Positions 1 through 64,000 of a stretch of 64,000 nt of DNA are shown here, one piece after another; the stretch's first letter is position 1, and every line of letters begins with the position of its first letter. The stretch comes from an uncultured virus (IMG/VR IMGVR_UViG_3300005965_000003). Taxonomy: Duplodnaviria > Heunggongvirae > Uroviricota > Caudoviricetes. The position numbers were made by a program, and so were the translations under genes. A model generated the notes under the pieces. The model was not told where the DNA came from. It saw only the letters and a program-made list of their open reading frames with translations, and ran no database searches. Where the stretch lies: IMG/VR virus record IMGVR_UViG_3300005965_000003; one strand, given 5' to 3'.

Positions 1-1320
1 CAAATAAACATTAACGAAGATTACATTAGGCAATTTAATAATGTAATTAGATTTTCGTATAATAGATTTAAGGAAAATCCTAAAGCTAAGTTAAGCGATA
101 TTGAAAAGATTGTTAAAGAGAAAATGAACAATATAGGGATGCTTGATGCATCCATAATTAAAGTAGCGGTTAATAAAGCTAAAGGTTTGATTAAAAAAGA
201 TAAGGTTATCTTTGGTGGTAAAGGTAACTTTATTAAAAGAATTAAAGGATTAATTACTAAAGATGAATGGAAAGATTTAAGGAATTTTCCTCTAATGTTA
301 AGAGGTTCCTCAAGCGACAATAAAGGCAACCGTAAAGCAGAATTAAAAATTGTTGAGGATAATTGTATATTAATAAAATTAAATAGAAATGAACACTTTA
401 ATGTACAATTACCAAGATTAAATAAAAAACATAAAGAACAATTAAGTAAACTACAGTTGCTTTGTGAAAACAAAAATGGTTGTTTTTCTTTACAAATTAA
501 TAAAGATTACATATGGATTTCATTCGAAGAATTAATAAAACAAGAAAAAGAAAGAAAAATTGTTAAAGATAGAGTTTTGTCTTTTGACATGAATCCAAAT
601 TATATTGGCGTTGCCATAGTTGATTGGAAAGATCAAGACAATAAAGAAGTTATTCATAAGGAAATTATTTCTTTTAAAGAATTAAACGACATAGATGTTC
701 GGAGGTTGCCTTCAGATAAAAAGAAAATTAAGGTAAACAATAAAAGAAGACATGAAGTTTTTAATGTTTCAAAATACATTATCAATCTTGTTAAACATTT
801 TGAATGTGAATTTTTATCCTTTGAAAAATTGAATATGAAATCATCAAATAAGAAAAAAGGTAAAAGATTTAATAGATTGGTTAATAATAATTGGTTAAGA
901 GTCCCTTTTGTTAATAATTTAAAGAAAAGATGTAACATTGAAGGAATTAAGTTTCAGGAAATAGTTCCTGAATATAGTTCTTTTATTGGACAAATTAATA
1001 ATCCTAAAGAAGTTGATTCCATAGCTGCCGCTATGGAAATTTCAAGAAGAACTTATCTATTTATTAAGATATATAAACAAAAAACTTTAAGTAACCAAAA
1101 TATAGTATTTCCTGATTTTAATGTCGGTTCTTTAGATGATCATTGGAAGAAAACACTAAAGGATACTTTAAACAGCATTAAATCATGGAAACAACTATAT
1201 GAATGGTTTAAGAAATCTAAAACCAGTTATAGATTTCTTTTTAATCCTAACGATGATAGGATTAATTCTTTTAGGTTATTTTCTGTAAAAAGTAAACTAT
1301 ATAGGTATATTTTTACATGA
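1..1320 (+). CDS. tnpB: IS200/IS605/IS607-type TnpB-related RuvC nuclease, 5'-truncated by the window edge
   Basis: Frame open from base 1 (QININEDYIRQFNNVIRFSYNRF...); VIFGGK..KGN segment; RuvC-like D (LSFDMNP), E (FEKL), D (VDSIAAA); much more AT-rich than neighbours. Confidence 0.8.
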   Translation, partial: QININEDYIRQFNNVIRFSYNRFKENPKAKLSDIEKIVKEKMNNIGMLDASIIKVAVNKAKGLIKKDKVIFGGKGNFIKRIKGLITKDEWKDLRNFPLMLRGSSSDNKGNRKAELKIVEDNCILIKLNRNEHFNVQLPRLNKKHKEQLSKLQLLCENKNGCFSLQINKDYIWISFEELIKQEKERKIVKDRVLSFDMNPNYIGVAIVDWKDQDNKEVIHKEIISFKELNDIDVRRLPSDKKKIKVNNKRRHEVFNVSKYIINLVKHFECEFLSFEKLNMKSSNKKKGKRFNRLVNNNWLRVPFVNNLKKRCNIEGIKFQEIVPEYSSFIGQINNPKEVDSIAAAMEISRRTYLFIKIYKQKTLSNQNIVFPDFNVGSLDDHWKKTLKDTLNSIKSWKQLYEWFKKSKTSYRFLFNPNDDRINSFRLFSVKSKLYRYIFT

Positions 1321-1336
1321 AATATCTAACTGTATA

Positions 1337-1717
1337 ATGTCTCTTATAGAGCACCTTTCACAACTTAGTCGTAAGGACTGTGAATCCGGTCCTCTTCTCA
1401 ATTCTATTGCAAGTAATCACAATTTTAGATTTATAAGCGGTACCTACCTTACGCAAAGCGGGATAAGAGATATAGACGCAGTTCATGTAAGAGATAAGTT
1501 AATAGAGTCCTGGATTAAAGCTCTAGAATTTTACGATACTAGCAACAATTTCCCTGAGTTTGTTGAGTATACAACTTCATTTTTATCTTCCGAGCTGCAT
1601 AGATTTCTCTTCTTTGTTAATAATAAGGAACTTATACACTTTGCTACCAAAGTAGGCTCTTTACCCCCAATTGTGGAGTACTATTTAAGGTGGAGAATTA
1701 AAAACAGGAATAATTAA
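1337..1717 (+). CDS. hypothetical protein
   Basis: 126-aa ORF in operon; C-terminal ..LPP..YLRWRIK. Confidence 0.65.
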   Translation: MSLIEHLSQLSRKDCESGPLLNSIASNHNFRFISGTYLTQSGIRDIDAVHVRDKLIESWIKALEFYDTSNNFPEFVEYTTSFLSSELHRFLFFVNNKELIHFATKVGSLPPIVEYYLRWRIKNRNN

Positions 1718-1718
1718 T

Positions 1719-2309
1719 ATGGTCAGAGTAGGATTTGTCGGAGTACCCGGCGCTGGGAAGACATCCACCGCCAGGGCTTTATCCGCTTTTTGCCGGAAAA
1801 ATGAAAAGTTCAAGAAAGTAGAACTAATAGCCGAGTACGCAAGAAGATTCATCGCTAAGTATGGGACAGAAACTCTAACGCTTTCAGATCAGTTTAGGAT
1901 CATGGAAAAGCAGCTAGAGTGGGAGGATGTCATCCCTGAAGAATCCACGGACTTACTTATAACCGACAGCCCCGTTCATTTAGGTTTTATCTACGCCCTT
2001 GATCTGCGTAGAAGGAACAATCAAAAAGATACTATGTATATGAACGATATCTATAAAAGGTTGAATAAAATCAACTACCCTACCCGATATGAATACATTT
2101 TTCACTTACCCCCTGTATTTACACCCGTAGAGGATGGGGTAAGATTAGAAAAGCACTTTGAACCTGAATGGAGAAAAGAAGCAGATGCTCGAATAACTAA
2201 TGTCTTCGATCTATTTCCTCCAAGTAATTTCATTACAATCAAATCTGAGAACTTAATGGATAGAGTAGATGAATGTCTATCTCATCTTTCCAAAAGCAAA
2301 AATGTATAA
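1719..2309 (+). CDS. NadR-like P-loop kinase (AAA_28 family)
   Basis: GVPGAGKTS Walker A; EYARRFI; LLITDSP; EDGVR. Confidence 0.8.
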   Translation: MVRVGFVGVPGAGKTSTARALSAFCRKNEKFKKVELIAEYARRFIAKYGTETLTLSDQFRIMEKQLEWEDVIPEESTDLLITDSPVHLGFIYALDLRRRNNQKDTMYMNDIYKRLNKINYPTRYEYIFHLPPVFTPVEDGVRLEKHFEPEWRKEADARITNVFDLFPPSNFITIKSENLMDRVDECLSHLSKSKNV

Positions 2310-2868
2310 AAGAAAATCTATCTTAAGAATTGGGATTGACTTCGATAATACTATTGCTAAGCCAAAAGAATTTGTCGGAAAAGTAGCGGCACGGAGGCTT
2401 GGTTTAAAAGAGTATATCAAAAAGCACAGCTACGATTTTAGAGAGTGTCCTAATGAAATGAGAGAAATGATTTTTTCTCTTTTTTCTGATCCTGAATATA
2501 TGGGCGACCTTATAGCTCTTCCAGGAGCTATTACTAAATTAGCTTCGTGGAAAAAAGAGGGGTGTTCGATTGTTCTTATCACAAATAGGGACGATCATTT
2601 GAAAGAAATTACTGATAATTTTATTTCTACTCATTTCCCTATGATTGAAAAGTCCATTTATGTGGGATCCGGGAACTCTAAAATCGAGGAAATGAAATCT
2701 GAGAGTATTGATGCATGGGTAGACGACTCCCCCACTGAGGTGTGGAACGCCTTAAAGCTTAAGCTTGATACCTGCCTGATTTCCAATTCTGACACTAACT
2801 ATAACTGGCACATACGCGGTAAATTTCCCGGTAGAGTCTTCTCCAGAGTAGCCGACATAAATTTCTAG
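2302..2868 (+). CDS. HAD-family 5'(3')-deoxyribonucleotidase
   Basis: IGIDFDNTI motif I, LITNR, WVDDSP. Confidence 0.8.
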   Translation: MYKRKSILRIGIDFDNTIAKPKEFVGKVAARRLGLKEYIKKHSYDFRECPNEMREMIFSLFSDPEYMGDLIALPGAITKLASWKKEGCSIVLITNRDDHLKEITDNFISTHFPMIEKSIYVGSGNSKIEEMKSESIDAWVDDSPTEVWNALKLKLDTCLISNSDTNYNWHIRGKFPGRVFSRVADINF

Positions 2869-2880
2869 TTAAATTAACTA

Positions 2881-2897
2881 TTTTAAAATAGTATATT
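2881..2897 (+). promoter_or_regulatory. putative phage promoter motif TTTTAAAA(T/A)AGTATATT
   Basis: Recurs upstream of + genes at 7908, 22662, 30138 and degenerate at 23559, 56114, 60365, 63144. Confidence 0.6.
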
Positions 2898-2927
2898 CTG
2901 GAGAATACTTTGATATAAGGAGTCAAG

Positions 2928-3830
2928 ATGAAATCAAAGCCGAAAGTGATTATGACCTTGGGGCTTTCAGGTTGTGGCAAAACGACCTGGGCAAAACAGG
3001 TAATGGCAGATAATCCTGGTATGTACAAAAGAGTGAATAAAGACGATTTGAGAGAGCTTCTGGACCTTAGTGTTCACAGTAAAAGTAATGAGAAATTCGT
3101 CCAGAGCGTAAGGGACTTTATCATCTTAGAAGCCGTAAAAAATGGAAAATCAGTCATCAATGACGATACAAATCTACACCCGAAGCATGAAGAGCAGATT
3201 CGTGAGCTCGTAAAAGATTATGCAGATGTCGAAATAAAATCCTTTATGGATGTACCTATAGATGAGTGTATCCGCCGAGATTCTATGAGGACCGGTAAAG
3301 CTCATCTGGGGGCTAAGATTATACGATCACAGTGGAGCCAGTACAAGAAGTGGCGAAATATCGGACAAAGTCCCTCACCGCTTGTATACAATGAAAATTT
3401 GCCCTGTTGTGTCATTTTCGATATGGACGGGACTTTAGCTCTAATTAAAGATCGCAGTCCTTACGACACTGCCCGGGCTATAAACGATGAGGTAAATCTC
3501 CCGGTAATGCTTCTGGTGAATGGCTATATAAAAATGGTGGTACCTGGTATAGATAATGATCCTAAGATTTTTATAGTTACAGGTCGTGAAGATAAATTTG
3601 AGCAGGTTACCAGAGATTGGCTCGACAAGCACAACATCTATTTTGATGATCTTTTCATGCGCCCCGCTGGTAATAGGGACAAGGATATTGTCATCAAAAA
3701 ACAGATTTATGAGAAACACATAAAGGATAAGTACAACGTACTTGCTATTTATGAGGACAGGAATCAGGTAGTTCAAATGTACAGAGAACTCGGATTGCCC
3801 GTTTTTCAAGTAGCTGACGGAGATTATTAA
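2928..3830 (+). CDS. pseT: polynucleotide 5'-kinase/3'-phosphatase (T4 PseT-like), copy 1
   Basis: GLSGCGKTT P-loop, DDTNL; C-terminal HAD FDMDGTLA, VTGR, EDR..VV.MYR. Confidence 0.9.
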   Translation: MKSKPKVIMTLGLSGCGKTTWAKQVMADNPGMYKRVNKDDLRELLDLSVHSKSNEKFVQSVRDFIILEAVKNGKSVINDDTNLHPKHEEQIRELVKDYADVEIKSFMDVPIDECIRRDSMRTGKAHLGAKIIRSQWSQYKKWRNIGQSPSPLVYNENLPCCVIFDMDGTLALIKDRSPYDTARAINDEVNLPVMLLVNGYIKMVVPGIDNDPKIFIVTGREDKFEQVTRDWLDKHNIYFDDLFMRPAGNRDKDIVIKKQIYEKHIKDKYNVLAIYEDRNQVVQMYRELGLPVFQVADGDY

Positions 3831-3940
3831 TCAATGCGTCAAAATGTAATAGAAAGGATTCTTATGAAGAACCTTAATTCTTTTGATGAAGTCCTGGTCC
3901 ATCGAATGAACGTTTTCTATTGCTTTTAGGAGGAAGTAAT

Positions 3941-4627
3941 ATGGCTGCGTCTGTAATAGTTTTAAATCAAGCTGAACAATTTTGGGATGAAGTAGATATT
4001 AAAGGCTTCATTAGTCTTTTAATGCGTGGGTGCATCGAAATTATAAAAGTAGATGAGTCAGCAACTATTTGCAGCGCAGATCCTAAGAATGAATATTTAA
4101 AGGATCTCATGGACGTTAAAGGATCAGAAAAACTCTTTATCCGTGATCCTCAAAATCAGTTTATAGTTAAAATACGGCTACCTTTGATTGTAAAACTTGT
4201 AAATGGGTGGATTGGGTACAAGTTTAAAAAAGATAGCGTAAAATATAGCGATAATGCGGTTTTTGACCGGGATAATAATACCTGTCAGTACTGGCACTAT
4301 GATGAAAATGGTAACAGATACAAAAAGAAGCTTGCTGCTCAACAACGTACAATAGACCACGTATACCCAAGATCTCGTGGAGGGGAAACCAACTTTGAGA
4401 ATTGTGTCTGTGCTTGTGTGGAATGTAATACCAAAAAGAAAAGAAACCGCACTCCAAAGGAAGCAGGGTTGGAGTTAATCCGGACACCCAAGCCGCCTCA
4501 TATAAAGAAGGGTGATTTGGTAATAATGAAGTTCAACTTCAATCCAAAAAAGCGGTCTCATGTAGCTCTACTGGAACTTTATTACGGATCTATAGAAAAG
4601 GCAGGTATTACAAATGCATACACCTGA
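3941..4627 (+). CDS. HNH endonuclease (McrA-like)
   Basis: RDNNTCQY; TIDHVYPRSRGG..ENCVCACVECNTKK..RTP; AGGAGG RBS. Confidence 0.9.
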   Translation: MAASVIVLNQAEQFWDEVDIKGFISLLMRGCIEIIKVDESATICSADPKNEYLKDLMDVKGSEKLFIRDPQNQFIVKIRLPLIVKLVNGWIGYKFKKDSVKYSDNAVFDRDNNTCQYWHYDENGNRYKKKLAAQQRTIDHVYPRSRGGETNFENCVCACVECNTKKKRNRTPKEAGLELIRTPKPPHIKKGDLVIMKFNFNPKKRSHVALLELYYGSIEKAGITNAYT

Positions 4628-4822
4628 AAAAGCAATCTATGCGCTTTCTGCGGACCCCGTTACTAATGGGCATATTAATATTATTGAACGTAGTATAAAA
4701 ATGTTCGGTAGCTTAATGGTGGCTGTTGGTAATAACCCACAGAAGAAATATGTTTTTGATAAAGACGAAAGAGTGGCTCTCATTAGGAGAGCCCTTTTTC
4801 CTAGGTATGCGGATAAACTTAC
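4614..4822 (+). pseudogene. coaD: N-terminal fragment of phosphopantetheine adenylyltransferase
   Basis: AIYALSADPVTNGHINIIERS..VAVGNNPQKKYVF..ER; similarity stops at an IS-end hairpin. Confidence 0.85.
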
Positions 4823-4868
4823 GAAAGTGAGCGGGAAAGCCCACGACTTTAGTCGTGGGAGTACGTCA
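4823..4868 (+). mobile_element. IS200/IS605-family end remnant (PATE-like, ~46 bp)
   Basis: GAGCGGGAAAGCCCACGACTTTAGTCGTGGGAGTACGTCA with hairpin CCCACGACT/AGTCGTGGG (4840-4859); preceded by TTAC. Confidence 0.75.
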
Positions 4869-5356
4869 GAGATGAAGAAAACTTATTCATAGACCTAAAA
4901 GAGCTCGGAAGTATAATCTTCAATTCCAAAGAGAAGCTGGCTGAATTCAACAGAATCACGTATGATGTATTTCTTTTCTGTGTAAAAAAAGAGATATATA
5001 ACACTGAAGGTATTGCTATTGTTAATTCAGCTCTGCTAGTAGAATCAAATTTACTCCCCTACTGCAACAACGAAGTCATAATAGTTACTGCCGACGAGGG
5101 AGTAAGAGTAAATAGGCTAAGAGACCGAGGGTACCCTGAGGAAGAAATACAAAAAAGAATGTCGGCTCAATTATCTGCTAAATCAAAGATAGAAGAAACT
5201 TATAAACAAATAGGACAAGCAAGATACGGAAAATTATGGGATATTAAAAATAATGATTTACCGGTAGATAGAATAAAAAGCATACTAAATCAAATCTTTG
5301 TAGGGGAGTTAGGCTATGGCTCTCAATCAACTTTCCAAGCTCTTCCACAAGCTTAA
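4869..5356 (+). pseudogene. coaE: C-terminal fragment of dephospho-CoA kinase, P-loop missing
   Basis: Frame of ORF 5159 read upstream: IDLKELGSIIFNSKEKLAEFN..VNSALLVE..VIIVTADEGVRVNRLRDRG..QKRMSAQL. Confidence 0.75.
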
Positions 5357-5984
5357 TCCGCACCTTAACCCTACTTTCTTATCAGATACTATCAATCTGA
5401 TAAGGTCTTGCTATACCGAGAGGCACAGACACTACCATAACTTTTTTCATCTTTCGGAGTGCGTGAAAGAAGCTGAAGTAATAGAAGGTAAATTTTCTAA
5501 TTATGACGCAGCTCTGTTTGCTCTGATCTATCATGATTTATATTGGATTCCGAATAGTAAGACAAACGAAGAAATGAGCGCTGACAGAGCCTATTACGAT
5601 GCTCACCAATTGGGGATGAGCAAAGATTTTTGCAATACTGTAAGAAGTCTTATCCTTTCTACTCGCCACAATAGTACAGACGTTGATAATTTAGATACTG
5701 CTCTTGTAAGAGATATAGACTTTTGTATCCTCGGGAAGGATCCAGGGCATTATCTTTGCTACGAGTCCGGGGTGAAACTTGAATACACAAGTTTCTTCGA
5801 CAAAAATCACTATTTAGAAGGACGTGTTAAATTTCTGGAAATGATATTAAGAAGAAAACACATATTTTTTACGAATCTTTTTCAGGATAGATACGCAGAG
5901 CAAGCTCGAAAAAACATAAGGACTACTTTAGCTTGCTTTGAGAATAACGACTTTAACCTTACTAAGTGGATGTTGAGATACTAA
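5316..5984 (+). CDS. HD-superfamily metal-dependent phosphohydrolase
   Basis: HRHYHN..H, YHD, NEEMSA, DIDFCILG, ARKNI. Confidence 0.85.
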   Translation: MALNQLSKLFHKLNPHLNPTFLSDTINLIRSCYTERHRHYHNFFHLSECVKEAEVIEGKFSNYDAALFALIYHDLYWIPNSKTNEEMSADRAYYDAHQLGMSKDFCNTVRSLILSTRHNSTDVDNLDTALVRDIDFCILGKDPGHYLCYESGVKLEYTSFFDKNHYLEGRVKFLEMILRRKHIFFTNLFQDRYAEQARKNIRTTLACFENNDFNLTKWMLRY

Positions 5985-7012
5985 TGACTTTACTCTCTCG
6001 TGATAAATTTAGAGAGACAGTATTCCAAAGGGACAATTACAAGTGCGTCGTCTGTGGAGCTCCCGCAGTAGATGCCCATCACATAATTGATAGATCTCTT
6101 TGGGACGATGGGGGATACTATTTAGACAATGGAGTATCCCTATGCGAGGAGCACCACCTGGCTGCTGAACGAACCACCATCTCCTGCAACGATCTTAGGG
6201 AAAAAGCCAAAATTAAACAGAAAATCCTACCGGAGCATTTTTACTCAGATAGAGAATATGATAAGTGGGGTAATATTATATTGCCTACTGGAGTCAGAGT
6301 AAAAGGTGAGATTTTTCAAAATGAGAATGTACAAAAGATGCTGCGAGAGGGTAGCGTCTTACAGTTATTTTCTCCTTATATAAAGTATCCACGCACATAC
6401 CATTTTTCGTTTTCTCCTGGTCTTCAGAACGATGACAAGATGCATGAAAACGATGACTTCTTTCAGGGGAAAGAGGTTGTAGCGACTGTTAAGATGGATG
6501 GCGAAAATTTGACGATGTACCCAGACTATCTCCATGCCAGATCATTGGATTCTAAAAACCACCCATCGAGAAATTATGTAAAACAAATGCACGGTTATAT
6601 TTCTCACCAGATACCTACTGGGTGGAGGATATGTGGGGAAAATCTTTACGCAGAGCACTCAATACATTATGATAACCTGGAAGATTATTTCTTGGTCTTT
6701 TCTATCTGGGACGAAAACAACTTTTGTTTAAGCTGGGAAGATACCCAAGTCTATGCAAAAGTTTTAGGTTTAAAGTTAGTAGATGAAATCTATAAAGGCA
6801 TTTATGATAAAGAAAAAATTCTTAATGCTTTTAAACGCTATTCAGATAAATCCAAAGATGAAGTTGAGGGGTTTGTTGTACGGTTGTCCGAAAAGTTCCA
6901 TTATAAAGAATTTAGAAAAAAAGTGGCTAAATACGTACGCAGTAACCACGTACAGACGGATCAGTTTTGGATGAATAAACCGGTTGTGCCTAATCATTTG
7001 AGAAAAATATGA
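5984..7012 (+). CDS. HNH domain fused to ATP-dependent RNA ligase
   Basis: N-term RDNYKCVVC..DAHHI..NGVSLCEEHH; C-term KYPRTYH, KMDGEN, GEN, EGFV, AKYVR..H. Confidence 0.85.
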   Translation: MTLLSRDKFRETVFQRDNYKCVVCGAPAVDAHHIIDRSLWDDGGYYLDNGVSLCEEHHLAAERTTISCNDLREKAKIKQKILPEHFYSDREYDKWGNIILPTGVRVKGEIFQNENVQKMLREGSVLQLFSPYIKYPRTYHFSFSPGLQNDDKMHENDDFFQGKEVVATVKMDGENLTMYPDYLHARSLDSKNHPSRNYVKQMHGYISHQIPTGWRICGENLYAEHSIHYDNLEDYFLVFSIWDENNFCLSWEDTQVYAKVLGLKLVDEIYKGIYDKEKILNAFKRYSDKSKDEVEGFVVRLSEKFHYKEFRKKVAKYVRSNHVQTDQFWMNKPVVPNHLRKI

Positions 7013-7899
7013 GAACAATTATTCTAACCAAAGGGCTACCTGGATCAGGAAAGAGCACCTGGGCCAAAAAAGAAGTCATAGCACACCCTGGGAAGTACAT
7101 TCGTATAAACCGGGACCTGATGCGCTCTATGCTACTCTGTGGAGAAGGTAATCAAAGAATGGAGAATATGATTACATCCTTCAGGGATAGGATGGTAGAA
7201 ACATCCTTAGCCAAGGGTTTTGATATAATTTTAGATGACACCAACTTGAGTGAGCGTCACTTTCGGGCTATGATAGACATCGCTGATAGATTTGGTAACG
7301 TCCAGGTAATAGAAAAATTCTTTGATACCAGCTTAAAAGAATGTCTGAAAAACAACGAAAATAGAGAAAACCCGGTACCCCCGCATATCATTAAAAAGAT
7401 GCATGATAGATATCTAAAGAACAAAAAGGTAGAAGCAAGAACATACTTCTCTCCCCCTAAAAAATTAAAAAAAGAAGACGAAAGCAAAACCTCAGCTTTT
7501 ATTTTGGATATAGACGGCACTCTAGCCTTGAACCTCGGTAAAAGAGATTATTATGATCTCTCTACTGTTCTTAACGATGATCCTCATACAGATATTATTA
7601 CGATAGCCAATGCCTTAAAGAAGGCTGGGCACACTATAATTATAGTCTCTGGCAGGGATGACGTTAGCAAAGAAGACACAATTCTATGGTTAAATAGCCA
7701 CGGCGTGCTTTTTGACGAGATCTATATGAGAAAAACCGGAGACGTGCGAAAGGATTGGATAATTAAAGAAGAATTTTATAATAGGCATCTGAAAAACAAG
7801 TACGCCATTAAAGGTGTAATTGATGATAGGCCTCAAGTGGTCCGGATGTGGAGAAGAATAGGAATGACCGCTCTTCAAATAAACGATTTTGATTTTTAG
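7009..7899 (+). CDS. pseT: polynucleotide 5'-kinase/3'-phosphatase, copy 2
   Basis: GLPGSGKST, INRD, DDTNL; LDIDGTLA, VSGR, DDRPQVVRMWR. Confidence 0.9.
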   Translation: MRTIILTKGLPGSGKSTWAKKEVIAHPGKYIRINRDLMRSMLLCGEGNQRMENMITSFRDRMVETSLAKGFDIILDDTNLSERHFRAMIDIADRFGNVQVIEKFFDTSLKECLKNNENRENPVPPHIIKKMHDRYLKNKKVEARTYFSPPKKLKKEDESKTSAFILDIDGTLALNLGKRDYYDLSTVLNDDPHTDIITIANALKKAGHTIIIVSGRDDVSKEDTILWLNSHGVLFDEIYMRKTGDVRKDWIIKEEFYNRHLKNKYAIKGVIDDRPQVVRMWRRIGMTALQINDFDF

Positions 7900-7940
7900 A
7901 TTACTAATTTAAAATAGTATATTACCTTGAGGGGCAAATC

Positions 7941-8705
7941 ATGAAATACATTTTAAAAATATCCAAAGTAATTTCCACGATACTAAGTGACTGGACACTC
8001 TTTGTCGTAAAGGGTATCCCTATAAAGGCTCACTGCAGCTTTTACATTATTCCTATAATAATGGCTTACGGCATAATTCGATTGATGATTACCGGCGACT
8101 CCCAATGGATTTCCGAATGTGAAAATTTGGTTAAATTCATCATCCTTTTCGGCACCGTCACTATACACGAACTGGGGCACTCCCTTTGGGCCAAAAAGAA
8201 AGGATATCCAACTAAGGATATCTTACTGATAGCTATCGGCGGTTTAGCTCGAATAAATAAGCTCCCAAACAAGCCAAAAGAAGAATTAGGCATCGCCGTC
8301 GCAGGACCTTTAACCAACGTTCTTATAGCATTTATTTTCTTTGTCATAGCGTTATTTTTAGACTATGGACTTATTAACTGGGTGTGGCAGATAAACATAG
8401 CAATCCTAATCTTTAATTTGGTTCCTGCTTATCCTATGGATGGCGGTAGGATCCTTAGGGCACTCTTAAACTATTTTGTAGAAGATAAGAAAGCTACAAA
8501 GTTTGCCTCCATTACAGCTTTGGGATTTTTTTCCCTTTTCATTTTTGGAGGCTTTTACCTAAAGGTTTATAATCTCGCTTTTATAGGTGCCTTTATGGCT
8601 CTTATGCTATCCATTGAATTAGTAGTAAGGAAAAAGAAACCCGAGCTTTTATATGATAGCTACAAAGAAATAGAGACGCCATTAGGTACAGTCAGCTATA
8701 CTTAA
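7941..8705 (+). CDS. M50 family site-2 membrane metalloprotease
   Basis: HELGH, AGPLTN, FNLVPAYPMDGGRIL; hydrophobic segments. Confidence 0.92.
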   Translation: MKYILKISKVISTILSDWTLFVVKGIPIKAHCSFYIIPIIMAYGIIRLMITGDSQWISECENLVKFIILFGTVTIHELGHSLWAKKKGYPTKDILLIAIGGLARINKLPNKPKEELGIAVAGPLTNVLIAFIFFVIALFLDYGLINWVWQINIAILIFNLVPAYPMDGGRILRALLNYFVEDKKATKFASITALGFFSLFIFGGFYLKVYNLAFIGAFMALMLSIELVVRKKKPELLYDSYKEIETPLGTVSYT

Positions 8706-9370
8706 GCAGGACACAAAGATAACAAATCGTTCTTAATTTTATACCGCAGGGTCTTCACTTTCATTTTCCTCAGCTCAGACAGTACAAACCCATCATAACT
8801 AGCACAAATCGTAACTGGCTGCACTTTGGAATATAACTTATAATGGAGCTTTAACCTGATAGCAAGCTCGTACTTCATTACCTGACCGATTAAAGCGTGC
8901 GTACCCTCCCCTCTTTTCACCTCAACCGGATAAGCAGTATCTTTATCGTGATAAAGCATATCCACCCTTCCGTAAGGGTCACAAGGATGTTCCAGGTTAT
9001 AAAGGTGTAAATCGTCGGAGCCCCCGATTAAGGATTTCAAATCTGAAAGTGCATCAAAATGCACTTTTCTTGTTACTTCGACCTCTTTAATCGATTTAGT
9101 AGAGATACCGTCACCGGAAGGTGCAGCATTCTGCACTTCTTTTACCCAATTTTTAGGGCTGATGCTTCCCGAGCTTAGAGCTTGCCTAATTTCTTTAAGT
9201 TGCTCTAATTGTGTTTTATTCAGAGAATGCTTAGTACCCGACTTCTTAAACTCTTCCTTTAAAAATTCATAGTACATCAGGGTATCGTTCAAGTTCCCGT
9301 GGAGGTAGGAATAGTAGCAGGAATAAAAGAGGGTCTCAATCAAAATAAAAATCTCCATGTAAATGTTCAT
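8702..9370 (-). CDS. PD-(D/E)XK nuclease, NucS/EndoMS C-terminal-like
   Basis: EH..GRVDML..VEVKR..ALIGQVMKY. Confidence 0.65.
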   Translation of the reverse strand: MNIYMEIFILIETLFYSCYYSYLHGNLNDTLMYYEFLKEEFKKSGTKHSLNKTQLEQLKEIRQALSSGSISPKNWVKEVQNAAPSGDGISTKSIKEVEVTRKVHFDALSDLKSLIGGSDDLHLYNLEHPCDPYGRVDMLYHDKDTAYPVEVKRGEGTHALIGQVMKYELAIRLKLHYKLYSKVQPVTICASYDGFVLSELRKMKVKTLRYKIKNDLLSLCPA

Positions 9371-9386
9371 CTACATGGAGATATAG

Positions 9387-9398
9387 ATTAAAAGATTA
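9387..9398 (-). promoter_or_regulatory. putative late-promoter motif T(A/T)ATCTTTT(A/G)AT
   Basis: Same 12-mer upstream of genes at 21734-21745(-), 22632-22643(-), 32124-32135(+). Confidence 0.55.
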
Positions 9399-10118
9399 TT
9401 GTAATGGGTTTAGCATTAACGCTAAGGCATCTGCTGCTTCAGGGTACCAATGATATACCATGGAGCACACGGTCCCCACAGAGCCATTAATAAGCACATA
9501 GCAATGGTCATCTAGGATGATATGAGATACACCACCATACTCGTCTTTTAGAGTCAGCAGAGGCTGTACATGAGAGCCGTTATCTAAAATGGCATATGGA
9601 TCTGGTTGCGGTTGAATCTCATATTTAGCTAATTTTTCAAAAAAGGACTGTACTAATTTATGCGCTTTTTTCCGAATACCCATCTGCTGGAGTTTAGACC
9701 AATCTTCAACTTTTTCAGCCCCGGGCTCAGGGGAAGGCCCAAACTGACCCCCATGCTGCATTTCTTGGTGTATATGTTCTGTTTCGTGGGGGATTACAAC
9801 ATCACGAATATAAGTCTTTACCAACTCTGCCATTTTTATCTGATCCTCTGGATCAGTCATCTTATATTCGTTTTGGTGCATTCTTTGGAAGGTATTCTTT
9901 ATATCTCTTAGACAAAGATGTATGACTCGCTGTTTACCAGGACGCCCCTTGATAAGATCCTCATTTGTCACCCATCCTGCTTTTCCAGGAGGGCAGGCAT
10001 TCTCTAATTTAATTACATCCACATTCTTTAAAGCTGGGCCTAATTCCTGAACAGCCTTTTGCACTAAAGAATCGAACGGAGTTACTACCACAGGGGAATT
10101 CCTAAATTCCATAATCAT
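9396..10118 (-). CDS. hypothetical protein with zincin-like HEXXH
   Basis: VIPHETEHIHQE. Confidence 0.6.
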   Translation of the reverse strand: MIMEFRNSPVVVTPFDSLVQKAVQELGPALKNVDVIKLENACPPGKAGWVTNEDLIKGRPGKQRVIHLCLRDIKNTFQRMHQNEYKMTDPEDQIKMAELVKTYIRDVVIPHETEHIHQEMQHGGQFGPSPEPGAEKVEDWSKLQQMGIRKKAHKLVQSFFEKLAKYEIQPQPDPYAILDNGSHVQPLLTLKDEYGGVSHIILDDHCYVLINGSVGTVCSMVYHWYPEAADALALMLNPLQ

Positions 10119-10743
10119 TCCTATTTTTTACGAACATTTTCAAAAGAACATCTTTAGCCATAGCCGTTCTTTTTTCTTTCTCAAATAACCTTTTTGCTTC
10201 AACCTGCGTGATATAATCCTCTACCATAGTATGAAGATAGTCTTCTAAAAACTTCCAAGCTTTTCTTTCATCTAATTCCGGTGGGTCCTGCTGATAATTA
10301 TGATCCATTGCTACCAAGCCTGCACCATTATCCTTAGCTACTAACCTGCTATTGCCGTCGCTTATTCCCGGGATAACTACAAAGCAGGAATTTTTATGGG
10401 TACCTATATTTCCAGGGTATCTGCCAAAATTGTCATAGAAACTTCCTGAAGTAATCTGACATCGAAAATAACAGGAAGGCTCTTGCCAGTCACCACCAGC
10501 TTTATGCATCCTACACTTAAATTCATATTTCAACGGATAGATGTTTTCGGGAGGCCTGGATACTTCAACAGTGAACATTTTCCCCGAATCTACAGCATCA
10601 TCATTCTCATGATCGAAATAGATATTAAAGTGATCATGTGCCTTATTAATCAAGTCCGACCACATAGCATCAGCTATCTCATTATAATTGAAAAAGGGCT
10701 TATCCTTTTCCGGGACGCTTCTGCTATTAATAGTGACAGGCAT
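10102..10743 (-). CDS. hypothetical protein
   Basis: 213-aa ORF in the minus-strand operon. Confidence 0.7.
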   Translation of the reverse strand: MPVTINSRSVPEKDKPFFNYNEIADAMWSDLINKAHDHFNIYFDHENDDAVDSGKMFTVEVSRPPENIYPLKYEFKCRMHKAGGDWQEPSCYFRCQITSGSFYDNFGRYPGNIGTHKNSCFVVIPGISDGNSRLVAKDNGAGLVAMDHNYQQDPPELDERKAWKFLEDYLHTMVEDYITQVEAKRLFEKEKRTAMAKDVLLKMFVKNRNDYGI

Positions 10744-10746
10744 TTA

Positions 10747-11634
10747 TTATTTCCAATCTCTAAATTTAAGCATATCTTTTTTATAAGGCTTAGATAGTTC
10801 CTCAAGCTTCTTCATCTCATCATTGCTCAGCTCTTTATAAGTCCTAGCGAGCTCAATATTTTTATCCAACTCACCAATACTATTGTGTCCTATGATAGCT
10901 ATATCACAGCCCTTAGTAATAGCATAGTTAAAGGAGTTCTGTATATTTACTTCTCCACTCTTTTTCGGTATCGAACCATCAGCACATATTTTCATTCCTA
11001 CTATACCCATACCCTTCTTCTTAGCTGTAGGAATTAATTCTTTAAGAAAGGGTTTATCCCATTTATCGGCTGGGTTAATAGCACATAGCAAAGTATCAAA
11101 GTTATATTCTTTGAGAGCCTTTAATAAAGGGGAGGGGCTTGAGTGGCCAGTGATCCCTAAGTACTTAACTAATCCCTGCTCCTTGGCCTCTAAAAGAGCC
11201 TTCATAGCGCCGTCGTCTTTGAATATACGGTTTACTTCCCTGTCGTAATCAAGATGATGGATTTGCCAAATGTCGAGGTAATCAGTTTTTAGCCTATTTA
11301 AGGTTCTTTCCAGCAGCCTCCAGGATCCGTCTCTTGTCCTATCATGGGTCTTGGAAGCAAGGACTAATCCCTGACGATTTGGGTATAAGGCTTCTCCTAA
11401 ATGACTCTCACTTGCCTTATATTCTGGAGCGGTATCAAAGTAATTGATTCCTAAATCAAGAGCGTGGCGGACTAAGTCAACACCTTCAGAGAACTTATCT
11501 TTTTTGGAAAGTATCTGACCGCATCCTAATCCGAGGAGGGAGACATTTAATCCGGTTCTACCCAGAGTAACATATGGGAGACCGCATAATCCCTGAGCTG
11601 TTGTTCTTAGTATCTCTGCTATTGATATATACAT
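10747..11634 (-). CDS. aldo/keto reductase
   Basis: LGRTGLNVSLLGLG, GINYFDTAPEY..SE..LG, ASK, LKTDYLDIWQIH, LGITGH. Confidence 0.95.
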   Translation of the reverse strand: MYISIAEILRTTAQGLCGLPYVTLGRTGLNVSLLGLGCGQILSKKDKFSEGVDLVRHALDLGINYFDTAPEYKASESHLGEALYPNRQGLVLASKTHDRTRDGSWRLLERTLNRLKTDYLDIWQIHHLDYDREVNRIFKDDGAMKALLEAKEQGLVKYLGITGHSSPSPLLKALKEYNFDTLLCAINPADKWDKPFLKELIPTAKKKGMGIVGMKICADGSIPKKSGEVNIQNSFNYAITKGCDIAIIGHNSIGELDKNIELARTYKELSNDEMKKLEELSKPYKKDMLKFRDWK

Positions 11635-11636
11635 TT

Positions 11637-12737
11637 TTAATCATCAAAACTAAATTGGGTAAGGAGTTCTTCTGCATAATCCCAGTTTAATAAATTTTTT
11701 ATAACTGCTTCCAAGTATGATCCCCTATCACTTTGGTAATCCATATAATAAGCATGTTCCCAAAGATCTATGCAAAGTATAGACATGGCACCACTCTGTG
11801 AAAAGAGGGTGTCTCCGTCTTCTGTAGTCTTTATCTCAAGCTTATCTTTATTAAGAGCAAGCCAACCCCACCCACTACCGAAATGCTCTATACACTTTTT
11901 CTTAAACTCGATCATAAAATTTTTATAACCGTCAAAACTATCATTAATTAGCTGCATAGTTTTTCCGGACGGAGCCATGGGGGTACTCGTAGGATTCAAA
12001 GATTTCCAAAAGAAATTATGATTCCATACTTGAGAAGCATTGTTATATACATCCTGGTTTATAGGATTCTTAATAATATCGGGTAAAGAAAAGTATTCCT
12101 TCTTTTTCTCAACCAATGCCTTATTAAGTTTCTCCAGGTATTTAGCATGATGATCTAAATAATGGGTGAGTACCTGGCTAGAACTTAAAAAAGGCTGTAA
12201 AGCCCCAGATGCGTAGGGCAGCTTAGGAAGTTTAAATACGTATACAGATTCGGGTTGAGTAACAGCTTGTTTCTTTCCCCAATCTTGAATAACTTCAGCG
12301 AGTTTAATCAAAGTTTTGGGGGTACTGAAATGCTGGATACCAATCCCACCAGCTTTCTCCCACTTATCGATGTTCTGCTTACGGTCATCTATTAAGATAG
12401 CCTCAGGAGATGCGTATTTGTATTTATCCTGCTCAATAATGAATGGTACTCCGGGAAGATTTTTCTTTAACCATTCTTTTTTTCCTTCGTAGGATGATTT
12501 ATGATTAGATGGTGCTGTCAGAACAATAGGTTCGTACTTTTTTATCTCCTGCCAGAGAATATCTCCTCCAGGCATCCAGTCCATACTAGACCAAAATTTT
12601 GTACCGGCCTTCGTAATAGCTCCCCATGTCTTCGGGTCGTTTCCTTCTTTATCCATAGTAGTAGGACGCCCTAAAAGTTTGGAGAGCTGCTTATCAAAAT
12701 CGGTTATGACCCCATCCAAATCTAAATAGATCCTCAT
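11637..12737 (-). CDS. fusion of HAD 5'-nucleotidase and Fe/Mn superoxide dismutase
   Basis: N-term IYLDLDGVITDF..ILIDD..W..AGGIGIQH; C-term LPKLPY..HYLDHH..QVWNHNFFW..FGSGWGWL..DLWEHAYY. Confidence 0.92.
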   Translation of the reverse strand: MRIYLDLDGVITDFDKQLSKLLGRPTTMDKEGNDPKTWGAITKAGTKFWSSMDWMPGGDILWQEIKKYEPIVLTAPSNHKSSYEGKKEWLKKNLPGVPFIIEQDKYKYASPEAILIDDRKQNIDKWEKAGGIGIQHFSTPKTLIKLAEVIQDWGKKQAVTQPESVYVFKLPKLPYASGALQPFLSSSQVLTHYLDHHAKYLEKLNKALVEKKKEYFSLPDIIKNPINQDVYNNASQVWNHNFFWKSLNPTSTPMAPSGKTMQLINDSFDGYKNFMIEFKKKCIEHFGSGWGWLALNKDKLEIKTTEDGDTLFSQSGAMSILCIDLWEHAYYMDYQSDRGSYLEAVIKNLLNWDYAEELLTQFSFDD

Positions 12738-15700
12738 CCTATTTCCTTTTTCGCTAATTCAGCAAGCTTACGTTGGAACCGAGGACTGTAGAAGATAGCT
12801 GAATTAAAGTTTTTATCTTCTCTATAACTCAGCTTGATCAAATCTTCTTCCTTCTCTAATTCAGCAGGTTCTGAAGGTTTTTCTGCCTTTTCCTCTACAG
12901 GTTTCTCTGTAGGTGTTTCCCTTTCCATAGTTACTTCTTCTGTTTTCTTAGCTAATGCTTCTGTTTCCTTCTTAACCTCTTCTCTCATCTTTTCTATGTA
13001 CGCTTCCTCTTCCGATGTATCTTCTTTTATCTTCTTTTTCAACGCATTTAGTACTGAAGTCATCAAAGCTTTATCCGCTACATCGAGCATCATCTTGAAC
13101 AGCTCATCCACACCATGTTTCTTCTTTTTTTGTATAGTGTTTCTTTTCTCTATCAAAGCTCTAAGGTCTTTGTGAGGCGCACCGAATTCTTCCCTGAAAT
13201 ATTTGTCATCAGACTTAAGTTTCTCAAGCAATTCAGATGTTTTTTCTTTCTTTTCGGCTTCTGATAAATAACGAGAGTCTCGAATTCTACCTAATTGCTG
13301 TTCTAAATCCCTTTTTTCTAATAGTCTCTCTTTATAGGAATTTTCAAATTTTTCCAGGAAGTCTTTTCCTTCTGTCTTTCTGTACTTAGCTATATCTTTA
13401 TTAATATCCTGCAGATCCTTTATCTCCCTGTCTATTAACCTTATCTTCTCAAGTATGTTAGGATTTGTCCTTACACCTACTAGATTCTTAAAGGTATCGT
13501 ACACCTGCATATAGGGTGCATATTCCCTACCGCCAAAAACATTATGTCGTCCTACTGTTGTCATCCAATATCTTTGGAGATCCCAGAAGAGCTGTTTGTA
13601 AAAAATATTCTTGAAAGTTTCCTTATGTTCCTCTGAGAATCCTTTAAATTCACCAGTCTTAGGATCAATAAAGCGTTTTATATCTCTCAACGTATCTTTA
13701 GATTTCATAGCTATATTTTGATAATTTCTTCTTCTTGATCTAAGCTTGTTTAACTCGCCCTGGTATTTTTCAAGTAATTCCCGGAAGTTGTCGCTAGCTT
13801 CGTTAACAGGCACTTTTTTATTACCTATGGGTATTTCTATTTCGCTAATTTTTTTCTTACGCAATACATTCTTTAGCTGCTTATTGGCTTTAAGAATCAT
13901 TTCTTTAAAGACTTCAGGATTAGAAAGGACGTATTTGTCATCAGTTTCTTCCTTAATGTCTCTTAGTTTTTGGGCTTCCTCACCGAGCATATGCTGCACT
14001 ACTTCCCAATCCTTGATTTTAGGCTCAGGTGTTTTAAGTTTTTTCTCTATACGTTTGTATTCAGGACCCTCTCCTCTAGTGGGGTACGAGACATAATCCT
14101 CAATGATATCTGTAGGTGACTTTTGTTCGTCCGCAACCTTTTTTGTAGCTCTTGCTCCGGTAAGCAATTGAGTAAAATTCTGGAATAGTTTTGCTTTCTG
14201 GTCGGGCAACAGGTTAAGAGCGCCAATAAAAGGAGCTATTTTTCTGCTCACTTCTTCCTCTGACACAGATTCTCCAGCACCTTCTAATACTTTTTCTTTA
14301 TATTTTGCCATATAGTCTTCTACGGCGTTAATTAAGTCAGAAATATATCTATCTCTATAGTGTACCAAAATGTCCTTTTTAATAAATTCACTGATTTGTT
14401 TGACTTTACCTATAAATTTATCGGGATCGGTAATCGATCCTAACTCTTTACGCATCTGTTCATAGCGTGGACTTATACCTTTAGAAGTTTGAGATTGAAA
14501 TTTATACACATCCTTTTGAAAATCTAACAGTTCACCCTTATAGTATGCCAAATTAGTTTGAATATGAGTTCTCCTGTTTTCAAACTCATTTAAAATCTGA
14601 TGGTACTTTCTCAAGCCCTCGTTTATATCATTTATAGCTTTCTTATCCTCTTTAGTAATCTCCTTTTTATTTTCTTTCATCATGTTTAGAGCTTTTTTTG
14701 CCTCTTCTATATCCTCACGAAATTCTTTTTCTATTCTTTTAAAATCTTCTTTAGTACTCTTAATTTCTTCTTGCCTTTTATGGAATCGTTCTGCCTTTTC
14801 TTTTTCTTGCCCTGTTAGCTGCTCTAGACCCTCTATACCATCCTCAATTTGATGATACTCTTTAACAGCTTCTGGACTTGAAAGGAAATCTCTATCTCGG
14901 CGTTTACGCTCCTCATTAAACTTAGCAATGAGCTTATTTAGTCGTTCATCTTTTTCCTTTAGCTCTTGGTTTCTTTTTTCTAGAGCTTTCAAGTCAGGTA
15001 CTAACTGTTTAGTCCCTGGGCTTTCCTTCTTTTCTATAGGGACGTCCCATCCTTCAGGGGCCTTCGACTGAGGAACATACTTCTCTAAAAATTTTGCAAG
15101 AGTACCCCGCACGTAAGTTTTATCCCACATAGGAGACTTAGCTTTTTCTTTTTCTTTTCTTTCTTCCTTAATTCTTTCTTTCTTCTTTTCTATTTCTTCT
15201 TCTTTTGTAGGTAGGTATCTCGACTTATCCCTAATTTGGGAGATGCTTCTTCTAAATCGTGTTGTTAAGTCCTTCAATACTTTTTGAGCTAAGGGATCGG
15301 TCTGCTTTTGACCATAGGGCTTAAACTCAGCTTTTTGTATGTCATAAATGTCATCAATCACTTCCTTTGGATCATCAGCATCTACTTTCAGAAGCTCCAC
15401 ATAATCCTTTACGCTATCAATATCTTTATTGATAATAGCTTTTTGGAAATTTTCTAGATGATCTTCTACAATAGGATCTTCCATCCTATCAAGGAATAAT
15501 TCTTGAGCTTCCTGCTTTAAGCCTTTTTTCTTAGCTTGTTCAATTATTATTGGCTTAGGATTATTGAAGAATTTTGCATAATCGTCCAATATCGGTAAAT
15601 ACTTATTTTTTACCTCTACAATCTCACCATTTACTTCTCGCATTTTTTTATTAGCTTCTTGTAGCTTATCATAAGCGGTCATATGAGGACTACCTTTCGT

Positions 15701-18700
15701 ACCCTCATCGGCTTCTTTTATCATATCCTCACCGAGTTTCGTAAGTACCAAATCTTCAATTTTCTGACCACCTCTCAGTATTACTTCGGCAACTATTTTA
15801 TCGATACCATTTTCAAAGTATTGCTCCGCGTCAGCTTCTTCGACTTCTTTCCCTTGATTGAAAAATTTGAAGCTTCTGGAGGATATAGCATCAATAAAAG
15901 AGGATACTTGATCGGGGCGGTCGAAAAAACTCCGATATGTTTTTTTGGCAGCGCCTCCCCCTGCGGGCCTATACTTTTGACTATAGACCATCCAATCCGG
16001 AGCTTTGAGATCCTGCCGAGCAGCCAACTTTAATAAATAATCCGATATACACCGATATCGATTTACACTAGCTTTCTTTTTCTTTCTTTTTCTTTTAGAT
16101 TCTTCATCCGGAACTACTTCTTCTCTAATATTTATAGCTTTTACCAAATCCTTGTTTATCTTACTATAAACCGGACCCAGCCTTCCTTGAGAAAGCTCAC
16201 TTTGTACCTTTCCTAGATCTTCTACTATAGACTCAAATTTACTTCTTAGCTCCTGAGAAGTATACCAGGGCATAGAGTATTGCAAATTAAAGATATGGAG
16301 AAATTCTTTTAATTTACTAAGAGATTCATTTTCGTCTAAGTAACGAATAATAGGATGTACTCTAGCACGTTCTTTCTGGAGAATTTCCTCAGCTTTTTCC
16401 TCACTTATATCTTTAGTATCAACTGATTTAGCTGGACCGTATTTCTCCTTCATTTCTTCTCTTTTTTTTCTTAACTTTTCCCTCTTTTCCATCACATCTT
16501 TGTATTTGTCTTGATCATCCGTATCTTCGATTTTATCCTTCCGATAAATCTCACGCTGGAAAATTGTAGCCCCTGCTAAAGTAGTAAAAAACTTAGGTTT
16601 TTTAAGAAGAAATTTCGTGCTATCTATAATAGATTTTATGGCATCCGCAAGAGCTTCTAACCGAGGCACATCTTTCTTTCTTAAGGATTTTGCACGCTCA
16701 TCAAATCCTTTAATGTAGGTTGCGTAATCGTCTACTGCATCCTGTAGCTCTTTTGACCCTTTTGCATTAACTAACTTGCTAAGGTTCTCTTTCCTCTCTT
16801 GATTACGACCTAAGTCCTCTTTTGTATTCTTCAGCTTATCCTTTAGCTTCTGTATATATTGTTCGGATTTTTCGATAACATTAGATACGATCTCGTACCG
16901 ATATCCTTTTTGATCCATTAAACGTCGGTAGAATGGGGATAACTTTTCACCCTCTTTCTCTGCCTCTTTCTTTGTGTTTTCTATCATTTGTAACATCAAA
17001 GCATCAAGGTTTCTATAGGTTTCCTCATGCTTTGTACCCCGACCCTCCCCCTCTTCTCTTCTACGTCTTTTTAAGACATCTAGTAGCGGGGGTAATTTCG
17101 ATTTCTGTTTTTCTTCTTTTTTACCCTCAGATTCAATTTCTTCTTTCTCAGATTCAATTTCTTCTTTTAGTAATCTAACAAAATAAGATAAGTTATTATA
17201 ATATAGTTTTTTCGGAGAATCGTCATCTTTATCCGGTGGGTTTTCAGTTACTTTAGTAATGGTTTTAGGATCTGCCTTTTTTAGGAATTCGTGAGTTACA
17301 TTGATTTTATCAATATTCTTCCGAAATTTTTCAATGCTGTCTTCAGTAAAATCTATCTTTTCCTCTAAGTCTTTAAGATCATCCTGAGTGTATGTTTTAT
17401 ATGTAAAAGTCTTTGGGTCTATATCTAAAAAGCGTTTTTTGAGAGAATCAGGCAAGTCAACCTTACGGTAAGCTTCTTTTATCCTACTGATATAGGGCTC
17501 TACATCATCATCTGTAGGCACGGCTCCTTCCATAAGCTCATCTATCTTTTTTCCTTCTTCTGTTAGTTCGCCCGTATAAAGGATGTCATCTAAAGCATCA
17601 ATACGAGTCTCTAAACGTTTTGCCTCTTGCTTTAACGTCTCTAGATCACTCACCCCAGGATCTTCAACTTTTTCTTCTTTCTGCGCACGTCTCTTATAGA
17701 TAGCTGCGGCGCTTCTTCCTATATCTTCCGTAACAAAATTTTTCTCTTTTAACTTAAAATTACCAGCTTCTTCTTTTACATTTTTGAAATCAGTTAGAAA
17801 AGAATAAATATACTTAGCTTTAGTAATTTCATCTATATCATTTATTTTACTGAGGTAATCCTCTATCTGCTTTTTCTCATCCCCTTTTTTCCCACTAACA
17901 GTAATTTTTACAGGCTTACTATTAAAATCACCCGGGATAGCTCTTTTTTGTCCTAGTATATAGTCGATAGCTTTTTTTGCTTCCTCTACGGACATATCAG
18001 CAGTAGGCGTACCCTTTAGGCCGAAATACTTTCTATAGTCTGCTTCGGATAGTCCTAATGGGTCAGTGGTTTTATTATATTTTTGGAAAAAGTCTTCAGC
18101 TTTTTTTCTTACGTCATTTATATTGCTATCCAACCATTGCTGATCCCGCTGTCCTGATAGAAAATGAAAGATTAACTCTTTCTTTTTTCTATCGTCTAAA
18201 CCCTTTGATGCCGGGTTTGTTTCTTTGAAGACAAAATGAGACTCTTCATCAGGATGGCCAAGCACACCCTTGCCCATAAATTTAGCTATAGCTTTCATAG
18301 CCTCTCTTTCAGAAAGGCCTTCTTTATACTGATTTTCTGTAACACCAAAATAGGGCAGTATGTCTTGCTTACGTATCTCTTCAGGTTTTACCACAGTCTG
18401 TCTGCCCAGGCCCTTACCCTTGGATTCCTCTTTATAGTACTTAATAAAATCAAATAAAATCCTTCTATAGTTCTGATTACTATAGATTACATTTGACTTA
18501 ACAGCAGCAAAGTCAATTATCTCTTTTAGCTTCTCCGCTATCTCCGAAGTTTTAACTTGTTGGAGTAACCGAGCTTCATCCTCTTCTGTAAAAAAGTAGT
18601 TCTTCTTAGCGGACTGGAGAAGAGGTTTCGAGTTCTTTGCGGCATTACGGAGCATTTCCTTCAAAGCTTTTTCAAACTCAGTAGTATTATCCGCAGTCGT

Positions 18701-18934
18701 AAGCTTATTGTAGATATCACCATTTAAGGCAAAGAAGTTATAGAGGTCGTCACTAAGCTTCTTAGGGACGCTAATCCTATTTATAGGACCTTCTGCATTA
18801 GGATCTCTTCTCTTTAAGTACTCCTCTTCCTTTTTACGCATCAAATTATGAATTCGATCTACCGAAGAGGAAGTTTTGTTCCTGATTCCTAATAAGTCTT
18901 TTAGATCTGTTTTTAAAATTGAACTAAGGTCCAT
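12734..18934 (-). CDS. 2066-aa K/E-rich coiled-coil protein, possibly virion-internal
   Basis: Uninterrupted ORF; no catalytic motif recognised. Confidence 0.75.
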   Translation of the reverse strand: MDLSSILKTDLKDLLGIRNKTSSSVDRIHNLMRKKEEEYLKRRDPNAEGPINRISVPKKLSDDLYNFFALNGDIYNKLTTADNTTEFEKALKEMLRNAAKNSKPLLQSAKKNYFFTEEDEARLLQQVKTSEIAEKLKEIIDFAAVKSNVIYSNQNYRRILFDFIKYYKEESKGKGLGRQTVVKPEEIRKQDILPYFGVTENQYKEGLSEREAMKAIAKFMGKGVLGHPDEESHFVFKETNPASKGLDDRKKKELIFHFLSGQRDQQWLDSNINDVRKKAEDFFQKYNKTTDPLGLSEADYRKYFGLKGTPTADMSVEEAKKAIDYILGQKRAIPGDFNSKPVKITVSGKKGDEKKQIEDYLSKINDIDEITKAKYIYSFLTDFKNVKEEAGNFKLKEKNFVTEDIGRSAAAIYKRRAQKEEKVEDPGVSDLETLKQEAKRLETRIDALDDILYTGELTEEGKKIDELMEGAVPTDDDVEPYISRIKEAYRKVDLPDSLKKRFLDIDPKTFTYKTYTQDDLKDLEEKIDFTEDSIEKFRKNIDKINVTHEFLKKADPKTITKVTENPPDKDDDSPKKLYYNNLSYFVRLLKEEIESEKEEIESEGKKEEKQKSKLPPLLDVLKRRRREEGEGRGTKHEETYRNLDALMLQMIENTKKEAEKEGEKLSPFYRRLMDQKGYRYEIVSNVIEKSEQYIQKLKDKLKNTKEDLGRNQERKENLSKLVNAKGSKELQDAVDDYATYIKGFDERAKSLRKKDVPRLEALADAIKSIIDSTKFLLKKPKFFTTLAGATIFQREIYRKDKIEDTDDQDKYKDVMEKREKLRKKREEMKEKYGPAKSVDTKDISEEKAEEILQKERARVHPIIRYLDENESLSKLKEFLHIFNLQYSMPWYTSQELRSKFESIVEDLGKVQSELSQGRLGPVYSKINKDLVKAINIREEVVPDEESKRKRKKKKASVNRYRCISDYLLKLAARQDLKAPDWMVYSQKYRPAGGGAAKKTYRSFFDRPDQVSSFIDAISSRSFKFFNQGKEVEEADAEQYFENGIDKIVAEVILRGGQKIEDLVLTKLGEDMIKEADEGTKGSPHMTAYDKLQEANKKMREVNGEIVEVKNKYLPILDDYAKFFNNPKPIIIEQAKKKGLKQEAQELFLDRMEDPIVEDHLENFQKAIINKDIDSVKDYVELLKVDADDPKEVIDDIYDIQKAEFKPYGQKQTDPLAQKVLKDLTTRFRRSISQIRDKSRYLPTKEEEIEKKKERIKEERKEKEKAKSPMWDKTYVRGTLAKFLEKYVPQSKAPEGWDVPIEKKESPGTKQLVPDLKALEKRNQELKEKDERLNKLIAKFNEERKRRDRDFLSSPEAVKEYHQIEDGIEGLEQLTGQEKEKAERFHKRQEEIKSTKEDFKRIEKEFREDIEEAKKALNMMKENKKEITKEDKKAINDINEGLRKYHQILNEFENRRTHIQTNLAYYKGELLDFQKDVYKFQSQTSKGISPRYEQMRKELGSITDPDKFIGKVKQISEFIKKDILVHYRDRYISDLINAVEDYMAKYKEKVLEGAGESVSEEEVSRKIAPFIGALNLLPDQKAKLFQNFTQLLTGARATKKVADEQKSPTDIIEDYVSYPTRGEGPEYKRIEKKLKTPEPKIKDWEVVQHMLGEEAQKLRDIKEETDDKYVLSNPEVFKEMILKANKQLKNVLRKKKISEIEIPIGNKKVPVNEASDNFRELLEKYQGELNKLRSRRRNYQNIAMKSKDTLRDIKRFIDPKTGEFKGFSEEHKETFKNIFYKQLFWDLQRYWMTTVGRHNVFGGREYAPYMQVYDTFKNLVGVRTNPNILEKIRLIDREIKDLQDINKDIAKYRKTEGKDFLEKFENSYKERLLEKRDLEQQLGRIRDSRYLSEAEKKEKTSELLEKLKSDDKYFREEFGAPHKDLRALIEKRNTIQKKKKHGVDELFKMMLDVADKALMTSVLNALKKKIKEDTSEEEAYIEKMREEVKKETEALAKKTEEVTMERETPTEKPVEEKAEKPSEPAELEKEEDLIKLSYREDKNFNSAIFYSPRFQRKLAELAKKEIG

Positions 18935-21696
18935 TAATAACCTCTCTTATTCATTACCAAATTCCGAATCATGTAATGACCGGTGGGATTCATGTTATTT
19001 AAACCTGAAAGGATTTCTTCATAAAAATCAGCAGCTACCTTAACGGTAGCGTCCGCCAGTATAGATGCCATCTTCTTTTGTTGTTCAGCCTGTTCAGCCT
19101 GTTCAGCCTGTTCAGCCTTCTTTTTGTAATATTTCTTGAGATAACCCTTAATTAGGTCTTTTGGCTTTTTCTTTAGATTTTCAAAGGGTATAGGATTACC
19201 TTCTTTATCCGTGTACTTGTAACGATCTAAATTTGCTTTACCCTTATCGGTTAATTTTATACCAAATTTTCTAAGGGCATCATCATTTTGCGCAATAATA
19301 GCCTGTACAAGGCTTTTTGCTTCTTCATCTAAATTGTCCTGTTCTATCGCTTCTAGTTTTTCTTCTATGGGATTCATCTTCTGTGCTTTAGCCTCTTCTT
19401 TTTTCTCTAAATCATAAACTTTATCGAGGATAGTTCTATAGGTATCCGGTCTCAGTGTTCTTTTAAATAACTCCATTATATACGGATTCTTATTCTTAAT
19501 TAATTTGAACATTTTTTCTTTTAGATCTAAGATAAATCTACTGGTATCTTTTACTTCTGCGGCAATAGCATTCACTTTAGAAAGAATAAACTTTTTGGCT
19601 TCGTTAGCGTATTCGTTGGCTTTTTCTTTAATGTAAGCATCAGGGTCGCCCCCTCTTTGCTTAACATTCATAGATTCAGCTTTTAATTTTGTTTCCCAGT
19701 TATTCCCATGCATCAGCTTTACTATATCTTCTAGGATACTTTGAAATTCTTCGGTCTCAAACGCTTTGCTACTAGAGATCTGATTCATTATAATGGGAGC
19801 CCAGATTCTCTCTGCTGTAACTTTTTTCGCACCTACATCTATCTCATCCGATATTATTTTCATAGCCCATTGTATAAAAGGCTTTGAAAAAACAATAGCC
19901 GGACCAGAGAGTTTAGTGACATTATCCGGGTAAGATGAAGCTATAGTTTTTATCAACGGTGATATTTTTGTAGAACCCTGCGACAGAATATAGTTAGAAA
20001 GGTTCTCATAGACATCACCTTCCCAGAAACTTTTAGTCTCTTCTTCAGCTTCCTGCTCAGCTTCCTCAGCTTCCTCATGGTATTTTATAGCAGCCTCTTC
20101 CCATTTATCTTTCTTTTCTAATATCTCAGGCTTATCCTTTGATAGTACAGCGCTAGCTAAATCACCAGGCTCATAAACCTCTTTCCCGTTTATTACTATT
20201 TGACCAGAGAATTCTTTTACCATTTCTCCTAATTTAACATTCCGTATCTTTTGATCTAAATAGTCCGCTGTCATTTTTGTAACTAACTTTTTTATCTCAT
20301 CTGAATCGAGTCCTCTTTCCTTAGTAGTCTCGTATCTATCTTCTTCTAGATTTTTCTTAAAATCTACAAAATCTAGTATCAACTTCTTAGAATTTTTAGG
20401 AATTGGATTTACTTTTACGTTATAGGTTTCTCCTATGGGTAATGCTCCTATTTTTTCAGGAACTTCCATAGTAAAAATTCGATCCTCTTTAATACCGTTA
20501 ATACCATAAATATTAAAGTATAACTTTTTCTTAGCCTTACCTGTAACCTCAGCCTCCTTTAACTTCATGGTAAACTCACCCTCGTCCTCAAGGATGTCTA
20601 TCACTTCCATATCCACTCTATTTTCTGCTACCATGTCAGCCCCATCAATCTGAGACGGGGGGGCGTTTTTAGGTAAGTTTTGCTCTTTTCTAAGTTCTTC
20701 TAATTTTTTATCTCTTGTTTCGGCATCTATCCTGGGAACAAAATACTCCTGTGATTCCGTTATTCTTTCTATTTTCTCCTTATGCCCTTTTTCTCTAAAC
20801 TTTTTTTCCCTGTCTTTGCCAAAAGCAGAGTCAACTATTAATTTCTTTAGACGTAAAGGGTCGCCAATGTTGTAGTAACTTATCATATCTATCAACATAT
20901 CTTGAATTTTTTCTTGTATACGATCAGGATCAAATTTAATATCGGATTGCGATAAATCTGCAGCAACTGTTTTTTCAACCACCATCCCATTGGATAAAAC
21001 GTATTGATCCCCACCTACCGTGAGTCCTGATTTGCTTTTGTTTTTTTCATCTAGTTCCGAGTAGCCATTAACTTTGTCCAAAATTTTATCGTTTATTCTT
21101 TCGTACTTTCTAATTTCTTTCAATACTCCTTTTTCTGCTAGCGCTTCAACGCCCTCTGTGATCGAAGATCCTTTATCTAGATGTACCTCTCCAACATCAT
21201 TTTTATAAAGAGGGACGCCACTATAAAGAGTGTACTTTGTAGGGGAATATTCTGCATTTATCTTTTTGGCTATTTTTTTTGGAATTAAATTTAAGGCTGT
21301 AGCATAAGCCATAGGATAAAATTCCCCGGCTGCATCCACTACACTTTTTGAAAAAGTTTCTTCCTTCTCCCCGCCTGTTTCTGTGTCAAAATGAAGTTCA
21401 TGTACATGGGGACTTAATGTATCAAGAAAGTATTTACCAAACGCCTCCGCCATAGCTTTGTCAGGAGCCTGATAACGATGTTTTCGTTGTTCTTTAAGAA
21501 GACTAGCCGCTGTTTTCCCACTAAAAGCACACGCAAGCTTTATAAATCCTTCTGCTCCAAAGAAAGCCCGGAGCAGATTTATATCGGTAGCTATCATTTC
21601 AGCTTGATGCTGAGCTATCTTTTTATAACCGGATAAAGTGTTGGCTATTAACTTCTGAAAGTTAACCCTATTTTTGTAATTCATTATAAGCTCCAA
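18934..21696 (-). CDS. 920-aa K/E-rich hypothetical protein
   Basis: Long ORF; stop overlaps the next start; AEQ x4 near C-terminus. Confidence 0.75.
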   Translation of the reverse strand: MELIMNYKNRVNFQKLIANTLSGYKKIAQHQAEMIATDINLLRAFFGAEGFIKLACAFSGKTAASLLKEQRKHRYQAPDKAMAEAFGKYFLDTLSPHVHELHFDTETGGEKEETFSKSVVDAAGEFYPMAYATALNLIPKKIAKKINAEYSPTKYTLYSGVPLYKNDVGEVHLDKGSSITEGVEALAEKGVLKEIRKYERINDKILDKVNGYSELDEKNKSKSGLTVGGDQYVLSNGMVVEKTVAADLSQSDIKFDPDRIQEKIQDMLIDMISYYNIGDPLRLKKLIVDSAFGKDREKKFREKGHKEKIERITESQEYFVPRIDAETRDKKLEELRKEQNLPKNAPPSQIDGADMVAENRVDMEVIDILEDEGEFTMKLKEAEVTGKAKKKLYFNIYGINGIKEDRIFTMEVPEKIGALPIGETYNVKVNPIPKNSKKLILDFVDFKKNLEEDRYETTKERGLDSDEIKKLVTKMTADYLDQKIRNVKLGEMVKEFSGQIVINGKEVYEPGDLASAVLSKDKPEILEKKDKWEEAAIKYHEEAEEAEQEAEEETKSFWEGDVYENLSNYILSQGSTKISPLIKTIASSYPDNVTKLSGPAIVFSKPFIQWAMKIISDEIDVGAKKVTAERIWAPIIMNQISSSKAFETEEFQSILEDIVKLMHGNNWETKLKAESMNVKQRGGDPDAYIKEKANEYANEAKKFILSKVNAIAAEVKDTSRFILDLKEKMFKLIKNKNPYIMELFKRTLRPDTYRTILDKVYDLEKKEEAKAQKMNPIEEKLEAIEQDNLDEEAKSLVQAIIAQNDDALRKFGIKLTDKGKANLDRYKYTDKEGNPIPFENLKKKPKDLIKGYLKKYYKKKAEQAEQAEQAEQQKKMASILADATVKVAADFYEEILSGLNNMNPTGHYMIRNLVMNKRGY
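19082..19117. repeat. 9-bp tandem repeat (TGTTCAGCC)x4, in frame
   Basis: Read directly; encodes AEQ repeats on the minus strand. Confidence 0.95.
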
Positions 21697-21764
21697 ATAT
21701 GACTCGAAGAAGAGTAATCTACATAGGATTATTATTAAAAGATAATTAGGTAGGTATATTTAAT

Positions 21765-21801
21765 AAAAAAGGGCACTGTTTTAACCGGCAGCACCCTTTT
21801 T
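21765..21801. terminator. probable intrinsic terminator
   Basis: AAAAAAGGG..CCCTTTTT imperfect hairpin after the stop of 21824..22591. Confidence 0.55.
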
Positions 21802-21823
21802 AACATCTAAATAAAAGAGATCT

Positions 21824-22591
21824 TTATTTGGGTTTTGCGTACTCTCCACCACCCTTAGGGATCTCACCCTTTTTTTCGAGCATCTTACGGTAACTCACAC
21901 CACCTACCAGATGATCACCCTCAAGCTCCTTGGAACCATCCTGGTAAGTAATCAAAGTACTGATATTCCCGTATTGGTCCTTTTCACGTTCTGTATCAAC
22001 AACCGGCTTAGCTTTGGATCCAGGAGCAATACCTTGCTGAGAACGCTGAATATTACGCTCTCTACGTGCGCCTGCCTGCTGCTTTTGTCCCAACTGCTCA
22101 ATTAAACGCTCCATCGCAATAGCACCACTCTTAGGCTCACTCTTCATCAAATCCTTCAATTCTTTCAGAGTGTAAGTCTTTGCGCCGGTTGGAAAATCGA
22201 TAGTGAATTCTTTTTGACCCTTTGGAAGCATATTGAATACACCCTTACCAGCTTCAGCCTGGCTAGTCAGAAGACCTGCCAGCATAGCAGCTAAAGTGGC
22301 CCACTGACGCATTTTACCACCAGCAGCAGCTTCTTTGGGCATATTAGGATTGTAGTACTTCTGGATGATATCCAAAGCATTGTCTAAAGTCAGATTAACC
22401 CCTAATTCCTTAGCAAGCTCCTTGGCCTCTGCCGGAACATCCTGCAAAGCCATCTGCCCCGCAGCCTGCTTCTCAATTGTATTGGCGATTATATCTAACT
22501 GATATGCCTCTTCCATGGCCCCACGCAGCTCACAGGAATCAGCTATTTTCTCAATCTGAGAAACAATTTGCGATGCTATACGAATATCCAT
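21824..22591 (-). CDS. hypothetical protein, probably virion-associated; start reassigned to MDIRIASQ
   Basis: AGGAG RBS before ATG 22591; N-terminal IEKIAD..G..EA..LD.IA segment; one hydrophobic stretch. Confidence 0.7.
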   Translation of the reverse strand: MDIRIASQIVSQIEKIADSCELRGAMEEAYQLDIIANTIEKQAAGQMALQDVPAEAKELAKELGVNLTLDNALDIIQKYYNPNMPKEAAAGGKMRQWATLAAMLAGLLTSQAEAGKGVFNMLPKGQKEFTIDFPTGAKTYTLKELKDLMKSEPKSGAIAMERLIEQLGQKQQAGARRERNIQRSQQGIAPGSKAKPVVDTEREKDQYGNISTLITYQDGSKELEGDHLVGGVSYRKMLEKKGEIPKGGGEYAKPK

Positions 22592-22733
22592 ACTTTCTCC
22601 TTTAAAAAATTGCCTAGAGAAAAAAATAAATATCAAAAGATAATTAGTGTTTAACATAGAGTTTTTAAAAAGTATATTGTATATGAGAGGAAAAATACGG
22701 AATTCGCTCAAATCCAGCAAAAGGAGTCTACTG

Positions 22734-23234
22734 ATGAAAAAGCTCATGAGCATCCTCATAATCAGCCTGGTGGCAGCTAGCATCTCCCAAGCCACCCCTG
22801 CTATAATCAAACAGAAGTACCAGTCAATAAAAAGAGATGATTCCCGCAGAGAAATGAATACTCATTATGTGGGCTCCCTCATCGCTACCGGTCTCGCCTC
22901 CTCTGAAATGGATCTAGAAATCCAAAAGATGGATCCGGCAAAAATAGGTGAAATCGGTAAAAATACCATCACTCTAATTGGAGATGAGGAACACCCCGAA
23001 GAAATCTACAAATTCCGCAAAATACGCTACTATAAGGTAAAACTAGGTGATCAAGAATATTTCATTATGTACATGAAAGCCAAGCGGGACGGTCAAAAAT
23101 ACGAGATCATTGTAGACCTAAATAGTCCCTATAACTATTGTGACCGTATCATCACTATCTATCAGGACCAAAAACCTTATTTGCTCATCCTCTGGATAGA
23201 TACACTGCGCGTAAAAGAAAAAGACAAGATATGA
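22734..23234 (+). CDS. exported protein with signal peptide
   Basis: MKKLMSILIISLVAASISQA; AAGGAG RBS. Confidence 0.7.
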   Translation: MKKLMSILIISLVAASISQATPAIIKQKYQSIKRDDSRREMNTHYVGSLIATGLASSEMDLEIQKMDPAKIGEIGKNTITLIGDEEHPEEIYKFRKIRYYKVKLGDQEYFIMYMKAKRDGQKYEIIVDLNSPYNYCDRIITIYQDQKPYLLILWIDTLRVKEKDKI

Positions 23235-23545
23235 TTAGGTTTTTCAAGCACCAACTCATCCAGTTTCAGTGTGCCAGAATAAGCAAAATTCCTCTGTGCT
23301 GCATAATGTGGTGGATGATAGCTTACCAATGGCTCGTCAGAGATTTTGGAAAAACAGAATACATTCCCGAAGAAAAAAAGTCTCGCAGGCGAGCTATCGC
23401 AGAGATCTATCTGAAAAAAATAGATCTCTCTAAAAAAGACTATCGGTACATTCCCTGCCCCCTGTGTCTGCTCAGAAAAAAGAAAGCTGAAATACTAATT
23501 TGTGACTGTGAAAAAGACTACAAAACCTGTGGTATCATAGCTTGA
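23231..23545 (+). CDS. Cys-rich hypothetical protein
   Basis: IPLCCI and YIPCPLC motifs. Confidence 0.65.
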   Translation: MIRFFKHQLIQFQCARISKIPLCCIMWWMIAYQWLVRDFGKTEYIPEEKKSRRRAIAEIYLKKIDLSKKDYRYIPCPLCLLRKKKAEILICDCEKDYKTCGIIA

Positions 23546-23606
23546 TTTAAAAAAGGTCTTCAAAAAGGTATTTTGGTACTAATACTAACAATGAAGGGAA
23601 ATACTA

Positions 23607-24365
23607 ATGCCTACGACTAAAGTCTCGCTCACAAAAGAACTCGCTGTAAAAGGAAAAGAATTCTCAGAAAACCTGCATATGTGGAATATTGAAGTGTTTA
23701 ATAAATGGCACAATGCAGGGTATCCCTACCTGACTATCCTCATGGCTACCAACCTCAAATGGTCCGGTCACGCTAAAAATAATGACGAGTTCCTGGATGT
23801 AGCTATCCCCTGGTTCGAGTCTAACGACCCCCTCGATCCCCAGATAGTAGCCGACTATAAACAGTACCTGGGAGGAGAAGCCCTCCAAAGAGCTATGTAC
23901 GGTCTCCGGACCCTCAAGAATAACCTCGTGAATATTACACCCGACTTTCGTACATGCGGGACCAAAGAGATTCTCCAGTACCAGGAGCAAGCACTGAGAA
24001 AAGCTATCCGACTCATCGATACTAGCCAAATGAGCGGAGTCGGGGCGTGGCTCTTCCTCGGCATTTTCAAAATTCTCCTCAGCATCGAAACACGACTCTG
24101 GGACGCTCCCAATATTGATTCAGTATGCCTCCCGTCCGGACGAGAGGTAATAAGAGGAATCTACAGACTCCGCTCAGAAGCCCCTGGAAGCTCCAGATTC
24201 GACCTGAACTGGCTCAGCGACGTAGAGCCAGGCCTCAAATGCGGGTACACTACAGAAGCTCTCATACATGATGAGTGTAAGAATATAGCAAAGCAAAATG
24301 ACACTATTGCTATGCATATCAATAGCGCCCTGTATCTTTATGGTAGGAAGGAAATAGATCTCTAA
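23607..24365 (+). CDS. hypothetical protein
   Basis: 252-aa ORF with RBS and upstream promoter-like motif. Confidence 0.7.
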   Translation: MPTTKVSLTKELAVKGKEFSENLHMWNIEVFNKWHNAGYPYLTILMATNLKWSGHAKNNDEFLDVAIPWFESNDPLDPQIVADYKQYLGGEALQRAMYGLRTLKNNLVNITPDFRTCGTKEILQYQEQALRKAIRLIDTSQMSGVGAWLFLGIFKILLSIETRLWDAPNIDSVCLPSGREVIRGIYRLRSEAPGSSRFDLNWLSDVEPGLKCGYTTEALIHDECKNIAKQNDTIAMHINSALYLYGRKEIDL

Positions 24366-24366
24366 C

Positions 24367-26207
24367 ATGGGTGTAGAAAGATACGATATAATAGACGATC
24401 CCGAAGCAGAATGCAGTGAATGCGGAGCCAAAGAAGATCTGGTCAATGACGATGATAAAGTGATCTGCACGGATTGTCTCTTTGAGAAAAAAACCGAGGA
24501 AATCATGAAGGATTATTTAGACTACCACGACATTGAGGAGGATTTAGGATTTTGAAAACACTTCTAAAAGGTATAGCGCTAATGATGCCACTACTACTGA
24601 TTGTAGCTGGAGTGGTGACCTTTCTCTGGACACAGGAAGAAGCTGGCGGGAGAGAAGTATTGTTGTTCCTGGCTCAAGTATGCCTGGTAATGGCTGTTTT
24701 TATGGTATCCCTTTGGCTTTTTTCTGCCGGAGTCAGCACCATAAGATATGCTCTACAAAAAGACAATTATAGCGCATACATCCCCCCACCGACGAAAAGA
24801 AACTCAAAGAACATATGGAAAAATGTCTACCCGGCAGCGAGTGGACTAACATGGTCAACTCCATAATAGGAAAAGGGAAAGAAAATGAACCATGATAGCT
24901 ACTGCAAAGAAACTGCCAGTGCCCAAGAGTGCAGCGACACCCACCACTGCGACCTCTGTAGGAAAGCGTATGAAAAAGGATTTGAGGACGGGTCCGGGGC
25001 CAAAGGAGAAAAAAAAGTTCAGCTTTCCGAAAGATATCTTCTGTGGGCATATCTATGAACAGATCAATGAAAAATACCTCAGAATAGATAGAGAAGTCAT
25101 AGGGGCTTTTTCTTCTGACTATAAGGTTACTGCAGTCACAGAGAAATGCATAAAATGTGGTAAAGAACGAGTATGGGAAAGAAAAATAAGAGTATGTCGA
25201 AAGGAAAATTCTGACTATGAATAATAATGTACGAGAAACAGAATATGATCCAAACGCCCCGATTATTACCATGGGTAACGATATCGATAAAGTCACTATC
25301 TATCCCCATGGTAACAGAGTAGAAATACGAACAAAAATCAATTCTCACCAGGCCATAGATATTACCCCACGACTGAATGTAACAGAAATGGGAATAACCC
25401 CTGAGCTGCGTATCACCAAAAAACATTACATTCCCTTAGAGGATAACCCAGTGTACGCAGAAGACCTCCTGCACGAATTTATTAAGCTCTATGATAAATC
25501 TGCAGGCATAATAGAATATGATTCACCAAGGATAATGAAGTACTTCAGAAACAGGGTAGAGGACTGGAGAAGAAACCGTGAGCTCAAATCAAACAATGAA
25601 AAAATCCAAGAAGGATGATGTAATAGATTTTAACTACCGGAGCAGTCTCCCCGGAATGACTGTCTACCCAGGGGCGTGCGCCCATTTGACAAAGGTCCTA
25701 CGTAATAAAACGTATAAAAAGGGATATGCCATCATTCCTGGTTACTATGTCGGTCAGTTTGTACCAGTAGAATAAACCATGTACAAACCAAAAGGACAAA
25801 AGTATCCCCAAATTTATGTCTTTAGCGGAGGAAATGATATCCTTATAATGCGTAGACACGATGTAGTGAAAGCAACAAAGGAAAACAAAAAAGAAATAGA
25901 ACGCTATAATACGATAGCCACTTGCCTTGATATGAATCAAGAACATTTCCGGAAGTTACTCCGTGAAAGCAGGGAAAAACTTTTAAGCGTCGGATAAGGA
26001 GTAACAATGCCAGTAGCCGTAAACCCAAAATTCAAGGATCACCCAACTATACAAAAATTTGAAGAGTGGGTGAAAAAGCACTATACCGCACAAATAACCC
26101 CCGATAAACCCGAAGGTGTCGATCTCACGAAGGTGTTCTATTACAAAATAGACAATAAGCAATATGGGCCAATACCATACAAAAAAGTTCCTAAAGCCTT
26201 TAAATAG
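24367..26207 (+). other. run of short hypothetical genes (24367, 24552, 24892, 25217, 25779, 26007)
   Basis: Tightly packed + ORFs; CxxC pairs in 24367; two TM segments in 24552. Confidence 0.6.
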
Positions 26208-26294
26208 AGACTAATCTCTATGGAAACAAATCTAAAAATACACAACGAAGATAACTCTTCTTAAAAAAATTAGAAATACTCAGGGAAATACCTA

Positions 26295-26955
26295 ATGCCA
26301 AGAGAAAAAACCAAGGGGCATTGTATACTGTGCGGGAACCGCACAGATATAATCTATAAATCCAAGAAGGCTCCGTATGTCCCCCTGTGTTTTATGTGCC
26401 ACAGGCACGCAAACACGAATCGGCACCAGTTTACTCGTTTCTTCTATGAGAATAATGACCTGCTCAGACAGATAGATACGGTGGTCGTAAACGAAAGTTT
26501 GTTTCTGGACAAAGCGGATGTCATGGACGATCAGCATTGGTGCAAAGAATTGATTGTAAACGGGAGCCTTTTTATTGAGAATAATGCCTGGCTGAAAAGA
26601 TTACCCAAAAAAATTTCTACCACCGTTGATTTCAAGGTCTTTAATTGCTCAGGACTTATGGAAATGCCTGAAGCAATAAGCACGTCAAAAGTATTGACCA
26701 TATGGGATTGCCCGTCAATTACTGACCCGTATGACTGCAGCATGGCTGCTGAATTTATATACTTCCGGGATTGCAAAAACCTTACGAGACTACCTAAAAA
26801 TCTCCACGCTCAATACATCGATATCCACGGATGCCCAAATTTATCCTACATCCCCCCCTCATATCAACGCGGAAATAGGGTGTGAGATAAAACAGATAGA
26901 TAATATACCAGCAGAAAAACTACCCCTGTACCCCTGTACCTCAATAACTTTATAG
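26295..26955 (+). pseudogene. CxxC + LRR-like protein, frameshifted near a C7 run
   Basis: LKRLPKKI, LMEMPEAI, LTRLPKNL repeats; family tail (IDNIPAEKLPLY) lies in another frame after TCCCCCCCT at ~26851. Confidence 0.6.
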
Positions 26956-27013
26956 GGGATGCTAAAAAGTACCTGTTGGAGAAATTACGTAACCGGAAAA
27001 CAACAGCCTGAAT

Positions 27014-27732
27014 ATGAAAAACGGGTACATAAATATCACATTAAATCGTATCAAAGACTCTGGAGAACTCTCCCCCGCCTGCCACTTTTGCGGGGATAGT
27101 GACGAGATCCTGAACCATGGTATTTGCCCCCAGTGCCGGAAGCATACAGCAATCAGCATGTCTAAGCTTAAAGATATGTACAATAAAGGCCTGGGGCCCA
27201 TATTCAGACACGTAAAAGCTATGACGGTAACCGACTCCCTCTACCTGGTCCAGACTATTGTCCCAAATGAACCCATAGTCTGGCCCCATACTCTCCATGT
27301 AATGGGAGAGCTATACTTGGAGGGGAATGGAGCTGTACTGAACCTACCTAAAAAATATGGGTGGCAAAGAGTGTGAAACTATATAACGATGCCGATATCA
27401 ATAATATGCCAGAAGAAATAACCGCCCAAACGGTAATAATCAAAAAACCCTTTATACAAGACTATTTTGATGTGACTATAAACGCCGTAGCACTCTCTAT
27501 AAATGCGGAAAAATTAAATAGCATCTACTGGGGTAATATCCACGTATCTGACCTGATTGAGCTGACCAACTCTAAACACATTACCTCACTGCCGGAAAAC
27601 TTTGAAGGAACGCTCAATGTGTCTCCAGAAGTGGTCAAAACAATACCCAGGCATAAACTACCCCTCTACCTGAACTACCTCTGCGGAGAAGCCAAAGAAG
27701 CCCTTTTAAAAAGACTCAAAGGCATATCATGA
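27014..27732 (+). pseudogene. CxxC + LRR-like protein split by a frameshift near an A6 run
   Basis: ORFs 27014..27376 and 27361..27732 join if one A is added at ~27350 (LPKKIWVAKSV); tail IPRHKLPLY..KRLKG. Confidence 0.55.
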
Positions 27733-28073
27733 ACGAACAGCAAATCCTTGAAGATTACGATAACTGGCTCAAACAATATCACGCAAAAAACGACAGAAAT
27801 AACCAGCGCATTCTCAAAGCCATAAAAGCCGTAAAAGGACAAGAATACCACGATTCCCTGGTGGAAATGCTTGAAGAGAATGAACAACAAGGTGAAATGG
27901 AAATCACCCACCACCCCGAAGGTAAATATCAGGATGAGGATGACTACGGACCTATTAAAGGATGCTGGGTAGACCAGCATATAAACGGAGGATATACAGG
28001 GGATGAATACGCTGGATACGTGTATCTCGAACTCAAACCCAGTAAATACCTAAAGTACTATTATGCTATGTGA
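27729..28073 (+). CDS. hypothetical protein
   Basis: 114-aa ORF; WVDQ..G..GD.YAG. Confidence 0.7.
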   Translation: MNEQQILEDYDNWLKQYHAKNDRNNQRILKAIKAVKGQEYHDSLVEMLEENEQQGEMEITHHPEGKYQDEDDYGPIKGCWVDQHINGGYTGDEYAGYVYLELKPSKYLKYYYAM

Positions 28074-28226
28074 TAATGTCCAAATTATAAAGAAATGCTC
28101 CGTCTGTGACGGGTACGGGGATGTGCCCTCCCTCGAACCCGGAGAAGAACTGGTAGATCAAAAAGGCCCCGCCTGCAAAGGCACCGGCGTAGATCCTCGC
28201 TCAATTAAAAAAGCCGAGAAAGAATC

Positions 28227-28694
28227 ATGACTGGTTTTTTTAAACCCGAAGAAACGACCTTTGATCAATTGGTGATGTATAAAGGTATTAGTCGTAGCTC
28301 ATTCTATAGATTTATGGACTTGTATGAAAAAGATCCTATGATTACTAAGGTACCCGATGGTCTGGGTATGGCCGGAGATATAGACCTCTCAGGACGAAAC
28401 TTTACCCATTACCCCCACGATAAACTCACAGTCCTCGGTAACCTCTCCCTGACTAGCTGTTTGTATCTGGAAAAATTGCCTAAATATCTCTATGTCACAG
28501 AAAATCTGTATCTTAATGATTGCCCAAGCCTCTTTAGCCTGCCTCCCACAATAACCGTCAAAGGCGTACTTTTTTGCGATGCTCAACTCATCGAAGCTAT
28601 ACCCAACAAAGACCTGCCCCTCTATGTGAACTATAAATTCAAACCCGATAGCTTACAGCAACTATACTATAAACGCCTCAAGGAGCAAAAATGA
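28227..28694 (+). CDS. LRR-like repeat protein
   Basis: ITKVPDGL, LTVLGNLSL, LEKLPKYL, LFSLPPTITVKG; tail IPNKDLPLY..KRLK. Confidence 0.75.
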   Translation: MTGFFKPEETTFDQLVMYKGISRSSFYRFMDLYEKDPMITKVPDGLGMAGDIDLSGRNFTHYPHDKLTVLGNLSLTSCLYLEKLPKYLYVTENLYLNDCPSLFSLPPTITVKGVLFCDAQLIEAIPNKDLPLYVNYKFKPDSLQQLYYKRLKEQK

Positions 28695-29158
28695 GTGACA
28701 ATCTCGAAATGAAAATCACCCTGCTGGAAAACAGAATCAGAAAACTCGAAGAAAAATTATATGGAGACGACCCCGGTACAACCATCTCTACCTATGCCAC
28801 CCAATTACTCATGAGAATCTATCTCTGCCCCGTTTTCGACTACGAGAAAAAATGGGTAGACCTCGTGAACCATAAACTCGTTAAACCTTACCAGAGAGTA
28901 CTCGACCTCACAAGCGATAAAGAAGCCTCCACCCAGGAACTCTTTAAATGCTATGCCACAGAATGCATACGCTACCTGAAAAATACCGCAGAAGATACCA
29001 TACTGAAAGAGGCCGCTGAAAAGAAAGAAAACCCCACTCAGCATCTGACTAAAGACCTCTTTAAAGCCTCTATAGACCGGTCTGAAAAAAATATCGAGAT
29101 CTTGGTAGCCAATATCAGCCTCGGGTATCTGCCCCTCAACCTACCCGATATATTCTAA
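28691..29158 (+). CDS. hypothetical protein
   Basis: AAGGAG RBS, 155 aa. Confidence 0.7.
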   Translation: MSDNLEMKITLLENRIRKLEEKLYGDDPGTTISTYATQLLMRIYLCPVFDYEKKWVDLVNHKLVKPYQRVLDLTSDKEASTQELFKCYATECIRYLKNTAEDTILKEAAEKKENPTQHLTKDLFKASIDRSEKNIEILVANISLGYLPLNLPDIF

Positions 29159-29321
29159 CTATAACATTATCTCTTCCACTGAATTCTATGGGATCCTACA
29201 GTCACTATATAGAGGAGATATACAGAATGTAGACTACCTGTGCGTAACCTCTAGATCCTCAGATGATGGCCACGTAGACCTCTCAGTAACAAACCCCGCA
29301 GGCTCCTTTGCTAATCTGCCC

Positions 29322-29609
29322 ATGGATCACCTGAGAATTATAGGAAACCTCCTCTATACAGATCATAAAAATCTCACCCGACTCCCAAAATACCTCGAAG
29401 TCACAGGATACCTGCTTATAGAAAATTCCCCCAAACTTATGTGTATCCCACCAACTATTAAAGTACATGGTAATATATGGTGCGATCCACAAATTATTAC
29501 CAATATACCCGAAACACAATTACCACTCTATATGAACTTTAACTTCGGAGCTAGTGTAATGCGAAAAATCTACCTTAATAGATTGAGAGGCGCTAAATGT
29601 CTAATCTAA
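29322..29609 (+). CDS. LRR-like repeat protein; frame open upstream to ~29165
   Basis: LRIIGNL, LTRLPKYLEVTG, IPPTIKVHG; tail IPETQLPLY..RLRG. Confidence 0.7.
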   Translation: MDHLRIIGNLLYTDHKNLTRLPKYLEVTGYLLIENSPKLMCIPPTIKVHGNIWCDPQIITNIPETQLPLYMNFNFGASVMRKIYLNRLRGAKCLI

Positions 29610-29968
29610 TAGAAATCGCCCTGCTGAAAAGAATAGAACGAAGACTCGCTAACATAGAAGCTATCCTCACGGAACAAGCTCCAACAAAAAATCAAGAGGA
29701 TTCCCCTAAATTACCCTCCTATCCCGAATATATCAGGATAGGAAAGGATCCCGGGGGTGTGTGCCTCAGGTATGAACACGATAACCACTACCATAGAGAC
29801 GCAGGAAACTGGACCGTGTACGTTAAACAAGTATATGATAGATTCTTCATAGATATGGCATTCGATCCACATCTTAATCATCTACACGGTGAAGAAGTAT
29901 TCCCAGTCTCTAAAGAAGAATGGAAAGAAAGTAATAAAGGATACGTGTATAATTCCTTTCTCACATAA
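29597..29968 (+). CDS. hypothetical protein
   Basis: GAGG RBS, 123 aa. Confidence 0.65.
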   Translation: MSNLIEIALLKRIERRLANIEAILTEQAPTKNQEDSPKLPSYPEYIRIGKDPGGVCLRYEHDNHYHRDAGNWTVYVKQVYDRFFIDMAFDPHLNHLHGEEVFPVSKEEWKESNKGYVYNSFLT

Positions 29969-30004
29969 TACCCTTCCCCCATATCGCATTTTTACCCCAG
30001 ACAT

Positions 30005-30039
30005 AAAAAGGACCTTTAGATACCTAAGGGTCCCTTTTT
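30005..30039 (+). terminator. intrinsic terminator
   Basis: AAAAAGGACCTTTAG/CTAAGGGTCCCTTTTT hairpin with T-tract. Confidence 0.65.
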
Positions 30040-30075
30040 GCTTTTTACCCCTCCTTACAAATATTACCCCGGCAT
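30038..30075 (+). repeat. 38-bp direct repeat, copy 1 (copy 2 at 32077-32114)
   Basis: TTGCTTTTTACCCCTCCTTACAAATATTA(C/A)CCCGGCAT, one mismatch. Confidence 0.95.
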
Positions 30076-30177
30076 CATATCCCTGATACAGTCACTAAAT
30101 ACCCCCAAAAAATATCCTATAGTGCTTGAATATACAATTTTAAAAAAGTATATTATGATAAACACGGAGAAGAATCT

Positions 30178-30966
30178 ATGATAGTAAGTCAGTATCAAAG
30201 GGCTATAAAGAAGCAGAAAGAGGCAGAAAATGCCATAAATGAAGACATGTACGCCAGTGCCTATTATTCCTCATATGATGCTATAATGCATTGCCTGAAT
30301 CATATACTCATCGCTAATGGCAAAAAAATCTCTGAAAATAAAGATTCAATACTGGAAAACAACGAACAAACCTGGAAAAATATATTAAATACCGGAGTAT
30401 TTCCCCAGGCCTACGAGAAAGTAGCTAAAGAATATTATTGCTACCAAAATGACGTAAACCGCATAGGAGGATGCTGGGCAGATACCTTTTATGAAGAAAA
30501 AAATACTATAATAGAACTAGTTAATATATCCCGTAAATGCATAGAAGAAAATAAAGATACAAAGAAAAGAACACACGGATCAGTAAAAGTGATCCAGAGA
30601 ACCTCAGTTTTTCCTATAGAAGAAATTCTGGATATTATACTCTCTGATATTGAGTCTTTAGTAATCGATGGCAATCTAGTAAACCTTAATAAAGACCAAC
30701 ATAGCAAAGATAGATATAGATGTTTTAAAGAAAACGGAACCGTATGTAAAAAATGTGGGAAAAAAGCTCAATACTTCGCGCTGGAATTAGTGGAAAGTAA
30801 GTCCTACAATGGATGGACCCTGGGCCTCTATGGTACACATAATGATGAAGAAATCTATTTTACTAAAGACCATATAATAGCAAAGAGCCTGGGAGGACCA
30901 GACTCTTTGGAAAACTATCAAACTTTTTGCTGGAAATGTAACAGCCTCAAAGGGAATCGTCACTAA
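30178..30966 (+). CDS. HEPN-like N-terminus fused to HNH endonuclease
   Basis: YASAYYSSYDAIMHCL; CKKCG..TKDHIIAKSLGGPDSLENYQTFCWKCNSLKG. Confidence 0.75.
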   Translation: MIVSQYQRAIKKQKEAENAINEDMYASAYYSSYDAIMHCLNHILIANGKKISENKDSILENNEQTWKNILNTGVFPQAYEKVAKEYYCYQNDVNRIGGCWADTFYEEKNTIIELVNISRKCIEENKDTKKRTHGSVKVIQRTSVFPIEEILDIILSDIESLVIDGNLVNLNKDQHSKDRYRCFKENGTVCKKCGKKAQYFALELVESKSYNGWTLGLYGTHNDEEIYFTKDHIIAKSLGGPDSLENYQTFCWKCNSLKGNRH

Positions 30967-32008
30967 GAATCTGCGCAAACTTCCTTAAATAATACGATAC
31001 ACTAGCCTTCTTAGTAATTGCTGATGGTAACTTACCTATTACGTAAGGACCATGAGATGTCTCCCCAGAATTTACCTGATAACCATGCTTCTTAAGATAT
31101 TCCATCCTAAGATCATTAATCTTCTTTACCGCTTCCTCACCCTTTTTTGATTGCTTGTTCTGAGACGTCTTTGCTAATTGTTCGTAATCCTCAAAACTCA
31201 TATGGGGAGCTATAACCTTATGACTCACCGCCCGATACCTGTCAGCACAACAACTCGCTATAAATATTAAAGGCACCTTCTTTTCCACCGCCTTCTTTAA
31301 AGTACCATCCGTAATACCACCACAAGCATGCTTCATGTATATAGCATCCGGTATCTCACCCGTTTTATCTTTTCCTAAATCATTCCAATCATTTAACTTC
31401 TCTTCCCAACCAGGACCTAACTCCTTTATAGTACCATCATCCAAATTCTCACTATTAAAAAAACTCCATTGATAGTTCTTCGCACGGTTAAGACCTAATT
31501 GCTTATTCTTTTGATCAGCTAATGAAACCGATTTCTCCTGAAACTCTAATCCCGTCCAATCTAAATCTGGAGATACTGCCTGCTCATGACCTAAACCCGA
31601 TCCAGGAGATAATACCTTGCTGCTAGGCTTTAATCCCCCCTTCTCCTTTAATATCTTAGTAAACTCAGAATGACCACGTACAGCCTTCTCCGCCTGCCTG
31701 CGTGCCTCCTCATCAACTGTACGTGAAAAATTTATCTTCCTGCCCCTTTTTTCCTCCTGTTCCTTACGAGATCTTATTATGTCATTCTTATAAAGAGGTA
31801 TCAATTTCTCTAAATACCTCTCGGGATCCTTAGCATCCTCAGGTGTAAATGCTCCCTCAGGTATAGTATCACTCCGCGTAGGATTCGTAGATATCGTACG
31901 AGAATGCTCATTCGAAGCCGTTACCTCATCATAATCTACCGTAACTCTCACCTCAAAAGGTGACCAACAACTATCATAACTGGAATACCCTTCTAAATCA
32001 GGCATCAT
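30947..32008 (-). CDS. class I SAM-dependent methyltransferase-like protein
   Basis: VLSPGSGLGH, GLE, KHACGGITD, ASCC. Confidence 0.65.
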   Translation of the reverse strand: MMPDLEGYSSYDSCWSPFEVRVTVDYDEVTASNEHSRTISTNPTRSDTIPEGAFTPEDAKDPERYLEKLIPLYKNDIIRSRKEQEEKRGRKINFSRTVDEEARRQAEKAVRGHSEFTKILKEKGGLKPSSKVLSPGSGLGHEQAVSPDLDWTGLEFQEKSVSLADQKNKQLGLNRAKNYQWSFFNSENLDDGTIKELGPGWEEKLNDWNDLGKDKTGEIPDAIYMKHACGGITDGTLKKAVEKKVPLIFIASCCADRYRAVSHKVIAPHMSFEDYEQLAKTSQNKQSKKGEEAVKKINDLRMEYLKKHGYQVNSGETSHGPYVIGKLPSAITKKASVSYYLRKFAQILSDDSL

Positions 32009-32171
32009 TACCCCTTTATTTTATACCAGCCTCCTTATAAAGATATAAACATAACTTGTATTAGAACATTATTAAATTGCTTTTTACCCCTCCTTACAAA
32101 TATTAACCCGGCATAAAAACCTATAATCTTTTAATAAATACTTTATAGTTTAATTAAATCAGGAGCCCACC

Positions 32172-33263
32172 TTGAATGTACATAAAGTCGTATTATCATA
32201 CTTTAAAAGCATAGAAGCTAGAAGTATACCAGCCCTGGAAGACCAGGTAAATATTGCCGCTGATATATTCTCTGAGGCTATGGATAAAGTACCTAACAAG
32301 TTCAAGGAAGATGGGCACGACTTTAAAGAATCCCTAAAAAAATACTTCGATGATGAAGGACTCTATAACTACTTCTATAACACCCTCGAAGAACTGTTCT
32401 ATGATAACCCTAAAAAAGACAAACTATCAATAGACCTACATATAAGCTATGAAAAAAACTACGAAGGCATCAGAGCTGAACAAAAATTAGGCAACACCGT
32501 AGAAATAGTGTTCGGACAAAAATTTTTAGCCGAAATGATAGAAGGATGGTACTACAAAGATGAAAAAAAGAAATTTATCGATGAAATAAAAACAGAAATA
32601 GGACACGAAACCATACACATACAACAACCCGGACTACTCAAAGAAAATGAACGTAAAATCCCCAGAATAGAAGATGAAGTAAATAAACAGCTAGAACCTT
32701 ATAAACCCAAACTTAAAGAATTCACAAAAAATCTAGGCCCCAAAATAAAAGAATATATAAATACAGAAGGTAGAAAAAAATTTCTGGATGGATTTCAGAA
32801 GTATTATACGAAACTTTTAAATGATTCCAAAATAAGAGAAGGAATTGTACCCCCATACCTCAAAGAACTATACCACGGAATCATTAAAACCCTACCACAA
32901 GAACTAGTAATACCTGCCCTAAAACAAAACGCCTATCTAATAGACGATAAAGTAATATCCAAATATAAAGGATACTCTCCCGATAAAGAATGGTACTCCT
33001 ATATCTCTGACCCCAGAGAAATTATGGCTTATGCATACTCTCTCGTATCCAAAGCCCATAAAAAAGGAATGCCTAAAGAAGAACTTATGAAAGCCCTCTC
33101 TAAACCAGATGACTATAAAAAAGAACTGTACCCCCTGGACTTCTACCAGGAATTTAAAAAGTTCGAAGGTGATAAAAATCTATCCGCTCAAGATAAAAAA
33201 AAGATTTGGCAAAAATTCCTAAAACATGTAAGTGGATATATAAACCAAATCTATCCTGAATAA
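32172..33263 (+). CDS. zincin-like metalloprotease, probably late/virion
   Basis: IGHETIHIQQ and Y..DPREIMAYA; late-type motif upstream. Confidence 0.7.
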   Translation: MNVHKVVLSYFKSIEARSIPALEDQVNIAADIFSEAMDKVPNKFKEDGHDFKESLKKYFDDEGLYNYFYNTLEELFYDNPKKDKLSIDLHISYEKNYEGIRAEQKLGNTVEIVFGQKFLAEMIEGWYYKDEKKKFIDEIKTEIGHETIHIQQPGLLKENERKIPRIEDEVNKQLEPYKPKLKEFTKNLGPKIKEYINTEGRKKFLDGFQKYYTKLLNDSKIREGIVPPYLKELYHGIIKTLPQELVIPALKQNAYLIDDKVISKYKGYSPDKEWYSYISDPREIMAYAYSLVSKAHKKGMPKEELMKALSKPDDYKKELYPLDFYQEFKKFEGDKNLSAQDKKKIWQKFLKHVSGYINQIYPE

Positions 33264-33665
33264 CCATCCCGATAAGTATTACATCTCCATAATACCCCCC
33301 TTTAAGGGCTTAATACCTCCCCCCTTTTTTCACCATATCTCCGTATCTCTATATCTATTAAGATGTTAGGTTTGGGAAGGTCTGAGTAGGGTTTAGGTAC
33401 TTGCTGGTTACTTGCTGGGATGCCTGTAGGGTCGGTAAGGTAAGGTAGGGTTTAGGTAGGGTTGGGGGAGTTTAGGTAGCTGTCTGATCAGTTTCTTTCC
33501 CAAAGAACCTGGGCAGAAGGTGGGGGGGTGTTAGGTAGCTGCAGAAACATCGAATTTTACTGGGGCTTCGAAAATTGAAATCGCAAAATACCGAAAATTT
33601 GTGTGTACCTCAAGCGGGCCTGCGGGCCTCTGAGGCCTTTTTCCTATATTATAGTGTCTTTACAA

Positions 33666-33935
33666 ATTCCTGAAAAATGGAAAAAAAATTTCAGCTGAAA
33701 ATATTTGATTCTTGCCTATATGTATTAGTTAGGTGAGATAGATATTTCCACTATATTTTATTCCTGAAAAATGGAAAAAAAGATTTTAGTTGAAAATATC
33801 CGATTCTTGCCTATATGTATTAGTTAGGTGAGATAGATAGGTGAGATAGATATTTCCACTATATTTTATTCCTGAAAAATGGAAAAAAAGATTTTAGTTG
33901 AAAATATCCGATTCTTGCCTATATGTATTAGTTAG
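33666..33935 (+). repeat. three tandem AT-rich ~94-108-bp repeats, third partial
   Basis: Units start ATTCCTGAAAAATGGAAAA at 33666, 33760, 33868; share GATTCTTGCCTATATGTATTAGTTAG. Confidence 0.95.
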
Positions 33936-34055
33936 ATAGCAAAAGGCTCTGCGTGACCGGCAGAGCCTTTCTTAGTTGAGAGCAGCCGAGGGTGGCCGAA
34001 GGGATCGGCGGGCTGCCAGTAATGGAGACAACTTAACACAGAGAGGAGGCGCACC

Positions 34056-34331
34056 ATGAGCGCAACAAAAATTCTCCGAACAATCGCAGCCGACCCCCGC
34101 CACCTCACCCTCGATGATTTCGCGGGGTTTATCCCCGCAGATGCGGTCGTGTACAGCTTGCCTACGGGCAAGCTGTTTAAATGGGTCAGCCGGACAAAGT
34201 CCGGCTGGGGCTGGCTCCCACACGGGGAGCGGGCGGACTACGCCCGCGTATCCGTAGATGAGGAGGGGGTTGACCCCTCCTCAATCTGTTGCACCCGCGC
34301 AATGGGGCCATTGTCCCCATTGCGACGCTAA
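34056..34331 (+). CDS. hypothetical protein, first gene of the GC-rich array
   Basis: AGGAGG RBS. Confidence 0.7.
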   Translation: MSATKILRTIAADPRHLTLDDFAGFIPADAVVYSLPTGKLFKWVSRTKSGWGWLPHGERADYARVSVDEEGVDPSSICCTRAMGPLSPLRR

Positions 34332-34363
34332 GAGGGGACCCTCCGCCTAGGAGGGTCTCTCTT

Positions 34364-34478
34364 GACTCCGAACAGCACCGGAGTCTAAACATAGTGCTGG
34401 CAGCCATGCCCTAACGGGCATGACCGTCGCGGGCTGTACGATGCCCGCCATTGCCCCACGTACGGGGAAAAAAGATAA
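34364..34478 (+). ncRNA. structured element family 1 (H-type pseudoknot + hairpins); copies at 36178-36290 and, pseudoknot only, 38151-38184
   Basis: Compensatory changes between copies; conserved CTAAACATA linker. Confidence 0.7.
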
Positions 34479-34533
34479 TATCCAAAACCGCCCCCGCCTA
34501 AACGGGCGGGGGCAAAACAGAAAGGAGTATACC

Positions 34534-35433
34534 ATGCGTATACTCATCTCAAACAATGCCGACAACCTGACAGCCGCCCTCAGCGGCACAAACTCCGCCA
34601 CGGTCGAAGCCGAATACGGCGAGACCGTGGTGCAGGGGTCAATACTGACCCTTGCCCACCACGGGGACCGGGCGTCCCGCCCGTGCCCCTGTAGTCTGCC
34701 AAACATGGCAGACCTCGGGGTGGAGACCATTGGGGTGTCGCACTTCGATTTGGACACCCTTGGGGGTGTCATGGCAATTCTCGGGCGCAAGCCCGAGGTA
34801 GAGTATGACTGGTTGGGGGACTCATACCCCCACCAATATGACTCGTTTTGGGACACCGCCGCAGCGGTGGACCTCAATGGCGTCCATAAGCTCTCTGAGC
34901 TTATGGCGAATGGTTCCGACATGCTCGACATGTCCACGACCGAAGTTGTGGAAGCCCTCAACGCCTTCTGGGCATGGTCGGAGTCGAACCGACTGTTCCC
35001 CGAGAGGGACGGTTCCGTGACATCGGTCACGGAATTTTTCGAGACCGCCATGGAGGTGGTCGAAAAAATCCTGCAGGGGGACGAAACCCTCCTGCAGGCG
35101 GGGCGGGACTGGGCCACCGCCAAAGCCCAGCTCGACAAGGACAGCCTTGTCGAGAGCATGAACGGAGTCCAGCTTCGTTCTTCGGACAGCTTCGTGAACC
35201 ATCTCTATGGCACGGACACCCGTGCCATAGTCGGGTATTCCACGAAGTTTAAGAGCATCACGGTGTCCGTGCCGGATGCTATTGACGGGTTTTCCTGCGG
35301 GGAATTCCTGCAGGGTATCTTCGGCCCCGAGGCCGGAGGACACGCAGGGATCGGGGGATCCCCCCGGGGTATCGAGTATACGCTCGATGACGCCCGGGAA
35401 GTAGCGGTTAAGCTGGCGGAAACGCTGGCCTAA
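34534..35433 (+). CDS. DHH/MYG1-like phosphoesterase
   Basis: TLAHHG, SHFDLDTLGG, C-terminal AGGHAGIGGSPR; AAGGAG RBS. Confidence 0.6.
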   Translation: MRILISNNADNLTAALSGTNSATVEAEYGETVVQGSILTLAHHGDRASRPCPCSLPNMADLGVETIGVSHFDLDTLGGVMAILGRKPEVEYDWLGDSYPHQYDSFWDTAAAVDLNGVHKLSELMANGSDMLDMSTTEVVEALNAFWAWSESNRLFPERDGSVTSVTEFFETAMEVVEKILQGDETLLQAGRDWATAKAQLDKDSLVESMNGVQLRSSDSFVNHLYGTDTRAIVGYSTKFKSITVSVPDAIDGFSCGEFLQGIFGPEAGGHAGIGGSPRGIEYTLDDAREVAVKLAETLA

Positions 35434-35437
35434 TCTT

Positions 35438-35501
35438 TCCTGAGGGGCACCCGCCTAAACAGGCGGGTGTTAAAGGACAGACCTGGTCCCAAGTCCGGGT
35501 C
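35438..35501 (+). ncRNA. twister ribozyme, circularly permuted (P5-type)
   Basis: CCT-GAGGG-P1(GCACCCGCC/GGCGGGTGT)-TAA-AGG-AC-P4(GACCTGG-TCCCAAGT-CCGGGTC); both pseudoknots can form. Confidence 0.8.
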
Positions 35502-35507
35502 ACCTTT

Positions 35508-35572
35508 TGCTTGGCGGCTGACTACTGCCAGGCATTTTTTATAGATAGCCGGACTGGTCAACCGGCAATAAC
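35508..35572 (+). ncRNA. structured element family 2 (hairpin-T6-hairpin, complementary loops); copy at 35838-35903
   Basis: Covarying 10-bp stems; loop TGAC(T/C)A complementary to loop TGGTCA. Confidence 0.65.
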
Positions 35573-35586
35573 AGAAAAGGGGTTAT

Positions 35587-37151
35587 ATGTTGAGTAAATC
35601 TAATGCTCGCCGCCTGGCGGGCTCCCTGGGCGAGGATAAACTCGCCAACAACCCCGGGCATACCTGCACGGTGTGCGGGGTTGTTCTTTCCGAGGGTGAG
35701 GGAGTTGACTCCCTCACCCTCACGGGTGAGCCTCTGTGCGAGGCTCATCTCTGGGATGCAATTAATTAGCATCCTGCCGTCAGCCCATAACACGGGGGTA
35801 CGCCATCACCCCGGCAACAGAAGGCAATGTTTTCTACTGCCTGACGGCATGACCACCGTCAGGCATTTTTTATAGACTGTCGGCCTGGTCAACCGGCATT
35901 AACCCAATGGAATGGGGGTTATTATGAAAAAAGCCGCGACCGCCGCTGAACGGCGGTCAAAAAAGCGGGCCGCAGAAGCTCGCCGTAAAGCAATCTGGCG
36001 TGGGGTTTGCCTTACCCACAAGGCGGGCCGCGAGCTCGCCTTCTTCGGTATTATTACCGCTCTCGGGCTGAAGCTGCCCGAAATTGGTGCCAGCGCCTGG
36101 CACCACCTGACCGCCTTTGCGGTCAGCACTTGGATGCAGGTGCTGACCGTTTTTGGTCTCGCCTAAACGGCGGGACCGCCCCGAACGGTACCGGGGCCTA
36201 AACATAGTACCGGCAGTCATGGTTTATAGCCATGGCCGTCGCGGGCTGTACGATGCCCGTCTATGCCCCACGTACGGGGAAAACAGATAACACACTCTAA
36301 ACAGAGAGGACCACCCATGAACCAGCTAATTTTGGACGCCCTTAAACAATCACTCGCCCACAAAGAGGCGAATGACTGTGACTGTGAGAGTCTATACGGT
36401 GAGACCCAACTACAACTCCGAGAAGGGGTTGTTTATGCTGTTGTTAAGACGCACAGCATAAACCCGATGACTGACGAGCTCCCCGAGCCCGCCGAAGGTG
36501 TTAAGCGGTTCAGGGAGTACATTAACTCGGGCCACGCATTCTATTATGATTGCGTGCCACTCGCTTCATAAACCGGATGCCCATAACACGGGGGCATTAT
36601 AATACCGTGTCCACGAATAGGGACGAAACAAAACGGGTTCGTGCTGATGTGTCCCGCCCGATAGATAACATCCTAAACAGAGGAGCCTAAACATGGTTAC
36701 CAAAACACTTCCCGGTACCCTGGTTCTCAACATCCTTGAATCGGAATTCGTGGTCACGCACCACGACATCCCGCAGTTCGCGGGGGCCACTCACAACAAG
36801 TGCTTCGAGTGGCTCTTGAAGAATCAGTCGTGCTCGGTCAAAGAAGCGACCGAACATCAGGGATGGGCAATCAAGACCCGTGACGAGATCGTTGAGGATC
36901 CCGACCCCGAAACGATAGTCCGGATCGGGCGGTATGGGAAGTTCGGCTCCCGGAAAGCCATCCGGGAATTGTGTCGGGTTTCCGATACCATGCAGAAGCA
37001 GGAACGGGTGTCCGGCTTCATTGCCGGGCACAAGGTAGAGGGCTACTTCACACGGTCGGAAATTACCGACCTGTGCAAGCAGGATCCTCCCTACGAGCCT
37101 TCTCCTGAAGAGAAGGCTGCGTTCAAGGATTGGGTTGATAACCATTCATAA
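35587..37151 (+). other. four small hypothetical genes (35587, 35912, 36317, 36693), each separated by a structured spacer
   Basis: RBS-bearing + ORFs; CxxC/CxxH in 35587. Confidence 0.65.
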
Positions 37152-37231
37152 TGGTGCTGTGGATCCCCCTTCGGGGGGACCGGGGGCATGTCTAATCAAT
37201 AAGCACGGAAGGCCCCGAAAAAGATTAGACA
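37150..37231 (+). ncRNA. structured element family 3 (three interlaced helices); copies at 38964-39050 and 41520-41597
   Basis: GGT(G/A)CTGTGG start; all three pairings covary across copies. Confidence 0.7.
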
Positions 37232-37352
37232 CTACAGATGAAAGGACTGAACATGATTCAGGAAATAATCATTCTTGCTGTAACCTTCGGGCTCCCCTGC
37301 TGTGTGGGAGCTCTTTTGTTATGGCCCGAAGATAAACCTACAAAAGAAAGGG

Positions 37353-38126
37353 ATGGCCATGAGCCTACACATCGATAACCTGGTCCTTGAAGTGACCAGA
37401 AAATGCAACATGAAGTGCCAGCACTGCCTACGGGGCAGTGCTCAGCGGATGGATATGCCCAGGCACGTCATGTTCCGGACGCTCCGGGATGTGAGTTCTA
37501 TTCACTGCCTCACCCTCACGGGGGGTGAGCCGAGCATGGTCCCGGATGTGTTGGAAAATCTTCGTTCTGAACTCATCTGTAACCGCGTGGATATCAATTA
37601 CTTCTACGTGGTGACAAATGCCCACAGCACAAGGAACCGTAGCCGGTTCATTGAGTTCCTGGACTGGCTTAATGACTACACTGACGAACCAGAGATGAAT
37701 GCACTCGTCGTGTCTCAAGATCAGTTCCACAAAGCTGAACACGAGCCTAAGTGGAACGGTTTTGTGGACGAATGGGGTGAGCCTCTGCCCTACTTCCACC
37801 GGGAAGAGCGTCAACAGTACATCACATACGTCCTGAACGAAGGACGTGCTGTTGAACTGGGTACCGCAACCGCTGACCGCAAGGAACAGCGGGGGTGGGA
37901 ACTCACCCAGTGGGAGGAGTACGGCGAGATTCAGGTCATGGAGAATGAAGTATACGTTTCTGCCAATGGTAACGTCACAGGCTGTTGTGACATGGCTTTC
38001 AAGCGTATAGACGCTGAAGCCTATGGCAATGTTCTTCATGAAGATCTCGAAACCATTATCCTTCGGCACGGTGAGTGGTCGAAGGAATCAATACAGAACC
38101 AACAGACAGAGGAGGTCGCCGCTTAA
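37353..38126 (+). CDS. radical SAM protein with SPASM/twitch-like C-terminus
   Basis: EVTRKCNMKCQHC, LTGGEP, VVTN, YVSANGNVTGCC..YGNV. Confidence 0.9.
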   Translation: MAMSLHIDNLVLEVTRKCNMKCQHCLRGSAQRMDMPRHVMFRTLRDVSSIHCLTLTGGEPSMVPDVLENLRSELICNRVDINYFYVVTNAHSTRNRSRFIEFLDWLNDYTDEPEMNALVVSQDQFHKAEHEPKWNGFVDEWGEPLPYFHREERQQYITYVLNEGRAVELGTATADRKEQRGWELTQWEEYGEIQVMENEVYVSANGNVTGCCDMAFKRIDAEAYGNVLHEDLETIILRHGEWSKESIQNQQTEEVAA

Positions 38127-38228
38127 AGAAACAGAATGGGGTTTGGTTGTCGTCCTTCCCCGAGCGGACGCTAAACATATCGGGTGTACTCAACAACAAT
38201 CCCTTACTTATTCGAAAGGAGCCATACC

Positions 38229-38861
38229 GTGGCTAACACTATCGCTATTCAGACCAACGCCGACCGCCAGTCTAATATCCGGGAAATATTCAACGGGTTT
38301 CGCTTCAACAACGATGTGACCGAGCGGATTGAGCTGTTGAATGACCCTCGGTCCTTCTCTCTTCATGACCTGAATTTTTACCGGGGGCTGTACCAGCAGT
38401 TCAAGGAGAAGCCCAACAAGCGCTTCCCCAAGGGTGTCCTCGGTGAGATCGAGGAGCTCCAGGCCGAGCGCGACGATCTTAAGGAGCGGGGTCGGTCGAT
38501 GGACTACAAGAAAGTCCTGAGGCTGGAACAGCTCAAAGGTAACCTGCTCCGGCTCGAAAAGATGCTTACGGTGTTGGAGACCGCTATCGCTGAGCGTAAG
38601 CTCGCGATAACGGAAAAGAAGCTGGAGGAGGCTAAGGCTCAGAAGCCTGCGGCTCCCATCGGGAAGTGGGAGCGGGATGTGGTGATCAACAAGGCCGAAG
38701 CGGCCTCCCGCCTCGGGGGAGGGGACATCCTGAAGCGCAAGCTGAAGCACGCTAAGGACCACGGCAAGACCGTGATCCAGATGCTCAGCAATATCCAGCG
38801 CCTCTCCTTCGAGCCCTGCGGGGCAACCATCCGCTACATTCTTGAGAAGCGGGTGGGCTAA
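38229..38861 (+). CDS. coiled-coil hypothetical protein (GTG start)
   Basis: AAGGAG RBS; strong codon bias. Confidence 0.7.
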   Translation: MANTIAIQTNADRQSNIREIFNGFRFNNDVTERIELLNDPRSFSLHDLNFYRGLYQQFKEKPNKRFPKGVLGEIEELQAERDDLKERGRSMDYKKVLRLEQLKGNLLRLEKMLTVLETAIAERKLAITEKKLEEAKAQKPAAPIGKWERDVVINKAEAASRLGGGDILKRKLKHAKDHGKTVIQMLSNIQRLSFEPCGATIRYILEKRVG

Positions 38862-39663
38862 CCTTCACGGGGAGGTAAACCTTATGCCTCCGCTAAATTC
38901 CCCCCATCGCCGGGGACACCCTGAGGCATAGAAAGTGAGGTGTATCATGCGCTATCGTTAAACAATGGTACTGTGGGGGTCTGCTCATCGAGAGCGCCCT
39001 CGGGGACAGAGCCTGAGCATTAAGTACTGAAAGTCCCGAAAAAGCCAGGCATTACTAACCGAAAGGAGCCATACTATGGCACGCTCGAAGAAAGTTGACA
39101 GCATCACCCCGGCGTATTACCCTTGCGAGTCCTCTTGCGGACGGACTGCTCGTCCGCAAGAGGTCGATGACTACGAGAAATACGCCGAGCACTTTGAGGG
39201 TAACTACGGCGAAAAGATGAACATCACTTCTTTCCTCAAGGAGGTAATATGCTGAGAATCACCGGCGATATCAATGCAGTCCTGAACAAGGCCGTGGAGA
39301 CTAACAGTCTCCCGGCTCTTCAGGAGAAGGCAGTGACCCCGACACCAGCGAGCCTGGTGTTTGGTTTGACTGCTTCTATGAGGAGTAAGCATGAACCCTC
39401 GCCTGAAAAACGAGGCCCTCAGCATTGCTGGGGGCCTCTTCTCGAGGAGAGACCATAGTGTTAAGAAGAATTCGTAAGCTCCCTCCCCTCGCTGAGCATG
39501 ACGCCAGGCGTATCGCAAACGCCTGGTTTAAGTGGGGCGGTGACAAAGCGGAAAAGCTCTGGCAACAGCTCGTGACCAAACGAAAGATAAAGAAGTACGA
39601 AGCAATCATTTTTGCCGAGTACATCAGAGAGTTCTATGGAGACCTTCAACAAAAGGAGACAGC

Positions 39664-42600
39664 ATGAGCATAGTAACAGGTGTGATTCAGGCTAACAACG
39701 TCAGCTCTGAAGCCGTGATCAATGAGTTCATGAACAATGGAGTTGACCTCGGGTTTGAGGAGTACCTTGCCGAGAACGGTGAGGATGCTGCGGATGACTA
39801 CATGGACAACGGTGATAGCACCTACCTCTGCGGCTTCTACAAGAAAGAGGAAGGGCCGGATGCTGGTAAGTATGTCCCTGACCCTGACGCCCCATGCTCA
39901 GCCATCTTCAGCGCAGACCGGAACGTGATACAGGTTGTCCGCTCAAAATGGGTAGTCAGGGATGCACGATGGTGTTCCCCCTGCTATCCGGGACAGGCCG
40001 ATCTCGACTCTACTGACGGAGGCATCGAGGCATACACACTCCCCGAGGATTGGTTTGATATAGAGCATCCTCCGGTCAACCAGCCGGAATACATAGGATA
40101 AGTTGAATCTCTCGAATTCAGAAAGGACTAAACCATGTACAAAGAACTTGCATTCCCGAACGTGAAACGCTTGAGCGGGCTCTTTAGCTCGCTCAAGTAT
40201 TATGAGCCCGGCAAACGTGACCCTCACAGCCACAAGTACACCAAGATACACCCAACCGGACCAGAGATCTCGACCTTCTGTCAGATCACCGGGCCGGGTA
40301 TCGAAGGGTACCACACAGCCGACGCAGTCCCTAACAAGGTACTCGATAAGTACATCGCCAAGAACATGCTGGACATCGAAGGCGGTGTCTTCTTCGAGAT
40401 CGTTTGCCGTAAGGATGGTTCGGCTCTGGTGATCGTGAAGTACAATTCGATCATCGGAGATCGGTGGCTGGCAGAGATCCAGACCGATATGATTCCCGGT
40501 CTGGCTGAAGAAGAAGAAAAACACATAGCCGAGATGGCTGAACTAAAATCCTAAAGAAAGGTGGTCTCTCATGACTGACACACAGACACAGGTCAAGTCC
40601 AAAGTCGTCCTCTATAAAGGGGGCGGCTATGATGGGTGTATCTGGGAAGTGAACTGGTTTATGTTTGATGCCCAAGGCAACTGGCATAACTTGTACAGCT
40701 CAGGATACTCCGGCTTCAAGGATGACCAGGAGCACAAAGCCCGGGAGCTGTACAAGGAATGGGACACCGAAGTCCCCTCCGAAGAGTATGACTTCACGTA
40801 CGAAGGAGTCATGGAGGTGATAGATTTGGATAGAGATGAGTCCATCCTCTCGTTCTCGAAAGAGTACGAAACGGTGGTCACTCTGGCAGTCATCCGCACA
40901 GTCAACGACACCCTCGTTGAACAGGGTGAGAACGCCAAGATGTTCTTCAAATGTGACCATTGTGAGAAGCATATCTATCCCCTGTCCGAAGTCGAGGACG
41001 GGCATGTCGAGGGGCTCTCCGGGAACGGTGGGGTTGGATTCAGGGGTGACGAACTCTACTGTGATGAGTGTCACTTAAGTCTCTCCTGCGGGTACTGCGG
41101 GGAGTTTGACAGCGATACCCACAAGCAGGGCGGGTACTGCTCCTATCACTTTGAGACGGCTCTCAAGCGATGGCTGGAGAGCTTTGGGAGTGAGGGAATA
41201 CAGCACCTGTATGTCACAAACCTTAACGAGGTCGATATTGAGAACTATGTCGAGTGGGGTTTCTGCTTCGAGGACTGGATCAATACCGACCCTTCCGATG
41301 GTGAAGACATTCTCTGGATCATGAAGACAGACGAGCTGGATCGGTGGGGGATACATGAAGCTCGGTGGTACATCATCGAGGCTTCGTCAGAGAACCAAGC
41401 TCTCGACATCCTCACCGAGTGGACCGAGCGGAAACACTTTCAGATTGATATCTGGAAAGCTCGGGATTACATGGTGAAGAACATCGAAGAGCTGGAAAGG
41501 CATGTACACCATTAACCAAGGTGCTGTGGCTCCCTACGGGGAGCCGGGGTAGTATACAAACAGGATGAAAGCACTGAGACTACCCATTGAATCCTGTACT
41601 AACCACAACCAAAAGGAGGTTCTCATGAACCCGGATACCGAAACGACCGAACTGCTTTCGAAGGCTGACTATGAGAACGCTGTTCAGTCTCAGAATGCCT
41701 GCAACCTTTCAGGCGTTGTCTATTCACTGGCTTCCATCATGCCCAAGATCTGGAACGAAGCTCGGGCAAGAGAAAAGGGCACCAAGTGGGTCAACGAGCA
41801 CCCCATCTGTGCCTTGTTCGCTGAACAGATTTCCCACCTCTCGGGATGTGGGATAACGAACAACGATAGATACGGCACGCACATTAATTACTGTGAAGCG
41901 ATGGCTCAGGAGAACCGAGTCAAAGCTGCACAGTTTCTCCCGGAATACGCACCCCTTCAGAAGGAGGCTGGGATTCTGGCAGCACGGTAGTTCCCGTACG
42001 GCGATTGACTACCCTTTCGATCTGGTTAAGGAGGTTTGATATGATGACCAAGATGTTGTTCGCGCTGCACTTGATGGCAGCGAAGAGTGCTTTCTACACC
42101 AATCCCTATATGTACTGTGCCCCGGGAGGGGTCGACATCAACGAAGTCAACCGGGCAAAGAAAAAGAACCGCAGGAACAAGTCTCAGAAACGCAAAGCAA
42201 AAAGATAGGAGGGTTTAATGGTTGGTGATATCGTGATGACAGTCATACAGGGGCTTTATCCGGGTGGAATGTCCGCCTTCGAGGAAGAGGGCGGCTCTGT
42301 ATTCTACATCCCGGATGAAGAAATCCTGATCTATCACCCTTCCCTTGACCCCAAGGCAAAGGCGAAGATACTCAATTCCCTGAAGGGTCTGAACATAACC
42401 ATATCGTTTGTGTCCGCTGGAAACTTTGAGGACTTCCATATGGATCAGATCAAAGACTTCCAGGAGTATCTGATCATGAAGTTGATGGATCTGAAACTCA
42501 GTGCTGCAACGGTTCTGGTTTCCCGAGCCAGTATCTTCATCGGCATCCCGCACTACAAGAGTACTCAGATGGCTGTCAAACGTCTGAAGGATTTCCTCAC

Positions 42601-45600
42601 AACGTTTGAAGGTGTCGTGCGGGGTCACATCAAATGTCGGGATCGGATTGTCCGGTTCGGCAAGCCGGGACCAAAGACACGAGTCAGAAAGCACGCTCAG
42701 TCAAAGATCCAACCCGAGTATGGGAGACCGGATCGAGAACATACTATCACTGAGGATGACGTACTGAATCTCAAGATAGCTTTAGAGTCATCCAAATCAT
42801 TCGAAGAATTCCTCAACAACATATAAGGAGGTACTGATGAACGTGAACGTCACAAAAGATCAGCTCGCTCAGGCAATCGCTACCATGAAGCAGGCATACC
42901 AGTCCGAGAGCTTCAAGCAGCTCATGGATCTGGTCAAGAACAACCCTGAACTGAGTGCGTTCGTTGACGCGGACAGCATTAAGACGGTCACAGAGGTTGT
43001 TCATACTGCCCCTACGGTCGAGGTGGTCACCCCTGAGCGTAAGCCTCGGGTGGAGCTGAACAATGCCCCCAGCGGGCAGCACAGGCGGCTCAAGAAGCAG
43101 GTCAACAAGCTCCCTGTGAAGGAGCGGGAGCTGCTTCCTGAAGAGCGTGACCAGATTATCCAGTACATGAACAAGACACAGGATCTGATGCCCCACGACT
43201 CCGGTGAGGGTGATGGGATCTGTCAGCAGATGTGTGACAAGTTCAATGCTGAGAGTCCTCGCCTCAATCGGGTGTGGCCTTATCAGGTGAGCGGGTACTA
43301 CTCTCACCTGTGTCGGATGGCCATGAAGCCCAAAGATAACCGGGACGATTGGTTTGTGAGAGCCGTCGCCAAAGGATCGCTGACCGGCAATGTCCGTCCC
43401 TACTTCGGGGTCAATCTCCAGCGTCGGGTAGCCTCGAACTGGAGTAAGGCCCGCCGTGAGGAGTGGGAGCGCAAACAGGATCACGCTCAGATGCTGTCGG
43501 AAAGAATGGAAAAGGGAGTCCTTTAAGGGCTCCCTTCACTTTAACAAAGGAGTTTGTATGCCTCAGACAGTGAAGGAACTGCCGTGGTTCGATGAGTATG
43601 GTTGGGTACAACGTGACATCCCCCAGCCCGCAGTCGAAGCCTGCTATCACTCAGGTCAGTGTCAGGGTGACGTTGAGCACTGGCGTAAGGTGCTCAACTT
43701 TCAGGTGCCTCGACAGAAAGCCATCGACTATCTCAAGGAATACGGTGCCTGGGAAGTCGAAGAGATGAATGCATGGTCGGACGAAGAGCTTGCCGAGAAG
43801 GTGCTGTGGTTAGCCTGCGGAGACATCTCCGAACAGGGTGAATGGTTAGGACTCATACACTAAGGAGGACTCGTGGTACTGGATAAAGCCGTGGAAGTTG
43901 CCGAGGCTATCGGTAAGAAGGTTCGGGTCAGGCAGAAGGTCGTGAGCACGGGAGTGTTCACTGCCATCAATGCCGCCGAAGAGATTGTCGAGGAGGGCGG
44001 ATTCAAACCGGGCAGGCTCTGCGGTGATGCCCCTGTCGCAATCGCTCCGGGTGACTTCAACTATGTCGCCAAGTGGGCGAACATCAGCAGGGATGAATGG
44101 CCCAAGCTCAAGGGAGTCATTGTTTCGGAGGACTTCCGCAACGGTGATGCCTATATCTGTTACTTCGACTGAAGGAGATCTCATGGGTGATGGCACTGAC
44201 TATCAAATAGAAGAAGCATACGACTACACCGAGGATGAACTGTGGGGTTCTGGTTATGTCGTAAGCCTGATGGGAAGGTACGACCAAAACAAATCCGCTA
44301 AGATCGGTGACGTAATCAGCTGCCCGGTATGCGACAAACGATTTGTTAAGCGTACCCGCGATCATACCTTCTGCTCCAATGGTCGGAGAAAGAAGGGTGG
44401 TAACTGCAAAGACCGATACTGGAACACTGTCGATGATGAAAGGAGAGAACGTGCGAAGGCTTATAAAAAAGTATAAGGGCCACGAGATTGTTGAAGAAGA
44501 GGGCTTAATCATTGTCCACAAAGACGACAGTGATTATATAGTCGCTTTAGATGACTCTAAATCGAAAGGCCCCAAGTTTATTAACCTGAGCAATAACACT
44601 GTCGAGGCCGCTAAGGAATACATCGACTGGAAGGAGAAAGCATGTCAAAAAGATACTACACCCGTAAGCAACTCCTGAATAAGGAATGCACACATAGTGA
44701 GTACTATGCTCCCTTCATCTCCGAACGTATGGTGTGTATCGTCCTGAACCGTATTGGAAAGGAAAGGATATTAGCCAGCACAGACCCTAACTTTAATGAT
44801 ATTCCTCTAAAGGTCTGGGATAACCTGCCTTATCTGAATGGGGTGGGTGAGGTTTATAAAGAGAAGACAGGAGACTGGATGACACAGAGCTCCTGGGTGT
44901 GTATGTATAAAGAAGCCGCTCACAATATCAAACAAAAGGAGGAAGCATGCCTGAGATCTCCAAGGACATGATCGAGCACATCCGCGCCGTCATAGAGTAT
45001 GTCGAACCCAACGAACAGGAACACTACGAGTCCATGGTTGAGGAAGACCCTGACTACAAGCAAGAGAACCATGTCTACTACCACATACAAAGAGTCTCCC
45101 AATGGCTCGAACAGCAGGAGGAGTCATGAAGCATTCAATCCGATACATTCAGGTCCGGGTCGAGGTGGTCCACGATGAAGGCGTGGACCCCGAAGATGTC
45201 CTGAGTGAATGTGACTACAAGTTCGAGTCCACAAGCCCCGGTCAACAGATCCGGGACACAGAGATCCAAGCCTATTCAGAATCACCCTGGGAGTAGCCAT
45301 GAATAACTCACAGAAGTATGAGAACTCAATGATGTATTGGCACAACAACCCTCCCCCACCTTTTAACCCCGAGGCTGACCCTAAAGCAGGGGAACGCTAC
45401 GAGATGGTCACAAAGAGCATGGTAGCTGACAACTACTATGCTAACCATACCCGTGAGGAATGCAAACAGGAATGGCGGAGACGCTATGAACTTCTAAAGG
45501 AGGAACAGGCATGAAACGTTTCGTACAAGCCCTTAAAAACCCCTCTCAGTTCGGATCGGGCACCCGGACTACCCCCGCGTTTGACAGCTTCTACCGCAAG

Positions 45601-46329
45601 ACTGTCAATGATTTCAAGAAGCACTTCTCGGATGTTGCTGATAACATTCAGCTCTCCAAAGGACACTTCTACTTCAAGGGATTCCTGACTCGTAAGCGTG
45701 ACGGTCAGGTGATCTACTTCTCGATCAGCGATGTCCGGTACTTCCCGCAGACTGATATGCTCATCCGAACTGCCAAGAGCTATCGGGATTATACGGGTGG
45801 GCCTAACCATCGCGTCTCCATCGATAGCAACTTCGAGCAGAACTTCAAGAAGGGGATCGACTCTCTTCAAGAAGCCGCCTTCCAGGTTATTTAACAATGG
45901 GTGGGATATCCCACCCCCTACTCCTCGAAAGGAGAACTTATGAGGATCAAAGCTACCATCGAGATCGAGTATGAATCCAACAACATCAACCCCAAGGAGT
46001 TGAGACAAAAGATCTATGCAGCAGCTATGAGCTGTCGTCACAGGATGACAACTGTGATGGGCTTTGGCTTTCGGCAGGAAGAAGCCGAACAGATTACCGA
46101 GCCTGTAGTGTCGAGTCAAAAAATCTCTGTGGTCGATCCGGATGAGGACATCCATATCAGATGGACTGCCAATGACGTGATCGACAGAGCCGCCTATAGA
46201 GGCATCACCCTCTCCCGTGAACAGGCCAAAGAAATCCTCAGCACAATGAAAAGGAGGCACGATTGCGAAGTAGGCATCAACTGGGATGTCATTGATGTCC
46301 ATACGGACGACTTGCTCGATAACCAATAA
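39664..46329 (+). other. array of small-to-medium hypothetical genes (39664, 40135, 40571, 41625, 42218, 42837, 43558, 43873, 44183, 44642, 44947, 45299, 45511, 45940)
   Basis: Co-oriented, mostly with AGGAG RBS, many acidic or CxxC-bearing; typical of phage early regions. Confidence 0.7.
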
Positions 46330-46382
46330 CCTTCAACCAAACGTACCTATAAACCAAACCTTTTACTTACGAGGAGGCTTAA

Positions 46383-47144
46383 ATGCCAGCCAAAGCAAAA
46401 ATCATCGACGCCAACGTTCTGACCCCCGTCGCCTTCAAGGAAGCCGCTCAGCTCGCCAAGAAGATCGCCACCACCCACAAGAAGATCGCCGATATGACCG
46501 ATGAGATCACGGGCCATAAGAACAGGCTCTGTGAGATCAGCAAGGACGTGTTCTTCCGGGATCTTGGTGCCGAAATCGACTCCGAGGGTGAGCTCGTGCT
46601 GACCAACCATTCCGACCATGTCCCTCAGATCTTCGGCAACCACGAGTACGATGCCGAGAAAGCCCGCGTCTCCATCAACTTCAAGGTGTCCGCCAAGGAG
46701 ATTAAGGAGGTCGAGGGTAAGAATGCTGACAAGCGCCTGGCGGAGATCTTCGGTGAGGATTACGAGAAGCTGTTCGTGAAGGATAAGGAGTATGAGATCA
46801 CTTCCTCCCCCGATCAGATTCGCCGTAACCTTGATCGTCGCCCGGAACTCTTCGACATCACCCTCAAACCCAACCTGCCCATCGAGAAGCTCAGGGAAAT
46901 GCGTGCCGCCTTCCCGGGATGCTTCGAGCTGACGGTCAAGGACGGTGAGCAGTACGCCAAGGTCCATCCCGATCAGGTCGAGGAGAAGGTGAAGGTCAAG
47001 CTCGGTGCGAAGTTCCTGGAGAAAGCTGCCAAGCTGACCGATGATGTCCTCAAGGAAGCCAAGGTCTTCATCGTCGGCTACCTCTCCAAGAACATGTCCT
47101 CGGCAGTCGTGGTCGGTCCCAAGGCTAAGAACGGCAAAGCATAA
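46383..47144 (+). CDS. hypothetical protein, strongly codon-biased
   Basis: GAGGAGG RBS; followed by hairpin ~47149-47170. Confidence 0.8.
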   Translation: MPAKAKIIDANVLTPVAFKEAAQLAKKIATTHKKIADMTDEITGHKNRLCEISKDVFFRDLGAEIDSEGELVLTNHSDHVPQIFGNHEYDAEKARVSINFKVSAKEIKEVEGKNADKRLAEIFGEDYEKLFVKDKEYEITSSPDQIRRNLDRRPELFDITLKPNLPIEKLREMRAAFPGCFELTVKDGEQYAKVHPDQVEEKVKVKLGAKFLEKAAKLTDDVLKEAKVFIVGYLSKNMSSAVVVGPKAKNGKA

Positions 47145-47665
47145 CCTGAAGGGGGTAACCAACCCCCCTCTACCTTGATACTCGCTAAATTCCCAATCAA
47201 TCTTCTCACTCAACAACAAAGGAGCCTATCATGGCTAAGAAAAAACTCAAGCTCAACTTTCGCACAATCGCTTTCCTCTCCGTCTCAACTCTCGGTGTCG
47301 TCGGCTGGTCCGGTCCTGACTATCAACCCCTTATCTCCGCCCGAGACTCGGGGTCACGAGTCATCACGCGAACGAAGGATAAGATCGAGGCTCTAAGGGA
47401 CTCAGCTTCCGAATGGGTAGAGGCTCTAAGGGGTCACGAGTCATCACGCCGATAGAGCCTCAGGCTCTAACACGAGTCATCACGTAGATCAGGGAGGCTC
47501 TAAGGAGTCTCCCCTTTTTATTCCAAGGCTCTACCACATATCAGGGAGGCTCTATGTGGAAACAGGCTCTAATGCAGGGATATAGTATAGCTCTTGGCTT
47601 AGCGGTACTTGCCCTGCTTGTTGACCAGGCTCTAAGAATTGTACATAAATCCGTAAAAAGGCTCT

Positions 47666-48256
47666 ATGAAAGAAACTCGAAAGGAGAACTACCCAATGAA
47701 TAACACGGTAAAAATTATCCTCACCCAAGACGGTCCCATGTCCTTGAGTGAAGATGCCCACGGATCTCTTCGCCCCGAAGTCCCCACCCGGCTTTCAGCC
47801 GAGGGGTGGGACGAACTGAATACGTTGCTTGAGAACTGTTCAGTGGAATCAGCCTGGCGCTCCGCAGATGGGTGGGAGCTTATGAGTAATCGAGGCTCTA
47901 CCATCAGTATCTATGACCTACTCAAGCCTCTGGAAGGCTCTAACGAGGATCTGGTCATGGCTTTGTGTGATGCCTTCGATACACACCTGAGTGAATACGG
48001 GTTCCAGGCTGTCGAAGCCGCCTACGATGCCAATGTCCTCTGCTGGAGAACTACCTCTCAGGTAAAACTTGAAGCACAAGTGCAGGAAATTGCGGTGAGC
48101 AAAGACTGCTACGGGTGCGGGGCTGAGCTTGAGGATTGGTATGATGTGAGTGAGGCTCTAACAGACCCTACAACGGGGTACGTAGTGCCTGAGGCTCTAT
48201 GCGAAGAATGTCTCAATACACAGGAGGAGAAAATAAGAAAGAGAACTGAAACCTAA
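47666..48256 (+). CDS. hypothetical protein with C-terminal CxxC pairs
   Basis: CYGC..CEEC. Confidence 0.65.
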   Translation: MKETRKENYPMNNTVKIILTQDGPMSLSEDAHGSLRPEVPTRLSAEGWDELNTLLENCSVESAWRSADGWELMSNRGSTISIYDLLKPLEGSNEDLVMALCDAFDTHLSEYGFQAVEAAYDANVLCWRTTSQVKLEAQVQEIAVSKDCYGCGAELEDWYDVSEALTDPTTGYVVPEALCEECLNTQEEKIRKRTET

Positions 48257-48281
48257 GGCTCTAAAACCCAGGTAAGCATCT

Positions 48282-48746
48282 ATGAGTCGCCGAAAACCCA
48301 AACGACAACCCAATATCCTTATATCCAACCCTCCGGTATCCTCTCAGGCAGCTTACCACCTTTTGGTGTGTAAGCTGGCCTCTGAGGCCGGTGAGAGACC
48401 ATTCCGCTGGTGGGAATGGGTGGCATTCAGAGCAAACTACCTAACAAATCTTGAGAGGCTCTACGGTATGCTGTGGTGTGAATACTGTGGAAAGCATCCT
48501 CTACAGATAAATGGTGAACTGTACTCTAACCAGTGTCTGGCGACGCTGGATCACATCCACGCTGTAGCACATGGAGGCTCTATCTATGATCCGAAAAATT
48601 TAGCGGTAGCCTGTCATGCCTGCAATCAAGAAAAGAATGATAGTAGGGGCTTTCACCCGAGGCTCTACCCCTACGAAAAAGAAACTATAGCATTACTCGA
48701 AAGGAGTATGTATGTCGAATCTGTCACCAAAGCTTACCCGAGGTAA
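48282..48746 (+). CDS. HNH endonuclease
   Basis: CEYCG..ATLDHIHAVAHGG..NLAVACHACNQEK. Confidence 0.9.
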   Translation: MSRRKPKRQPNILISNPPVSSQAAYHLLVCKLASEAGERPFRWWEWVAFRANYLTNLERLYGMLWCEYCGKHPLQINGELYSNQCLATLDHIHAVAHGGSIYDPKNLAVACHACNQEKNDSRGFHPRLYPYEKETIALLERSMYVESVTKAYPR

Positions 48747-49386
48747 CGAGAAGATCAAGGAGGCTCTTGTCTGGTCGATCCCCTCTGGTAAGACCTGCCC
48801 TGGAGCTACAAAGCTCTGTAGCGTGATCTGTTATGCCAGACAGTCGGAGATACAGTATCACAATGTTGTCCCACCGAGTCGCTGGCATAATCTGAGGCTC
48901 ACCAAACGGGCTGACTTTGCCGAGATCATGATCAAGGCTCTAAAGAGACGGCGCTACCGGGCGTTGCGGATACATGAGAGTGGTGACTTCTACTCTCAGG
49001 TGTACCTCAACAAGTGGGTAGGGATCATCAAGGCTCTACCGGAATGGATCTTTTGGGCTTACACGAAGTCTCACTCGCTGGACTTCTCCGAGGCTCTAAA
49101 GCTCCCCAACCTCAACCTGAGGTATTCGGTGGATGCCACCACAAAGAAGTATCCCAAACAGGATATGCCGCTGGCTCACCTGTCCATGCATCAGCCTGAC
49201 GGTGCCTTCGAGTGTCCCGGCACCGGAGCTGCTGGCGGGATCAAGTGTGCCAGAGATTGCAAGGTTTGTATGGAAACCTCTAAATCAATCTGGTTTCACC
49301 CCCATGGGACGCACCGAAAGAAGATTGAACGCTTCGAGAGTATCACTCCAGAGCACGAGTCATCACGTATTCTGGCTGGGGCTTAA
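48712..49386 (+). CDS. phage Gp88-like Fe-S/radical-SAM-related protein
   Basis: TCPGAT..C...CYA, RIHESGDFYS, WAYTKS, C-terminal Cys cluster and HG. Confidence 0.8.
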   Translation: MSNLSPKLTRGNEKIKEALVWSIPSGKTCPGATKLCSVICYARQSEIQYHNVVPPSRWHNLRLTKRADFAEIMIKALKRRRYRALRIHESGDFYSQVYLNKWVGIIKALPEWIFWAYTKSHSLDFSEALKLPNLNLRYSVDATTKKYPKQDMPLAHLSMHQPDGAFECPGTGAAGGIKCARDCKVCMETSKSIWFHPHGTHRKKIERFESITPEHESSRILAGA

Positions 49387-49411
49387 CGGCTCCAGCCTCT
49401 AAGGAGGCTCT

Positions 49412-52400
49412 ATGAATTACTGTCATGTCCCGGAGAACATCCGGGACATCATCAACAATTCTACTGAGGGCACACAGCAGGAATGCTATGATGCTATCGA
49501 GGAAGCAAAGGACTGGGAAGAAGCAAAGATGAATGTGAAAAATGCTCTCTACAATCTTGAGAGTGAATCTAAACGTATAAGGGAGGCTCTATCATGAGTG
49601 GATTTGTGAAGTATTCAAAGCCCATCGACTTTCAGACCATGAAGAAAGAAATGGAAGCCCGCCTCAAGGATTACCGGGAGAGTGTGAAATTCTTTCGGCT
49701 GGTTTATGGAATCCTCAAGGGATGGGAAGGAAAGCAGATCAGTAAGCGGATGACTACCTATGTCGATAAGCAGTTGCCCGAGAACACATGGTCGGCATTG
49801 GAGTTCAGTTTTTCCTCAATCTCAATGAGGTTCTACCGGAAGCAGACCGAACCCACATACAGAAACGAGCGGTTCATGACTCTTTCAATAGGGTCTGTGG
49901 ATAACAAGACATTCTCAATGGATGCCTTGAATATCGAGGTGGATTCTTACCAGTCACTTGAGGAGTCCGCCGACAAGCTGGAAGTGGGACTCAAGGCTCT
50001 ACCGCTCTTCGTGAAGGAATACAACGAGATTCTTTCCAGAGCACAGGCTTTGGTGGAAGAAGCGACTAAGGTCAAAATGGAGTATGACTTCGACATCATA
50101 ACGAGAGGGACAAATGAACCGGATTCAGCTCAAGACTCTAAGAGAACAGATTCAGGAAAATATCCGAAGAAGGAGAAGACATCGATGAATAACAAACAAC
50201 GACACGAAACCTTTGACGAGGCTCTAAAGATTCTTAAACAGGACTGGATGGATGCCCGACCGGGAAGCGCTCACAAGCAGAAGCTTTCCCATGTCTATGC
50301 AAGCCTCAAGAAGATTGCAGAGGAACGTACTCGGGTGGCTGTCTTCATGGACGGTGGACTGATCCAAGAAATATACTCCGACTCCCCGGTAGAGGTCATG
50401 AAGATCGACCTCGACGTCGAGGGGGCTGAAGAAGAAGAAGAGCTGACCACCTATCCCGACCGGGAAGGTGTGGCTAATAAAGCCTACATCTCGCTGGAAA
50501 AATCCGGGTACGGGGTGGATGTAGATGAAGAGTACATCGATACCCTGTGGAACAACCTCAACAAGGAGGACTGATGAGTAACCGAGCAATCCTGACAGCC
50601 ATGAAGTTCGAGGCTCTAAGCGGGGATGTGTCCTATGGATACACCCTGTCCGATGAGTATGCTCTGGACTACGATAACAATTCTGAAGCCATGATCGAAG
50701 ATGACCTCGACCTGCTCCGCTATGCCCTCAAGAACGCGGGCAACGGCGGGGATGAAATCCTTGGCAGTGTCAGGGATAACGAGAAAGGTATACAGATCAA
50801 TGACCAGTGGTATGACTGGGAAGAAATCGAATCCATTATGGAAGGAGATGAACAATGAATAACGAAGCCGCTGTGATCATCGTCATGGATAATGACAACC
50901 TCATGGATACCATCCTCGTGCCCAATGGGCATGAGGATGATCGGGCGGAGAAGGTCTTCGCCAAAACCTGCCAGCTCCACCTCCATGCTACCGCTAAATT
51001 CCCCCGAAGATGCAAACTTTGATGGGGGCTACATGAAGAAGGGGAATATGTATGTCATGCTCACATGGCCCCGACTGCCTGAGTATGAGTATGAGAATCG
51101 GTGTCGGGTCTGTGCCCATGATGTGAGGTTCTGGTACAAGGGTGAAGAACCAATCACCGATGAGATCAAAGAGATCATGAATGAGGAAGCAGAGAGCCGG
51201 GCAAAAGATATGATCATTGAGGACTATACCTCCGGTGAACTCAATCTGGAAAATGATGAATACTCTTTCCGAGGATGGTGGGAAATTGAAAAACAGTAAC
51301 CTGGCTTTCGAGATAACCGTGGAGGACGTGATAAACGTCCTCCGCAAAGAGAACAGAATCGCTCAACTCAGTAGAGTGGAAGAACTCTATAACGAGCTGG
51401 ACTTTGGAGCCATTGAGAAAGAGGCTCTATACGGAGATGACATCGATGAACAGACAGAGTATGCGTATGATGCCATTTGGGAACAAATCAAAGGGAGGCT
51501 CTAATGAATCCGAATGCTTGTGAAGAGTCGATCAAGGCTCTAAGCGATCTGCTCCATCAGTATCACGCACAGGAAAAGTGTGGTATGCAGTCCGTACTGC
51601 GGGATGTGTTGACAGACCTGCGCCATGCAGCCCATGAAAGGCATCTGGACATCGATAAGGCAATCGAAGGCTCCCGGATGGTATGGGAATCAGAAATGGG
51701 ACGATGGTTCGTGCCCGGCATGGAAGTCATGGTGGACTCCCCCCCGAATGAAAAAGCCTGCTGGAACAATGAGTTCCGGGGGACCATCGTTAAGGTCAGC
51801 CAGGAAAGAAAGATGTATGATGCAGGCAGGAATGAATATTCCTGCTACTGCACCGTCAAAGATCAGGAAGACAACCACTACGATATCGATTACAAGTATG
51901 TTCATCCTATGGAAAAGGAGGACTGAATGGGAGACTCTAAGATGTCTTTTGAAGAAATGGAACAGAAGTATGTCCTAAACAATGGGCTGACCTGCCTCAA
52001 CCCTGAGTGTGACGGCACAGACTTCGAGGGAGGCTCTATCAAAATCGATGGACCCATCGCTGTACAATCCATTACCTGCAACAAATGTGGATCTTCATGG
52101 AGCGACATCTACAAGTTGCAAGGTGTAGATGACGTGGAGCTGGAAAATGAATGAGATAAAACGTATGGATCTCATGAGATTCAGAGTGCTCTACATCCCT
52201 GTGGGTGTAGAGCATCCCCACTTTCCGGCAGTCAAACACGAGAAGCCTATTGTAGAGTTCTATGATATGCTTTACCAGCATACACCCGATGGGCAGTTCA
52301 CGGGGGGACGCTACTATATAGAGACTCTACTGGAAGACTCCGAGCGTCTAAGAGTAACAGGACTTTCCCTCGAAGGATCAATTCCTTCATGGGTAATCTT

Positions 52401-54641
52401 TCCTACAGAAATGAACAATACCTTGAACTGGATTGAAGCATTGCAAAAGGAATCCGAATGATCAATAACCGCAAGAAGCTGGAGAACTACCGCAAGCTAC
52501 TCCAAGAAAGATATGAGGCTCTAACAAAAGAACTCATGGGTCGAGAAGCCGATTATGAGAAATTCGAAGACCGACACCACGGAACAGGACGGGGAACATA
52601 CACAAAAGAATATGTGGATGCGTCCAATATCTCAGACTCCCTCAAGGTACGTATGGCTGTCGATGACTTCCAGACTATCCTCAAAGAAATCAAGAAACTC
52701 GCTGCCAAATAAGGAGGCTCTATGAGCAAGTACATCTGCGGAATGTGTGGTGGTACCGAAGCCGATTTATTTAGGAGGCTCTAAAATGATTGAATCCACA
52801 ATCGAATACAAGATCCCCTTCAAGGATGGTATAGAGGGTATAGAGTACGTGGAAGATTGAGTATGCACAAATCCAACATTGCCAAAGTGAAATGTATGGA
52901 ATGCAATGAGTTCTTTCCCCCCGAGGATTTCGAGGGGGAAGACCTCACTAAGCAGGCCATTCATAAGAAATGTGGACGACTGACTGTCTGTCCAATCTTC
53001 ATTATACATCCCATAAATGAAAGGATAATATGAACACCAAGATCGCCTACATGTATCGTGACGGTGACAACTACAAACAATACGAGGAAGTCGTCATCCC
53101 CGGAGAGATCACCGACGAAGACAAGGCTCTAATCCTCAGCAAGCGGGATGAGGGTCAATACTTCATCCCCTCTCAGGTAGGACTCAATGACTTGCAGGAA
53201 AGAATGTGCTCACCCATCGGGGACTCAGACCATGTGTGGCATGAGCTGGAAGAAGAAGATATCTCCCACACCCATGATGACCCCACCCCTAACCACGGCT
53301 TTGATAATATCTCGGAGCTGGTGGAAAGGTTCAAGGCTCTAAAAGAGTGGGATATCATGGGCGCTACCAAAGATCACAATTTTAATCCCGAACAGTAATA
53401 TTCTTTCACAATCAAACAAATGGAGGACAATATGTCCCGTACGGTAGAAATCTATCTGTCTGACCTCACCGAAGAGAAACAGCAGGAAGTCCTTGAGGCT
53501 TCCGGACTCTCATCCGCCGACAACTGGGATGTATCACCTCTGGCTATCCTCGAATACGAGGACGAACCCTATGAAGAATAAACGCTTCACCATCCCCCGG
53601 TCCTCTAAATATGCCCGACACCTTTGGGGTCGGGCAGGGACCCTCCTTAAAGAAACACCCACACAGGTATACGATTATGCAAATAATCGTATAAAAGACT
53701 CTAAAGAATACTGGCTCAAGTTTGATGAGCCTGTACCAGCCAAGGATGAGTTCGGGCATGACTCCCCTCTGGCTGGTTGGGAAGGCATATGGATATCCAA
53801 GGAACTCATAACCGAAGCGGAGGACAACTGATATGAATAAGAATTGTAACGACTGCGGGGTATTGCTCCCCACCGATGCCAAAGGATCACTGTGCGTCTA
53901 TTGTGAGAAATCAAAAGAACGCAGAGAAGAACACAGAGCCTCTTGGATCTCCTACAATGAACCCGAGGCTATGAAAGAACTCAAGCCCGGTATGTATCTC
54001 GGTCTGTACCATGGATTCAAGAACGAGCAAGAACGACAAGAGACAGAGGATTGGGGAGCCAATGGCCCCTGTATAGGTCCCCTCGTCTTTGCCCATACCA
54101 CCTATGCGGCTCACATCAAACTGCGCTTCAAGGATGATGAGACGGCTCAGAGATTCGGCTTTAATGAAGCCGATGACTTTAATGAGATAAAGATTAAAGG
54201 AGATGTCGTAGAATACGATGGTATGGAATACGGAGACTGGACCTGCTTCACCCACCCCACCCCGGAGATGAAATGACTAAACGTAAGTACGGGTATATCA
54301 TTACCCAAAAAGGTGCCCCCCAACTCACAAAGAATATCGGTGACTCCTATACTTTTCTGGTGCCGGTAAGCATTCAAACAGATAACAATAAACAAAGAGA
54401 AACTCTTGAGGAAGTCACTCACATTTTCTATAACTCAGATAAAGGATGGGTACCGTACCTGAGTACATGCGAAAGTGACTACAGTACCCTGCTCTTTGAT
54501 TCCGATGAAGATGCCGAACTGCTCTCCGAAATGGCTCAAGCCCTCGGGGACAAAGCCATCAGCCAGATGTTCTATACGGCTGAATGCATCTGGAAAGCAG
54601 CACCCCAGGAGTTCTCTATCACAGATGAAGATATCCTCTAA
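49412..54641 (+). other. array of small acidic hypothetical genes (49412, 49594, 50574, 51504, 51927, 52458, 53030, 53833, 54273 and others)
   Basis: Co-oriented overlapping ORFs; several starts use GGAGGCTCTATG. Confidence 0.65.
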
Positions 54642-54921
54642 GACACAAGTCATCACGTATTATCAAGGCTCTAACACAAACAAGGAGACTCTATGAACAA
54701 GGCTCTAACCTATAAGACTGAAGACTTCCGAGTCATCACCGATACAGACATGACCCACTGCCGCTCCACCCGCTGAGGAAGTGATCCAATTGATCATCAC
54801 CAAACTCAAACGTGGAGAGTATCAGTAAGTATACGAGGCTCTATCCTTAGAGCCTCTATCCCTCCTCCCACCACCACGGGGAGGGTCTAACCAAGGATCT
54901 AACACCCAACAAGGAGGCTCT

Positions 54922-55719
54922 ATGAGCACCCGTGGTAATGTCACTATCAAAACAAAACATGGGACTTTCATGTATGAAATCCCCTCCTCAGCAGATGAGA
55001 TGGACAACATTAAGCTGCTTGAGAACTGGTCTGGAGATATGCCCGAACTCCAGGAACTCCATATGAATCCCGGTCACGTAGGAAATCCCTCCATCTTCCT
55101 CGATGTCGATGCCATCAAAGGTACCCTGACCATCAGGAAAGCTCAATCCTTTTGGGTCAATGCCCCTGAGGATTGGAGAGAACGTGGGTATATCTGCTAC
55201 CAGAGCGATAAAGACTATAAGCAGTGGGGATACCACTCATGGAGAAGAGGTAATGTAATCATGAGACATACCTATCCCGAGGCTCTAACAACTCCCGGAG
55301 CCGCCCCCGACTGGCTCTATACCAAAGAGGACATGAAGGAACTGGCAAGTATCTTCCAAGGCTCTAACGGGTACAGCCAAGCCGCCTACCTCATGAAGAA
55401 AGTCTCAGCCGTAAAAGAACTGGTACCGGTCTTGTTTGGACCCTATACCAAAGAGGAAATGAAGGAACTGGCAAGTATCTCCCAAGGCTATAACGGGTAC
55501 AGCCAAGGCTCTAACGGGTACAGCCAAGCCGCCTACCTCATGAAGAAAGAATACAAGTACGACCCTCAGAAGATTTATCTGTGGCTCTCAGCCGTAAAAG
55601 AACTGGTACCGGTCTTGTTTGGACCCTATGAAGAACTCCCTACCATGCTCAACTCATGGGAACCTATCAAATCAATCGCCATCTGGCGGATGAAAATGAA
55701 TGAAAGGAAAGCAGTATAA
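54922..55719 (+). CDS. hypothetical protein with recent internal duplication
   Basis: MKELASI.QG.NGYSQ and SAVKELVPVLFGPY each occur twice; tail EELPTML..AIWRMK. Confidence 0.75.
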   Translation: MSTRGNVTIKTKHGTFMYEIPSSADEMDNIKLLENWSGDMPELQELHMNPGHVGNPSIFLDVDAIKGTLTIRKAQSFWVNAPEDWRERGYICYQSDKDYKQWGYHSWRRGNVIMRHTYPEALTTPGAAPDWLYTKEDMKELASIFQGSNGYSQAAYLMKKVSAVKELVPVLFGPYTKEEMKELASISQGYNGYSQGSNGYSQAAYLMKKEYKYDPQKIYLWLSAVKELVPVLFGPYEELPTMLNSWEPIKSIAIWRMKMNERKAV

Positions 55720-56180
55720 ATGCTGCACAAAAACTACTACGGCATTTTCGGCCTTGCACCAGTAAAATTCGGCGCAAGGCTCTCTAAACCGATCCTAAAC
55801 CAGTCCTAAACGGAGGTACACGAATGAAAAACGTCCAAATCCCGATGCAGTTTGATGAAGAGGCTCTAAAAAACCTCAGAGAGCAGAAAAATGAGCTGAT
55901 TAGGGCAAGAAATAATGATGCTCTCTCAGAAAATGTAGAGGGTATCATACACATGATCGACCACATCCAGGATTATTTGGCGGACAACAAGATATTTCCT
56001 GAAAATGTGGTATTCGACAAGGGATTGCGAAGACTGGCAGTATGAAGTAGCAAACAATGATACCCGCCTCGGGTATCATGAGTGGGTCGAAAAGAAAAAA
56101 GAAGAAGATTCGTAATCAAATAAGTATATTGTTATTGGTTGTTCCCTTTTACCTCCATTTAAGGTGCAACCGACTCCGAC

Positions 56181-56218
56181 GGCCCCAAGGAGCCACCACC
56201 TCCGAGGGGCCTTTTTTT
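56181..56218 (+). terminator. intrinsic terminator
   Basis: GGCCCC..GGAG/CTCC..GGGGCC followed by T7. Confidence 0.7.
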
Positions 56219-56261
56219 ATGTCTGAGGAATCGGACCCAATCAACAAAGGAGCAAGTAATC

Positions 56262-56705
56262 ATGACTACCAAAACTATTAAAGAATTCATCATCAAGTTT
56301 AATGAAGACCTCGAATGGAATATCGTAGGCGAAAAACCTACCCCTAAAGAATGGGATCTCTTAGAGGAATATATGAAGCCCACCGTAAAAGCCGTAGATA
56401 ACGGTATCGGCTATTATGAGTATGGTTCCATATGTGCCACACATACCCAAATAGAACCCGAAGTCCAGGAAGAAGGAGAAACCCTCAAAATTAAAGCGCT
56501 GATATCAAATAGCGAACTCCTCAATATGACCCCCGAAGAAATCATTTATGAGTTCTTGGAATACCAAGACTACATCCCAAGCACATACCAATGGAGTACC
56601 CCCAGAAATGAAGTCTCCTGTGACTTCGAACTCGAATGCATCAAAGCTCACTACTCTCCTGAAGATAAAGCAGTAATAGCCGAAATAGGATACGTAGAAG
56701 CCTGA
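56262..56705 (+). CDS. acidic hypothetical protein
   Basis: AAGGAG RBS, 147 aa. Confidence 0.7.
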   Translation: MTTKTIKEFIIKFNEDLEWNIVGEKPTPKEWDLLEEYMKPTVKAVDNGIGYYEYGSICATHTQIEPEVQEEGETLKIKALISNSELLNMTPEEIIYEFLEYQDYIPSTYQWSTPRNEVSCDFELECIKAHYSPEDKAVIAEIGYVEA

Positions 56706-56713
56706 CACCCCCA

Positions 56714-56739
56714 AAATTCTTCCACAGGTGGAAGAATTT
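56714..56739. promoter_or_regulatory. 26-bp palindromic site AAATTCTTCCAC-NN-GTGGAAGAATTT; also 56798, 57035, partial 57303, 59108, 59222
   Basis: Perfect 12-bp arms in three copies. Confidence 0.85.
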
Positions 56740-57343
56740 CGGGGGTACCCCCTCCCTTTTACCCCCCAAGTCCACAAGTCATCACGTAAAACATACAAAA
56801 TTCTTCCACAGGTGGAAGAATTTCGCACCCCCCAAGGCTCTAACAGAAAGGATTTACTATGTCCAAGGCTCTACCCCAAGGGTATGAGGAAGAAGCAGAT
56901 GAATACGCATCCATAGGTTATATCCTGTGGTACGATGAAAAAAAACCACAATACTGGATAACTGATATGGGTGGTGAAGAAATAACCACCTTTAGAAACC
57001 TCGAAGAAGCCAAAAAATGGAGACTCAACCATTAAAATTCTTCCACCTGTGGAAGAATTTCCAACATCCGGGAGGATTAAACATGCCCTTCTACAAAAAC
57101 CAAATCCTCGTAAATGGAAAAGAAAGAAAAGTCAGTAACAATATCACAGATGACAAAACAATCGCACTCGAAAGACACGAAAAAGCCGTAGCATGGGCTG
57201 AACAGTATTCCACTACCTTTGGATACTCCGTTACTGTGAACCTATACAAAGATAATAACCCCATCCTTTCCGTAGATTACGAATACTAAAAACACCCATA
57301 TACTTCCACCTGTGGAAGATTTCCTAACACCCAGGAGGTAAAC

Positions 57344-57883
57344 ATGACCCTCAGAAAAGGCGACAGGGTAGCTTTCAAAAACCAAGGCTCTATCTTCTCC
57401 AGAACCGTGGTCAAAGGAGGCTCTAAAAGAATCCATGTCATACGTGATGGTGGTGAGTATGAAGTAAAAGGACCACCCGAATGCTTCAAGAAGGTAGATA
57501 TACCACTACCAAAAGACCCACCCTCCCCCATGGATAAATACCAAGTCATCAGCTATAACGAGATCCCAGGACACGGAGATACCCCCACTTTCTCCGCTAC
57601 CATCACTAAAGACGGTATACCCATCCTGAAAGCCTCTAACGATGGGTGGGGTGGCTCTAACTGCTATGATCCCATCTCCTCAGGCTATAAAGAAGAAGTC
57701 TGGAAGTTCAAAGATGCCGCAAAAATATGGGCCCTCCAGTTCGGGGCATCCAATCCCCTCGAAGCTGAAGACCTATGGATAGATTGGTACGTAAATAAAC
57801 GCCCTTATGCCGTCACTGCCCAAGCATATTGGGAGGAATACAACGAAATGATCAACCCTAAAGGAGGTACCCCTATCGATTAA
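57344..57883 (+). CDS. hypothetical protein
   Basis: AGGAGG RBS; NDGWGG motif. Confidence 0.75.
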   Translation: MTLRKGDRVAFKNQGSIFSRTVVKGGSKRIHVIRDGGEYEVKGPPECFKKVDIPLPKDPPSPMDKYQVISYNEIPGHGDTPTFSATITKDGIPILKASNDGWGGSNCYDPISSGYKEEVWKFKDAAKIWALQFGASNPLEAEDLWIDWYVNKRPYAVTAQAYWEEYNEMINPKGGTPID

Positions 57884-58014
57884 TTGACTGCCTCTGTCTC
57901 TTTTATTCACTTTTCCCAAAGGTACCCTATCCCTATTTAATTGAATGCTCTTAAATAATACCCGTATACCGATGGGGTACCACCCAAAACCAAACCAATC
58001 ATGGAGGTAAAACC

Positions 58015-58287
58015 ATGGCAACAGCAACCAAATCCACCAAAAACAACATCATCCAGACCAAAAACGGACCCCGGACCTACAATTTCGGTCCCGTGAAACT
58101 CGGTACCATCACCTACAGCAACAAAAAGAAGGCCATCATCCAGCTTCTAAAGCGATCCAAGATGTCCCAACATGAAATCGCCCTCAAGATCGGAGTCACC
58201 GAAGCCCGTGTGTCTCAGGTGAAGAAGGAACAGGGCCTCAGAACGCCCGAAGGGCGTGTCGTAGGCTCTAAAAAGCGCATCCGGTAA
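58015..58287 (+). CDS. small basic helix-turn-helix DNA-binding protein
   Basis: MSQHEIALKIGVTEARVSQVK; GGAGG RBS. Confidence 0.8.
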   Translation: MATATKSTKNNIIQTKNGPRTYNFGPVKLGTITYSNKKKAIIQLLKRSKMSQHEIALKIGVTEARVSQVKKEQGLRTPEGRVVGSKKRIR

Positions 58288-58536
58288 CCCAACTAGGGTA
58301 CCCCCCTCCAAAATGTCTCTGTGGGCTTTTAAAAAGCTCTCAGGGGCAAGGGGTACCCCCTACCTTCTCCAAGGGTTTATATCTATGATGTACGTCCTCA
58401 CAGTCCTTCTCATCATCATTATCGTGATGATGTTAGGTATGTGGCAAGGATTAGTCACAATGAATACCAACATGGTAAAATGTCTCAGGGCTATACAGAT
58501 AGAAATAAAGGCTCTAAAAACCAATAAGGAGGATCT

Positions 58537-58971
58537 ATGATTATGATATCTCTGAACATCGTTATCATTCTGCTGGTTCTGTGGTCGATACTCTGGAACT
58601 ATAAGATGATGAATAACCTTTATAACGAAGTTATAGAGAAGTCATCCATACTCAGAGAGAAGATCGACTTCCAGGAAAGAAAGGTAGAAGGCTTCGGTAC
58701 AAAACTCCAAGGCTCTTATGCCATGGGTGAAGCTATGTGTAGGAGAGTAGATATACTATCCAAGGATATAGACTCCCAATCCAAAATGCTTACCGGTTTA
58801 TGTGTCTCTCTCATACCCCCCGATAAAATGGATGCCTTCTTCACTACACTGGATGAATACCAGAAGATGAGAAAGAAGTTCACCCAATCCCCTCCCCCGC
58901 CTACGGCGGATGAGAAAAGCTCCCATACCCAAGGCTCTACCAATTCCGATCCTGGCTCTAACGATTCCTGA
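58537..58971 (+). CDS. membrane-anchored coiled-coil protein
   Basis: N-terminal hydrophobic helix. Confidence 0.65.
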   Translation: MIMISLNIVIILLVLWSILWNYKMMNNLYNEVIEKSSILREKIDFQERKVEGFGTKLQGSYAMGEAMCRRVDILSKDIDSQSKMLTGLCVSLIPPDKMDAFFTTLDEYQKMRKKFTQSPPPPTADEKSSHTQGSTNSDPGSNDS

Positions 58972-59076
58972 TAGGATCTTAGATCAAGTATAGGTAAAAT
59001 ACTCCTACCCCCCTCCATTCTCTTCGCGCCAAAGGCGCATCGAGGGTGGGGGGAAAGGTGGGGGGTACCACACATG

Positions 59077-59104
59077 CCATCTATTAAGATTGCTTAATAG
59101 ATGG
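59077..59104. other. perfect 12-bp inverted repeat at a strand-skew switch; candidate origin element
   Basis: CCATCTATTAAG-ATTG-CTTAATAGATGG. Confidence 0.6.
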
Positions 59105-59660
59105 TCGAAATTCTTCCACAGGTGGACAAATTTGGGTATAGGAGGCTCTAAATTCTCCGGGCGCGTCAGCGCGGGGAGGGTTTTGAGGGTCTAACAGTAA
59201 ATTTTGGTGGTCTGTGGGGAGATTCTTCCACAGGTGGTCGAATGTGGCGCAAACGAATAGATCAGGATCATTTATTTGGAGTGGACTAAATTAATAGGTT
59301 ATCTTCCTATTATTTATCTATACTCCACCCCTCCCCGCCTTCGGCGGATAGGAGAGGCACTTAAAGGGGTATTCAAATGCATACCCAAGGGTTATCTTCA
59401 AGAGTATGCAGGTAATGCATAGAGATTCATTTAACATCTTAAACATCTGGATCATATCACATGACCGGATGTATATGGCTGTAGGAATGAGTGTATCGTA
59501 TTCGCTTCTATGGAGTGGGTTAGTGAAGCGTATATCGGTGAGTAGCTTTTGGGATAGATTATGGTATGCCGTAGGTGGAGCTATAGGGACGTATGTAGCT
59601 TTGTTACTCAAGGACTTTTTATAGGGGAGGTTGGGGGATATGTCGGAAAAGGGATTATGT

Positions 59661-60092
59661 ATGAGGTTGGTGACAATCTGTACAGATGGAGCGTGTTCTT
59701 GTAATCCCGGTATAGGTGGATGGGCGGTGTCATTGACAGCACGTCCTAAGGATGTGGATAGGATACGTACACGTTTTATATCGGGGTATGAGAATGACAC
59801 TACCAACAATCGTATGGAGCTTATGGCGGCTATACGGGGGTTGGAGGTATTGAAGGAGCCCTGTCGGGTAGTATTGCATAGTGATTCACAGTATTTGGTT
59901 AAGACCATGACTAAGGGGTGGTCGAGGAAAAAGAATCATGATTTATGGGCGAGTCTTGATGAGTTGAGTCGTATCCATGATATAGATTGGCAATGGGTGA
60001 GGGGTCATTCTACTCATGCGGGTAATAACAAGGTGGATGAGTTAGCGGTTCGGGCTATACGGGAGCGTGGTGGGGTGGATTACTATTCCTGA
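59661..60092 (+). CDS. rnhA: ribonuclease HI
   Basis: TDGACSCNPGIGGW, TTNNRMELMAAI, SDSQYL, WVRGH, N..VDELA. Confidence 0.97.
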   Translation: MRLVTICTDGACSCNPGIGGWAVSLTARPKDVDRIRTRFISGYENDTTNNRMELMAAIRGLEVLKEPCRVVLHSDSQYLVKTMTKGWSRKKNHDLWASLDELSRIHDIDWQWVRGHSTHAGNNKVDELAVRAIRERGGVDYYS

Positions 60093-60609
60093 TGCGGGAG
60101 GTTGATGATGCCTGTATGGATGATAGCTCTGCTTGTTGTGTACAGTATGGTAGCTACGGTGTTAGTCTACTTGATGGGTCTGAATATGGGTAGGGCTGTA
60201 CGGAGGTTGGAGTGGGTACGGGGTTATGTGCGTTGTCCTAAGCACATTTGCAAGAACCTGAACCGGAAGTGTCATATTTGTGTACGTCGTTCTTGTATAG
60301 ATATGTTTGAAGAGATAGAGGGAGATGGGATCACAAATAAGAAGTGAGAAGATTTAATTATTAATTTCTAAAAAGTATCTTGTATTGTGAGGAGGTATTA
60401 AATGATAGTAGACACTGATGCGTTGCTTCGAGCGATAGAGTATTATGAGGACTCCGAGGTTCCTGATTGGGAAACCTGCCCCATCTCCACACTCAATGCC
60501 GCAGAGCGGCGGGCACTTAATAGACGAGAGGTCATAGAGAGATTCTGTGCGTTGGCAGAAGAGTTCGGTGATTCGATAGTGGAATCCGGCGATGGGGGAG
60601 GTAAAAGCG

Positions 60610-61071
60610 ATGCAGACAATCATGACATCTCGTAAGCAGGTGCCTGCGGTATTCAAGAAGGTATCGTGGGTATCGGGTATGCGGAATCTGGATATGGGTG
60701 CGGGTCGGTATCCTGAGTTGTTTACTGAGGCTTTGGCATCAGTAGGGGTGGAGAATCATTCATACGACCCGAACAATCCTTTTATCTCACAGATGCCTGA
60801 GGGGCAGTTTGATACGGTAACGATCAGCAATGTATTGAATGTCATAGATACCTGGCGGGGGAGGATCAGTCTGGTATCGGGGGCATTGTCTAAGGCTCCT
60901 GTGGTTTATATCACGGTGTATGAGGGTGATCGTTCGAGAGAGGGCAGGGAGACTCGTGATGGTTACCAGATGAATCAGCCTCTGAGGTTCTACCTGGATG
61001 AGATCATCGAATACTTCCTTTTCATTAGCATACAGATGAAGAATGGAGTTTTGACCCTCGGGAGGATTTGA
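60610..61071 (+). CDS. small class I SAM-dependent methyltransferase
   Basis: NLDMGAGR, YDP, FDTVTISNVLNVI, TVYEGD. Confidence 0.8.
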   Translation: MQTIMTSRKQVPAVFKKVSWVSGMRNLDMGAGRYPELFTEALASVGVENHSYDPNNPFISQMPEGQFDTVTISNVLNVIDTWRGRISLVSGALSKAPVVYITVYEGDRSREGRETRDGYQMNQPLRFYLDEIIEYFLFISIQMKNGVLTLGRI

Positions 61072-61791
61072 TTGGAATTTTTTCGGATAGTATTTATGAT
61101 GGCCTTTCCTTTGGCTGTCATATATTTGGTGGTAATGATAGCCGCGAGGGTTGACTGGATCAATCCTTTAAGTTGGGGGGTGAGTGAGGTACTTCTGGCG
61201 TATGTATTAACCATAGGGTTTATACTTTTCGTTACCTCCTGTCTTGTACTGGTAGAGTACCGGGAGTATGGTGTATACTTAGCTTTCTTTTTTGGTTCCA
61301 CCTTGGCTACTCAGAGATACAGTGTAGTATTACCGTTGCTTTTCCACATCATTTCTTTGTTCTTAATGGGTGGGATGGTTTATCAATTCTTTCTTTAGGG
61401 GGTGCCTTTATGGGATTCATTACTTGATGCTTTAGCGTGGGGAATAATAGGGTTTATCGTTGGTGTGGTAGTGGAGAGGGTGCTTAGCGGGATTCATAAG
61501 AAAAAGGATAGCTGATGCGTTGCTTACGGTGATGGTACAAGGATACACCTTGTTATGCTCACACGCAATTTGAGCGTATTCATAGTGATTGCCGGATCGG
61601 CAAACACCTGATGAAGGTACAGGAGGAAAAGGTATGAGTGATACATTCAAGCAGACTTTAAAGAGGATAGCTGAGAGTCGTGGGATATCTTATGGTGATG
61701 TCCTGAGAAAGTGGGAATCCTACAAGTATGATTTCATGATGGGGAAGTTCATCACTCCCCCTAACCTGGAGACTTTTCAGGAGGATTATGT

Positions 61792-62118
61792 ATGAATCAG
61801 GCAGAAAAGGACAAGCGTTTTAAGATGTTTGTGGCTGCTGTTACTCGTACCTATCGTCCTTCGGGATCGTATGGGAAGGGTAACAAGTGGATACCATCTC
61901 AAGGGGAGCTACAGCCTTGTTGTGAGCATGTGAGGGCACCTTCACATGCTTATCCTCTATCCATGAAGCGTCATTGTGGGACACGCAAGCATGTGGTGGA
62001 GGTCTTGCGGAACTGTTATCAGATCACGAAGTATGAGGATTTGCCTTTGCTTCTTTCCCAGGATAATGCTTTGGGGAAAGCGGCGAGGGATGTATTAACG
62101 GGTTTTTCATTCAATTAA
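61792..62118 (+). CDS. hypothetical protein
   Basis: CC..VRAPS..YP.S...HC.T.KH; tail YEDLPLLL. Confidence 0.7.
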   Translation: MNQAEKDKRFKMFVAAVTRTYRPSGSYGKGNKWIPSQGELQPCCEHVRAPSHAYPLSMKRHCGTRKHVVEVLRNCYQITKYEDLPLLLSQDNALGKAARDVLTGFSFN

Positions 62119-62783
62119 GGAGGGGTAGATGCCACCTTTCACTTTCATTATTGATCGTCCTTCACTTGTGGGTGAGGCGGTAATGCAGATACTTCTTGAG
62201 CGAGAGTACGATTTTGATGTACGCAGGACATTGACTCAGGGGTTGGTAGTTACCGTACACAGTCCACGGTCCACGGTATGAGGACATACAGAGGATCAGG
62301 GGTATGGAGAAAGTACGGACTTAATAAATGGAGGTACTGATGTACGAAACAACGGTGTCGGTGAGCTTGAAGGTTTCGGTAAAGGTGGAGAGTGAGATAC
62401 ATCCGCAAGACCTTACGGTTAAGGAGATGCGTTTTCTGGCGGCTAATGCAGTTGCTGAGCTTAGCGAGGCAGATATAGACAAGGGAATTACTTCGGTGTC
62501 GGTGGGGCGCACTACGGCGAAGAAGAAAGAGCCGGTTGAGAAGAAGGTGTCCCGGATAGCTTCTCTTTCCCCCTGAGATGCAGGCACGTATCGGTAATCT
62601 TTTCAGTTGCCTTTCCCCCGAGAACTTGTCTGGTGACGGGGAATACAGTCGGGCACAGGTGGAGCGGAGGTTGGCTGATCTGAAGCGGGAGTGGAGGGCG
62701 ATTAATAAGGAGGTAGGTTTTCAGGTGAGTGAGGCTGAGTATTGGGCGTGGGAGTTCAGTAAGCATTGTAAGGAGGAGAGGAA

Positions 62784-63134
62784 ATGATTGATACAATCGT
62801 GAGGGCGGTAGACGGTACTTACATCGATCTATCGAGGGTGGTAGCGATTCTTCCGGTGGAGGAGCTCCCACATTATTTTGGAGGCTTGTACGGGTATGAT
62901 GTAATGTTTTTGCCTGAGGGTATTCCTTTCAAGCAGGACCAGACATTCTCGGTGACAATTAGCAAGAGGTTCGGAAGGCCACCTGAGCTAAGGCGAGAGT
63001 ATACAGAATTTGGTGGAATCACAGATAAGGGCAGGGAGATACTGGAATCTTTTAATCAGAAGTGTATAGCGGAGATGGAACTGTCTCGTGAATCTCTGGC
63101 TAATCAGTGGCGGGGATACAGGAAGCAGGTTTAA
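62784..63134 (+). CDS. hypothetical protein
   Basis: RBS, 116 aa. Confidence 0.65.
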   Translation: MIDTIVRAVDGTYIDLSRVVAILPVEELPHYFGGLYGYDVMFLPEGIPFKQDQTFSVTISKRFGRPPELRREYTEFGGITDKGREILESFNQKCIAEMELSRESLANQWRGYRKQV

Positions 63135-63221
63135 TTAGACTCACCCAAATAGTATGTTAATAAATGGACTCTCTTTATAGGGGCTTTGACCGGCCCCCTA
63201 TTTTATTAAAAGGAGTGATGG

Positions 63222-64000
63222 ATGTCAAACAAAACGAGGGAAGAAGTCCTCAATATCTTTGAGGATCGCTTCAAGAGGCTTACGGGGTACAAGGGTCGTT
63301 TCGATCATTACCCTTTGATGAAGCATGAGCTCGATAGATTTGATACGGATAAAGACAAGTCTCGCTCGTTTGCTGAGGTATTCACTCCTCTGTACATCGT
63401 GGATGAGATGATAGGTACAGTAGAGAATGTGGGTGGTATGGATCAGGGTAATAAGTATCTTGATTTCTGTGCGGGTCATGGTCAGTTCTCTATTCGGATA
63501 CTCCGTATGCTTTATGAGAAGCATGGTGAGGAATTTGATATAGGGAGATACCTGAAGCAGAAACATTATTTCTGTGAGCTTCAGACTTCATCCTGCTACA
63601 AGTTGCTCTGGACTTTTTCCTCAAAGATCAATCTGGCTATTGGTGATGCTCTTCAGTTGGGGAAACTCCCTAAGAAGGCTCGTGGTATATGGGCTTACCT
63701 TGAGAGTATTGATAGCTGGATTGATGTATCGAATTTTACTCGTGCTTTGTTTGCAAAGACTGGCATGGGTAAGAATTATTCTGAGGAGAAAGAGCAAGAG
63801 TTTGTACGGATATATGATTCCTTTATCGGGTTTCTCAATGGTATTACGGAGGAAAAAAATATGTTGTCGAATATAAAGCAGATCATTGCCACGAAGGAGG
63901 GTCGGCAGAAGTTTCTGGAGATTATCAACGAGGCATCGGATGGTGTTGATCAGAACTGGCAGGACAAGGCTACACCTGAGTGGGTGGTACGGGAGATGGT
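63222..64000 (+). CDS. N6-adenine DNA methyltransferase-like protein, 3'-truncated by the window edge (absent from the ORF track)
   Basis: Open to the end; AEVFTPLYIVDEMI, YLDFCAGHGQF, CELQ, GDAL; second TPEWVVREM at the edge. Confidence 0.8.
   Translation, partial: MSNKTREEVLNIFEDRFKRLTGYKGRFDHYPLMKHELDRFDTDKDKSRSFAEVFTPLYIVDEMIGTVENVGGMDQGNKYLDFCAGHGQFSIRILRMLYEKHGEEFDIGRYLKQKHYFCELQTSSCYKLLWTFSSKINLAIGDALQLGKLPKKARGIWAYLESIDSWIDVSNFTRALFAKTGMGKNYSEEKEQEFVRIYDSFIGFLNGITEEKNMLSNIKQIIATKEGRQKFLEIINEASDGVDQNWQDKATPEWVVREM

Follow-up and report, generated by a model that had tools for sequence, protein, structure and literature searches.

An apparent strand-skew switch at 33.3 kb of a large uncultured phage genome coincides with a candidate control region at the edge of a gene block

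We analyzed a 64,000-nucleotide stretch of DNA from an uncultured phage (hereafter, the window) and found that the region at 33.3 kb is not supported as a replication origin defined by strand skew. Instead, we tentatively favor, at somewhat less than an even probability, the reading that positions 33264-34055 (site 1) of this large phage genome are a non-coding control region, located at the upstream border of a 25-kb block of early-type genes. The apparent switch from C to G excess at this position is best explained by a C-rich intergenic tail, a G-rich repeat array and the loss of a strand-specific C excess lying side by side. By composition, it is a site 26 kb beyond site 1, at ~59 kb (site 2), that is origin-like; it has the sole origin-like strand switch and adjoins a gene for RNase HI.

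Phage-type genes in the window encode polynucleotide kinase/phosphatase, RNA ligase, thymidylate kinase, HNH endonucleases, a GP88-family protein and RNase HI, and no tRNA genes were found in it. The closest phage match of the kinase is in a 484-kb uncultured phage (40% identity), and the two largest proteins (920 and 2066 aa) had no match in the phage collection. The viral contig collection contained no relative of the 363-aa protein encoded next to site 1, or of the 337-aa, radical SAM or 2066-aa proteins. A protein identical to one encoded here was found on a contig of 134,268 bp, which points to a large phage genome, and the public runs containing this DNA are hypersaline-lake and microbial-mat metagenomes. 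A row of small paralogous proteins with leucine-rich-repeat-like LPK/LPP motifs, without Pfam or PHROG match, is encoded at 26295-29609 (plus strand).

The initial annotation held that the plus strand carries a C excess left of site 1 regardless of gene direction, and that it switches to G excess at 33.3 kb. Third-codon-position skew, computed cumulatively from 90 curated genes, bears out the former: on the plus strand, third-position GC skew is -0.21 at 8.7-22.8 kb, where genes point to the minus strand, and -0.33 at 23.2-33.3 kb, where they lie on the plus strand, and the lone minus-strand gene of the latter stretch (30947-32008) has a value of +0.73 on its own coding strand, equal to -0.73 on the plus strand. 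The switch itself stands only in the raw data. The raw cumulative G-C curve reaches its global minimum for the whole 64-kb window at 33355, inside the 12-mer ATCTATTAAGAT (33353-33364, plus strand), and has a second local minimum at 59030, but third-position skew moves from -0.33 to about -0.04 (34-45 kb) without changing sign, and the first genes to the right of site 1 still have values of -0.22 and -0.11. Skew then runs through -0.06 at 45.5-53 kb and -0.25 at 53-59 kb to +0.47, with the sign flipping at 59.0-59.6 kb, where third-position AT skew also goes from +0.11 to -0.34. The cumulative third-position curve, which had been proposed as a check, shows no inflection at 33.3 kb and has its minimum at 58968, that is, at site 2. 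Site 1 therefore fails the third-position skew test, since it has a break in slope alone, and of the two origin-like sites that had been proposed, only site 2 behaves like an origin at neutral positions.

What changes at site 1 is base composition. All genes but one at 22.6-64 kb lie on the plus strand, so gene direction is constant across the site. The 89 nt of the C-rich tail (33264-33352) contain 32 C and 6 G, and the 186 nt of the G-rich array (33365-33550) contain 73 G and 21 C. The upturn of the raw curve at 33355 results from this array, the loss of C excess in the block and the G-rich first codon positions of plus-strand genes. At window scale, GC content jumps from 38% to 60% at site 1 and then declines to 43% by 57 kb; at a resolution of 100 nt, it is 24-29% at 33.7-33.9 kb and 58% by 34.0 kb. 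Likewise, GC3 is 0.41 left of site 1 and then 0.65, 0.60, 0.53 and 0.51, a gradual fall that passes 59 kb without a step. Site 1 thus forms a sharp, one-sided compositional edge, and site 2 is a switch in strand asymmetry at unchanged composition.

Site 1 is an intergenic region of 792 bp between the gene for the 363-aa protein (32172-33263, plus strand) and the first gene of the block. This protein has an HExxH motif (HETIH), read by eye, and no family match. The C-rich tail follows the stop codon of the gene and ends in three 8-nt repeats of the CCATATCT kind (33333-33356, plus strand); comparable C-rich stretches occur in the intergenic DNA upstream of the genes at 30178 and 32172, and such a tail is typical of the left-hand intergenic regions of this phage. 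The 12-mer is followed by the G-rich array of short repeats (33365-33550, plus strand), which has nine KTAGGK motifs, two kinds of 11-nt tandem unit (TACTTGCTGGT and AGGTAGGGTTT, x1.9 each) and two copies of TTAGGTAGCTG. The motif [GT]TAGG[GT] occurs nine times in the 200 bp from 33351, compared with a mean of 0.13 per 200 bp, making this the densest cluster in the 64-kb window. G-rich TTAGG/TAGGG repeats thus do lie directly after the 12-mer, as had been noted, but the quadruplex potential ascribed to them is weak: 33365-33550 has only two-tetrad G motifs, of which the plus strand of the window has 77, and no canonical G3+ motif with loops of up to 12 nt. With their 11-nt phasing, the nine KTAGGK repeats could be binding sites of one sequence-specific protein.

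Downstream of the array, a terminator-like GC hairpin with a T run (33613-33645, plus strand; stem 33624-33638, tail TTTTCC) would end transcription arriving from the left. It is followed by three tandem AT-rich repeats of ~100 bp (33631-33935), spaced by 95 and 108 nt and 61%, 100% and 99% identical to the reference copy, each with promoter-like hexamers. Sigma-70-like consensus matches in these repeats lie on the minus strand only, one per unit, and a plus-strand TTGAAA-16-TATATG in the same stretch was read by eye only. The consensus, which may not be that of the host, is not enriched in the block (15 matches found at 40-60 kb vs. 23.5 expected), so our promoter calls rest on position and repetition, and the three repeats may carry the promoters of the block. 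An 8-bp-stem hairpin, GGCTCTGC...GCAGAGCC (33941-33970, plus strand), lies at the local GC jump from ~29% to 58%, and a Shine-Dalgarno sequence and the first block gene, at 34056, come after it; in the proposed layout this hairpin would follow the promoters and precede the rise in GC. Searches of Rfam returned no match at site 1 even at E≤1, and the site has no excess of secondary structure over shuffled sequences (z = 0.09). DnaA boxes form no cluster, with six matches in the window vs. 4.9 expected and none at either site, and no initiator, helicase or primase was found among the scanned ORFs beside site 1. No DNA match for 32-36 kb was found in the phage collection, and the viral contig collection contained no exact match to the core of site 1.

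Relatives of the 363-aa protein were found on only two metagenome contigs, L001 and L002 (73% identity), which share with the window that gene alone. Downstream of it, these contigs have a C-rich stretch, an array of 12-nt repeats, a conserved GAAAATTTGT...CCTCAA sequence similar to that at site 1, and tandem repeats, in the same order as at site 1. The array of L001 (CTGAACCTGGTC, x2.8) occupies the place of the G-rich array but differs from it in sequence and is rich in C on the same strand, and neither contig contains the 12-mer. Judging from these sequences, conservation thus extends to the layout but not to G-richness or the 12-mer. Moreover, the motif AAATAT(A)TTTGATTCT of the tandem repeats at site 1 recurs in the end repeats of L001 and L002, both of which stop inside tandem repeats. 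Variants that skip segments were found among contigs of the public runs. In run X4, a contig from a relative with ~93% identity lacks 30040-33333 and picks up again at 33334, with 62 nt or more on either side of the joint; it thus keeps the 12-mer core while the adjoining genes differ. Another variant contig has a joint from 34478 to 36292 that deletes exactly the stretch between the two copies of a 60-nt GC-rich element (34419-34478 and 36231-36290, 92% identity); this element lies just upstream of two gene starts and may be a shared 5' leader. A variant contig in run X2 joins 33970 to 35866, ending at the terminator repeat at 35850 (pair 35519/35850). Insertions and deletions in the block are bounded by repeated intergenic cassettes, the feature that defines hyperplastic regions of the promoter-terminator cassette (PeSL) type.

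The block itself (34056-58971, plus strand) comprises ~25 kb of small, GC-rich, one-directional and strain-variable genes, over which GC content decreases (60% to 43%), as does GC3 (0.65 to 0.53). Family matches were obtained for four of the 45 ORFs scanned (radical SAM, GP88, HNH and a weak helix-turn-helix), and none of the 45 encodes an integrase, recombinase or transposase. The proposal that the two sites bracket a distinct region agrees with these data, as 34-59 kb has plus-strand genes throughout and almost none of them belongs to a known family. We infer that the block genes are expressed early. The first sizeable one (34534-35433, plus strand) encodes a 299-aa protein with a predicted DHH/DHHA1 phosphoesterase fold (pLDDT 92.8); a PDB search gave 45 matches (E≤0.001) headed exclusively by DHH/DHHA1 proteins (NrnA/GdpP/PggH-like), and the protein has 550 homologues, some in metagenome-assembled genomes of candidate-phyla-radiation bacteria, with no match in Pfam. 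Such a phosphoesterase would fit an early function in degrading nucleotide signals or nanoRNA. A Twister-P5 ribozyme (52.1 bits vs. a gathering score of 37.6) lies at 35439-35498 (plus strand), 5 nt past the stop of this gene.

The right-hand part of the block is marked by the 8-mer AGGCTCTA, with 50 copies on the plus strand and two on the minus strand, all within 47388-59143 and none elsewhere in the 64-kb window. Every reading frame contains copies, as does intergenic DNA; their consensus is R-AGGCTCTA-[ACT], and some of them make up GGAGGCTCTATG-type ribosome-binding sites accompanied by a start codon. The hairpin that carries the 12-mer at site 2 is followed 38 nt later by the final copy, and none of 84 compared loci was enriched for the 8-mer. 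The word CGAGTCATCACG(TA) has four to seven copies, on the plus strand only, within 47355-56790, and CGCTAAATTCCC has three, at 38891, 47183 and 50992; these two words are possible regulatory elements of the block.

Two hairpins lie at site 2. The first is long (59002-59064; z-score of the region -7.1), rich in C in its 5' arm and in G in its 3' arm, and has the raw local skew minimum at 59030 in its central loop; the second, with a 13-bp stem (59076-59105), carries the 12-mer in its 5' arm (59079-59090), in agreement with the initial annotation. The 26-bp palindrome AAATTCTTCCACAGGTGGAAGAATTT has six intergenic copies across 56714-59248, starting at 56714, 56798, 57035, 57298, 59108 and 59220. 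Near these palindromes, a gene at 58015-58287 encodes a 90-aa protein that weakly matches a helix-turn-helix. To the right, a non-coding G-rich stretch of 535 nt precedes the RNase HI gene (59640-60092, plus strand; PF00075, 1.8e-32), the first gene beyond the site. The 80 RNase H loci that we compared have at most one further gene in common with the window and were therefore not used for synteny.

Exact copies of the 12-mer ATCTATTAAGAT occur in the window at 12387, 33353 and 59079, that is, three times vs. 0.03 expected, and a count of three was reached in 0 of 200 block-wise Markov simulations. The copy at 12387 lies inside a gene. When two intergenic regions of these sizes were shuffled, they shared a word of at least 12 nt in 75 of 1000 trials (7.5%). 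The best local alignment of sites 1 and 2 consists of the 12-mer alone, 22% of 300 shuffles score as high (P = 0.22), and no other similarity of the two sites above chance was found. The proposal that the same protein acts at both is weakened accordingly, drawing as it does on one 12-mer that is missing from L001 and L002 and lacks extended similarity around it. Neither the 12-mer hairpin pattern nor a 24-nt palindrome was found in the genome contig collection, and the literature searched did not contain the 12-mer, AGGCTCTA or its complement as words. The presence of the 12-mer at both skew turns is suggestive, but short of conclusive.

We compared this organization with that of known phages. 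The left end of T7, as checked in its record, has the heptamer array SRL (CCTAAAG, ~12-13 nt spacing), promoters A1, A2 and A3 ~125 nt apart, and then the early genes, a one-directional block led by an anti-defence gene. Here, nine KTAGGK motifs with 11-nt phasing are likewise followed by three repeats 95-108 nt apart and a one-directional block. With respect to the early genes, however, the strand that carries the motif is opposite to that in T7, and whereas T7 is 40 kb with a terminal repeat, the genome here is at least 64 kb, the same protein occurs on the 134,268-bp contig, and a physical end is a conjecture. Searches with the DNA of 32-36 kb and with the large proteins against the phage collection found no homology to T7-group genes or sequence, so the likeness is one of layout only, and it fits a control region as well as a genome end. 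According to two sources (10.1101/866236; PMC5852040), the terminal repeats of T5, SPO1 and XacN1 carry pre-early or host-takeover genes and reach ~2x depth when an assembly collapses them. They resemble the present block in that a long set of small early genes is bounded by complex repeats and palindromes. They differ in that no consensus DnaA boxes occur here and the terminal repeat is putative, and we found no description of a sharp GC jump and GC gradient like the present ones for T5, SPO1 or XacN1. In T4-type hyperplastic regions, small genes are gained and lost between PeSLs (PMC4122927). Similarly, small genes without known family are gained or lost here between repeated intergenic cassettes resembling terminators and promoters; however, T4-type phages have several islands among core genes, whereas this phage has one large block with a single sharp edge and unrelated cassettes. 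Finally, site 1 shares with skew-defined bidirectional origins, as described in PMC7111523, a raw cumulative minimum, a small repeat array and AT-rich DNA nearby; unlike those origins, it lacks the third-position sign change, which is present at site 2 only.

The control-region reading leaves two things unexplained, namely the presence of the 12-mer at both skew minima and a higher sequencing depth right of the site. We determined depth from contig word depths in four runs (X1-X4) of four studies, covering up to 59 kb. In long contig pieces, the right side was deeper in all four, by 1.3-2.5x: X1 rose from 11.3 (27634-33666) to 22.2 (40348-45000), a ratio of 1.96; X2 from 7.2 to 11.5 (1.6); X3 from about 3.5 to about 4.5 (1.3); and X4 from about 4.7 to about 12 (2.5). 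GC bias is unlikely to be the sole cause of this step, because depth does not depend on GC content within either side: in X4, pieces of 39-44% GC have depths of 4.1-5.3 without a trend, and a piece of 51% GC has 11.5. The step can be read either as a terminal repeat collapsed in assembly, which is known to show up as 2x depth (PMC7111523 and PMC5852040), or as a block common to more strains than the left flank. The main rival explanation, which we consider possible, if on balance unlikely, is that the virion DNA has its left physical end at site 1 and that site 2 is the inner boundary of a direct terminal repeat of ~25.7 kb (33.35-59.1 kb) that carries early genes and was collapsed in assembly; the 12-mer and the KTAGGK array would then be recognition sites for an end-making terminase or a nicking enzyme. 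Such an arrangement would account for a depth that is raised in every run and tracks the block, not GC content, and for a GC content that is sharply discontinuous at site 1 and continuous at site 2. It would also suit the T7-like succession of a short-repeat array and three promoter-like repeats, and the palindrome cluster straddling site 2, which has a parallel in T5, whose terminal repeat contains a repeat region at its inner end (10.1101/866236). Repeats of 13-66 kb with early genes that collapse to 2x coverage are on record (PMC5852040 and PMC7111523). However, the depth values come from contigs left of 59 kb; the ratios vary, with X4 exceeding 2; X1 has only 16.4-17.7 at 33.9-38 kb, which requires strain variants; sharing of the block among strains gives the same depth pattern; and the two boundaries have only the 12-mer in common.

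Because a break in slope without a sign change is also expected from a second origin that fires part of the time, we considered site 1 as a secondary origin used in part of the replication rounds, with site 2 as the main one, and judge this improbable. At ColE1 and T4 oriF-type origins, RNase H processes an RNA-DNA hybrid into a primer. Here, rightward transcripts would form such a hybrid over the G-rich non-template strand and the RNase H encoded at 59640 would make the primer; alternatively, the short repeats would be iterons. The raw skew minimum at 33355 is in keeping with this, as are the succession of skew values from -0.33 to -0.04 and to -0.25 near site 2, the pattern expected of converging forks from two origins of unequal use, the helically phased short repeats adjoining an AT-rich stretch (24-29% GC), and the G-rich non-coding DNA to the right of the 12-mers of sites 1 and 2, followed after the second by RNase HI. 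Yet the neutral-site skew keeps its sign, including in the first rightward genes, and its break coincides with a 20-point jump in GC, which is a simpler cause. Neither an initiator, helicase or primase gene nor a cluster of DnaA boxes marks the site, and the G-richness is not conserved in L001. It is less probable still, indeed very much so, that the boundary is an assembly join of two phage genomes through shared tandem repeats, even though GC, GC3, skew and depth all shift at one point, no contig of X1-X4 bridges 33666-33906 among the matches listed, and L001 and L002 also end inside repeats. Both sides co-occur in all four runs at ratios of only 1.3-2.5 and share motifs, which makes a chimera unlikely: the 12-mer lies on both sides (12387, 33353, 59079), TACCCCCC-type tracts occur in the intergenic DNA of both, and AGGCTCTAAC, typical of the right-hand block, is also found in the intergenic region of L001, a relative of the left side. 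Tandem repeats of 100 nt are, moreover, sufficient to break short-read graphs. We give least credence to 34-59 kb being an integrated mobile element with the 12-mer as its duplicated attachment core. Direct 12-nt repeats do lie at 33353 and 59079 and GC content deviates at the left side, but the scanned block ORFs encode no enzyme of integration or transposition, there is no GC step at the right repeat, a third copy of the 12-mer exists at 12387, and no related genome with an empty site and a single 12-mer was found.

The control region that we favor has implications for how such sequences are read. A raw GC-skew minimum in a phage contig can stem from adjoining compositional domains, without an origin, and third-position skew separates such a minimum from a true origin. 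The region also shows where this phage keeps fast-changing, probably anti-defence, genes. In its fullest form, the terminal-repeat explanation would describe the block as the collapsed ~25.7-kb terminal repeat of a large hypersaline phage that holds the whole early/anti-defence set, begins with a T7-like array, falls from 60% to 45% GC inward and has 50 same-strand copies of AGGCTCTA in its inner 12 kb that stop at the boundary, a picture that we regard as doubtful. If it is true, an enzyme that starts at the right DNA end and travels inward would read the AGGCTCTA array, which could offer Chi-like protection from end-dependent nucleases or tell the packaging motor to stop, and the ends would be made at the 12-mer found at each boundary. 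A block that is a terminal repeat would represent a long early-gene repeat in a phage lineage without cultured relatives, with an unusual GC gradient and a dense one-strand motif array open to experiment.

Follow-up and report, generated by a model that had tools for sequence, protein, structure and literature searches.

A twister ribozyme and three families of knotted RNA elements between the small genes of a tailed phage

Gene boundaries in a small-gene array of a large, bacterial-type phage from hypersaline lakes appear to be assembled from a few reusable cis-acting RNA modules, carried on the sense transcript, that would cut or terminate the RNA and then protect its ends. We give this reading a probability of about one half. 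The array, which is hyperplastic and of early type, occupies positions 34332-41624 of the window, by which we mean the whole 64,000-nucleotide stretch of DNA analysed here; for 20 of its 21 proteins no Pfam family was found. Besides a twister ribozyme, three knotted families of element could be delimited (A, C and S5-type); an earlier reading of the DNA, made without database searches (the sequence-only reading), had also spoken of three.

Nine long spacers of 101-214 nt were delimited between + strand genes with Shine-Dalgarno sites in 34332-41624:

34332-34533, + strand, spacer S1
35434-35586, + strand, spacer S2
35770-35924, + strand, spacer S3
36167-36316, + strand, spacer S4
36572-36692, + strand, spacer S5
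37152-37252, + strand, spacer S6
38127-38228, + strand, spacer S7
38862-39075, + strand, spacer S8
41516-41624, + strand, spacer S9

In eight of the nine a pseudoknot-type element lies on the mRNA-sense strand; in the ninth, S3, there are hairpins and a terminator that has an alternative pairing, but no supported knot. In the 64 kb an H-type scan gave 14 + strand matches, 7 of them within the ~1.3 kb of spacers, and 15 - strand matches, none in the nine spacers. The earlier suggestion that nearly every spacer contains a pseudoknot or a kissing loop is upheld for pseudoknots. The kissing loop is not supported: its helix does not vary from one window copy to the other, and in an outside homologue it is broken at the centre. 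Nested-fold z-scores, from folds that cannot contain knots, are unimpressive (S5, 0.0; S7, +1.0; S8, -0.5). The array has a presumed promoter region:

33631-33935, strand not assigned, three tandem AT-rich repeats of ~100 bp (family D1; repeat search, GC profile)

These repeats adjoin, on the left, a jump in GC from 0.36 to 0.59, and the sigma-70-like sites found in 33631-33935 are all on the minus strand.

The twister that the sequence-only reading had recognised in S2 was borne out by Rfam:

35439-35498, + strand, Twister-P5 self-cleaving ribozyme (Rfam RF02684)

This element scores 52.1 bits (gathering score 37.6; E 6e-8), spans model positions 1-58 of 58, and is the only place in the 64 kb window where an Rfam family reaches its gathering score. 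A looser search of 33-45 kb (E<=10) gave 12 matches, the other 11 far below their cut-offs. Read from the Rfam alignment, T1 joins GGG (35444-46) to CCC (35488-90), and T2 joins AC (35477-78) to GU (35493-94) where the consensus has GC with GC, a double change that keeps the pseudoknot. What T2 does, and that twister cleaves at a U-A step, is described in the available text of PMC5408937; in the phage element this step is supplied by UAA at 35471-73, and cleavage is predicted between U35471 and A35472. The P1 loop carries the motif CUAAAC, and another stretch of twister loop, CCAAGU, could form base pairs with GCUUGG, an arm of the S2 terminator. The possibility had been raised that every element would fall into a known Rfam family: against Rfam 15, including its RAGATH motifs, riboswitches and xrRNAs, the twister is the one element that matches, and families A, C and S5-type gave no match.

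Family A comprises an H-type pseudoknot with loop CUAAACAUA and three hairpins:

34362-34472, + strand, family A copy 1 (pseudoknot scan, shuffles, covariance model R1)
36175-36284, + strand, family A copy 2 (pseudoknot scan, shuffles, covariance model R1)
38151-38184, + strand, third copy of the CUAAACAUA pseudoknot, pseudoknot alone (pseudoknot scan, shuffles)

In copy 1 the pseudoknot spans 34364-34399, with UAAACAUA as loop 3, and is accompanied by hairpins Ha, Hb and Hc; the third pseudoknot has entirely different helix sequences. Shuffled sequences reached the CUAAACAUA pseudoknot in 1, 4 and 13 of 3000 trials. Between the two full copies 6 of 35 pairs are changed on both sides, with two wobble changes and one pair lost, confirming the compensatory changes noted earlier. 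Covariance model R1, built from these two window copies only and run over both strands of 157 kb, found a full-length copy in an IMG/VR phage (L114:11664-11774; 37.3 bits, E 2e-6). Of the 35 pairs in the resulting three-row alignment 19 are changed on both sides, with 97.1% of cells paired, a level that 0 of 500 shuffles reach (slid controls, 2-5). The pseudoknot helix, which lies outside R1, is 100% paired, with five of its six pairs changed on both sides. The unpaired letters mostly change between phages: loop 3 of the outside copy is AUACAAGUG and lacks CUAAAC. That copy directly adjoins a ribosome-binding site.

The S5-type element joins a 5' H-type pseudoknot to a near-complete hammerhead core:

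36575-36662, + strand, S5-type element (pseudoknot scan, hammerhead pattern, covariance model R2)

The pseudoknot is formed by helices S1 (36577-82/36592-97) and S2 (36586-91/36605-10), and the core by a GUC ending at 36611, stem I (36612-18/36637-43), stem II (36620-24/36651-55), GAAA (36625-28) and CUGAUGU (36644-50). Its strands run 16.x-C17-1.x, then 11.x-GAAA-15.x, then 2.x-core-10.x, and stems I and II cross. This is no circular permutation and corresponds to none of the type I, II or III orders; we know of no case in which it has been shown to give an active hammerhead. If the element cleaves, the cut is predicted after C36611. The re-wired pattern occurs once in the window, and any match at all was seen in 2 of 300 shuffles, an equally strong one in 0 of 300. 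Covariance model R2, made from the window copy alone, finds a second full-length copy in the outside phage (L114:11966-12049; 36.6 bits, E 5e-7). Together the two copies are 94.4% paired over 27 pairs, 7 of which are changed on both sides against 0-2 in slid controls, and one strand has two alternative partners that both co-vary. The hammerhead letters C3 U4 G5 A6 N7 G8 A9, G12 A13 A14, A15.1-U16.1 and H17 are all present in both copies except at position 9, which is U; the pattern with which the outside copy was found demanded GACGAAAC and CUGAUGNGUC, and the conservation of that part of the core reflects ascertainment and is not evidence. The canonical stem III has 2-3 bp and competes with a 6-bp pseudoknot helix for one strand, and no Rfam hammerhead model matched within 33-45 kb (E<=10) or within L067/L101 (E<=1).

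Family C has three mutually crossing helices (P1, P3 and P4) and a hairpin (P2):

37154-37230, + strand, family C copy 1 (anchor pattern, helix comparison, shuffles)
38967-39050, + strand, family C copy 2 (anchor pattern, helix comparison, shuffles)
41520-41596, + strand, family C copy 3 (anchor pattern, helix comparison, shuffles)

In copy 1 these are P1 (37154-58/37202-06), P2 (37161-81), P3 (37183-87/37212-16) and P4 (37190-97/37223-30). The anchor pattern has three matches where 0.03 are expected, and the crossing P3/P4 helices were reached by 0, 30 and 5 of 2000 shuffles. P1, P3 and P4 are kept in all three copies, the only ones known and all from the window phage, with unrelated P3/P4 sequences and few conserved unpaired nucleotides. 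The family starts only a few bases from a stop codon. A 4-codon mini-ORF with its own ribosome-binding site (38947-38961) precedes copy 2.

Family A and the S5-type element are each known from two to four sequences, in two phages in all. The window and the outside phage share only two chance-level DNA matches of 29-38 bases (E 0.63), and tblastn of 456 window ORFs against that phage gave no matches. The order family A, small gene, ribozyme slot is found in three of three cases: copy 1 precedes gene 34534-35433, with the twister next; copy 2 precedes gene 36317-36571, with the S5-type element next; and in the outside phage (G001) family A, a gene and an S5-type element follow one another. The S5-type element fills the slot that twister fills in the paralogous cassette.

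Several further elements were mapped in the array:

34488-34515, + strand, GC-rich 9-bp hairpin with CUAAAC in the loop, 19 nt before start codon 34534 (sequence, repeat D11)
35508-35572, + strand, family B copy 1, a 10-bp hairpin with U6, then a conserved 5-bp hairpin with loop ACUGGUCAA (repeat search, terminator scan)
35775-35849, + strand, S3 domain with a 9-bp long-range stem, 35775-83/35841-49 (MFE fold)
35838-35903, + strand, family B copy 2, a terminator-like hairpin with U6, then the conserved hairpin (repeat search, terminator scan)
36119-36155, + strand, 14-bp hairpin with U5 inside the last codons of gene 35924-36166 (terminator scan)

Repeat D11 is common to the first of these hairpins and the P1 hairpin of the twister. 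The 10-bp family B stems with U6 (35508-35540 in S2, 35838-35871 in S3) are terminator-like by sequence only. The long-range S3 stem competes with the 5' arm of the terminator downstream, an alternative pairing read from the letters. This domain, whose 5' part has the motif CCCAUAACACGGGGG in common with S5, gave a weak partial R2 match (E 0.96).

Taken together, these modules probably cut, end and shield phage mRNAs. Twister would cut the nascent RNA at 35471/35472, the S5-type element would probably do so after C36611, and family B would end transcripts at other boundaries. The new ends would stay inside compact structure: the 5' product of twister would finish in the P1 hairpin, the last six bases of the S5 5' product could refold into the upstream pseudoknot, and the S5 3' product would begin inside stem I, with families A and C providing knots 5' of the gene that follows. 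Ends bearing a 2',3'-cyclic phosphate and a 5'-OH should slow host end-dependent RNases, and each gene cassette may thereby obtain its own stable mRNA. The conserved CUAAAC, presented unpaired on several different scaffolds, is probably recognised by a trans-acting factor. That both predicted cleavages leave ends in stable structure fits a cut-and-protect arrangement, although protection from exonucleases is here wholly a matter of inference. The sequence-only reading had envisaged such a system splitting one polycistronic early transcript. The hammerhead-like core, the slot shared with twister and the predicted structured ends favour cutting and protection, and the elements are real, on the sense strand, mostly new to Rfam and next to a genuine ribozyme; the single long transcript is doubtful because terminator-like hairpins (35508-35540, 35838-35871 and 36119-36155) lie inside the array and alone could define mRNA ends. 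A further-reaching proposal, which we hold only tentatively and think somewhat doubtful, is that the S5-type element is an active ribozyme with a hammerhead active site in a fourth, pseudoknotted topology, its 5' pseudoknot gating cleavage and recapturing the cut 3' end, and that families A and C are further new classes of functional RNA (ribozymes or exonuclease blocks) travelling between unrelated phages in a gene-cassette system. If true, the substrate strand would connect with the distal end of stem II, and the strand of stem III with that of stem I, a topology that circular permutation cannot reach.

The knots might instead serve to bind a trans-acting factor or small ligand, as processive antitermination RNAs (put- or boxB-like) that carry RNA polymerase past the terminators of the array, as translational operators or as riboswitch-like elements, and not as devices for cutting and protection. 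Within 34.0-39.2 kb CUAAAC occurs nine times on the + strand and never on the - strand, and wherever it lies inside a predicted element the proposed fold leaves it single-stranded (three times in pseudoknot loop 3, and in the apical loops of three GC-rich hairpins). The terminators of the array, the alternative upstream partner of the S3 terminator 5' arm, the CCAAGU/GCUUGG pairing in S2 and the S5 strand with two co-varying partners are also consistent with binding. We nevertheless consider this explanation unlikely, as CUAAAC is absent from the outside family A copy, no Rfam riboswitch or antiterminator family matches, and no candidate RNA-binding protein was found among array proteins that mostly have no Pfam family. 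That families A and C are themselves self-cleaving RNAs would accord with their compact knotted folds, the start of family C near a stop codon and the link of family A to the ribozyme slot, the kind of association by which ribozyme-associated motifs led to pistol, hatchet and twister-sister. The scarcity of conserved unpaired nucleotides in C, the changing unpaired letters of A and the lack of resemblance to any Rfam ribozyme model make this improbable.

Another explanation treats the spacers as PeSL-like cassettes of terminator, promoter and leader, giving each gene its own transcription unit and serving above all as homologous patches for gene shuffling, with the knots as stabilising decoration that has no processing role. 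Gene content in related strains does change at or near the repeated elements: in their contigs one joint links 34478 to 36292, joining the two family A copies, another runs from 35906 back to 35579, just beyond both copies of family B, and loose ends fall at 37153, just before family C copy 1. The terminator-like hairpins of S2, S3 and the end of gene 35924-36166 would suit such cassettes, as would a -35/-10-like pair (TTGCCC-17-GATAAT, 9/12) inside family A copy 1, and a distant phage (L013) has plain repeated terminator cassettes between small genes. However, a scan for sigma-70-like promoters found 13 sites against 10.7 +/- 3.9 in shuffles and no + strand site in family B, and the outside family A leaves no room for a promoter before its ribosome-binding site. 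Helices and not primary sequence are kept between unrelated phages, which recombination patches would not need, and the array contains a real ribozyme; we find this explanation distinctly unlikely. Least of all do we expect the structures to form in single-stranded DNA (during genome entry or replication, or as hairpin promoters), an alternative for which we found no support. Watson-Crick helices are possible in either nucleic acid, and the window encodes a 2066-aa protein with no assigned function. Yet both phages look like ordinary dsDNA tailed phages, and in both the elements occupy the stretch from a stop codon to the following ribosome-binding site; twister is an RNA enzyme; and the G-U pairs of several helices (among them stem I of S5 and, in two copies of family C, P1) would become A-C mismatches on the opposite strand. 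Pseudoknot loops 1 (2-3 nt) and 3 (8-9 nt) have workable lengths on the + (mRNA) strand only.

Among known systems, the preferred cut-and-protect reading follows the same logic as phage T7, in which RNase III divides the early transcript, read rightward from tandem promoters, between genes and hairpins left at the 3' ends stabilise the pieces. There a host enzyme cuts at simple hairpins, whereas here at least one cut would be made by the RNA itself and knots would protect the products. RAGATH motifs, reportedly defined by Weinberg et al. in 2015 as ribozyme-associated RNA motifs, are likewise structured, without assigned function and found beside twister or hammerhead among small phage-type genes, but A, C and S5-type match none of those entered in Rfam, nor any other Rfam family. 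Compared with type P5 twisters, the phage element has P1, P2, P4, the GGG/CCC of T1, the U-A step and the T2 pseudoknot; it differs in T2 (A-U/C-G for the conserved G-C/C-G, a compensated change), in the CUAAAC of its P1 loop and in the terminator-like hairpin 10 nt downstream. In T4-type phages, PeSL cassettes combine promoter and terminator motifs and mediate gene shuffling, according to the available text of PMC2839356 and PMC4122927. As described there, they resemble the present spacers as short repeated regulatory cassettes between non-essential small genes of a hyperplastic region, with stem-loop terminators and gene content shifting at the cassettes, and differ in combining a sigma-70 promoter with a simple stem-loop, where here a ribozyme and pseudoknots occur and pairing is kept across unrelated phages.

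The S5-type element, known here from sequence alone, departs from hammerheads in its order of substrate, GAAA and CUGAUGA strands, its absent loops I, II and III, its U at position 9, its 2-3-bp stem III with a 5' pseudoknot competing for that strand, and its lack of a match to any Rfam hammerhead model. It shares with them, and especially with the type II form that has a loop I/3' tail pseudoknot (Perreault et al. 2011, PMC3088659), CUGAUG, GAAA, A15.1-U16.1, a GUC at the expected site, a stem I of 5-7 bp and a stem II of 5 bp, both with covariation, and a G-rich segment adjoining stem I that could base-pair with the tail following stem II. In the available text of that paper, multiple hammerheads flank prophage genes and are proposed to process long phage transcripts, and core variants from a saltern and a halovirus lie in an early region. 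Like the variant of haloviruses HF1/HF2 described there, the S5-type element occupies a phage spacer and lies immediately 5' of a gene.

The window appears to come from a large tailed phage, with genes for two polynucleotide kinases (PNKs) and an RNA ligase at 2.9-7.9 kb and for HNH endonucleases. Its minus strand carries ORFs of 2066 and 920 aa, and no tRNA gene was found in it. The PNK shows 37-40% identity to its counterparts in an uncultured huge phage and in Streptomyces phages, and a further protein has relatives among Mycobacterium phage proteins. As protein relatives, where there are any, come from phages of bacteria, a haloarchaeal host was rejected. Near-identical DNA is present in contigs from hypersaline-lake and microbial-mat metagenome runs, with no RNA run among those listed. 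At about 34.0 kb the GC content steps from 0.36 to 0.59; the step is very sharp (33970-34000) and lies within DNA that is continuous in related-strain contigs. To its right, small genes preceded by strong Shine-Dalgarno sites follow one another on the + strand; in this array the GC content of the window (range 0.30-0.59) is highest. Pfam families are absent from 20 of the 21 array proteins, and from the layout we infer that the genes are early. The array genes are separated by nine spacers (S1-S9) of 101-214 nt, in which repeat analysis and reading of the sequence identified five recurrent modules. The features discussed here, on the + strand where they are RNA elements, are as follows.

33631-33935: three AT-rich tandem repeats, directly left of the GC step
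34362-34472 and 36175-36284: family A, an H-type pseudoknot with loop 3 (C)UAAACAUA, followed by hairpins Ha, Hb and Hc
38151-38184: the family A pseudoknot by itself, with unrelated helix sequences
35508-35572 and 35838-35903: family B, a 10-bp hairpin with U6, then a small conserved hairpin
37154-37230, 38967-39050 and 41520-41596: family C
36575-36662: the S5-type element of spacer S5, containing CUGAUGU and GAAAC
35508-35540, 35838-35871 and 36119-36155: terminator-like hairpins
34488-34515, the twister P1 hairpin, and 36155-36177 (stop codon in the loop): GC-rich hairpins with a CUAAAC loop
37359-38126, + strand: radical-SAM/SPASM protein, the sole array protein with a Pfam family

The sequence-only reading had placed knotted RNA elements in these spacers, a claim that is confirmed and extended here by a pseudoknot scan, shuffles, covariation and homologues outside the window. 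Scanning the 64 kb for H-type pseudoknots (both stems at least 5 bp, loop 1 of 1-4 nt, loop 3 of 6-11 nt) gave 14 matches on the + strand, 7 of them within about 1.3 kb of spacers, and 15 on the - strand, none of them in S1-S9. The loops, with 2-3 nt over the deep groove and 8-9 nt over the shallow groove, are workable on the + strand only. Nested minimum-energy z-scores, in which knots are not representable, were -6.6 for S1 and -4.5 for S2, and near zero for S5, S7 and S8.

For family A, the motif TAAACATA occurs at 5 sites in the window, 3 of them embedded in a pseudoknot, and the helices observed at these three sites were matched in 1/3000, 4/3000 and 13/3000 shuffles. Between the two full window copies, 6 of the 35 proposed pairs changed on both sides, 2 changed by wobble and 1 terminal pair was lost, with slid controls yielding 0-1 double changes. 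Since MAFFT put helices out of register, both among the three pseudoknot copies and between S5 and its outside homologue, model-based alignments and scripts were used instead. A covariance model built from the two window copies only (R1) found one further full-length match (L114 11664-11774, 37.3 bits, E 2e-6) in an outside IMG/VR phage, G001, one gene upstream of the S5-type element of that phage. The resulting three-row alignment covers 35 pairs; pairing holds in 97.1% of cells, and 19 of the pairs differ on both sides, a level of covariation matched by 0/500 shuffles, with slid controls at 2-5. Five of the six pairs of the pseudoknot helix changed on both sides and, because this helix is not in R1, it cannot have been fitted by the alignment; helices S1, Ha and Hb are supported too, though the alignment leans towards them. 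The kissing-loop helix put forward earlier finds no support in the same alignment, where 3 of its pairs are invariant, 1 shows a wobble change and 1 is broken.

Searches of IMG/VR by pattern gave 3 chance matches in coding DNA to the family A 3' domain and 22 matches to CUAAACAUAGU...GGCAG, most in one protein-coding family and none (0/22) with the pseudoknot; R1 applied to 13 of these 22 loci reached best E values of 0.05 and 0.77. We note a spacer of an unrelated phage (L051 330-420, - strand) in which CUAAACAUAGUC abuts a start codon, an upstream GGGUUUAGG can pair with CUAAACAUAGUC, and a CCCCAUAACAGGG hairpin resembles the 5' motif of S3 and S5; R1 scores it at 15.8 bits (E 0.05), and R2, the corresponding model of the S5-type element, gives no match.

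All three copies of family C contain P1 (5-6 bp), a P2 hairpin, P3 (5-7 bp) and P4 (5-8 bp), in the strand order P1a, P2, P3a, P4a, P1b, P3b, P4b, so that P1, P3 and P4 cross one another. Their anchor pattern occurs 3 times in the window against 0.03 expected, and the P3 and P4 sequences are unrelated among copies; two-region shuffles matched the observed P3 and P4 together in 0/2000, 30/2000 and 5/2000 cases. Three crossing 5-bp helices of a generic kind occur about 4 times per kb on either strand; the topology alone is thus no evidence, and only the conserved register counts. The family C pattern gave 6 chance matches in IMG/VR, its strict form gave 17 in GTDB genomes, none with the P2 hairpin, and a generic P1 search of the sequences gathered in this analysis found no copy outside the window. 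The family B pattern had 0 matches in IMG/VR. Directly before the second family C copy, spacer S8 holds a four-codon mini-ORF with a good ribosome-binding site (38947-38961), possibly what is left of a gene since deleted; small deletions occur around it in related strains.

The S5-type element, whose first 15 nt are repeated in spacer S3, contains a hammerhead-like core. A GUC triplet ends at 36611, stem I pairs 36612-18 with 36637-43, and stem II pairs 36620-24 with 36651-55 and has the usual G10.1-C11.1 closing pair; the A15.1-U16.1 pair is accompanied by two further pairs. The strands come in the order substrate strand, GAAA strand, CUGAUGA strand, with 1-2 nt linking stem I, at its end, to the far end of stem II, and about 7 nt linking the stem III strand to the far end of stem I. 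A scan for this arrangement, with a pattern defined after the site had been seen, found one site in the window, and any site at all in 2/300 composition-preserving shuffles, none as strong.

Scanning IMG/VR for the core (GACGAAAC, 8-20 nt, CUGAUGNGUC) gave 48 loci, of which two, L067 and L101, are true homologues and represent one phage, G001 (99.99% identity over 30.6 kb). The remaining 46 all fail the strict scan, and L061 alone among them passes the relaxed one, weakly. L067/L101 carry a homologue of the entire element in a spacer between two small genes, sharing features that lie outside the search pattern: the 5' pseudoknot domain with nearly identical unpaired letters, the GUC triplet, and U at core position 9, around an unrelated stem I sequence. 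R2, built from the window copy alone, recovers it at full length (36.6 bits, E 5e-7). In the model-based alignment the 27 pairs are 94.4% paired and 7 changed on both sides, three in stem I, two in stem II and one in each pseudoknot helix, with slid controls at 0-2. R2 had no match in five large IMG/VR records, a set that shows little, and none on 9 further loci. Two alternative pairings are open to the six bases just ahead of the predicted cut, one with the pseudoknot loop (6 bp) and one with the strand past GAAA (3 bp, or 6 bp with a bulge), and both partners change along with these six bases in G001. A G-rich segment by stem I can also pair with the tail past stem II, with no covariation seen.

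Whether the elements belong to known classes was addressed with Rfam, which on the whole window returned one family at gathering level, Twister-P5 at 35439-35498 (52.1 bits against a cut-off of 37.6); between 33 and 45 kb no other match with E up to 10 came near its cut-off. The view that all elements are known to Rfam thus does not hold, the twister being the sole gathering-level match in the window. The T1 partners of the twister are present, a U-A step lies at 35471/35472, and in the Rfam alignment its T2 pseudoknot has A-U/C-G in place of the consensus G-C/C-G, a compensated double change. T2 is described as the most critical tertiary contact, with cleavage at the U-A step, in a review (PMC5408937). 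Guanidine-II, preQ1 and other small pseudoknot riboswitches were rejected for want of an Rfam match, as were pistol, hatchet, HDV-like and xrRNA elements; pistol, hatchet and HDV-like ribozymes also arrange their helices in a different order.

Cutting is one way in which RNA boundaries could arise in the array, and termination is another. The terminator 5' arm can pair with the twister loop in spacer S2 and, in S3, with an upstream strand starting 6 nt past the stop codon, so that conditional termination at these two spacers is possible, judged from pairing potential. The hairpin at 36119-36155 (14 bp with U5) is a strong terminator-like signal inside the last codons of gene 35924-36166, whose stop codon is found in the loop of the CUAAAC hairpin that follows; termination at 36119-36155 would leave a message without a stop codon. 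Some boundaries are therefore probably made by termination, not cutting, and one obligatory polycistronic RNA is unlikely given terminator-like hairpins inside the array. The cut-and-protect scheme proposed from the sequence-only reading is plausible in outline, as a predicted function, and its single transcript is doubtful. Under that scheme, the twister would cut so that the upstream mRNA closes with the P1 hairpin and carries a cyclic phosphate. A cut in S5 after C36611 would yield an upstream product able to refold its last six bases into the pseudoknot and a downstream product whose 5'-OH start lies inside stem I. Families A and C, which lie 10-60 nt ahead of the next ribosome-binding site, would give the message that follows its structured 5' end.

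Polynucleotide kinase/phosphatase and RNA ligase heal and seal 2',3'-cyclic phosphate and 5'-OH ends, the ends left by self-cleaving ribozymes. At 2928-7899 an RNA ligase gene with an HNH insertion is flanked by two polynucleotide kinase/phosphatase genes; a link between these repair enzymes and the RNA array is speculation.

CUAAAC occurs 9 times on the + strand and 0 times on the - strand between 34.0 and 39.2 kb, is single-stranded in every proposed fold where it lies inside a predicted element, and is missing from the G001 copy of family A; a lineage-specific trans-acting factor that binds there is our guess. Its complement GTTTAGGTA appears 3 times on the + strand (33391-33478) in a G-rich, C-poor stretch that directly precedes the array and lies between a + strand gene and a terminator-like hairpin (33624-33638); it could base-pair with the array's CUAAAC loops (34385-40133). 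Three tandem CUAAAC copies also stand ahead of a gene start at 55784-55811. Elsewhere, the 8-mer AGGCTCTA is found 50 times on the + strand and 2 times on the - strand within 12 kb (47388-59143; about 0.2 expected), with nine copies in 47388-47667, in coding and non-coding DNA alike, with no wider consensus and frequently as GGAGGCTCTAT(C)ATG where a gene starts; candidate roles are those of a polar DNA signal, nick site, phage promoter or RNase site. Among the array proteins, that of 80 aa (35924-36166) is arginine-rich at its N-terminus, AAERRSKKRAAEARRKAIW, and hydrophobic in the half that follows, and could be an RNA-binding peptide or merely a membrane protein. The 299-aa protein (34534-35433) has a C-terminal GGHAGIGG reminiscent of DHH-family phosphoesterases and matches nothing in Pfam or PDB.

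The elements recur in a fixed order, family A, one small gene, ribozyme slot, in 3/3 cases.

First window cassette: family A copy 1, gene 34534-35433, twister
Second window cassette: family A copy 2, gene 36317-36571, S5-type element
G001: family A, a 59-aa gene dissimilar to the window's gene by reading of translations, S5-type element

The S5-type element thus occupies the slot held in the paralogous cassette by a proven ribozyme class, which we take as the best contextual argument for cleavage. The window and G001 share two chance-level blastn matches (29-38 bases, E 0.63), and by tblastn 0/456 window ORFs match. Megablast and blastn of 34.0-42.0 kb against 50,697 phage records found nothing, and as far as DNA and protein searches see, the lineage is absent from the phage records, IMG/VR and the JGI collection; none of these three collections contains the window itself either. 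The 299-aa protein has one IMG/VR relative (36%, L001), where the spacer elements are different and have no Rfam match; the radical-SAM protein leads to 7 distant loci in JGI metagenomes, all lacking these RNAs, and to none in IMG/VR; and the 314-aa protein has no relative in IMG/VR or the phage records. The first, strict RNA patterns gave chance matches at most. Other phages, too, have repeated or strongly structured spacers separating small genes: a GGCCUCC...CUGG element occurring twice (L001 6814-6950), a plain terminator cassette repeated thrice (L013 270-330, 580-640 and 1190-1250), and hairpin- and pseudoknot-rich spacers of G001 that match no window family (L114 11114-11245 and 12400-12530).

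Self-cleaving ribozymes are common between phage genes. New here are two structured RNA families with pairing conserved in unrelated phages, a third, family C, with a rare all-crossing topology, and a hammerhead-like core with a strand order undescribed in the literature searched. The locus offers a compact testable system, in which a twister and a hammerhead-like element hold equivalent slots of paralogous cassettes, each paired with the same upstream knotted RNA, and two modules are conserved in structure in a phage with no detected shared genes. If the S5-type element cleaves, the hammerhead fold would tolerate a non-planar re-wiring of its three-way junction, providing a natural design with stems I and II tethered and widening the search space for ribozymes invisible to known-type covariance models. 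Should families A and C turn out to block exonucleases or to recruit a factor, phages of bacteria would have their own counterparts of the viral knots that protect RNA, and the two families would be useful parts for making synthetic mRNAs more stable.

The strand order of the S5-type element is not a circular permutation of any of hammerhead types I-III, and a non-exhaustive search of the literature found no hammerhead with that order. PMC3088659 reports a pseudoknot between loop I and the 3' tail in most type II hammerheads, and the possible pairing of the S5-type G-rich segment with its tail is of the same kind. That paper also describes a weak stem III as common, prophage genes flanked by hammerheads that are proposed to process long phage transcripts, and hammerheads from salterns and haloviruses whose core changes are unprecedented and which lie in an early region, 13 nt ahead of a start codon. 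Related-strain contigs from Logan (80-99% identity) are mosaics with joints at or near the repeated elements: one joint (34478 to 36292) unites the two family A copies, another (35906 back to 35579) falls just beyond the two family B copies, and loose ends with a different upstream gene lie at 37153, directly before the first copy of family C. The elements thus double as boundaries between modules, like the PeSL cassettes of T4-type phages (PMC2839356, PMC4122927).

Follow-up and report, generated by a model that had tools for sequence, protein, structure and literature searches.

A triply interlaced RNA fold between phage cistrons, a candidate self-cleaving family

In the 64,000 nucleotides of DNA from an uncultured virus of the Caudoviricetes (IMG/VR IMGVR_UViG_3300005965_000003) that were analysed here as a whole, and that are called the window below, one short sequence recurs between genes. 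The first-pass annotation, made from the DNA letters alone, read three copies as three interlaced helices (A-B-C-A'-B'-C') and proposed a candidate new ribozyme or nuclease-resistant RNA. The locus thus raises the question of whether such an RNA fold is real, to what it is related and what it might do between two cistrons.

Three copies were indeed found on the + strand where they had been noticed, at 37150-37237, 38964-39058 and 41517-41603. Each lies between two + strand ORFs, with the nearest upstream stop codon 3-7 bases before helix A. Of the four exact occurrences of the 10-mer GGTRCTGTGG in the window, the fourth, GGTGCTGTGG at 43800, was rejected as a copy, being located inside an ORF and lacking the helices; the match at this place (43797-43857) has a weak score of 10.5 bits (E 0.6). 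The parts of the three copies, named as in the text below, are as follows.

First copy
37150-37237, + strand: whole element (cmsearch 78.2 bits, E 3.7e-19)
37154-37231, + strand: fold proper, 78 nt
37154-37158, + strand: helix A, 5' strand GUGCU, partner 37202-37206
37159, + strand: unpaired G10, a G in 16/16 aligned copies and also in the third copy
37160-37182, + strand: hairpin P1, base UGG...CCG, upper stem and loop variable
37183-37187, + strand: helix B, 5' strand GGGGC, no linker after P1, partner 37212-37216
37188, + strand: linker L1, 1 nt
37189-37197, + strand: helix C, 5' strand, partner 37223-37231
37198-37201, + strand: linker L2, AAUA (family consensus A-W-U-A)
37202-37206, + strand: helix A, 3' strand AGCAC
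37207-37211, + strand: linker J, GGAAG (family consensus N-G-A-A-R)
37212-37216, + strand: helix B, 3' strand GCCCC
37217-37222, + strand: linker L3, GAAAAA (family consensus N-A-A-A-A-A)
37223-37231, + strand: helix C, 3' strand
Flanks, + strand: stop codon TAA of the upstream ORF at 37149-37151; next ATG at 37253, with an AAGGA ribosome site

Second copy
38964-39058, + strand: whole element (cmsearch 72.3 bits)
38968-38972/39023-39027, + strand: helix A
39003-39007/39033-39037, + strand: helix B
39011-39018/39044-39050, + strand: helix C
38973, + strand: unpaired G
38974-39002, + strand: hairpin P1
39019-39022, + strand: linker L2
39028-39032, + strand: linker J
39038-39043, + strand: linker L3
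Flanks, + strand: nearest upstream stop (TAA) 7 nt before helix A; ATG at 39076

Third, divergent copy
41517-41603, + strand: whole element; ATG at 41625
41521-41525/41570-41574, + strand: helix A
41547-41551/41581-41585, + strand: helix B
41560-41566/41591-41597, + strand: helix C
41526, + strand: unpaired G
41527-41546, + strand: hairpin P1
41567-41569, + strand: linker L2, GAA
41575-41580, + strand: linker J
41586-41590, + strand: linker L3, AUUGA

Pairing, covariation and conserved linkers

From 5' to 3', the chain consists of the first strand of helix A, an invariant G, hairpin P1, the first strand of helix B (GGGNN), L1, the first strand of helix C, L2 (AWUA), A', J (NGAAR), B' (NNCCC), L3 (NAAAAA) and C'. 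Helix A has five pairs, the last of which is always U-A, while helix C varies from 6 to 10 bp across the family and in the second copy consists of 5+2 bp around a bulged A at 39016. L1 is 1-8 nt long, and 1-6 nt in all copies except the third one of the window; in the first copy and in the copy designated Lc, a single nucleotide has to span a helix C of 9-10 bp, so that some of the pairs may not form simultaneously. Linkers 1, 3 and 5 (G plus P1, L2 and L3) converge at one end of helices A, B and C, which creates a four-way junction, and linkers 2 and 4 (L1 and J) join the far ends of the three helices.

The pairings that the first-pass annotation had listed were borne out by comparison of the copies. 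In a hand-registered table of seven copies, taken from the window and from a metagenome contig of 2009 bases (L093), helices A and B were paired in 35/35 cells each, and the two strands of helix C, whose sequence differs from copy to copy, were perfect complements over 7-10 bp in six of the seven. We also used an automatic alignment of 16 sequences (A8), from which the third window copy was left out, its score being too low. With the four helices treated as one pseudoknotted structure, 94.4% of the 448 pair cells of A8 were standard pairs. Shuffling of A8 gave 62.6% +/- 1.7 paired cells, with 0/500 shuffles reaching the observed value, and sliding the partners by 1-3 columns left 31.6-48.0% paired. 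Compensatory changes were present in 24 of the 30 pairs, distributed as 4/5 in helix A, 2/5 in helix B, 9/11 in P1 and 9/9 in helix C; in helix B the last two pairs covary and the three remaining ones are invariant G-C. The model used for searching contained P1 and C only, and the pairing figures of these two helices are therefore biased towards the structure, A8 having been fitted to that model. Helices A and B, which were absent from the model, were paired in 96.2% and 100% of their cells on A8. Smaller, earlier alignments agreed with this result. Thus, the interlaced order A-B-C-A'-B'-C' is conserved, with compensatory changes in all three helices, and this comparison demonstrates a fold in which the sense-strand RNA forms four helices around one junction, three of them interlaced. 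The folding strand is the coding strand, because the opposite strand would carry A-C mismatches in place of the invariant U.G pair (16/16) and the other G.U pairs. A minimum-energy alternative, in which the A strand pairs with the start of B in the first and third copies, was rejected; it is absent in the second copy and, as judged by eye, consists of G.U pairs only in the L093 copies.

About 14 unpaired bases are conserved in the family. The unpaired G10 is invariant (16/16), and L2 ends with UA, both bases being present in 16/16 sequences of A8. In L3, the first base is G in 10/16, U in 3/16 and A in 3/16 sequences, the second is A in 13/16 and the last four are A in 16/16. The other sequence features of the first-pass annotation were retained in part. 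Its leading motif GGT(G/A)CTGTGG is real in the window but as a whole is specific to this lineage, and the general part is confined to U9, G10 and UG(G/A). The hairpin that it had called variable is so in its upper part; its base, in contrast, is conserved, with a U.G and a G-C pair in 16/16 sequences each, and the third base pair of P1 covaries (G-C 11, A-U 4, G-U 1 on A8). The C(T/G)GA junction between A' and B' was not kept as such, since across the family this linker reads N-G(12/16)-A(15/16)-A(16/16)-R(14/16). CNGA and the tail motif UAC are lineage-limited features. A pairing of GUGG with the tail CUAC, like the tail motif UAC itself, was found in the window and L093 only and was absent from the viral copies, and both were rejected as general features. 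In the third copy, the four helices are intact and the linkers depart from the consensus, L2 having lost its UA and L3 its run of A; its score with model R2 was 17.7 bits, about equal to a chance match at 17.6 bits.

Distribution and genomic setting

In a search for homologues, as the first-pass annotation had suggested, the family was seen to extend beyond the window to at least 17 copies in 8 records, namely this window, one metagenome contig and six viral contigs, which represent at least three kinds of phage. There are three copies in the window, four in L093, two each in the viral contigs G001, G002, G003 and G004, and one each in G005 and G006; the total of 17 is a lower bound, as it was drawn from the matches listed by the scans. 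A tighter pattern scan of metagenome contigs returned 23 loci, among which the window's own record did not appear and L093 was the sole true relative. L093 showed helix A as ACUUU/AAAGU or GGUUU/AAACC in place of GUGCU/AGCAC, after which the patterns were relaxed, and three relaxed-pattern scans of viral contigs (110, 37 and 94 loci) yielded the six further records. Copy numbers in these new viral records were taken from a covariance-model search of each whole record. No true copy was found among the 73 loci of the first viral-contig pattern scan, among the 3 loci of a scan of genome contigs or among the at least 116 loci listed by a further pattern scan, and another pattern scan returned 0 loci. 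A DNA search of a phage GenBank collection with positions 36000-43000 gave no match. Two neighbouring proteins of the window had no relatives among viral contigs, and a tblastn search with the radical SAM protein found one record, MT836406.1 (35% identity), which contained neither the motif nor any Rfam family.

The position of the element relative to its neighbouring genes is nearly constant. In the 11 copies that follow an ORF, the upstream stop codon lies 0-7 nt before helix A; at loci L332, L333 and L334 the nearest stop is that of the same-strand upstream ORF, and the copy Ld is an exception, being preceded by a triple promoter-like repeat. A GGAG- or AGGA-like ribosome site was present 5-35 nt past C' in 11 of 12 tails and in the first window copy, and in nearly all copies examined this site lies outside the fold and is unobstructed. 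L093 carries its four copies within 1.5 kb, one ahead of each of four consecutive small genes, and the last of them is followed by a small ORF and by a radical SAM gene with 44% identity to its counterpart behind the first window copy. A promoter or terminator reading of the element was rejected, as such sites are absent at or beside the copies. Simple hairpins occur elsewhere in the same operon of the window. A tRNA-like reading was likewise rejected, since the window contains no tRNA or tmRNA.

The gene content around the copies differs among records. The window encodes two polynucleotide kinases and an RNA ligase, and G001 an integrase, a small terminase and a methyltransferase; G002 and G003 have in common baseplate and tail genes and, after them, genes for a ligase and a helicase, and of these the baseplate and tail genes recur in the fragment G004. 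No protein common to all element-bearing records was found. Known ribozymes occur near the copies in two of the seven records scanned over 8 kb or more. In the window, a Twister-P5 at 35439-35498 (52.1 bits), the only curated Rfam match there, is located on the same strand 1.7 kb upstream of the first copy, between a stop codon and a gene. In G001, a Pistol (66.8 bits) precedes the two copies by 1.2 kb on their own strand; it abuts a stop codon and is followed by a ribosome site. For G002, G003, G005 and G006, scanning out to about 10 kb from the copies revealed no Rfam ribozyme, and G004 (8.5 kb) and L093 (2 kb) yielded none either.

Related strains are represented by contigs from other metagenomes that are 80-95% alike, and their homology to the window ends exactly at 37153, the start of the first copy, and also at 35437, two bases before the twister. 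As judged from these breaks, the element and the twister each move together with the gene behind them, at the head of a module. The related-strain contigs also join at 36579, directly behind the stop codon preceding another element.

Comparison with known RNAs

The first-pass annotation could not assign the fold to twister, pistol, hatchet, HDV or hammerhead, and a search with Rfam 15 was in agreement with this, as no match overlapped the copies. This held for the whole window at gathering scores, for positions 36000-43000 at E values up to 10, including the hammerhead models, and for L093 and the viral contigs, with all families of Rfam 15, among them twister-sister, hairpin and glmS, covered; Rfam models omit pseudoknots and permuted forms, so that remote or permuted relatives could escape such a search. 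Full-text literature searches with the conserved 10-mers and on permuted hammerheads and new ribozyme classes turned up no account of the motif, and the main text of a 2026 preprint on many new ribozyme classes deals with neither phages nor pseudoknots. The family is previously undescribed, being in no Rfam family and in no paper found.

The element resembles twister and pistol (RF02684, RF02679) in its slot after a stop codon and before a ribosome site, on the coding strand and in runs of small ORFans, and in two records it lies 1.2-1.7 kb from one of them. It differs from both in helix topology and has no sequence or model similarity to them. Two other groups of RNAs share parts of its architecture. 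H-type pseudoknots with a G-C-rich stem 1 and an A-rich loop 3 include frameshift pseudoknots and the preQ1-I and SAM-II type riboswitches. Helices B (GGGNN/NNCCC) and C of the element, with L1 and the A-rich L3 (NAAAAA), are laid out similarly. In contrast to these pseudoknots, the middle loop of the element has 14 nt and is itself paired upstream in helix A, an extra hairpin stacks below stem 1, no frameshift site is associated with the element, and its ribosome site is left free. The exoribonuclease-resistant RNAs of flaviviruses and plant viruses are compact multi-pseudoknot folds of 45-80 nt in which the 5' strand is paired into a loop closed by another helix, as in the element. Unlike them, the element is found in bacterial phages, no sequence likeness or Rfam match connects the two, and threading of its 5' end through a ring is conjectural.

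The closest topological parallel is offered by permuted hammerheads. Hammerheads also occur as non-circular permutations in which all three stems cross (Eckert et al. 2023, PMC10085705). Type CSG has the order I, II, III, I', II', III', with CUGAnGA, the UH site and GAAA as linkers 1, 3 and 5; its transcripts of 77-78 nt give products of 48/49 and 29 nt, and, like the element, it is known from DNA metagenomes only. Helices A, B and C of the element cross in the same order at one junction, UA stands ahead of the stem I strand in 16/16 copies (it is absent in the third window copy), an A-rich linker connects the II and III strands, and the far ends of stems I and II are held together by a short linker. 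The element is also of similar length, as the first copy has 78 nt and a putative split of 48 + 30. The same crossing pattern is catalytically active in type-CSG hammerheads, and it therefore appears that three crossing helices can coexist, a point on which the first-pass annotation had made its reading depend. The element differs from type CSG in having G and P1, with its U.G/G-C base, in place of CUGAnGA, which turns the junction into a four-way one. CUGAnGA was present between the stem I and stem II strands in 0/17 copies, and at the position corresponding to G12 only 10/16 carry G. A descriptor covering the six block orders found no match at the three window copies, even with position 9 free. 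In this relaxed form it picked out 36608-36655 in the window as a type-SGC arrangement with stems of 7, 5 and 3 pairs and CUGAUGU in its core; chance matches are few, at 0-3 per shuffled window, and those of the window itself have stems of only 4, 4 and 3 pairs. On other records, the permuted-hammerhead descriptor gave one weak, chance-like match only. The replacement of the CUGAnGA strand by G and P1 indicates that the element is not a hammerhead.

Possible functions at the cistron boundary

The reading that we rank first, and hold tentatively, is that the element is a new cis-acting RNA family of polycistronic phage transcripts, with one copy per cistron boundary, that may be self-cleaving. 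It was ranked first on the basis of its marks of a ribozyme candidate, its occupation of the slot used by twister and pistol, its behaviour as a module head and the clustering of its conserved bases at one junction. The marks of a candidate, as named in PMC10085705, are many conserved unpaired bases together with pseudoknots, and the length of the element falls within the 50-80 nt given there for ribozyme candidates. In this reading, G10, the UA that ends L2, the A stretch in L3, GAA in linker J and the U.G wobble would come together at the junction as an active site, and the RNA would cut itself at the UA|A step between L2 and A', that is, at 37201|37202 in the first copy, 39022|39023 in the second and 41569|41570 in the third. 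The cut was placed in L2 because conserved bases lie at that junction and because L2 corresponds to the cleavage-site block of the CSG hammerhead. The upstream product would be the upstream cistron with hairpin P1 near its 3' end, and the downstream product would be the downstream cistron with a 5'-OH leader and a free ribosome-binding site. Several points argue against cleavage. The products of a cut in L2 would remain joined by about 17-24 base pairs, and the third copy, with its helices but without the junction bases, is what would be expected if the fold outweighs the junction bases. The 1-nt L1 beside a helix C of 9-10 bp, and the presence of known ribozymes near copies in only two of the seven records scanned over 8 kb or more, also count against it. 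Furthermore, 10/10 non-hammerhead motifs beside ribozymes were without cleavage in vitro, as reported in PMC10085705.

We put forward more cautiously still that the element represents a new small self-cleaving ribozyme class, with a four-way-junction active site inside a triple pseudoknot, and with the connectivity of type CSG and a different catalytic strand. Such a class would be either a hammerhead offshoot with a reinvented core or an independent solution on the same scaffold. If so, phages would employ this element, twister, pistol and permuted hammerheads as equivalents for cutting operon transcripts into pieces of one gene each. The known classes of natural small self-cleaving RNA are few, 12 according to one 2023 survey. 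The last broad additions to the known ribozymes came from searching beside twister and hammerhead, as here, and a cleaving element would add an extra class with a rare topology, linked to the permuted hammerheads. Even without cleavage, it would remain a clearly delimited RNA fold with strong covariation, placed by several phage lineages ahead of single genes, and in either case it bears on why phages place ribozymes between cistrons. Being short, modular and tolerant of any sequence in three helices, it would be a useful genetic insulator.

The element could instead be a non-catalytic structural spacer that acts by shape alone at each cistron boundary, which we regard as the main rival, possible but rather unlikely. 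Its roles might then, with similarly low probability, be to insulate the ribosome-binding site, to block exonucleases or Rho loading, or to delimit units of decay. That the ribosome site stays outside the fold and free is consistent with a spacer, as are the retention of all helices by the third copy despite its drifted linkers, the variability of linker J and of the first L3 base, and the capture of the 5' strand in a loop closed by helix B, as in exonuclease-resistant RNAs. A spacer, however, has no need for about 14 conserved unpaired bases and an invariant U.G across phages with unrelated neighbour proteins, and simple hairpins, which the same operon uses elsewhere, would suffice for it. 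The invariant junction bases and variable helices are also aptamer-like, and the part formed by helices B and C is arranged like an H-type pseudoknot whose third loop is A-rich, as in several small riboswitches. On these grounds, the junction might bind a metal ion, a small molecule or a protein of the host, such as a ribosomal protein or an RNase, and so tune the downstream cistron. We consider such a sensor or operator improbable, as the downstream genes are unrelated ORFans without a common family, up to four copies stand within 1.5 kb ahead of four consecutive genes, and the three phage types have no shared protein partner. There is also no terminator-like site at or beside the copies and no evident alternative structure sequestering the ribosome site, which minimum-energy folds leave mostly unpaired.

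Two further readings received still less credence from us. Very improbably, the element is a type-CSG permuted hammerhead with an unusual core. Helix order, UA (16/16), a GAAA-like linker and size agree with this, and the same operon contains the type-SGC hammerhead-like element at 36608-36655; membership was nevertheless refuted by the absence of CUGAnGA from all copies, by the occurrence of the G12 equivalent in only 10/16 and by the null results with the descriptor and with Rfam. The exact end of related-strain homology at the 5' edge of the element would also be expected of a site for recombination or cassette boundaries that works at the DNA level as a folded single strand. The twister, which is an RNA, has the same boundary behaviour, however, and all copies share the coding strand with the adjacent genes and are flanked by a stop codon on one side and a ribosome site on the other. 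Integron attC, in addition, is a simple imperfect hairpin with R and L boxes that acts on the bottom strand, whereas the element has four helices and three crossings on the coding strand. We know of no counterpart of three crossing helices and single-stranded A runs in known DNA sites such as attC, and a DNA site appears the least probable of the readings considered here. For preference, then, we retain the tentative reading of a cis-acting, self-cleaving RNA.

Known ribozymes and a hammerhead-like element

Rfam matches to two known self-cleaving ribozymes were found near copies of the intercistronic pseudoknotted RNA family, one in the window and one in the viral contig G001 (sequence coordinates under L332):

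Window 35439-35498, + strand: type-P5 twister ribozyme (RF02684, 52.1 bits)
G001, L332 7704-7770, + strand: pistol ribozyme (RF02679, 66.8 bits)

The twister ribozyme has a stop codon on one side and the next gene on the other, and in contigs from related strains, homology to the window ends at 35437, immediately ahead of it. In G001, a stop codon lies immediately 5' of the pistol ribozyme, the next ATG follows 25 nt on, and the two family copies of this contig are located 1.2 kb downstream. A hammerhead-like element was also observed in the window:

Window 36608-36655, + strand: hammerhead-like element, between ORFs 36263-36571 and 36693-37151

No Rfam model matched this element, which has U at position 9, in contrast to the canonical A of the hammerhead.

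RNA repair genes and a possible peptide-modification pair

Window 2928-3830, 5966-7012 and 7009-7899, + strand: genes for two polynucleotide kinases and one RNA ligase

These genes constitute an RNA end-healing and sealing set, and the phage transcripts probably carry several 5'-OH and cyclic phosphate ends made by ribozymes. The ligase has an HNH-like N-terminus. A second gene arrangement was found both in the window and in L093, a metagenome contig with four family copies:

Window 37253-37378 and 37359-38126, + strand: small ORF (41 aa), then radical SAM protein
L093 1537-1740 and 1751-2008: small ORF (67 aa), then radical SAM protein

The two radical SAM proteins, which share 44% identity and show a weak SPASM signal, could form peptide-modification pairs with the small ORFs.

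Operon head, other repeated elements and a possible remnant

In both the window and the related contig L093, the operon of RNA elements is headed by promoter-like tandem repeats, each with TTGAAA and a TATA box:

Window 33631-33935, + strand: three tandem repeats of ~100 nt
L093 1-230: three tandem repeats of ~60 nt

The window is a composition mosaic, with a G+C content of 30-42% ahead of ~34000 and 44-59% beyond; the rise there, from ~36% to 59% inside 2 kb, coincides exactly with the start of the element-rich operon. The window contains further repeats:

Window 34368-34478 and 36181-36290, + strand: ~110-nt intergenic element, two copies 83-92% alike
Window 35519-35572 and 35850-35903, + strand: double-hairpin unit, copies 85% alike

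Each ~110-nt element contains several G-C-rich hairpins, is followed by a gene and matched no Rfam family. Each double-hairpin unit, with a small gene downstream, consists of a terminator-like hairpin, TTTTTTATAGA and a second conserved hairpin.

Window 43800-43809, + strand: exact GGTGCTGTGG, within the 3' end of an ORF

This sequence, with ACTAAGGAGG 50 nt downstream, may be the remnant of a lost family copy.

Follow-up and report, generated by a model that had tools for sequence, protein, structure and literature searches.

More than 50 co-directional copies of the heptamer GGCTCTA in a small-gene block of an uncultured salt-lake phage, possibly binding sites of a roadblock-forming protein

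The DNA analysed in this work, hereafter the window, is a 64-kb stretch of the genome of an uncultured salt-lake phage (IMGVR_UViG_3300005965_000003), in which an 11.8-kb block of small genes (positions 47389..59150) carries more than 50 co-directional copies of the heptamer GGCTCTA. Gene positions within this block rest on our own ORF calls, 27 in number (the block comprises about 27–28 genes); all of these ORFs lie on the + strand, and the polarity of the motif is that of the sense strand. Judging from its gene content and position the block appears to be early, and its gene content also points to a non-structural character. It includes an HNH endonuclease gene (48282..48746, + strand) with three motif copies, a homologue of gp88 of phage L5 (Pfam GP88; 48712..49386, + strand), in which three further copies are read as KAL, KAL, and EAL, and a gene (58015..58287, + strand) for a basic 90-aa protein (pI 11.2) with a tri-helical helix-turn-helix (HTH) at residues 37–73 of the sigma-70 region 4/FliA type. 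A twister ribozyme is encoded in the neighbouring block, which indicates that the phage already processes its own RNA.

At the left end of the block lies a head array of nine + strand motif copies within 278 bp (47389..47666), separated successively by 33, 41, 33, 31, 21, 17, 63, and 32 bp, as had been described in the first-pass annotation (nine copies in about 280 bp). A 74-codon ORF has its 3′ end within this array, which also takes in the block's untranslated leader and a hairpin resembling a terminator. The hairpin (47492..47522, + strand; nine pairs followed by a T run) is the best in the region and has a motif copy in its 5′ arm, while another copy of the array is placed inside the spacer of a sigma-70-like site listed by the scan (47557-47586). 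Three tandem copies of a second element, CACGAGTCATCACG(C/T), are interleaved with the motif copies at 47355..47490 (+ strand) and may be either promoter-like or sites of a second regulator. Further copies of this element, given as CACRAGTCATCACGTA, lie on the + strand within the block: copy 4 (49354..49369), located 54 nt upstream of the start codon at 49412, copy 5 (54644..54659), with a motif copy 9 nt downstream, and copy 6 (56773..56788), 82 nt upstream of the start codon at 56859. Four CACRAGTCATCACGTA elements stand before genes, and in every case at least one motif copy separates the element from the start codon. At the opposite end, a palindrome of 26–29 bp with the core TTCCAC-MK-GTGGAA occurs six times between 56714 and 59248 (at 56714, 56798, 57035, 57298, 59108, and 59220); its 26-bp form stands before several ribosome-binding sites, and the copies, distributed over the distal end of the domain and the border region, look like operators of a dimeric regulator. 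The block is closed by a non-coding border of about 660 bp (58972..59630), which contains the last motif copy (59144), two copies of the palindrome, several hairpins and the switch in GC skew (from −0.13 at 57–59 kb to +0.32 at 59–61 kb) that had been noticed earlier near 59.1 kb.

Exact counting gave 57 copies of GGCTCTA on both strands of the window, compared with 8.03 ± 3.04 (maximum 17) in 100 dinucleotide shuffles. The domain itself accounts for 53 copies on the + strand, i.e., one per 220 bp, and two on the − strand (47453 and 54848), in full agreement with the earlier estimate (about 53 and 2). Elsewhere, the remaining 52 kb hold just two copies: the one previously reported at about 17496 (+) and a second, at 24223 (−), which had been overlooked. 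There is no + strand copy in the flanking + strand blocks, and to the right of the 59.15-kb border the motif is absent in both orientations. The domain is not a product of misassembly, a possibility that the first-pass annotation had raised against its own observation, as independent contigs and a relative of about 93% identity bridge both borders. JGI contigs L122 and L123 match positions 47315-50475 and 50511-57615, respectively, at 99.8–99.97%; the relative, which comes from a sequencing run of a different study and year, is represented by a 16.2-kb contig that covers 45001-54276 and thus crosses the left border, and the right border is crossed by a 6.0-kb contig (57017-63022).

The 53 + strand copies define an extended motif of about 11 nt, S-R-A-GGCTCTA-H: 50 of them have A at position −1, 47 have R at −2, and 40 have S at −3, and G never occurs at +1. 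No further conserved positions were found between −45 and +49. The 8-mer AGGCTCTA occurs 50 times on the + strand and twice on the − strand of the domain. Its one-mismatch variants are likewise strand-biased there (18–20 on the + and six on the − strand), which is not the case in the other three compositional blocks (16/18, 3/3, and 2/1 on the +/− strands); the directional and sharply bounded character ascribed to the track is thus borne out by both the strand counts and the block-wise variant counts. An invariant core of 7–8 bp with graded flanks and a strand-biased tail of variants is what is expected of a family of protein-binding sites. It should also be stressed that the 5′ part of the motif resembles a Shine-Dalgarno sequence, reading GAGG or AAGG in 47 of the 53 copies; in 13 it is GGAGG.

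Of the 53 copies, 36 (two thirds) are intragenic and 17 lie outside ORFs; the intergenic density is about four times the genic one. The intragenic copies are evenly spread (relative ORF position 0.05 to 0.98) and, as previously claimed, occupy all three reading frames: 20 are read as xxG-GCT-CTA (E/K-A-L), 12 as GGC-TCT-A (G-S) and four in the third frame. When synonymous codons were shuffled within genes, 3.69 ± 1.73 copies remained (maximum 10 in 1000 shuffles), and 0.70 ± 0.86 when the order of codons was shuffled. The enrichment therefore persists under the amino-acid-preserving shuffle that the first-pass annotation had proposed as a test, and its view that the nucleic acid, not the protein, is the target of selection gains support. 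The motif has in turn shaped the protein sequences of the block, in which there are 23 EAL and KAL tripeptides and 36 CTA leucine codons, compared with two and seven, respectively, in the neighbouring block. As the genes of the block abut or overlap, the sites would have had to be placed in codons and ribosome-binding sites, and this placement would account for the excess of EAL, KAL, and GS as well as for the gene starts of the form GGAGGCTCTATG.

Could such a pattern be no more than a by-product, without present function, of repeated duplication and recombination of a motif-bearing gene-start cassette? Some copies do belong to repeated modules (families D4, D5, D7, and D8), and the population indels are cassette-like, with one deletion (54659 to 54836) falling between two motif copies. 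However, motif copies adjoin indel ends no more often than by chance (about 6 of 26 vs. 3.7 expected), the flanks of the 53 copies are unrelated beyond −3..+8, and the motif is exact where its surroundings are not, in all three frames and in unrelated ORFs. We consider this explanation highly improbable.

Nine copies are immediately adjacent to start codons, five of them contributing their last A as the A of the ATG; within 30 nt upstream of a start there are 10 of the 53 copies vs. 3.7 expected. These positions, together with the elevated intergenic density, would suit a minimal promoter or initiator used by a phage-specific RNA polymerase or sigma-like factor, with transcription starting at or just after the final A, and an ATG directly after the motif would then give leaderless mRNAs. 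Short promoters consisting of a single block are known for phage-encoded polymerases and T4 gp55. Nevertheless, the genes with the motif at the ATG retain a full Shine-Dalgarno sequence upstream, the 36 intragenic copies are spread evenly inside ORFs, and we know of no precedent for one promoter per 220 bp. Moreover, a downstream TAnnnT element is missing (4 of 53 vs. 2.9 expected), the positions expected of the promoters of the block are occupied by another conserved element, CACRAGTCATCACGTA, and neither an RNA polymerase nor a full sigma factor was found in the 64-kb window. Both the promoter reading and its corollary of leaderless mRNAs thus appear very unlikely.

The spacing of the copies follows the helical repeat of DNA. 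For the 24 successive spacings of exact sites shorter than 100 bp, the Rayleigh test at 10.5 bp gave R = 0.45 with a phase of 0.04 rad (p = 0.008), p was 0.007 against a null in which positions were jittered by ±5 bp, and a 3-nt periodicity was not detected in the same spacings (p = 0.42). With one-mismatch variants included (37 spacings below 100 bp), R rose to 0.53, and 29 of the 37 spacings were no more than 2 bp from a multiple of 10.5 bp (binomial p = 1.3 × 10−4), although the spacings are not all independent, as a recurring gene-start module (family D5) is partly responsible for six of those of 21 bp. The resulting ladder comprises spacings of 11–12, 20–21 (seven spacings), 30–33 (nine spacings), 41–43, 60–64, 74, 84–86, and 96 bp. 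Furthermore, both − strand copies of the domain are paired with a + strand copy, with centres 10 and 11 bp apart. The first pair forms an operator-like, perfect 17-bp palindrome, TAGAGCC-TCA-GGCTCTA (47453..47469; centres 10 bp apart), and the second, GGCTCTA-TCCT-TAGAGCC (54837..54854; centres 11 bp apart), is intergenic and precedes the gene at 54922-55719. To judge from the sequence, the spacing of these inverted pairs is the geometry of a two-monomer operator.

Phasing at 10.5 bp favours a protein bound along one face of double-stranded DNA and counts against an RNA signal. Of the functions proposed in the first-pass annotation, the protein-coating or centromere-like track is therefore favoured, and the site for an RNA-binding protein on early mRNA is disfavoured. 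In its most developed form, the latter would be an mRNA tag, by which a phage endoribonuclease or RNA-binding protein inactivates or marks the transcripts of the block. The model is RegB of T4, whose 11-nt cleavage sites begin with GGA and lie in the Shine-Dalgarno regions of early mRNAs (PMC1702504). The element described here is similar in its length of about 11 nt and in overlapping Shine-Dalgarno sequences and ribosome-binding sites, and the targets of RegB likewise belong to one temporal class (PMC1702504). Also consistent with a tag are the sense-strand polarity, the confinement to a single transcription block, the Shine-Dalgarno-like 5′ part with its nine start-codon-abutting copies, and the fact that RNA processing already exists in this phage, as the ribozyme of the neighbouring block indicates. 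However, RegB requires single-stranded RNA, and in a folding test the motif was not predicted to be more accessible than composition-matched 8-mers (median 0.0084 vs. 0.0107, p = 0.21), and three copies lie within the stems of perfect hairpins. The RegB sites are intergenic (PMC1702504) and degenerate after GGA, in contrast to the invariant core found here and to the two thirds of copies that lie in codons. With the 10.5-bp phasing left unexplained and no RNase candidate found in the window, we regard an mRNA tag as unlikely.

A lattice of DNA-bound protein need not serve transcription. It could act as a centromere-like or condensation track, or as a ratchet helping to draw this part of a very long genome into the cell, and in the centromere version the nine-copy phased head array would be an iteron- or parC-like nucleation site with the scattered copies being secondary. 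In iterons and type Ib/II plasmid centromeres (e.g., R1 parC and the omega heptads of pSM19035), proteins bind direct repeats cooperatively along a single face of the DNA; compact direct repeats phased by whole turns are typical of them, and their arrays are contiguous, shorter than 300 bp, and adjacent to rep or par genes. The head array, with nine copies in 278 bp and phased spacings, fits this description, and so do the sharp boundaries of the domain; for the centromere and the entry ratchet alike, it may also matter that the block is second in line behind a non-coding stretch carrying three tandem promoter-like repeats, a possible genome end. On the other hand, the known iteron sets and centromeres are only a few hundred bp long, whereas here 44 further copies extend over 11.5 kb of coding DNA, and partition needs no strict co-orientation with transcription across a block. 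No ParA-, ParM-, ParB-, or ParR-like, replication-initiator, or partition gene was found among the ORFs scanned (93 with Pfam, 73 with PHROGs, and 18 with NCBIfam), and neither a physical end nor an order of entry emerged from the analysis. These non-transcriptional lattices, the version nucleated at the head array included, seem rather unlikely.

Polar, over-represented oligomers are a hallmark of Chi and KOPS, and Chi, KOPS, and uptake sequences are all short oligomers that also occur inside genes in several frames. A DNA-processing signal was consequently considered: a Chi-like site restraining a host exonuclease that enters from a DNA end near 59.15 kb, a KOPS-like guide for a translocase or a strand-specific nick site (e.g., for an HNH enzyme, the gene of which lies within the block). 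The + orientation would face an enzyme arriving from the right border, itself non-coding over 660 bp, rich in hairpins, and the place of the skew switch. Yet no physical end emerged at 59.15 kb, where contigs run through, and no twofold step over the domain was detected in contig depths; the far side of the border lacks copies in either orientation, and the densest array is at the end farthest from the supposed entry. Chi and KOPS have a polarity set by replication or by a DNA end and are read by RecBCD/AddAB or FtsK. Chi, KOPS, and uptake sequences are genome-wide, occur once per 1–12 kb, and are oriented with replication, whereas the present motif is 20–50 times denser than known Chi or KOPS, limited to 11.8 kb of the 64 kb analysed, oriented with transcription, and helically phased; neither phasing nor operator-like inverted pairs are expected of a Chi, KOPS, or nick site. 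The Chi/KOPS guide and the packaging or injection signal suggested in the first-pass annotation thus found no support, phasing being unexpected for packaging or injection sites as well, and processing signals of this kind can be regarded as quite improbable.

We tentatively favour, at somewhat less than even chances, an operator and roadblock lattice, in which the heptamer would be the core of an asymmetric site of about 11 bp, recognised in double-stranded DNA by a sequence-specific binding protein with the role of silencing or timing the early block, by analogy with mycobacteriophage stoperators. More than 50 sites co-oriented with transcription would form a lattice over about 28 small, mostly orphan + strand genes. 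The putative protein may bind operator-like sites where the block begins and immediately after promoter-like elements, while at the many internal sites it would form a roadblock that stops RNA polymerase in one orientation. In this way all genes of the block could be switched off together, either by an early-gene shut-off during lytic growth or by silencing in a carrier state. This explanation, to which we give the same cautious preference, draws on the excess over synonymous shuffles, the compact core, the phasing, the inverted pairs, the positions relative to regulatory elements and the stoperator precedent. Against it stand the nine copies abutting start codons, which a pure DNA roadblock does not predict, the 36 of 53 copies that are intragenic, a density exceeding that of cluster A phages roughly tenfold, and the polymorphism of at least one site (50612) in the population.

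The mycobacteriophage stoperator, overlooked in the first-pass annotation, is the closest described analogue. According to PMC9283540, the cluster A repressors bind more than 20 asymmetric 13-bp sites oriented with transcription, and the bound sites stop elongation only in that orientation; stoperators occupy promoters and short intergenic spaces, some at promoters and others downstream, and whole non-structural stretches are silenced (PMC9283540). As with the sites of L5 gp71 and of the TipsytheTRex repressor, the motif studied here is a short asymmetric site present in tens of transcription-oriented copies (53 exact and 18 variant copies of an approximately 11-bp site; 53 on the + vs. 2 on the − strand). 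The site is, however, 8–11 bp long instead of 13 bp, its 53 copies are concentrated in a single block of 11.8 kb with helically phased neighbours, in contrast to about 25–35 stoperators distributed genome-wide over about 50 kb, and 36 of the 53 are within ORFs and not at promoters or in intergenic spaces.

A second mycobacteriophage system, the start-associated sequences (SAS/ESAS) of cluster K, comprises 13-bp sites, about 10–20 per genome, that are placed 3–7 bp upstream of start codons, with 6 of 125 SAS within ORFs (PMC3203893 and PMC12699233). Like the motif described here, SAS/ESAS are asymmetric; they contain a Shine-Dalgarno core, run in one orientation, and are restricted to non-structural genome regions, some of them being preceded by inverted repeats (PMC3203893 and PMC12699233). 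The present copies have a Shine-Dalgarno-like part (GAGG or AAGG in 47 of 53) and a single orientation, with the non-structural character of the block deduced from gene content only, and a 26-bp palindrome before several ribosome-binding sites is a further resemblance. Their location differs, as 9 of 53 abut a start and 36 of 53 are within ORFs.

The 90-aa HTH protein encoded at the distal end of the block (58015-58287), which the first-pass annotation had suggested for binding tests, is one candidate DNA binder for the motif, and if it is the binder, the block would carry a delayed negative-feedback timer. Its best Foldseek match (E = 0.16) is to a generic fold. A tblastn search of the 64-kb window with L5 gp71, the representative of a family of monomeric repressors with an N-terminal HTH and a C-terminal stoperator domain, gave the HTH of this ORF as the best match (E = 0.1), and a pairwise comparison aligned the two proteins HTH to HTH (16 of 35 residues identical, E = 2 × 10−4), which is a weak lead. 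The second (stoperator) domain of the cluster A repressors is absent from the 90-aa protein and, in the tblastn search with gp71, from the window; the resemblance is that of a generic HTH. The host is probably not an actinobacterium. The gp88 homologue in the motif block is a gene shared with L5, where it belongs to the right arm, and constitutes another weak lead. The HTH protein might just as well act on the six palindromes flanking its gene.

The heptamer GGCTCTA occurs in 57 copies on the two strands of the 64-kb window, while 100 dinucleotide-preserving shuffles gave 8.03 ± 3.04 copies (maximum 17). The first-pass annotation had described a polar domain at 47389-59150 with about 53 copies on the + strand and 2 on the − strand, and the count gave 53 and 2 (the latter at 47453 and 54848), which is very far above chance. 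It had also noticed only a single copy elsewhere; this copy was found (17496, + strand), but the remaining 52 kb contain a second one, on the − strand (24223). One-mismatch variants of AGGCTCTA, the 8-mer form of the motif, were likewise enriched and strand-biased within the domain (20 on the + strand and 6 on the − strand), and they were neither enriched nor strand-biased in the three remaining compositional blocks (16/18, 3/3, and 2/1), where no comparably enriched oligomer was found.

The alignment of the 53 + strand copies revealed that position −1 is A in 50 of them, position −2 is a purine in 47, position −3 is C or G in 40, and position +1 is never G, after which there is a weak AAC/ACA preference. 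As no further informative position was found between −45 and +49 of this alignment, the motif is a single compact block of about 11 positions (about 17 bits), and not a bipartite signal.

An assembly artefact had been named as one way in which the domain could be refuted. Two JGI metagenome contigs match positions 47315-50475 and 50511-57615 at 99.8-99.97% identity, and the stretch is also present in public metagenome runs of hypersaline lakes and microbial mats, with no RNA run among those listed for it. In a comparison of four of these runs with 45001-64000, the left border was crossed (45001-54276) by a 16.2-kb contig of an approximately 93% identical relative, originating from a run of another year and another study, and the right border (57017-63022) by a 6.0-kb contig, while the contig depths of the four runs across 45001-64000 showed no twofold step over the motif domain. 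The domain is not an assembly artefact, since independent contigs reproduce its sequence and cross both its borders. Among the 40 of 1209 differences listed for the approximately 93% relative, there were cassette-like indels and one polymorphic motif copy (50612). A 176-bp indel of this relative lies between the motif copies at 54667 and 54837, and a 265-bp cassette at 57075-57341 (with the ORF 57083-57289) is missing in a variant present in all four runs, the deletion being bounded by two modules composed of a palindrome and a ribosome-binding site. Additionally, gene 54922-55719 carries internal tandem duplications of 126 and 21 bp (55317-55629), each with motif copies, and one duplication unit is missing from the approximately 93% relative.

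The placement of the motif relative to genes was analyzed with our own set of 27 ORF calls. Within these ORFs, 36 of the 53 copies are located, in all three reading frames (E/K-A-L in 20 cases, G-S in 12, and the third frame in 4). Loss of the enrichment under an amino-acid-preserving shuffle had been named as another way of refuting the domain; the enrichment survived, as synonymous-codon shuffling within genes left only 3.69 ± 1.73 in-ORF copies (maximum 10 in 1000 shuffles), and shuffling of the codon order 0.70 ± 0.86. Moreover, the rare leucine codon CTA is used 36 times in the motif domain versus 7 times in the neighbouring block, and the EAL and KAL tripeptides occur 23 times in 3483 residues versus 2 times in 2972. 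Because of the losses upon shuffling and of both these excesses, we conclude that the motif is imposed at the DNA or RNA level and has altered the encoded proteins. Among homologues of the protein encoded at 47696, two G-S motif sites are kept in 5/5 and 4/5 proteins and two E-A-L sites are missing in 2/5, a protein comparison that is uninformative on the DNA level. The remaining 17 copies lie outside ORFs, in about 11% of the sequence, so that non-coding DNA is about fourfold richer in the motif.

The spacing of the copies distinguishes DNA from RNA as the level concerned. For the 24 successive spacings of exact copies shorter than 100 bp, the Rayleigh R was 0.45 at 10.5 bp (p = 0.008, phase 0.04 rad), with no 3-nt periodicity in the same spacings (p = 0.42), and the phasing held against a null in which each site was jittered by up to 5 bp (p = 0.007). 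After adding 18 one-mismatch variants (37 spacings), R rose to 0.53, and 29 of the 37 spacings fell within 2 bp of a multiple of 10.5 bp, versus 48% expected (p = 1.3 × 10−4), forming a ladder of 11-12, 20-21, 30-33, 41-43, 60-64, 74, 84-86, and 96 bp; these spacings are not fully independent, as several of the 21-bp ones belong to a repeated gene-start module. Other frequent 5-mers, a small control set (n = 4), gave a maximum R of 0.25. Both − strand copies of the domain pair with a + strand copy (47453..47469 and 54837..54854), with half-site centres 10 and 11 bp apart. The phasing and the inverted pairs are the mark of proteins that bind along a single face of the B-form helix, which narrows the interpretation of the domain to a protein-binding lattice on double-stranded DNA. 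In transcripts, the predicted single-strandedness of the motif was not above that of composition-matched 8-mers (p = 0.21), and three copies are locked in perfect stems. Of the options raised in the first-pass annotation, the protein-coating track is favoured by the 10.5-bp phasing, which speaks against the site of an RNA-binding protein, as an RNA signal predicts neither such phasing nor the inverted pairs. This phasing likewise does not fit an RNA tag resembling RegB sites (PMC1702504), with which the polarity, the confinement of the motif to a single block, and its overlap with ribosome-binding sites would agree.

The motif domain begins past the hairpin closing the last gene of the second block and comprises about 28 small, densely packed ORFs, including an HNH endonuclease, a homologue of mycobacteriophage L5 gp88 (27% identity, E 3 × 10−18), and a 90-aa helix-turn-helix (HTH) protein of the sigma-70 region 4 type (ORF 58015-58287). 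Nine motif copies abut start codons, the usual arrangement being GGAGGCTCTA, then 0-3 bases, then ATG; five of the nine share their last A with the ATG, and two serve mini-ORFs of 20 and 24 codons. This link may reflect the fact that ribosome-binding sites are the sole non-coding DNA on offer, together with the Shine-Dalgarno-like character of the 5' half of the motif. The five copies merging with ATG would also suit a minimal phage promoter, with which the even spread of the motif within ORFs does not agree. A MotA-box or sigma-70 promoter was rejected, as there is neither a conserved second block nor a downstream TAnnnT (4 of 53 copies versus 2.9 expected). Sigma-70-like sites are not enriched (21 versus 27.8 expected).

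Two other signals are private to the domain. The CACRAGTCATCACGTA element (+ strand) is present in six copies, three of them in tandem at the head and the remaining ones 46-82 nt upstream of start codons, i.e., in the position expected for the promoter of the block or for the site of a second regulator. The other signal is a palindrome of 26-29 bp, whose six copies are found across the distal end of the domain and the border region (56714..59248). The HTH of ORF 58015-58287 shares 16 of 35 residues with the HTH of L5 gp71, which is its sole resemblance to gp71. The fold of the ORF product is predicted, with a mean pLDDT of 69.5, to be a tri-helical HTH of generic type (best Foldseek E 0.16), and the protein may equally well be a partner of the palindromes around its own gene.

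As a mechanism, we propose that the lattice of asymmetric sites would be bound by a sequence-specific DNA-binding protein with an orientation-dependent effect on transcription, and we regard a directional, block-wide transcription switch, tentatively, as its most likely function. The lattice might then work like stoperators, the asymmetric repressor sites of mycobacteriophages, by analogy and with no claim that it belongs to the stoperator family. In cluster A mycobacteriophages, a monomeric repressor acts on more than 20 asymmetric 13-bp sites whose orientation follows transcription, and it halts elongation, the effect being lost when a site is reversed (PMC9283540). Of the systems described so far, this operator/stoperator set is the closest one. 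Like stoperators, the motif sites are strictly co-oriented with transcription, and the model also fits the operator-like inverted pairs, the crowding of the motif at the block head beside a terminator and promoter-like elements (nine copies in 47389-47666), and the fact that each promoter-like element is separated from its gene by one or more motif copies. Unlike stoperators, the sites differ from 13 bp in length, are roughly tenfold denser, are intragenic in two thirds of cases, and are restricted to one block, and no gp71-type two-domain repressor was found in the window. For the start-codon link, a closer parallel is found in the start-associated sequences of cluster K phages, which avoid ORFs and have a still unknown function (PMC3203893, PMC12699233).

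A centromere, condensation or entry track would draw on the same DNA-binding evidence as the transcription switch; however, no partition or replication gene was found in the window. As for a Chi, KOPS or nick site, the polarity fits and nothing else does. A more novel reading, to which we give a rather low probability, is an undescribed architecture in which one small DNA-binding protein would coat the whole 11.8-kb block as a block-wide directional switch or timer, through a phased one-way lattice written into codons and ribosome-binding sites, with selection strong enough to have reshaped the proteins; it would belong to an uncultured, possibly very large phage and have no kin in any known repressor-operator family.

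A single metagenome scan for relatives returned two contigs only, both of the same strain; relatives at the protein level were found at 41-91% identity, one of them (68-82% protein identity) encoded on a 29.6-kb JGI contig. No GTDB genome matched, and IMG/VR gave no match to the GP88-like protein, a 20-mer of the head array, the palindrome, the RNase H, or the HTH alignment. A triple-motif pattern hit at least 121 IMG/VR loci, and the 22 richest of these were all tandem coding repeats, with no dispersed polar domain among them. Blastn of the motif domain and its right flank against known phages gave no match, and no Rfam family was found in the domain. The literature search for the 8-mer together with "phage" listed matches of primer type by title, which is no proof that the motif is undescribed.

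The motif domain, which comes from an uncultured phage of hypersaline waters, is unusual in its density, its phasing, and its imprint on protein sequences. If it is a directional silencer, the phage would control about 28 genes as a unit and need not drive each from a promoter of its own, a DNA-binding code could be selected strongly enough to override codon and even amino-acid choice, and stoperator-type regulation would reach beyond actinobacteriophages, at a far higher density. One DNA word of 8-11 bp, together with its phasing, also provides a handle by which the regulator of this otherwise opaque set of orphan genes could be sought.

The window as a whole looks like a fragment of a novel phage that may be very large, and the majority of its ORFs have no family assignment. 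The first block (1-33.5 kb) has a G+C content of 30-42%, the second (33.5-47.4 kb) 50-59%, the third, i.e., the motif domain (47.4-59.15 kb), 44-50%, and the fourth (59.2-64 kb) 46%. Every likely gene of the second, third, and fourth blocks, taken as a longer ORF that has a good ribosome-binding site, lies on the + strand, and CTAG is nearly absent from these blocks (1, 1, and 0 copies versus 51 in the first 33.5 kb). Positions 1-33500 and 33500-64000 also contrast in G+C content, in the pI of their proteins, and in their database affinities, which could stem from a mosaic origin, from a mobile insert, or from a chimeric join. The CTAG avoidance had prompted us to consider a halophilic-archaeal host, which was ruled out, as the proteins are not acidic. 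For the same reason, and because the few homologues of the second-block proteins come from phages of Proteobacteria, the host is likely a salt-out bacterium.

Within the first block, short and weak matches only, to Lak and other very large uncultured phages, were found for the left 8 kb. Two polynucleotide kinase-phosphatase genes flanking an RNA ligase gene (2928-3830, 5966-7012, and 7009-7899) form an RNA-repair set; such sets are a phage answer to host tRNA nucleases. On the − strand, an ORF (11637-12737) fuses a 5'-nucleotidase-like N-terminal part with a complete Fe/Mn superoxide dismutase. For two very large ORFs on this strand (12734-21696; 2066 and 920 aa), comparison with Pfam, PHROGs, known phages, and solved structures gave no match, nor is there support for an RNA polymerase among them.

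At the head of the second block lies a non-coding stretch of 700 bp (33260-33960), in which G+C rises from about 36% to about 58%. Its first part contains G/T-rich GGTTTAGGTA-like repeats, followed by three tandem units of about 100 nt, in all of which a TTGAAA-N16-TATATG-like site occurs along with the 12-mer TGCCTATATGTA; these may be early promoters at a genome end. Directly 3' of ORF 34420-35433 in this GC-rich block there is a self-cleaving twister ribozyme of type P5 (35439-35498, + strand; 52.1 bits versus a gathering score of 37.6, E 3 × 10−8). The block also contains two pairs of 54-60-nt direct repeats (34419-34478 with 36231-36290, 92% identical, and 35519-35572 with 35850-35903, 85% identical), which may represent structured RNAs or regulatory modules that precede small genes. 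In the fourth block (59160-64000), the coding strand has an unusually strong GC skew (about +0.3) with the gene direction unchanged, and the region encodes RNase H and a methyltransferase-like protein.
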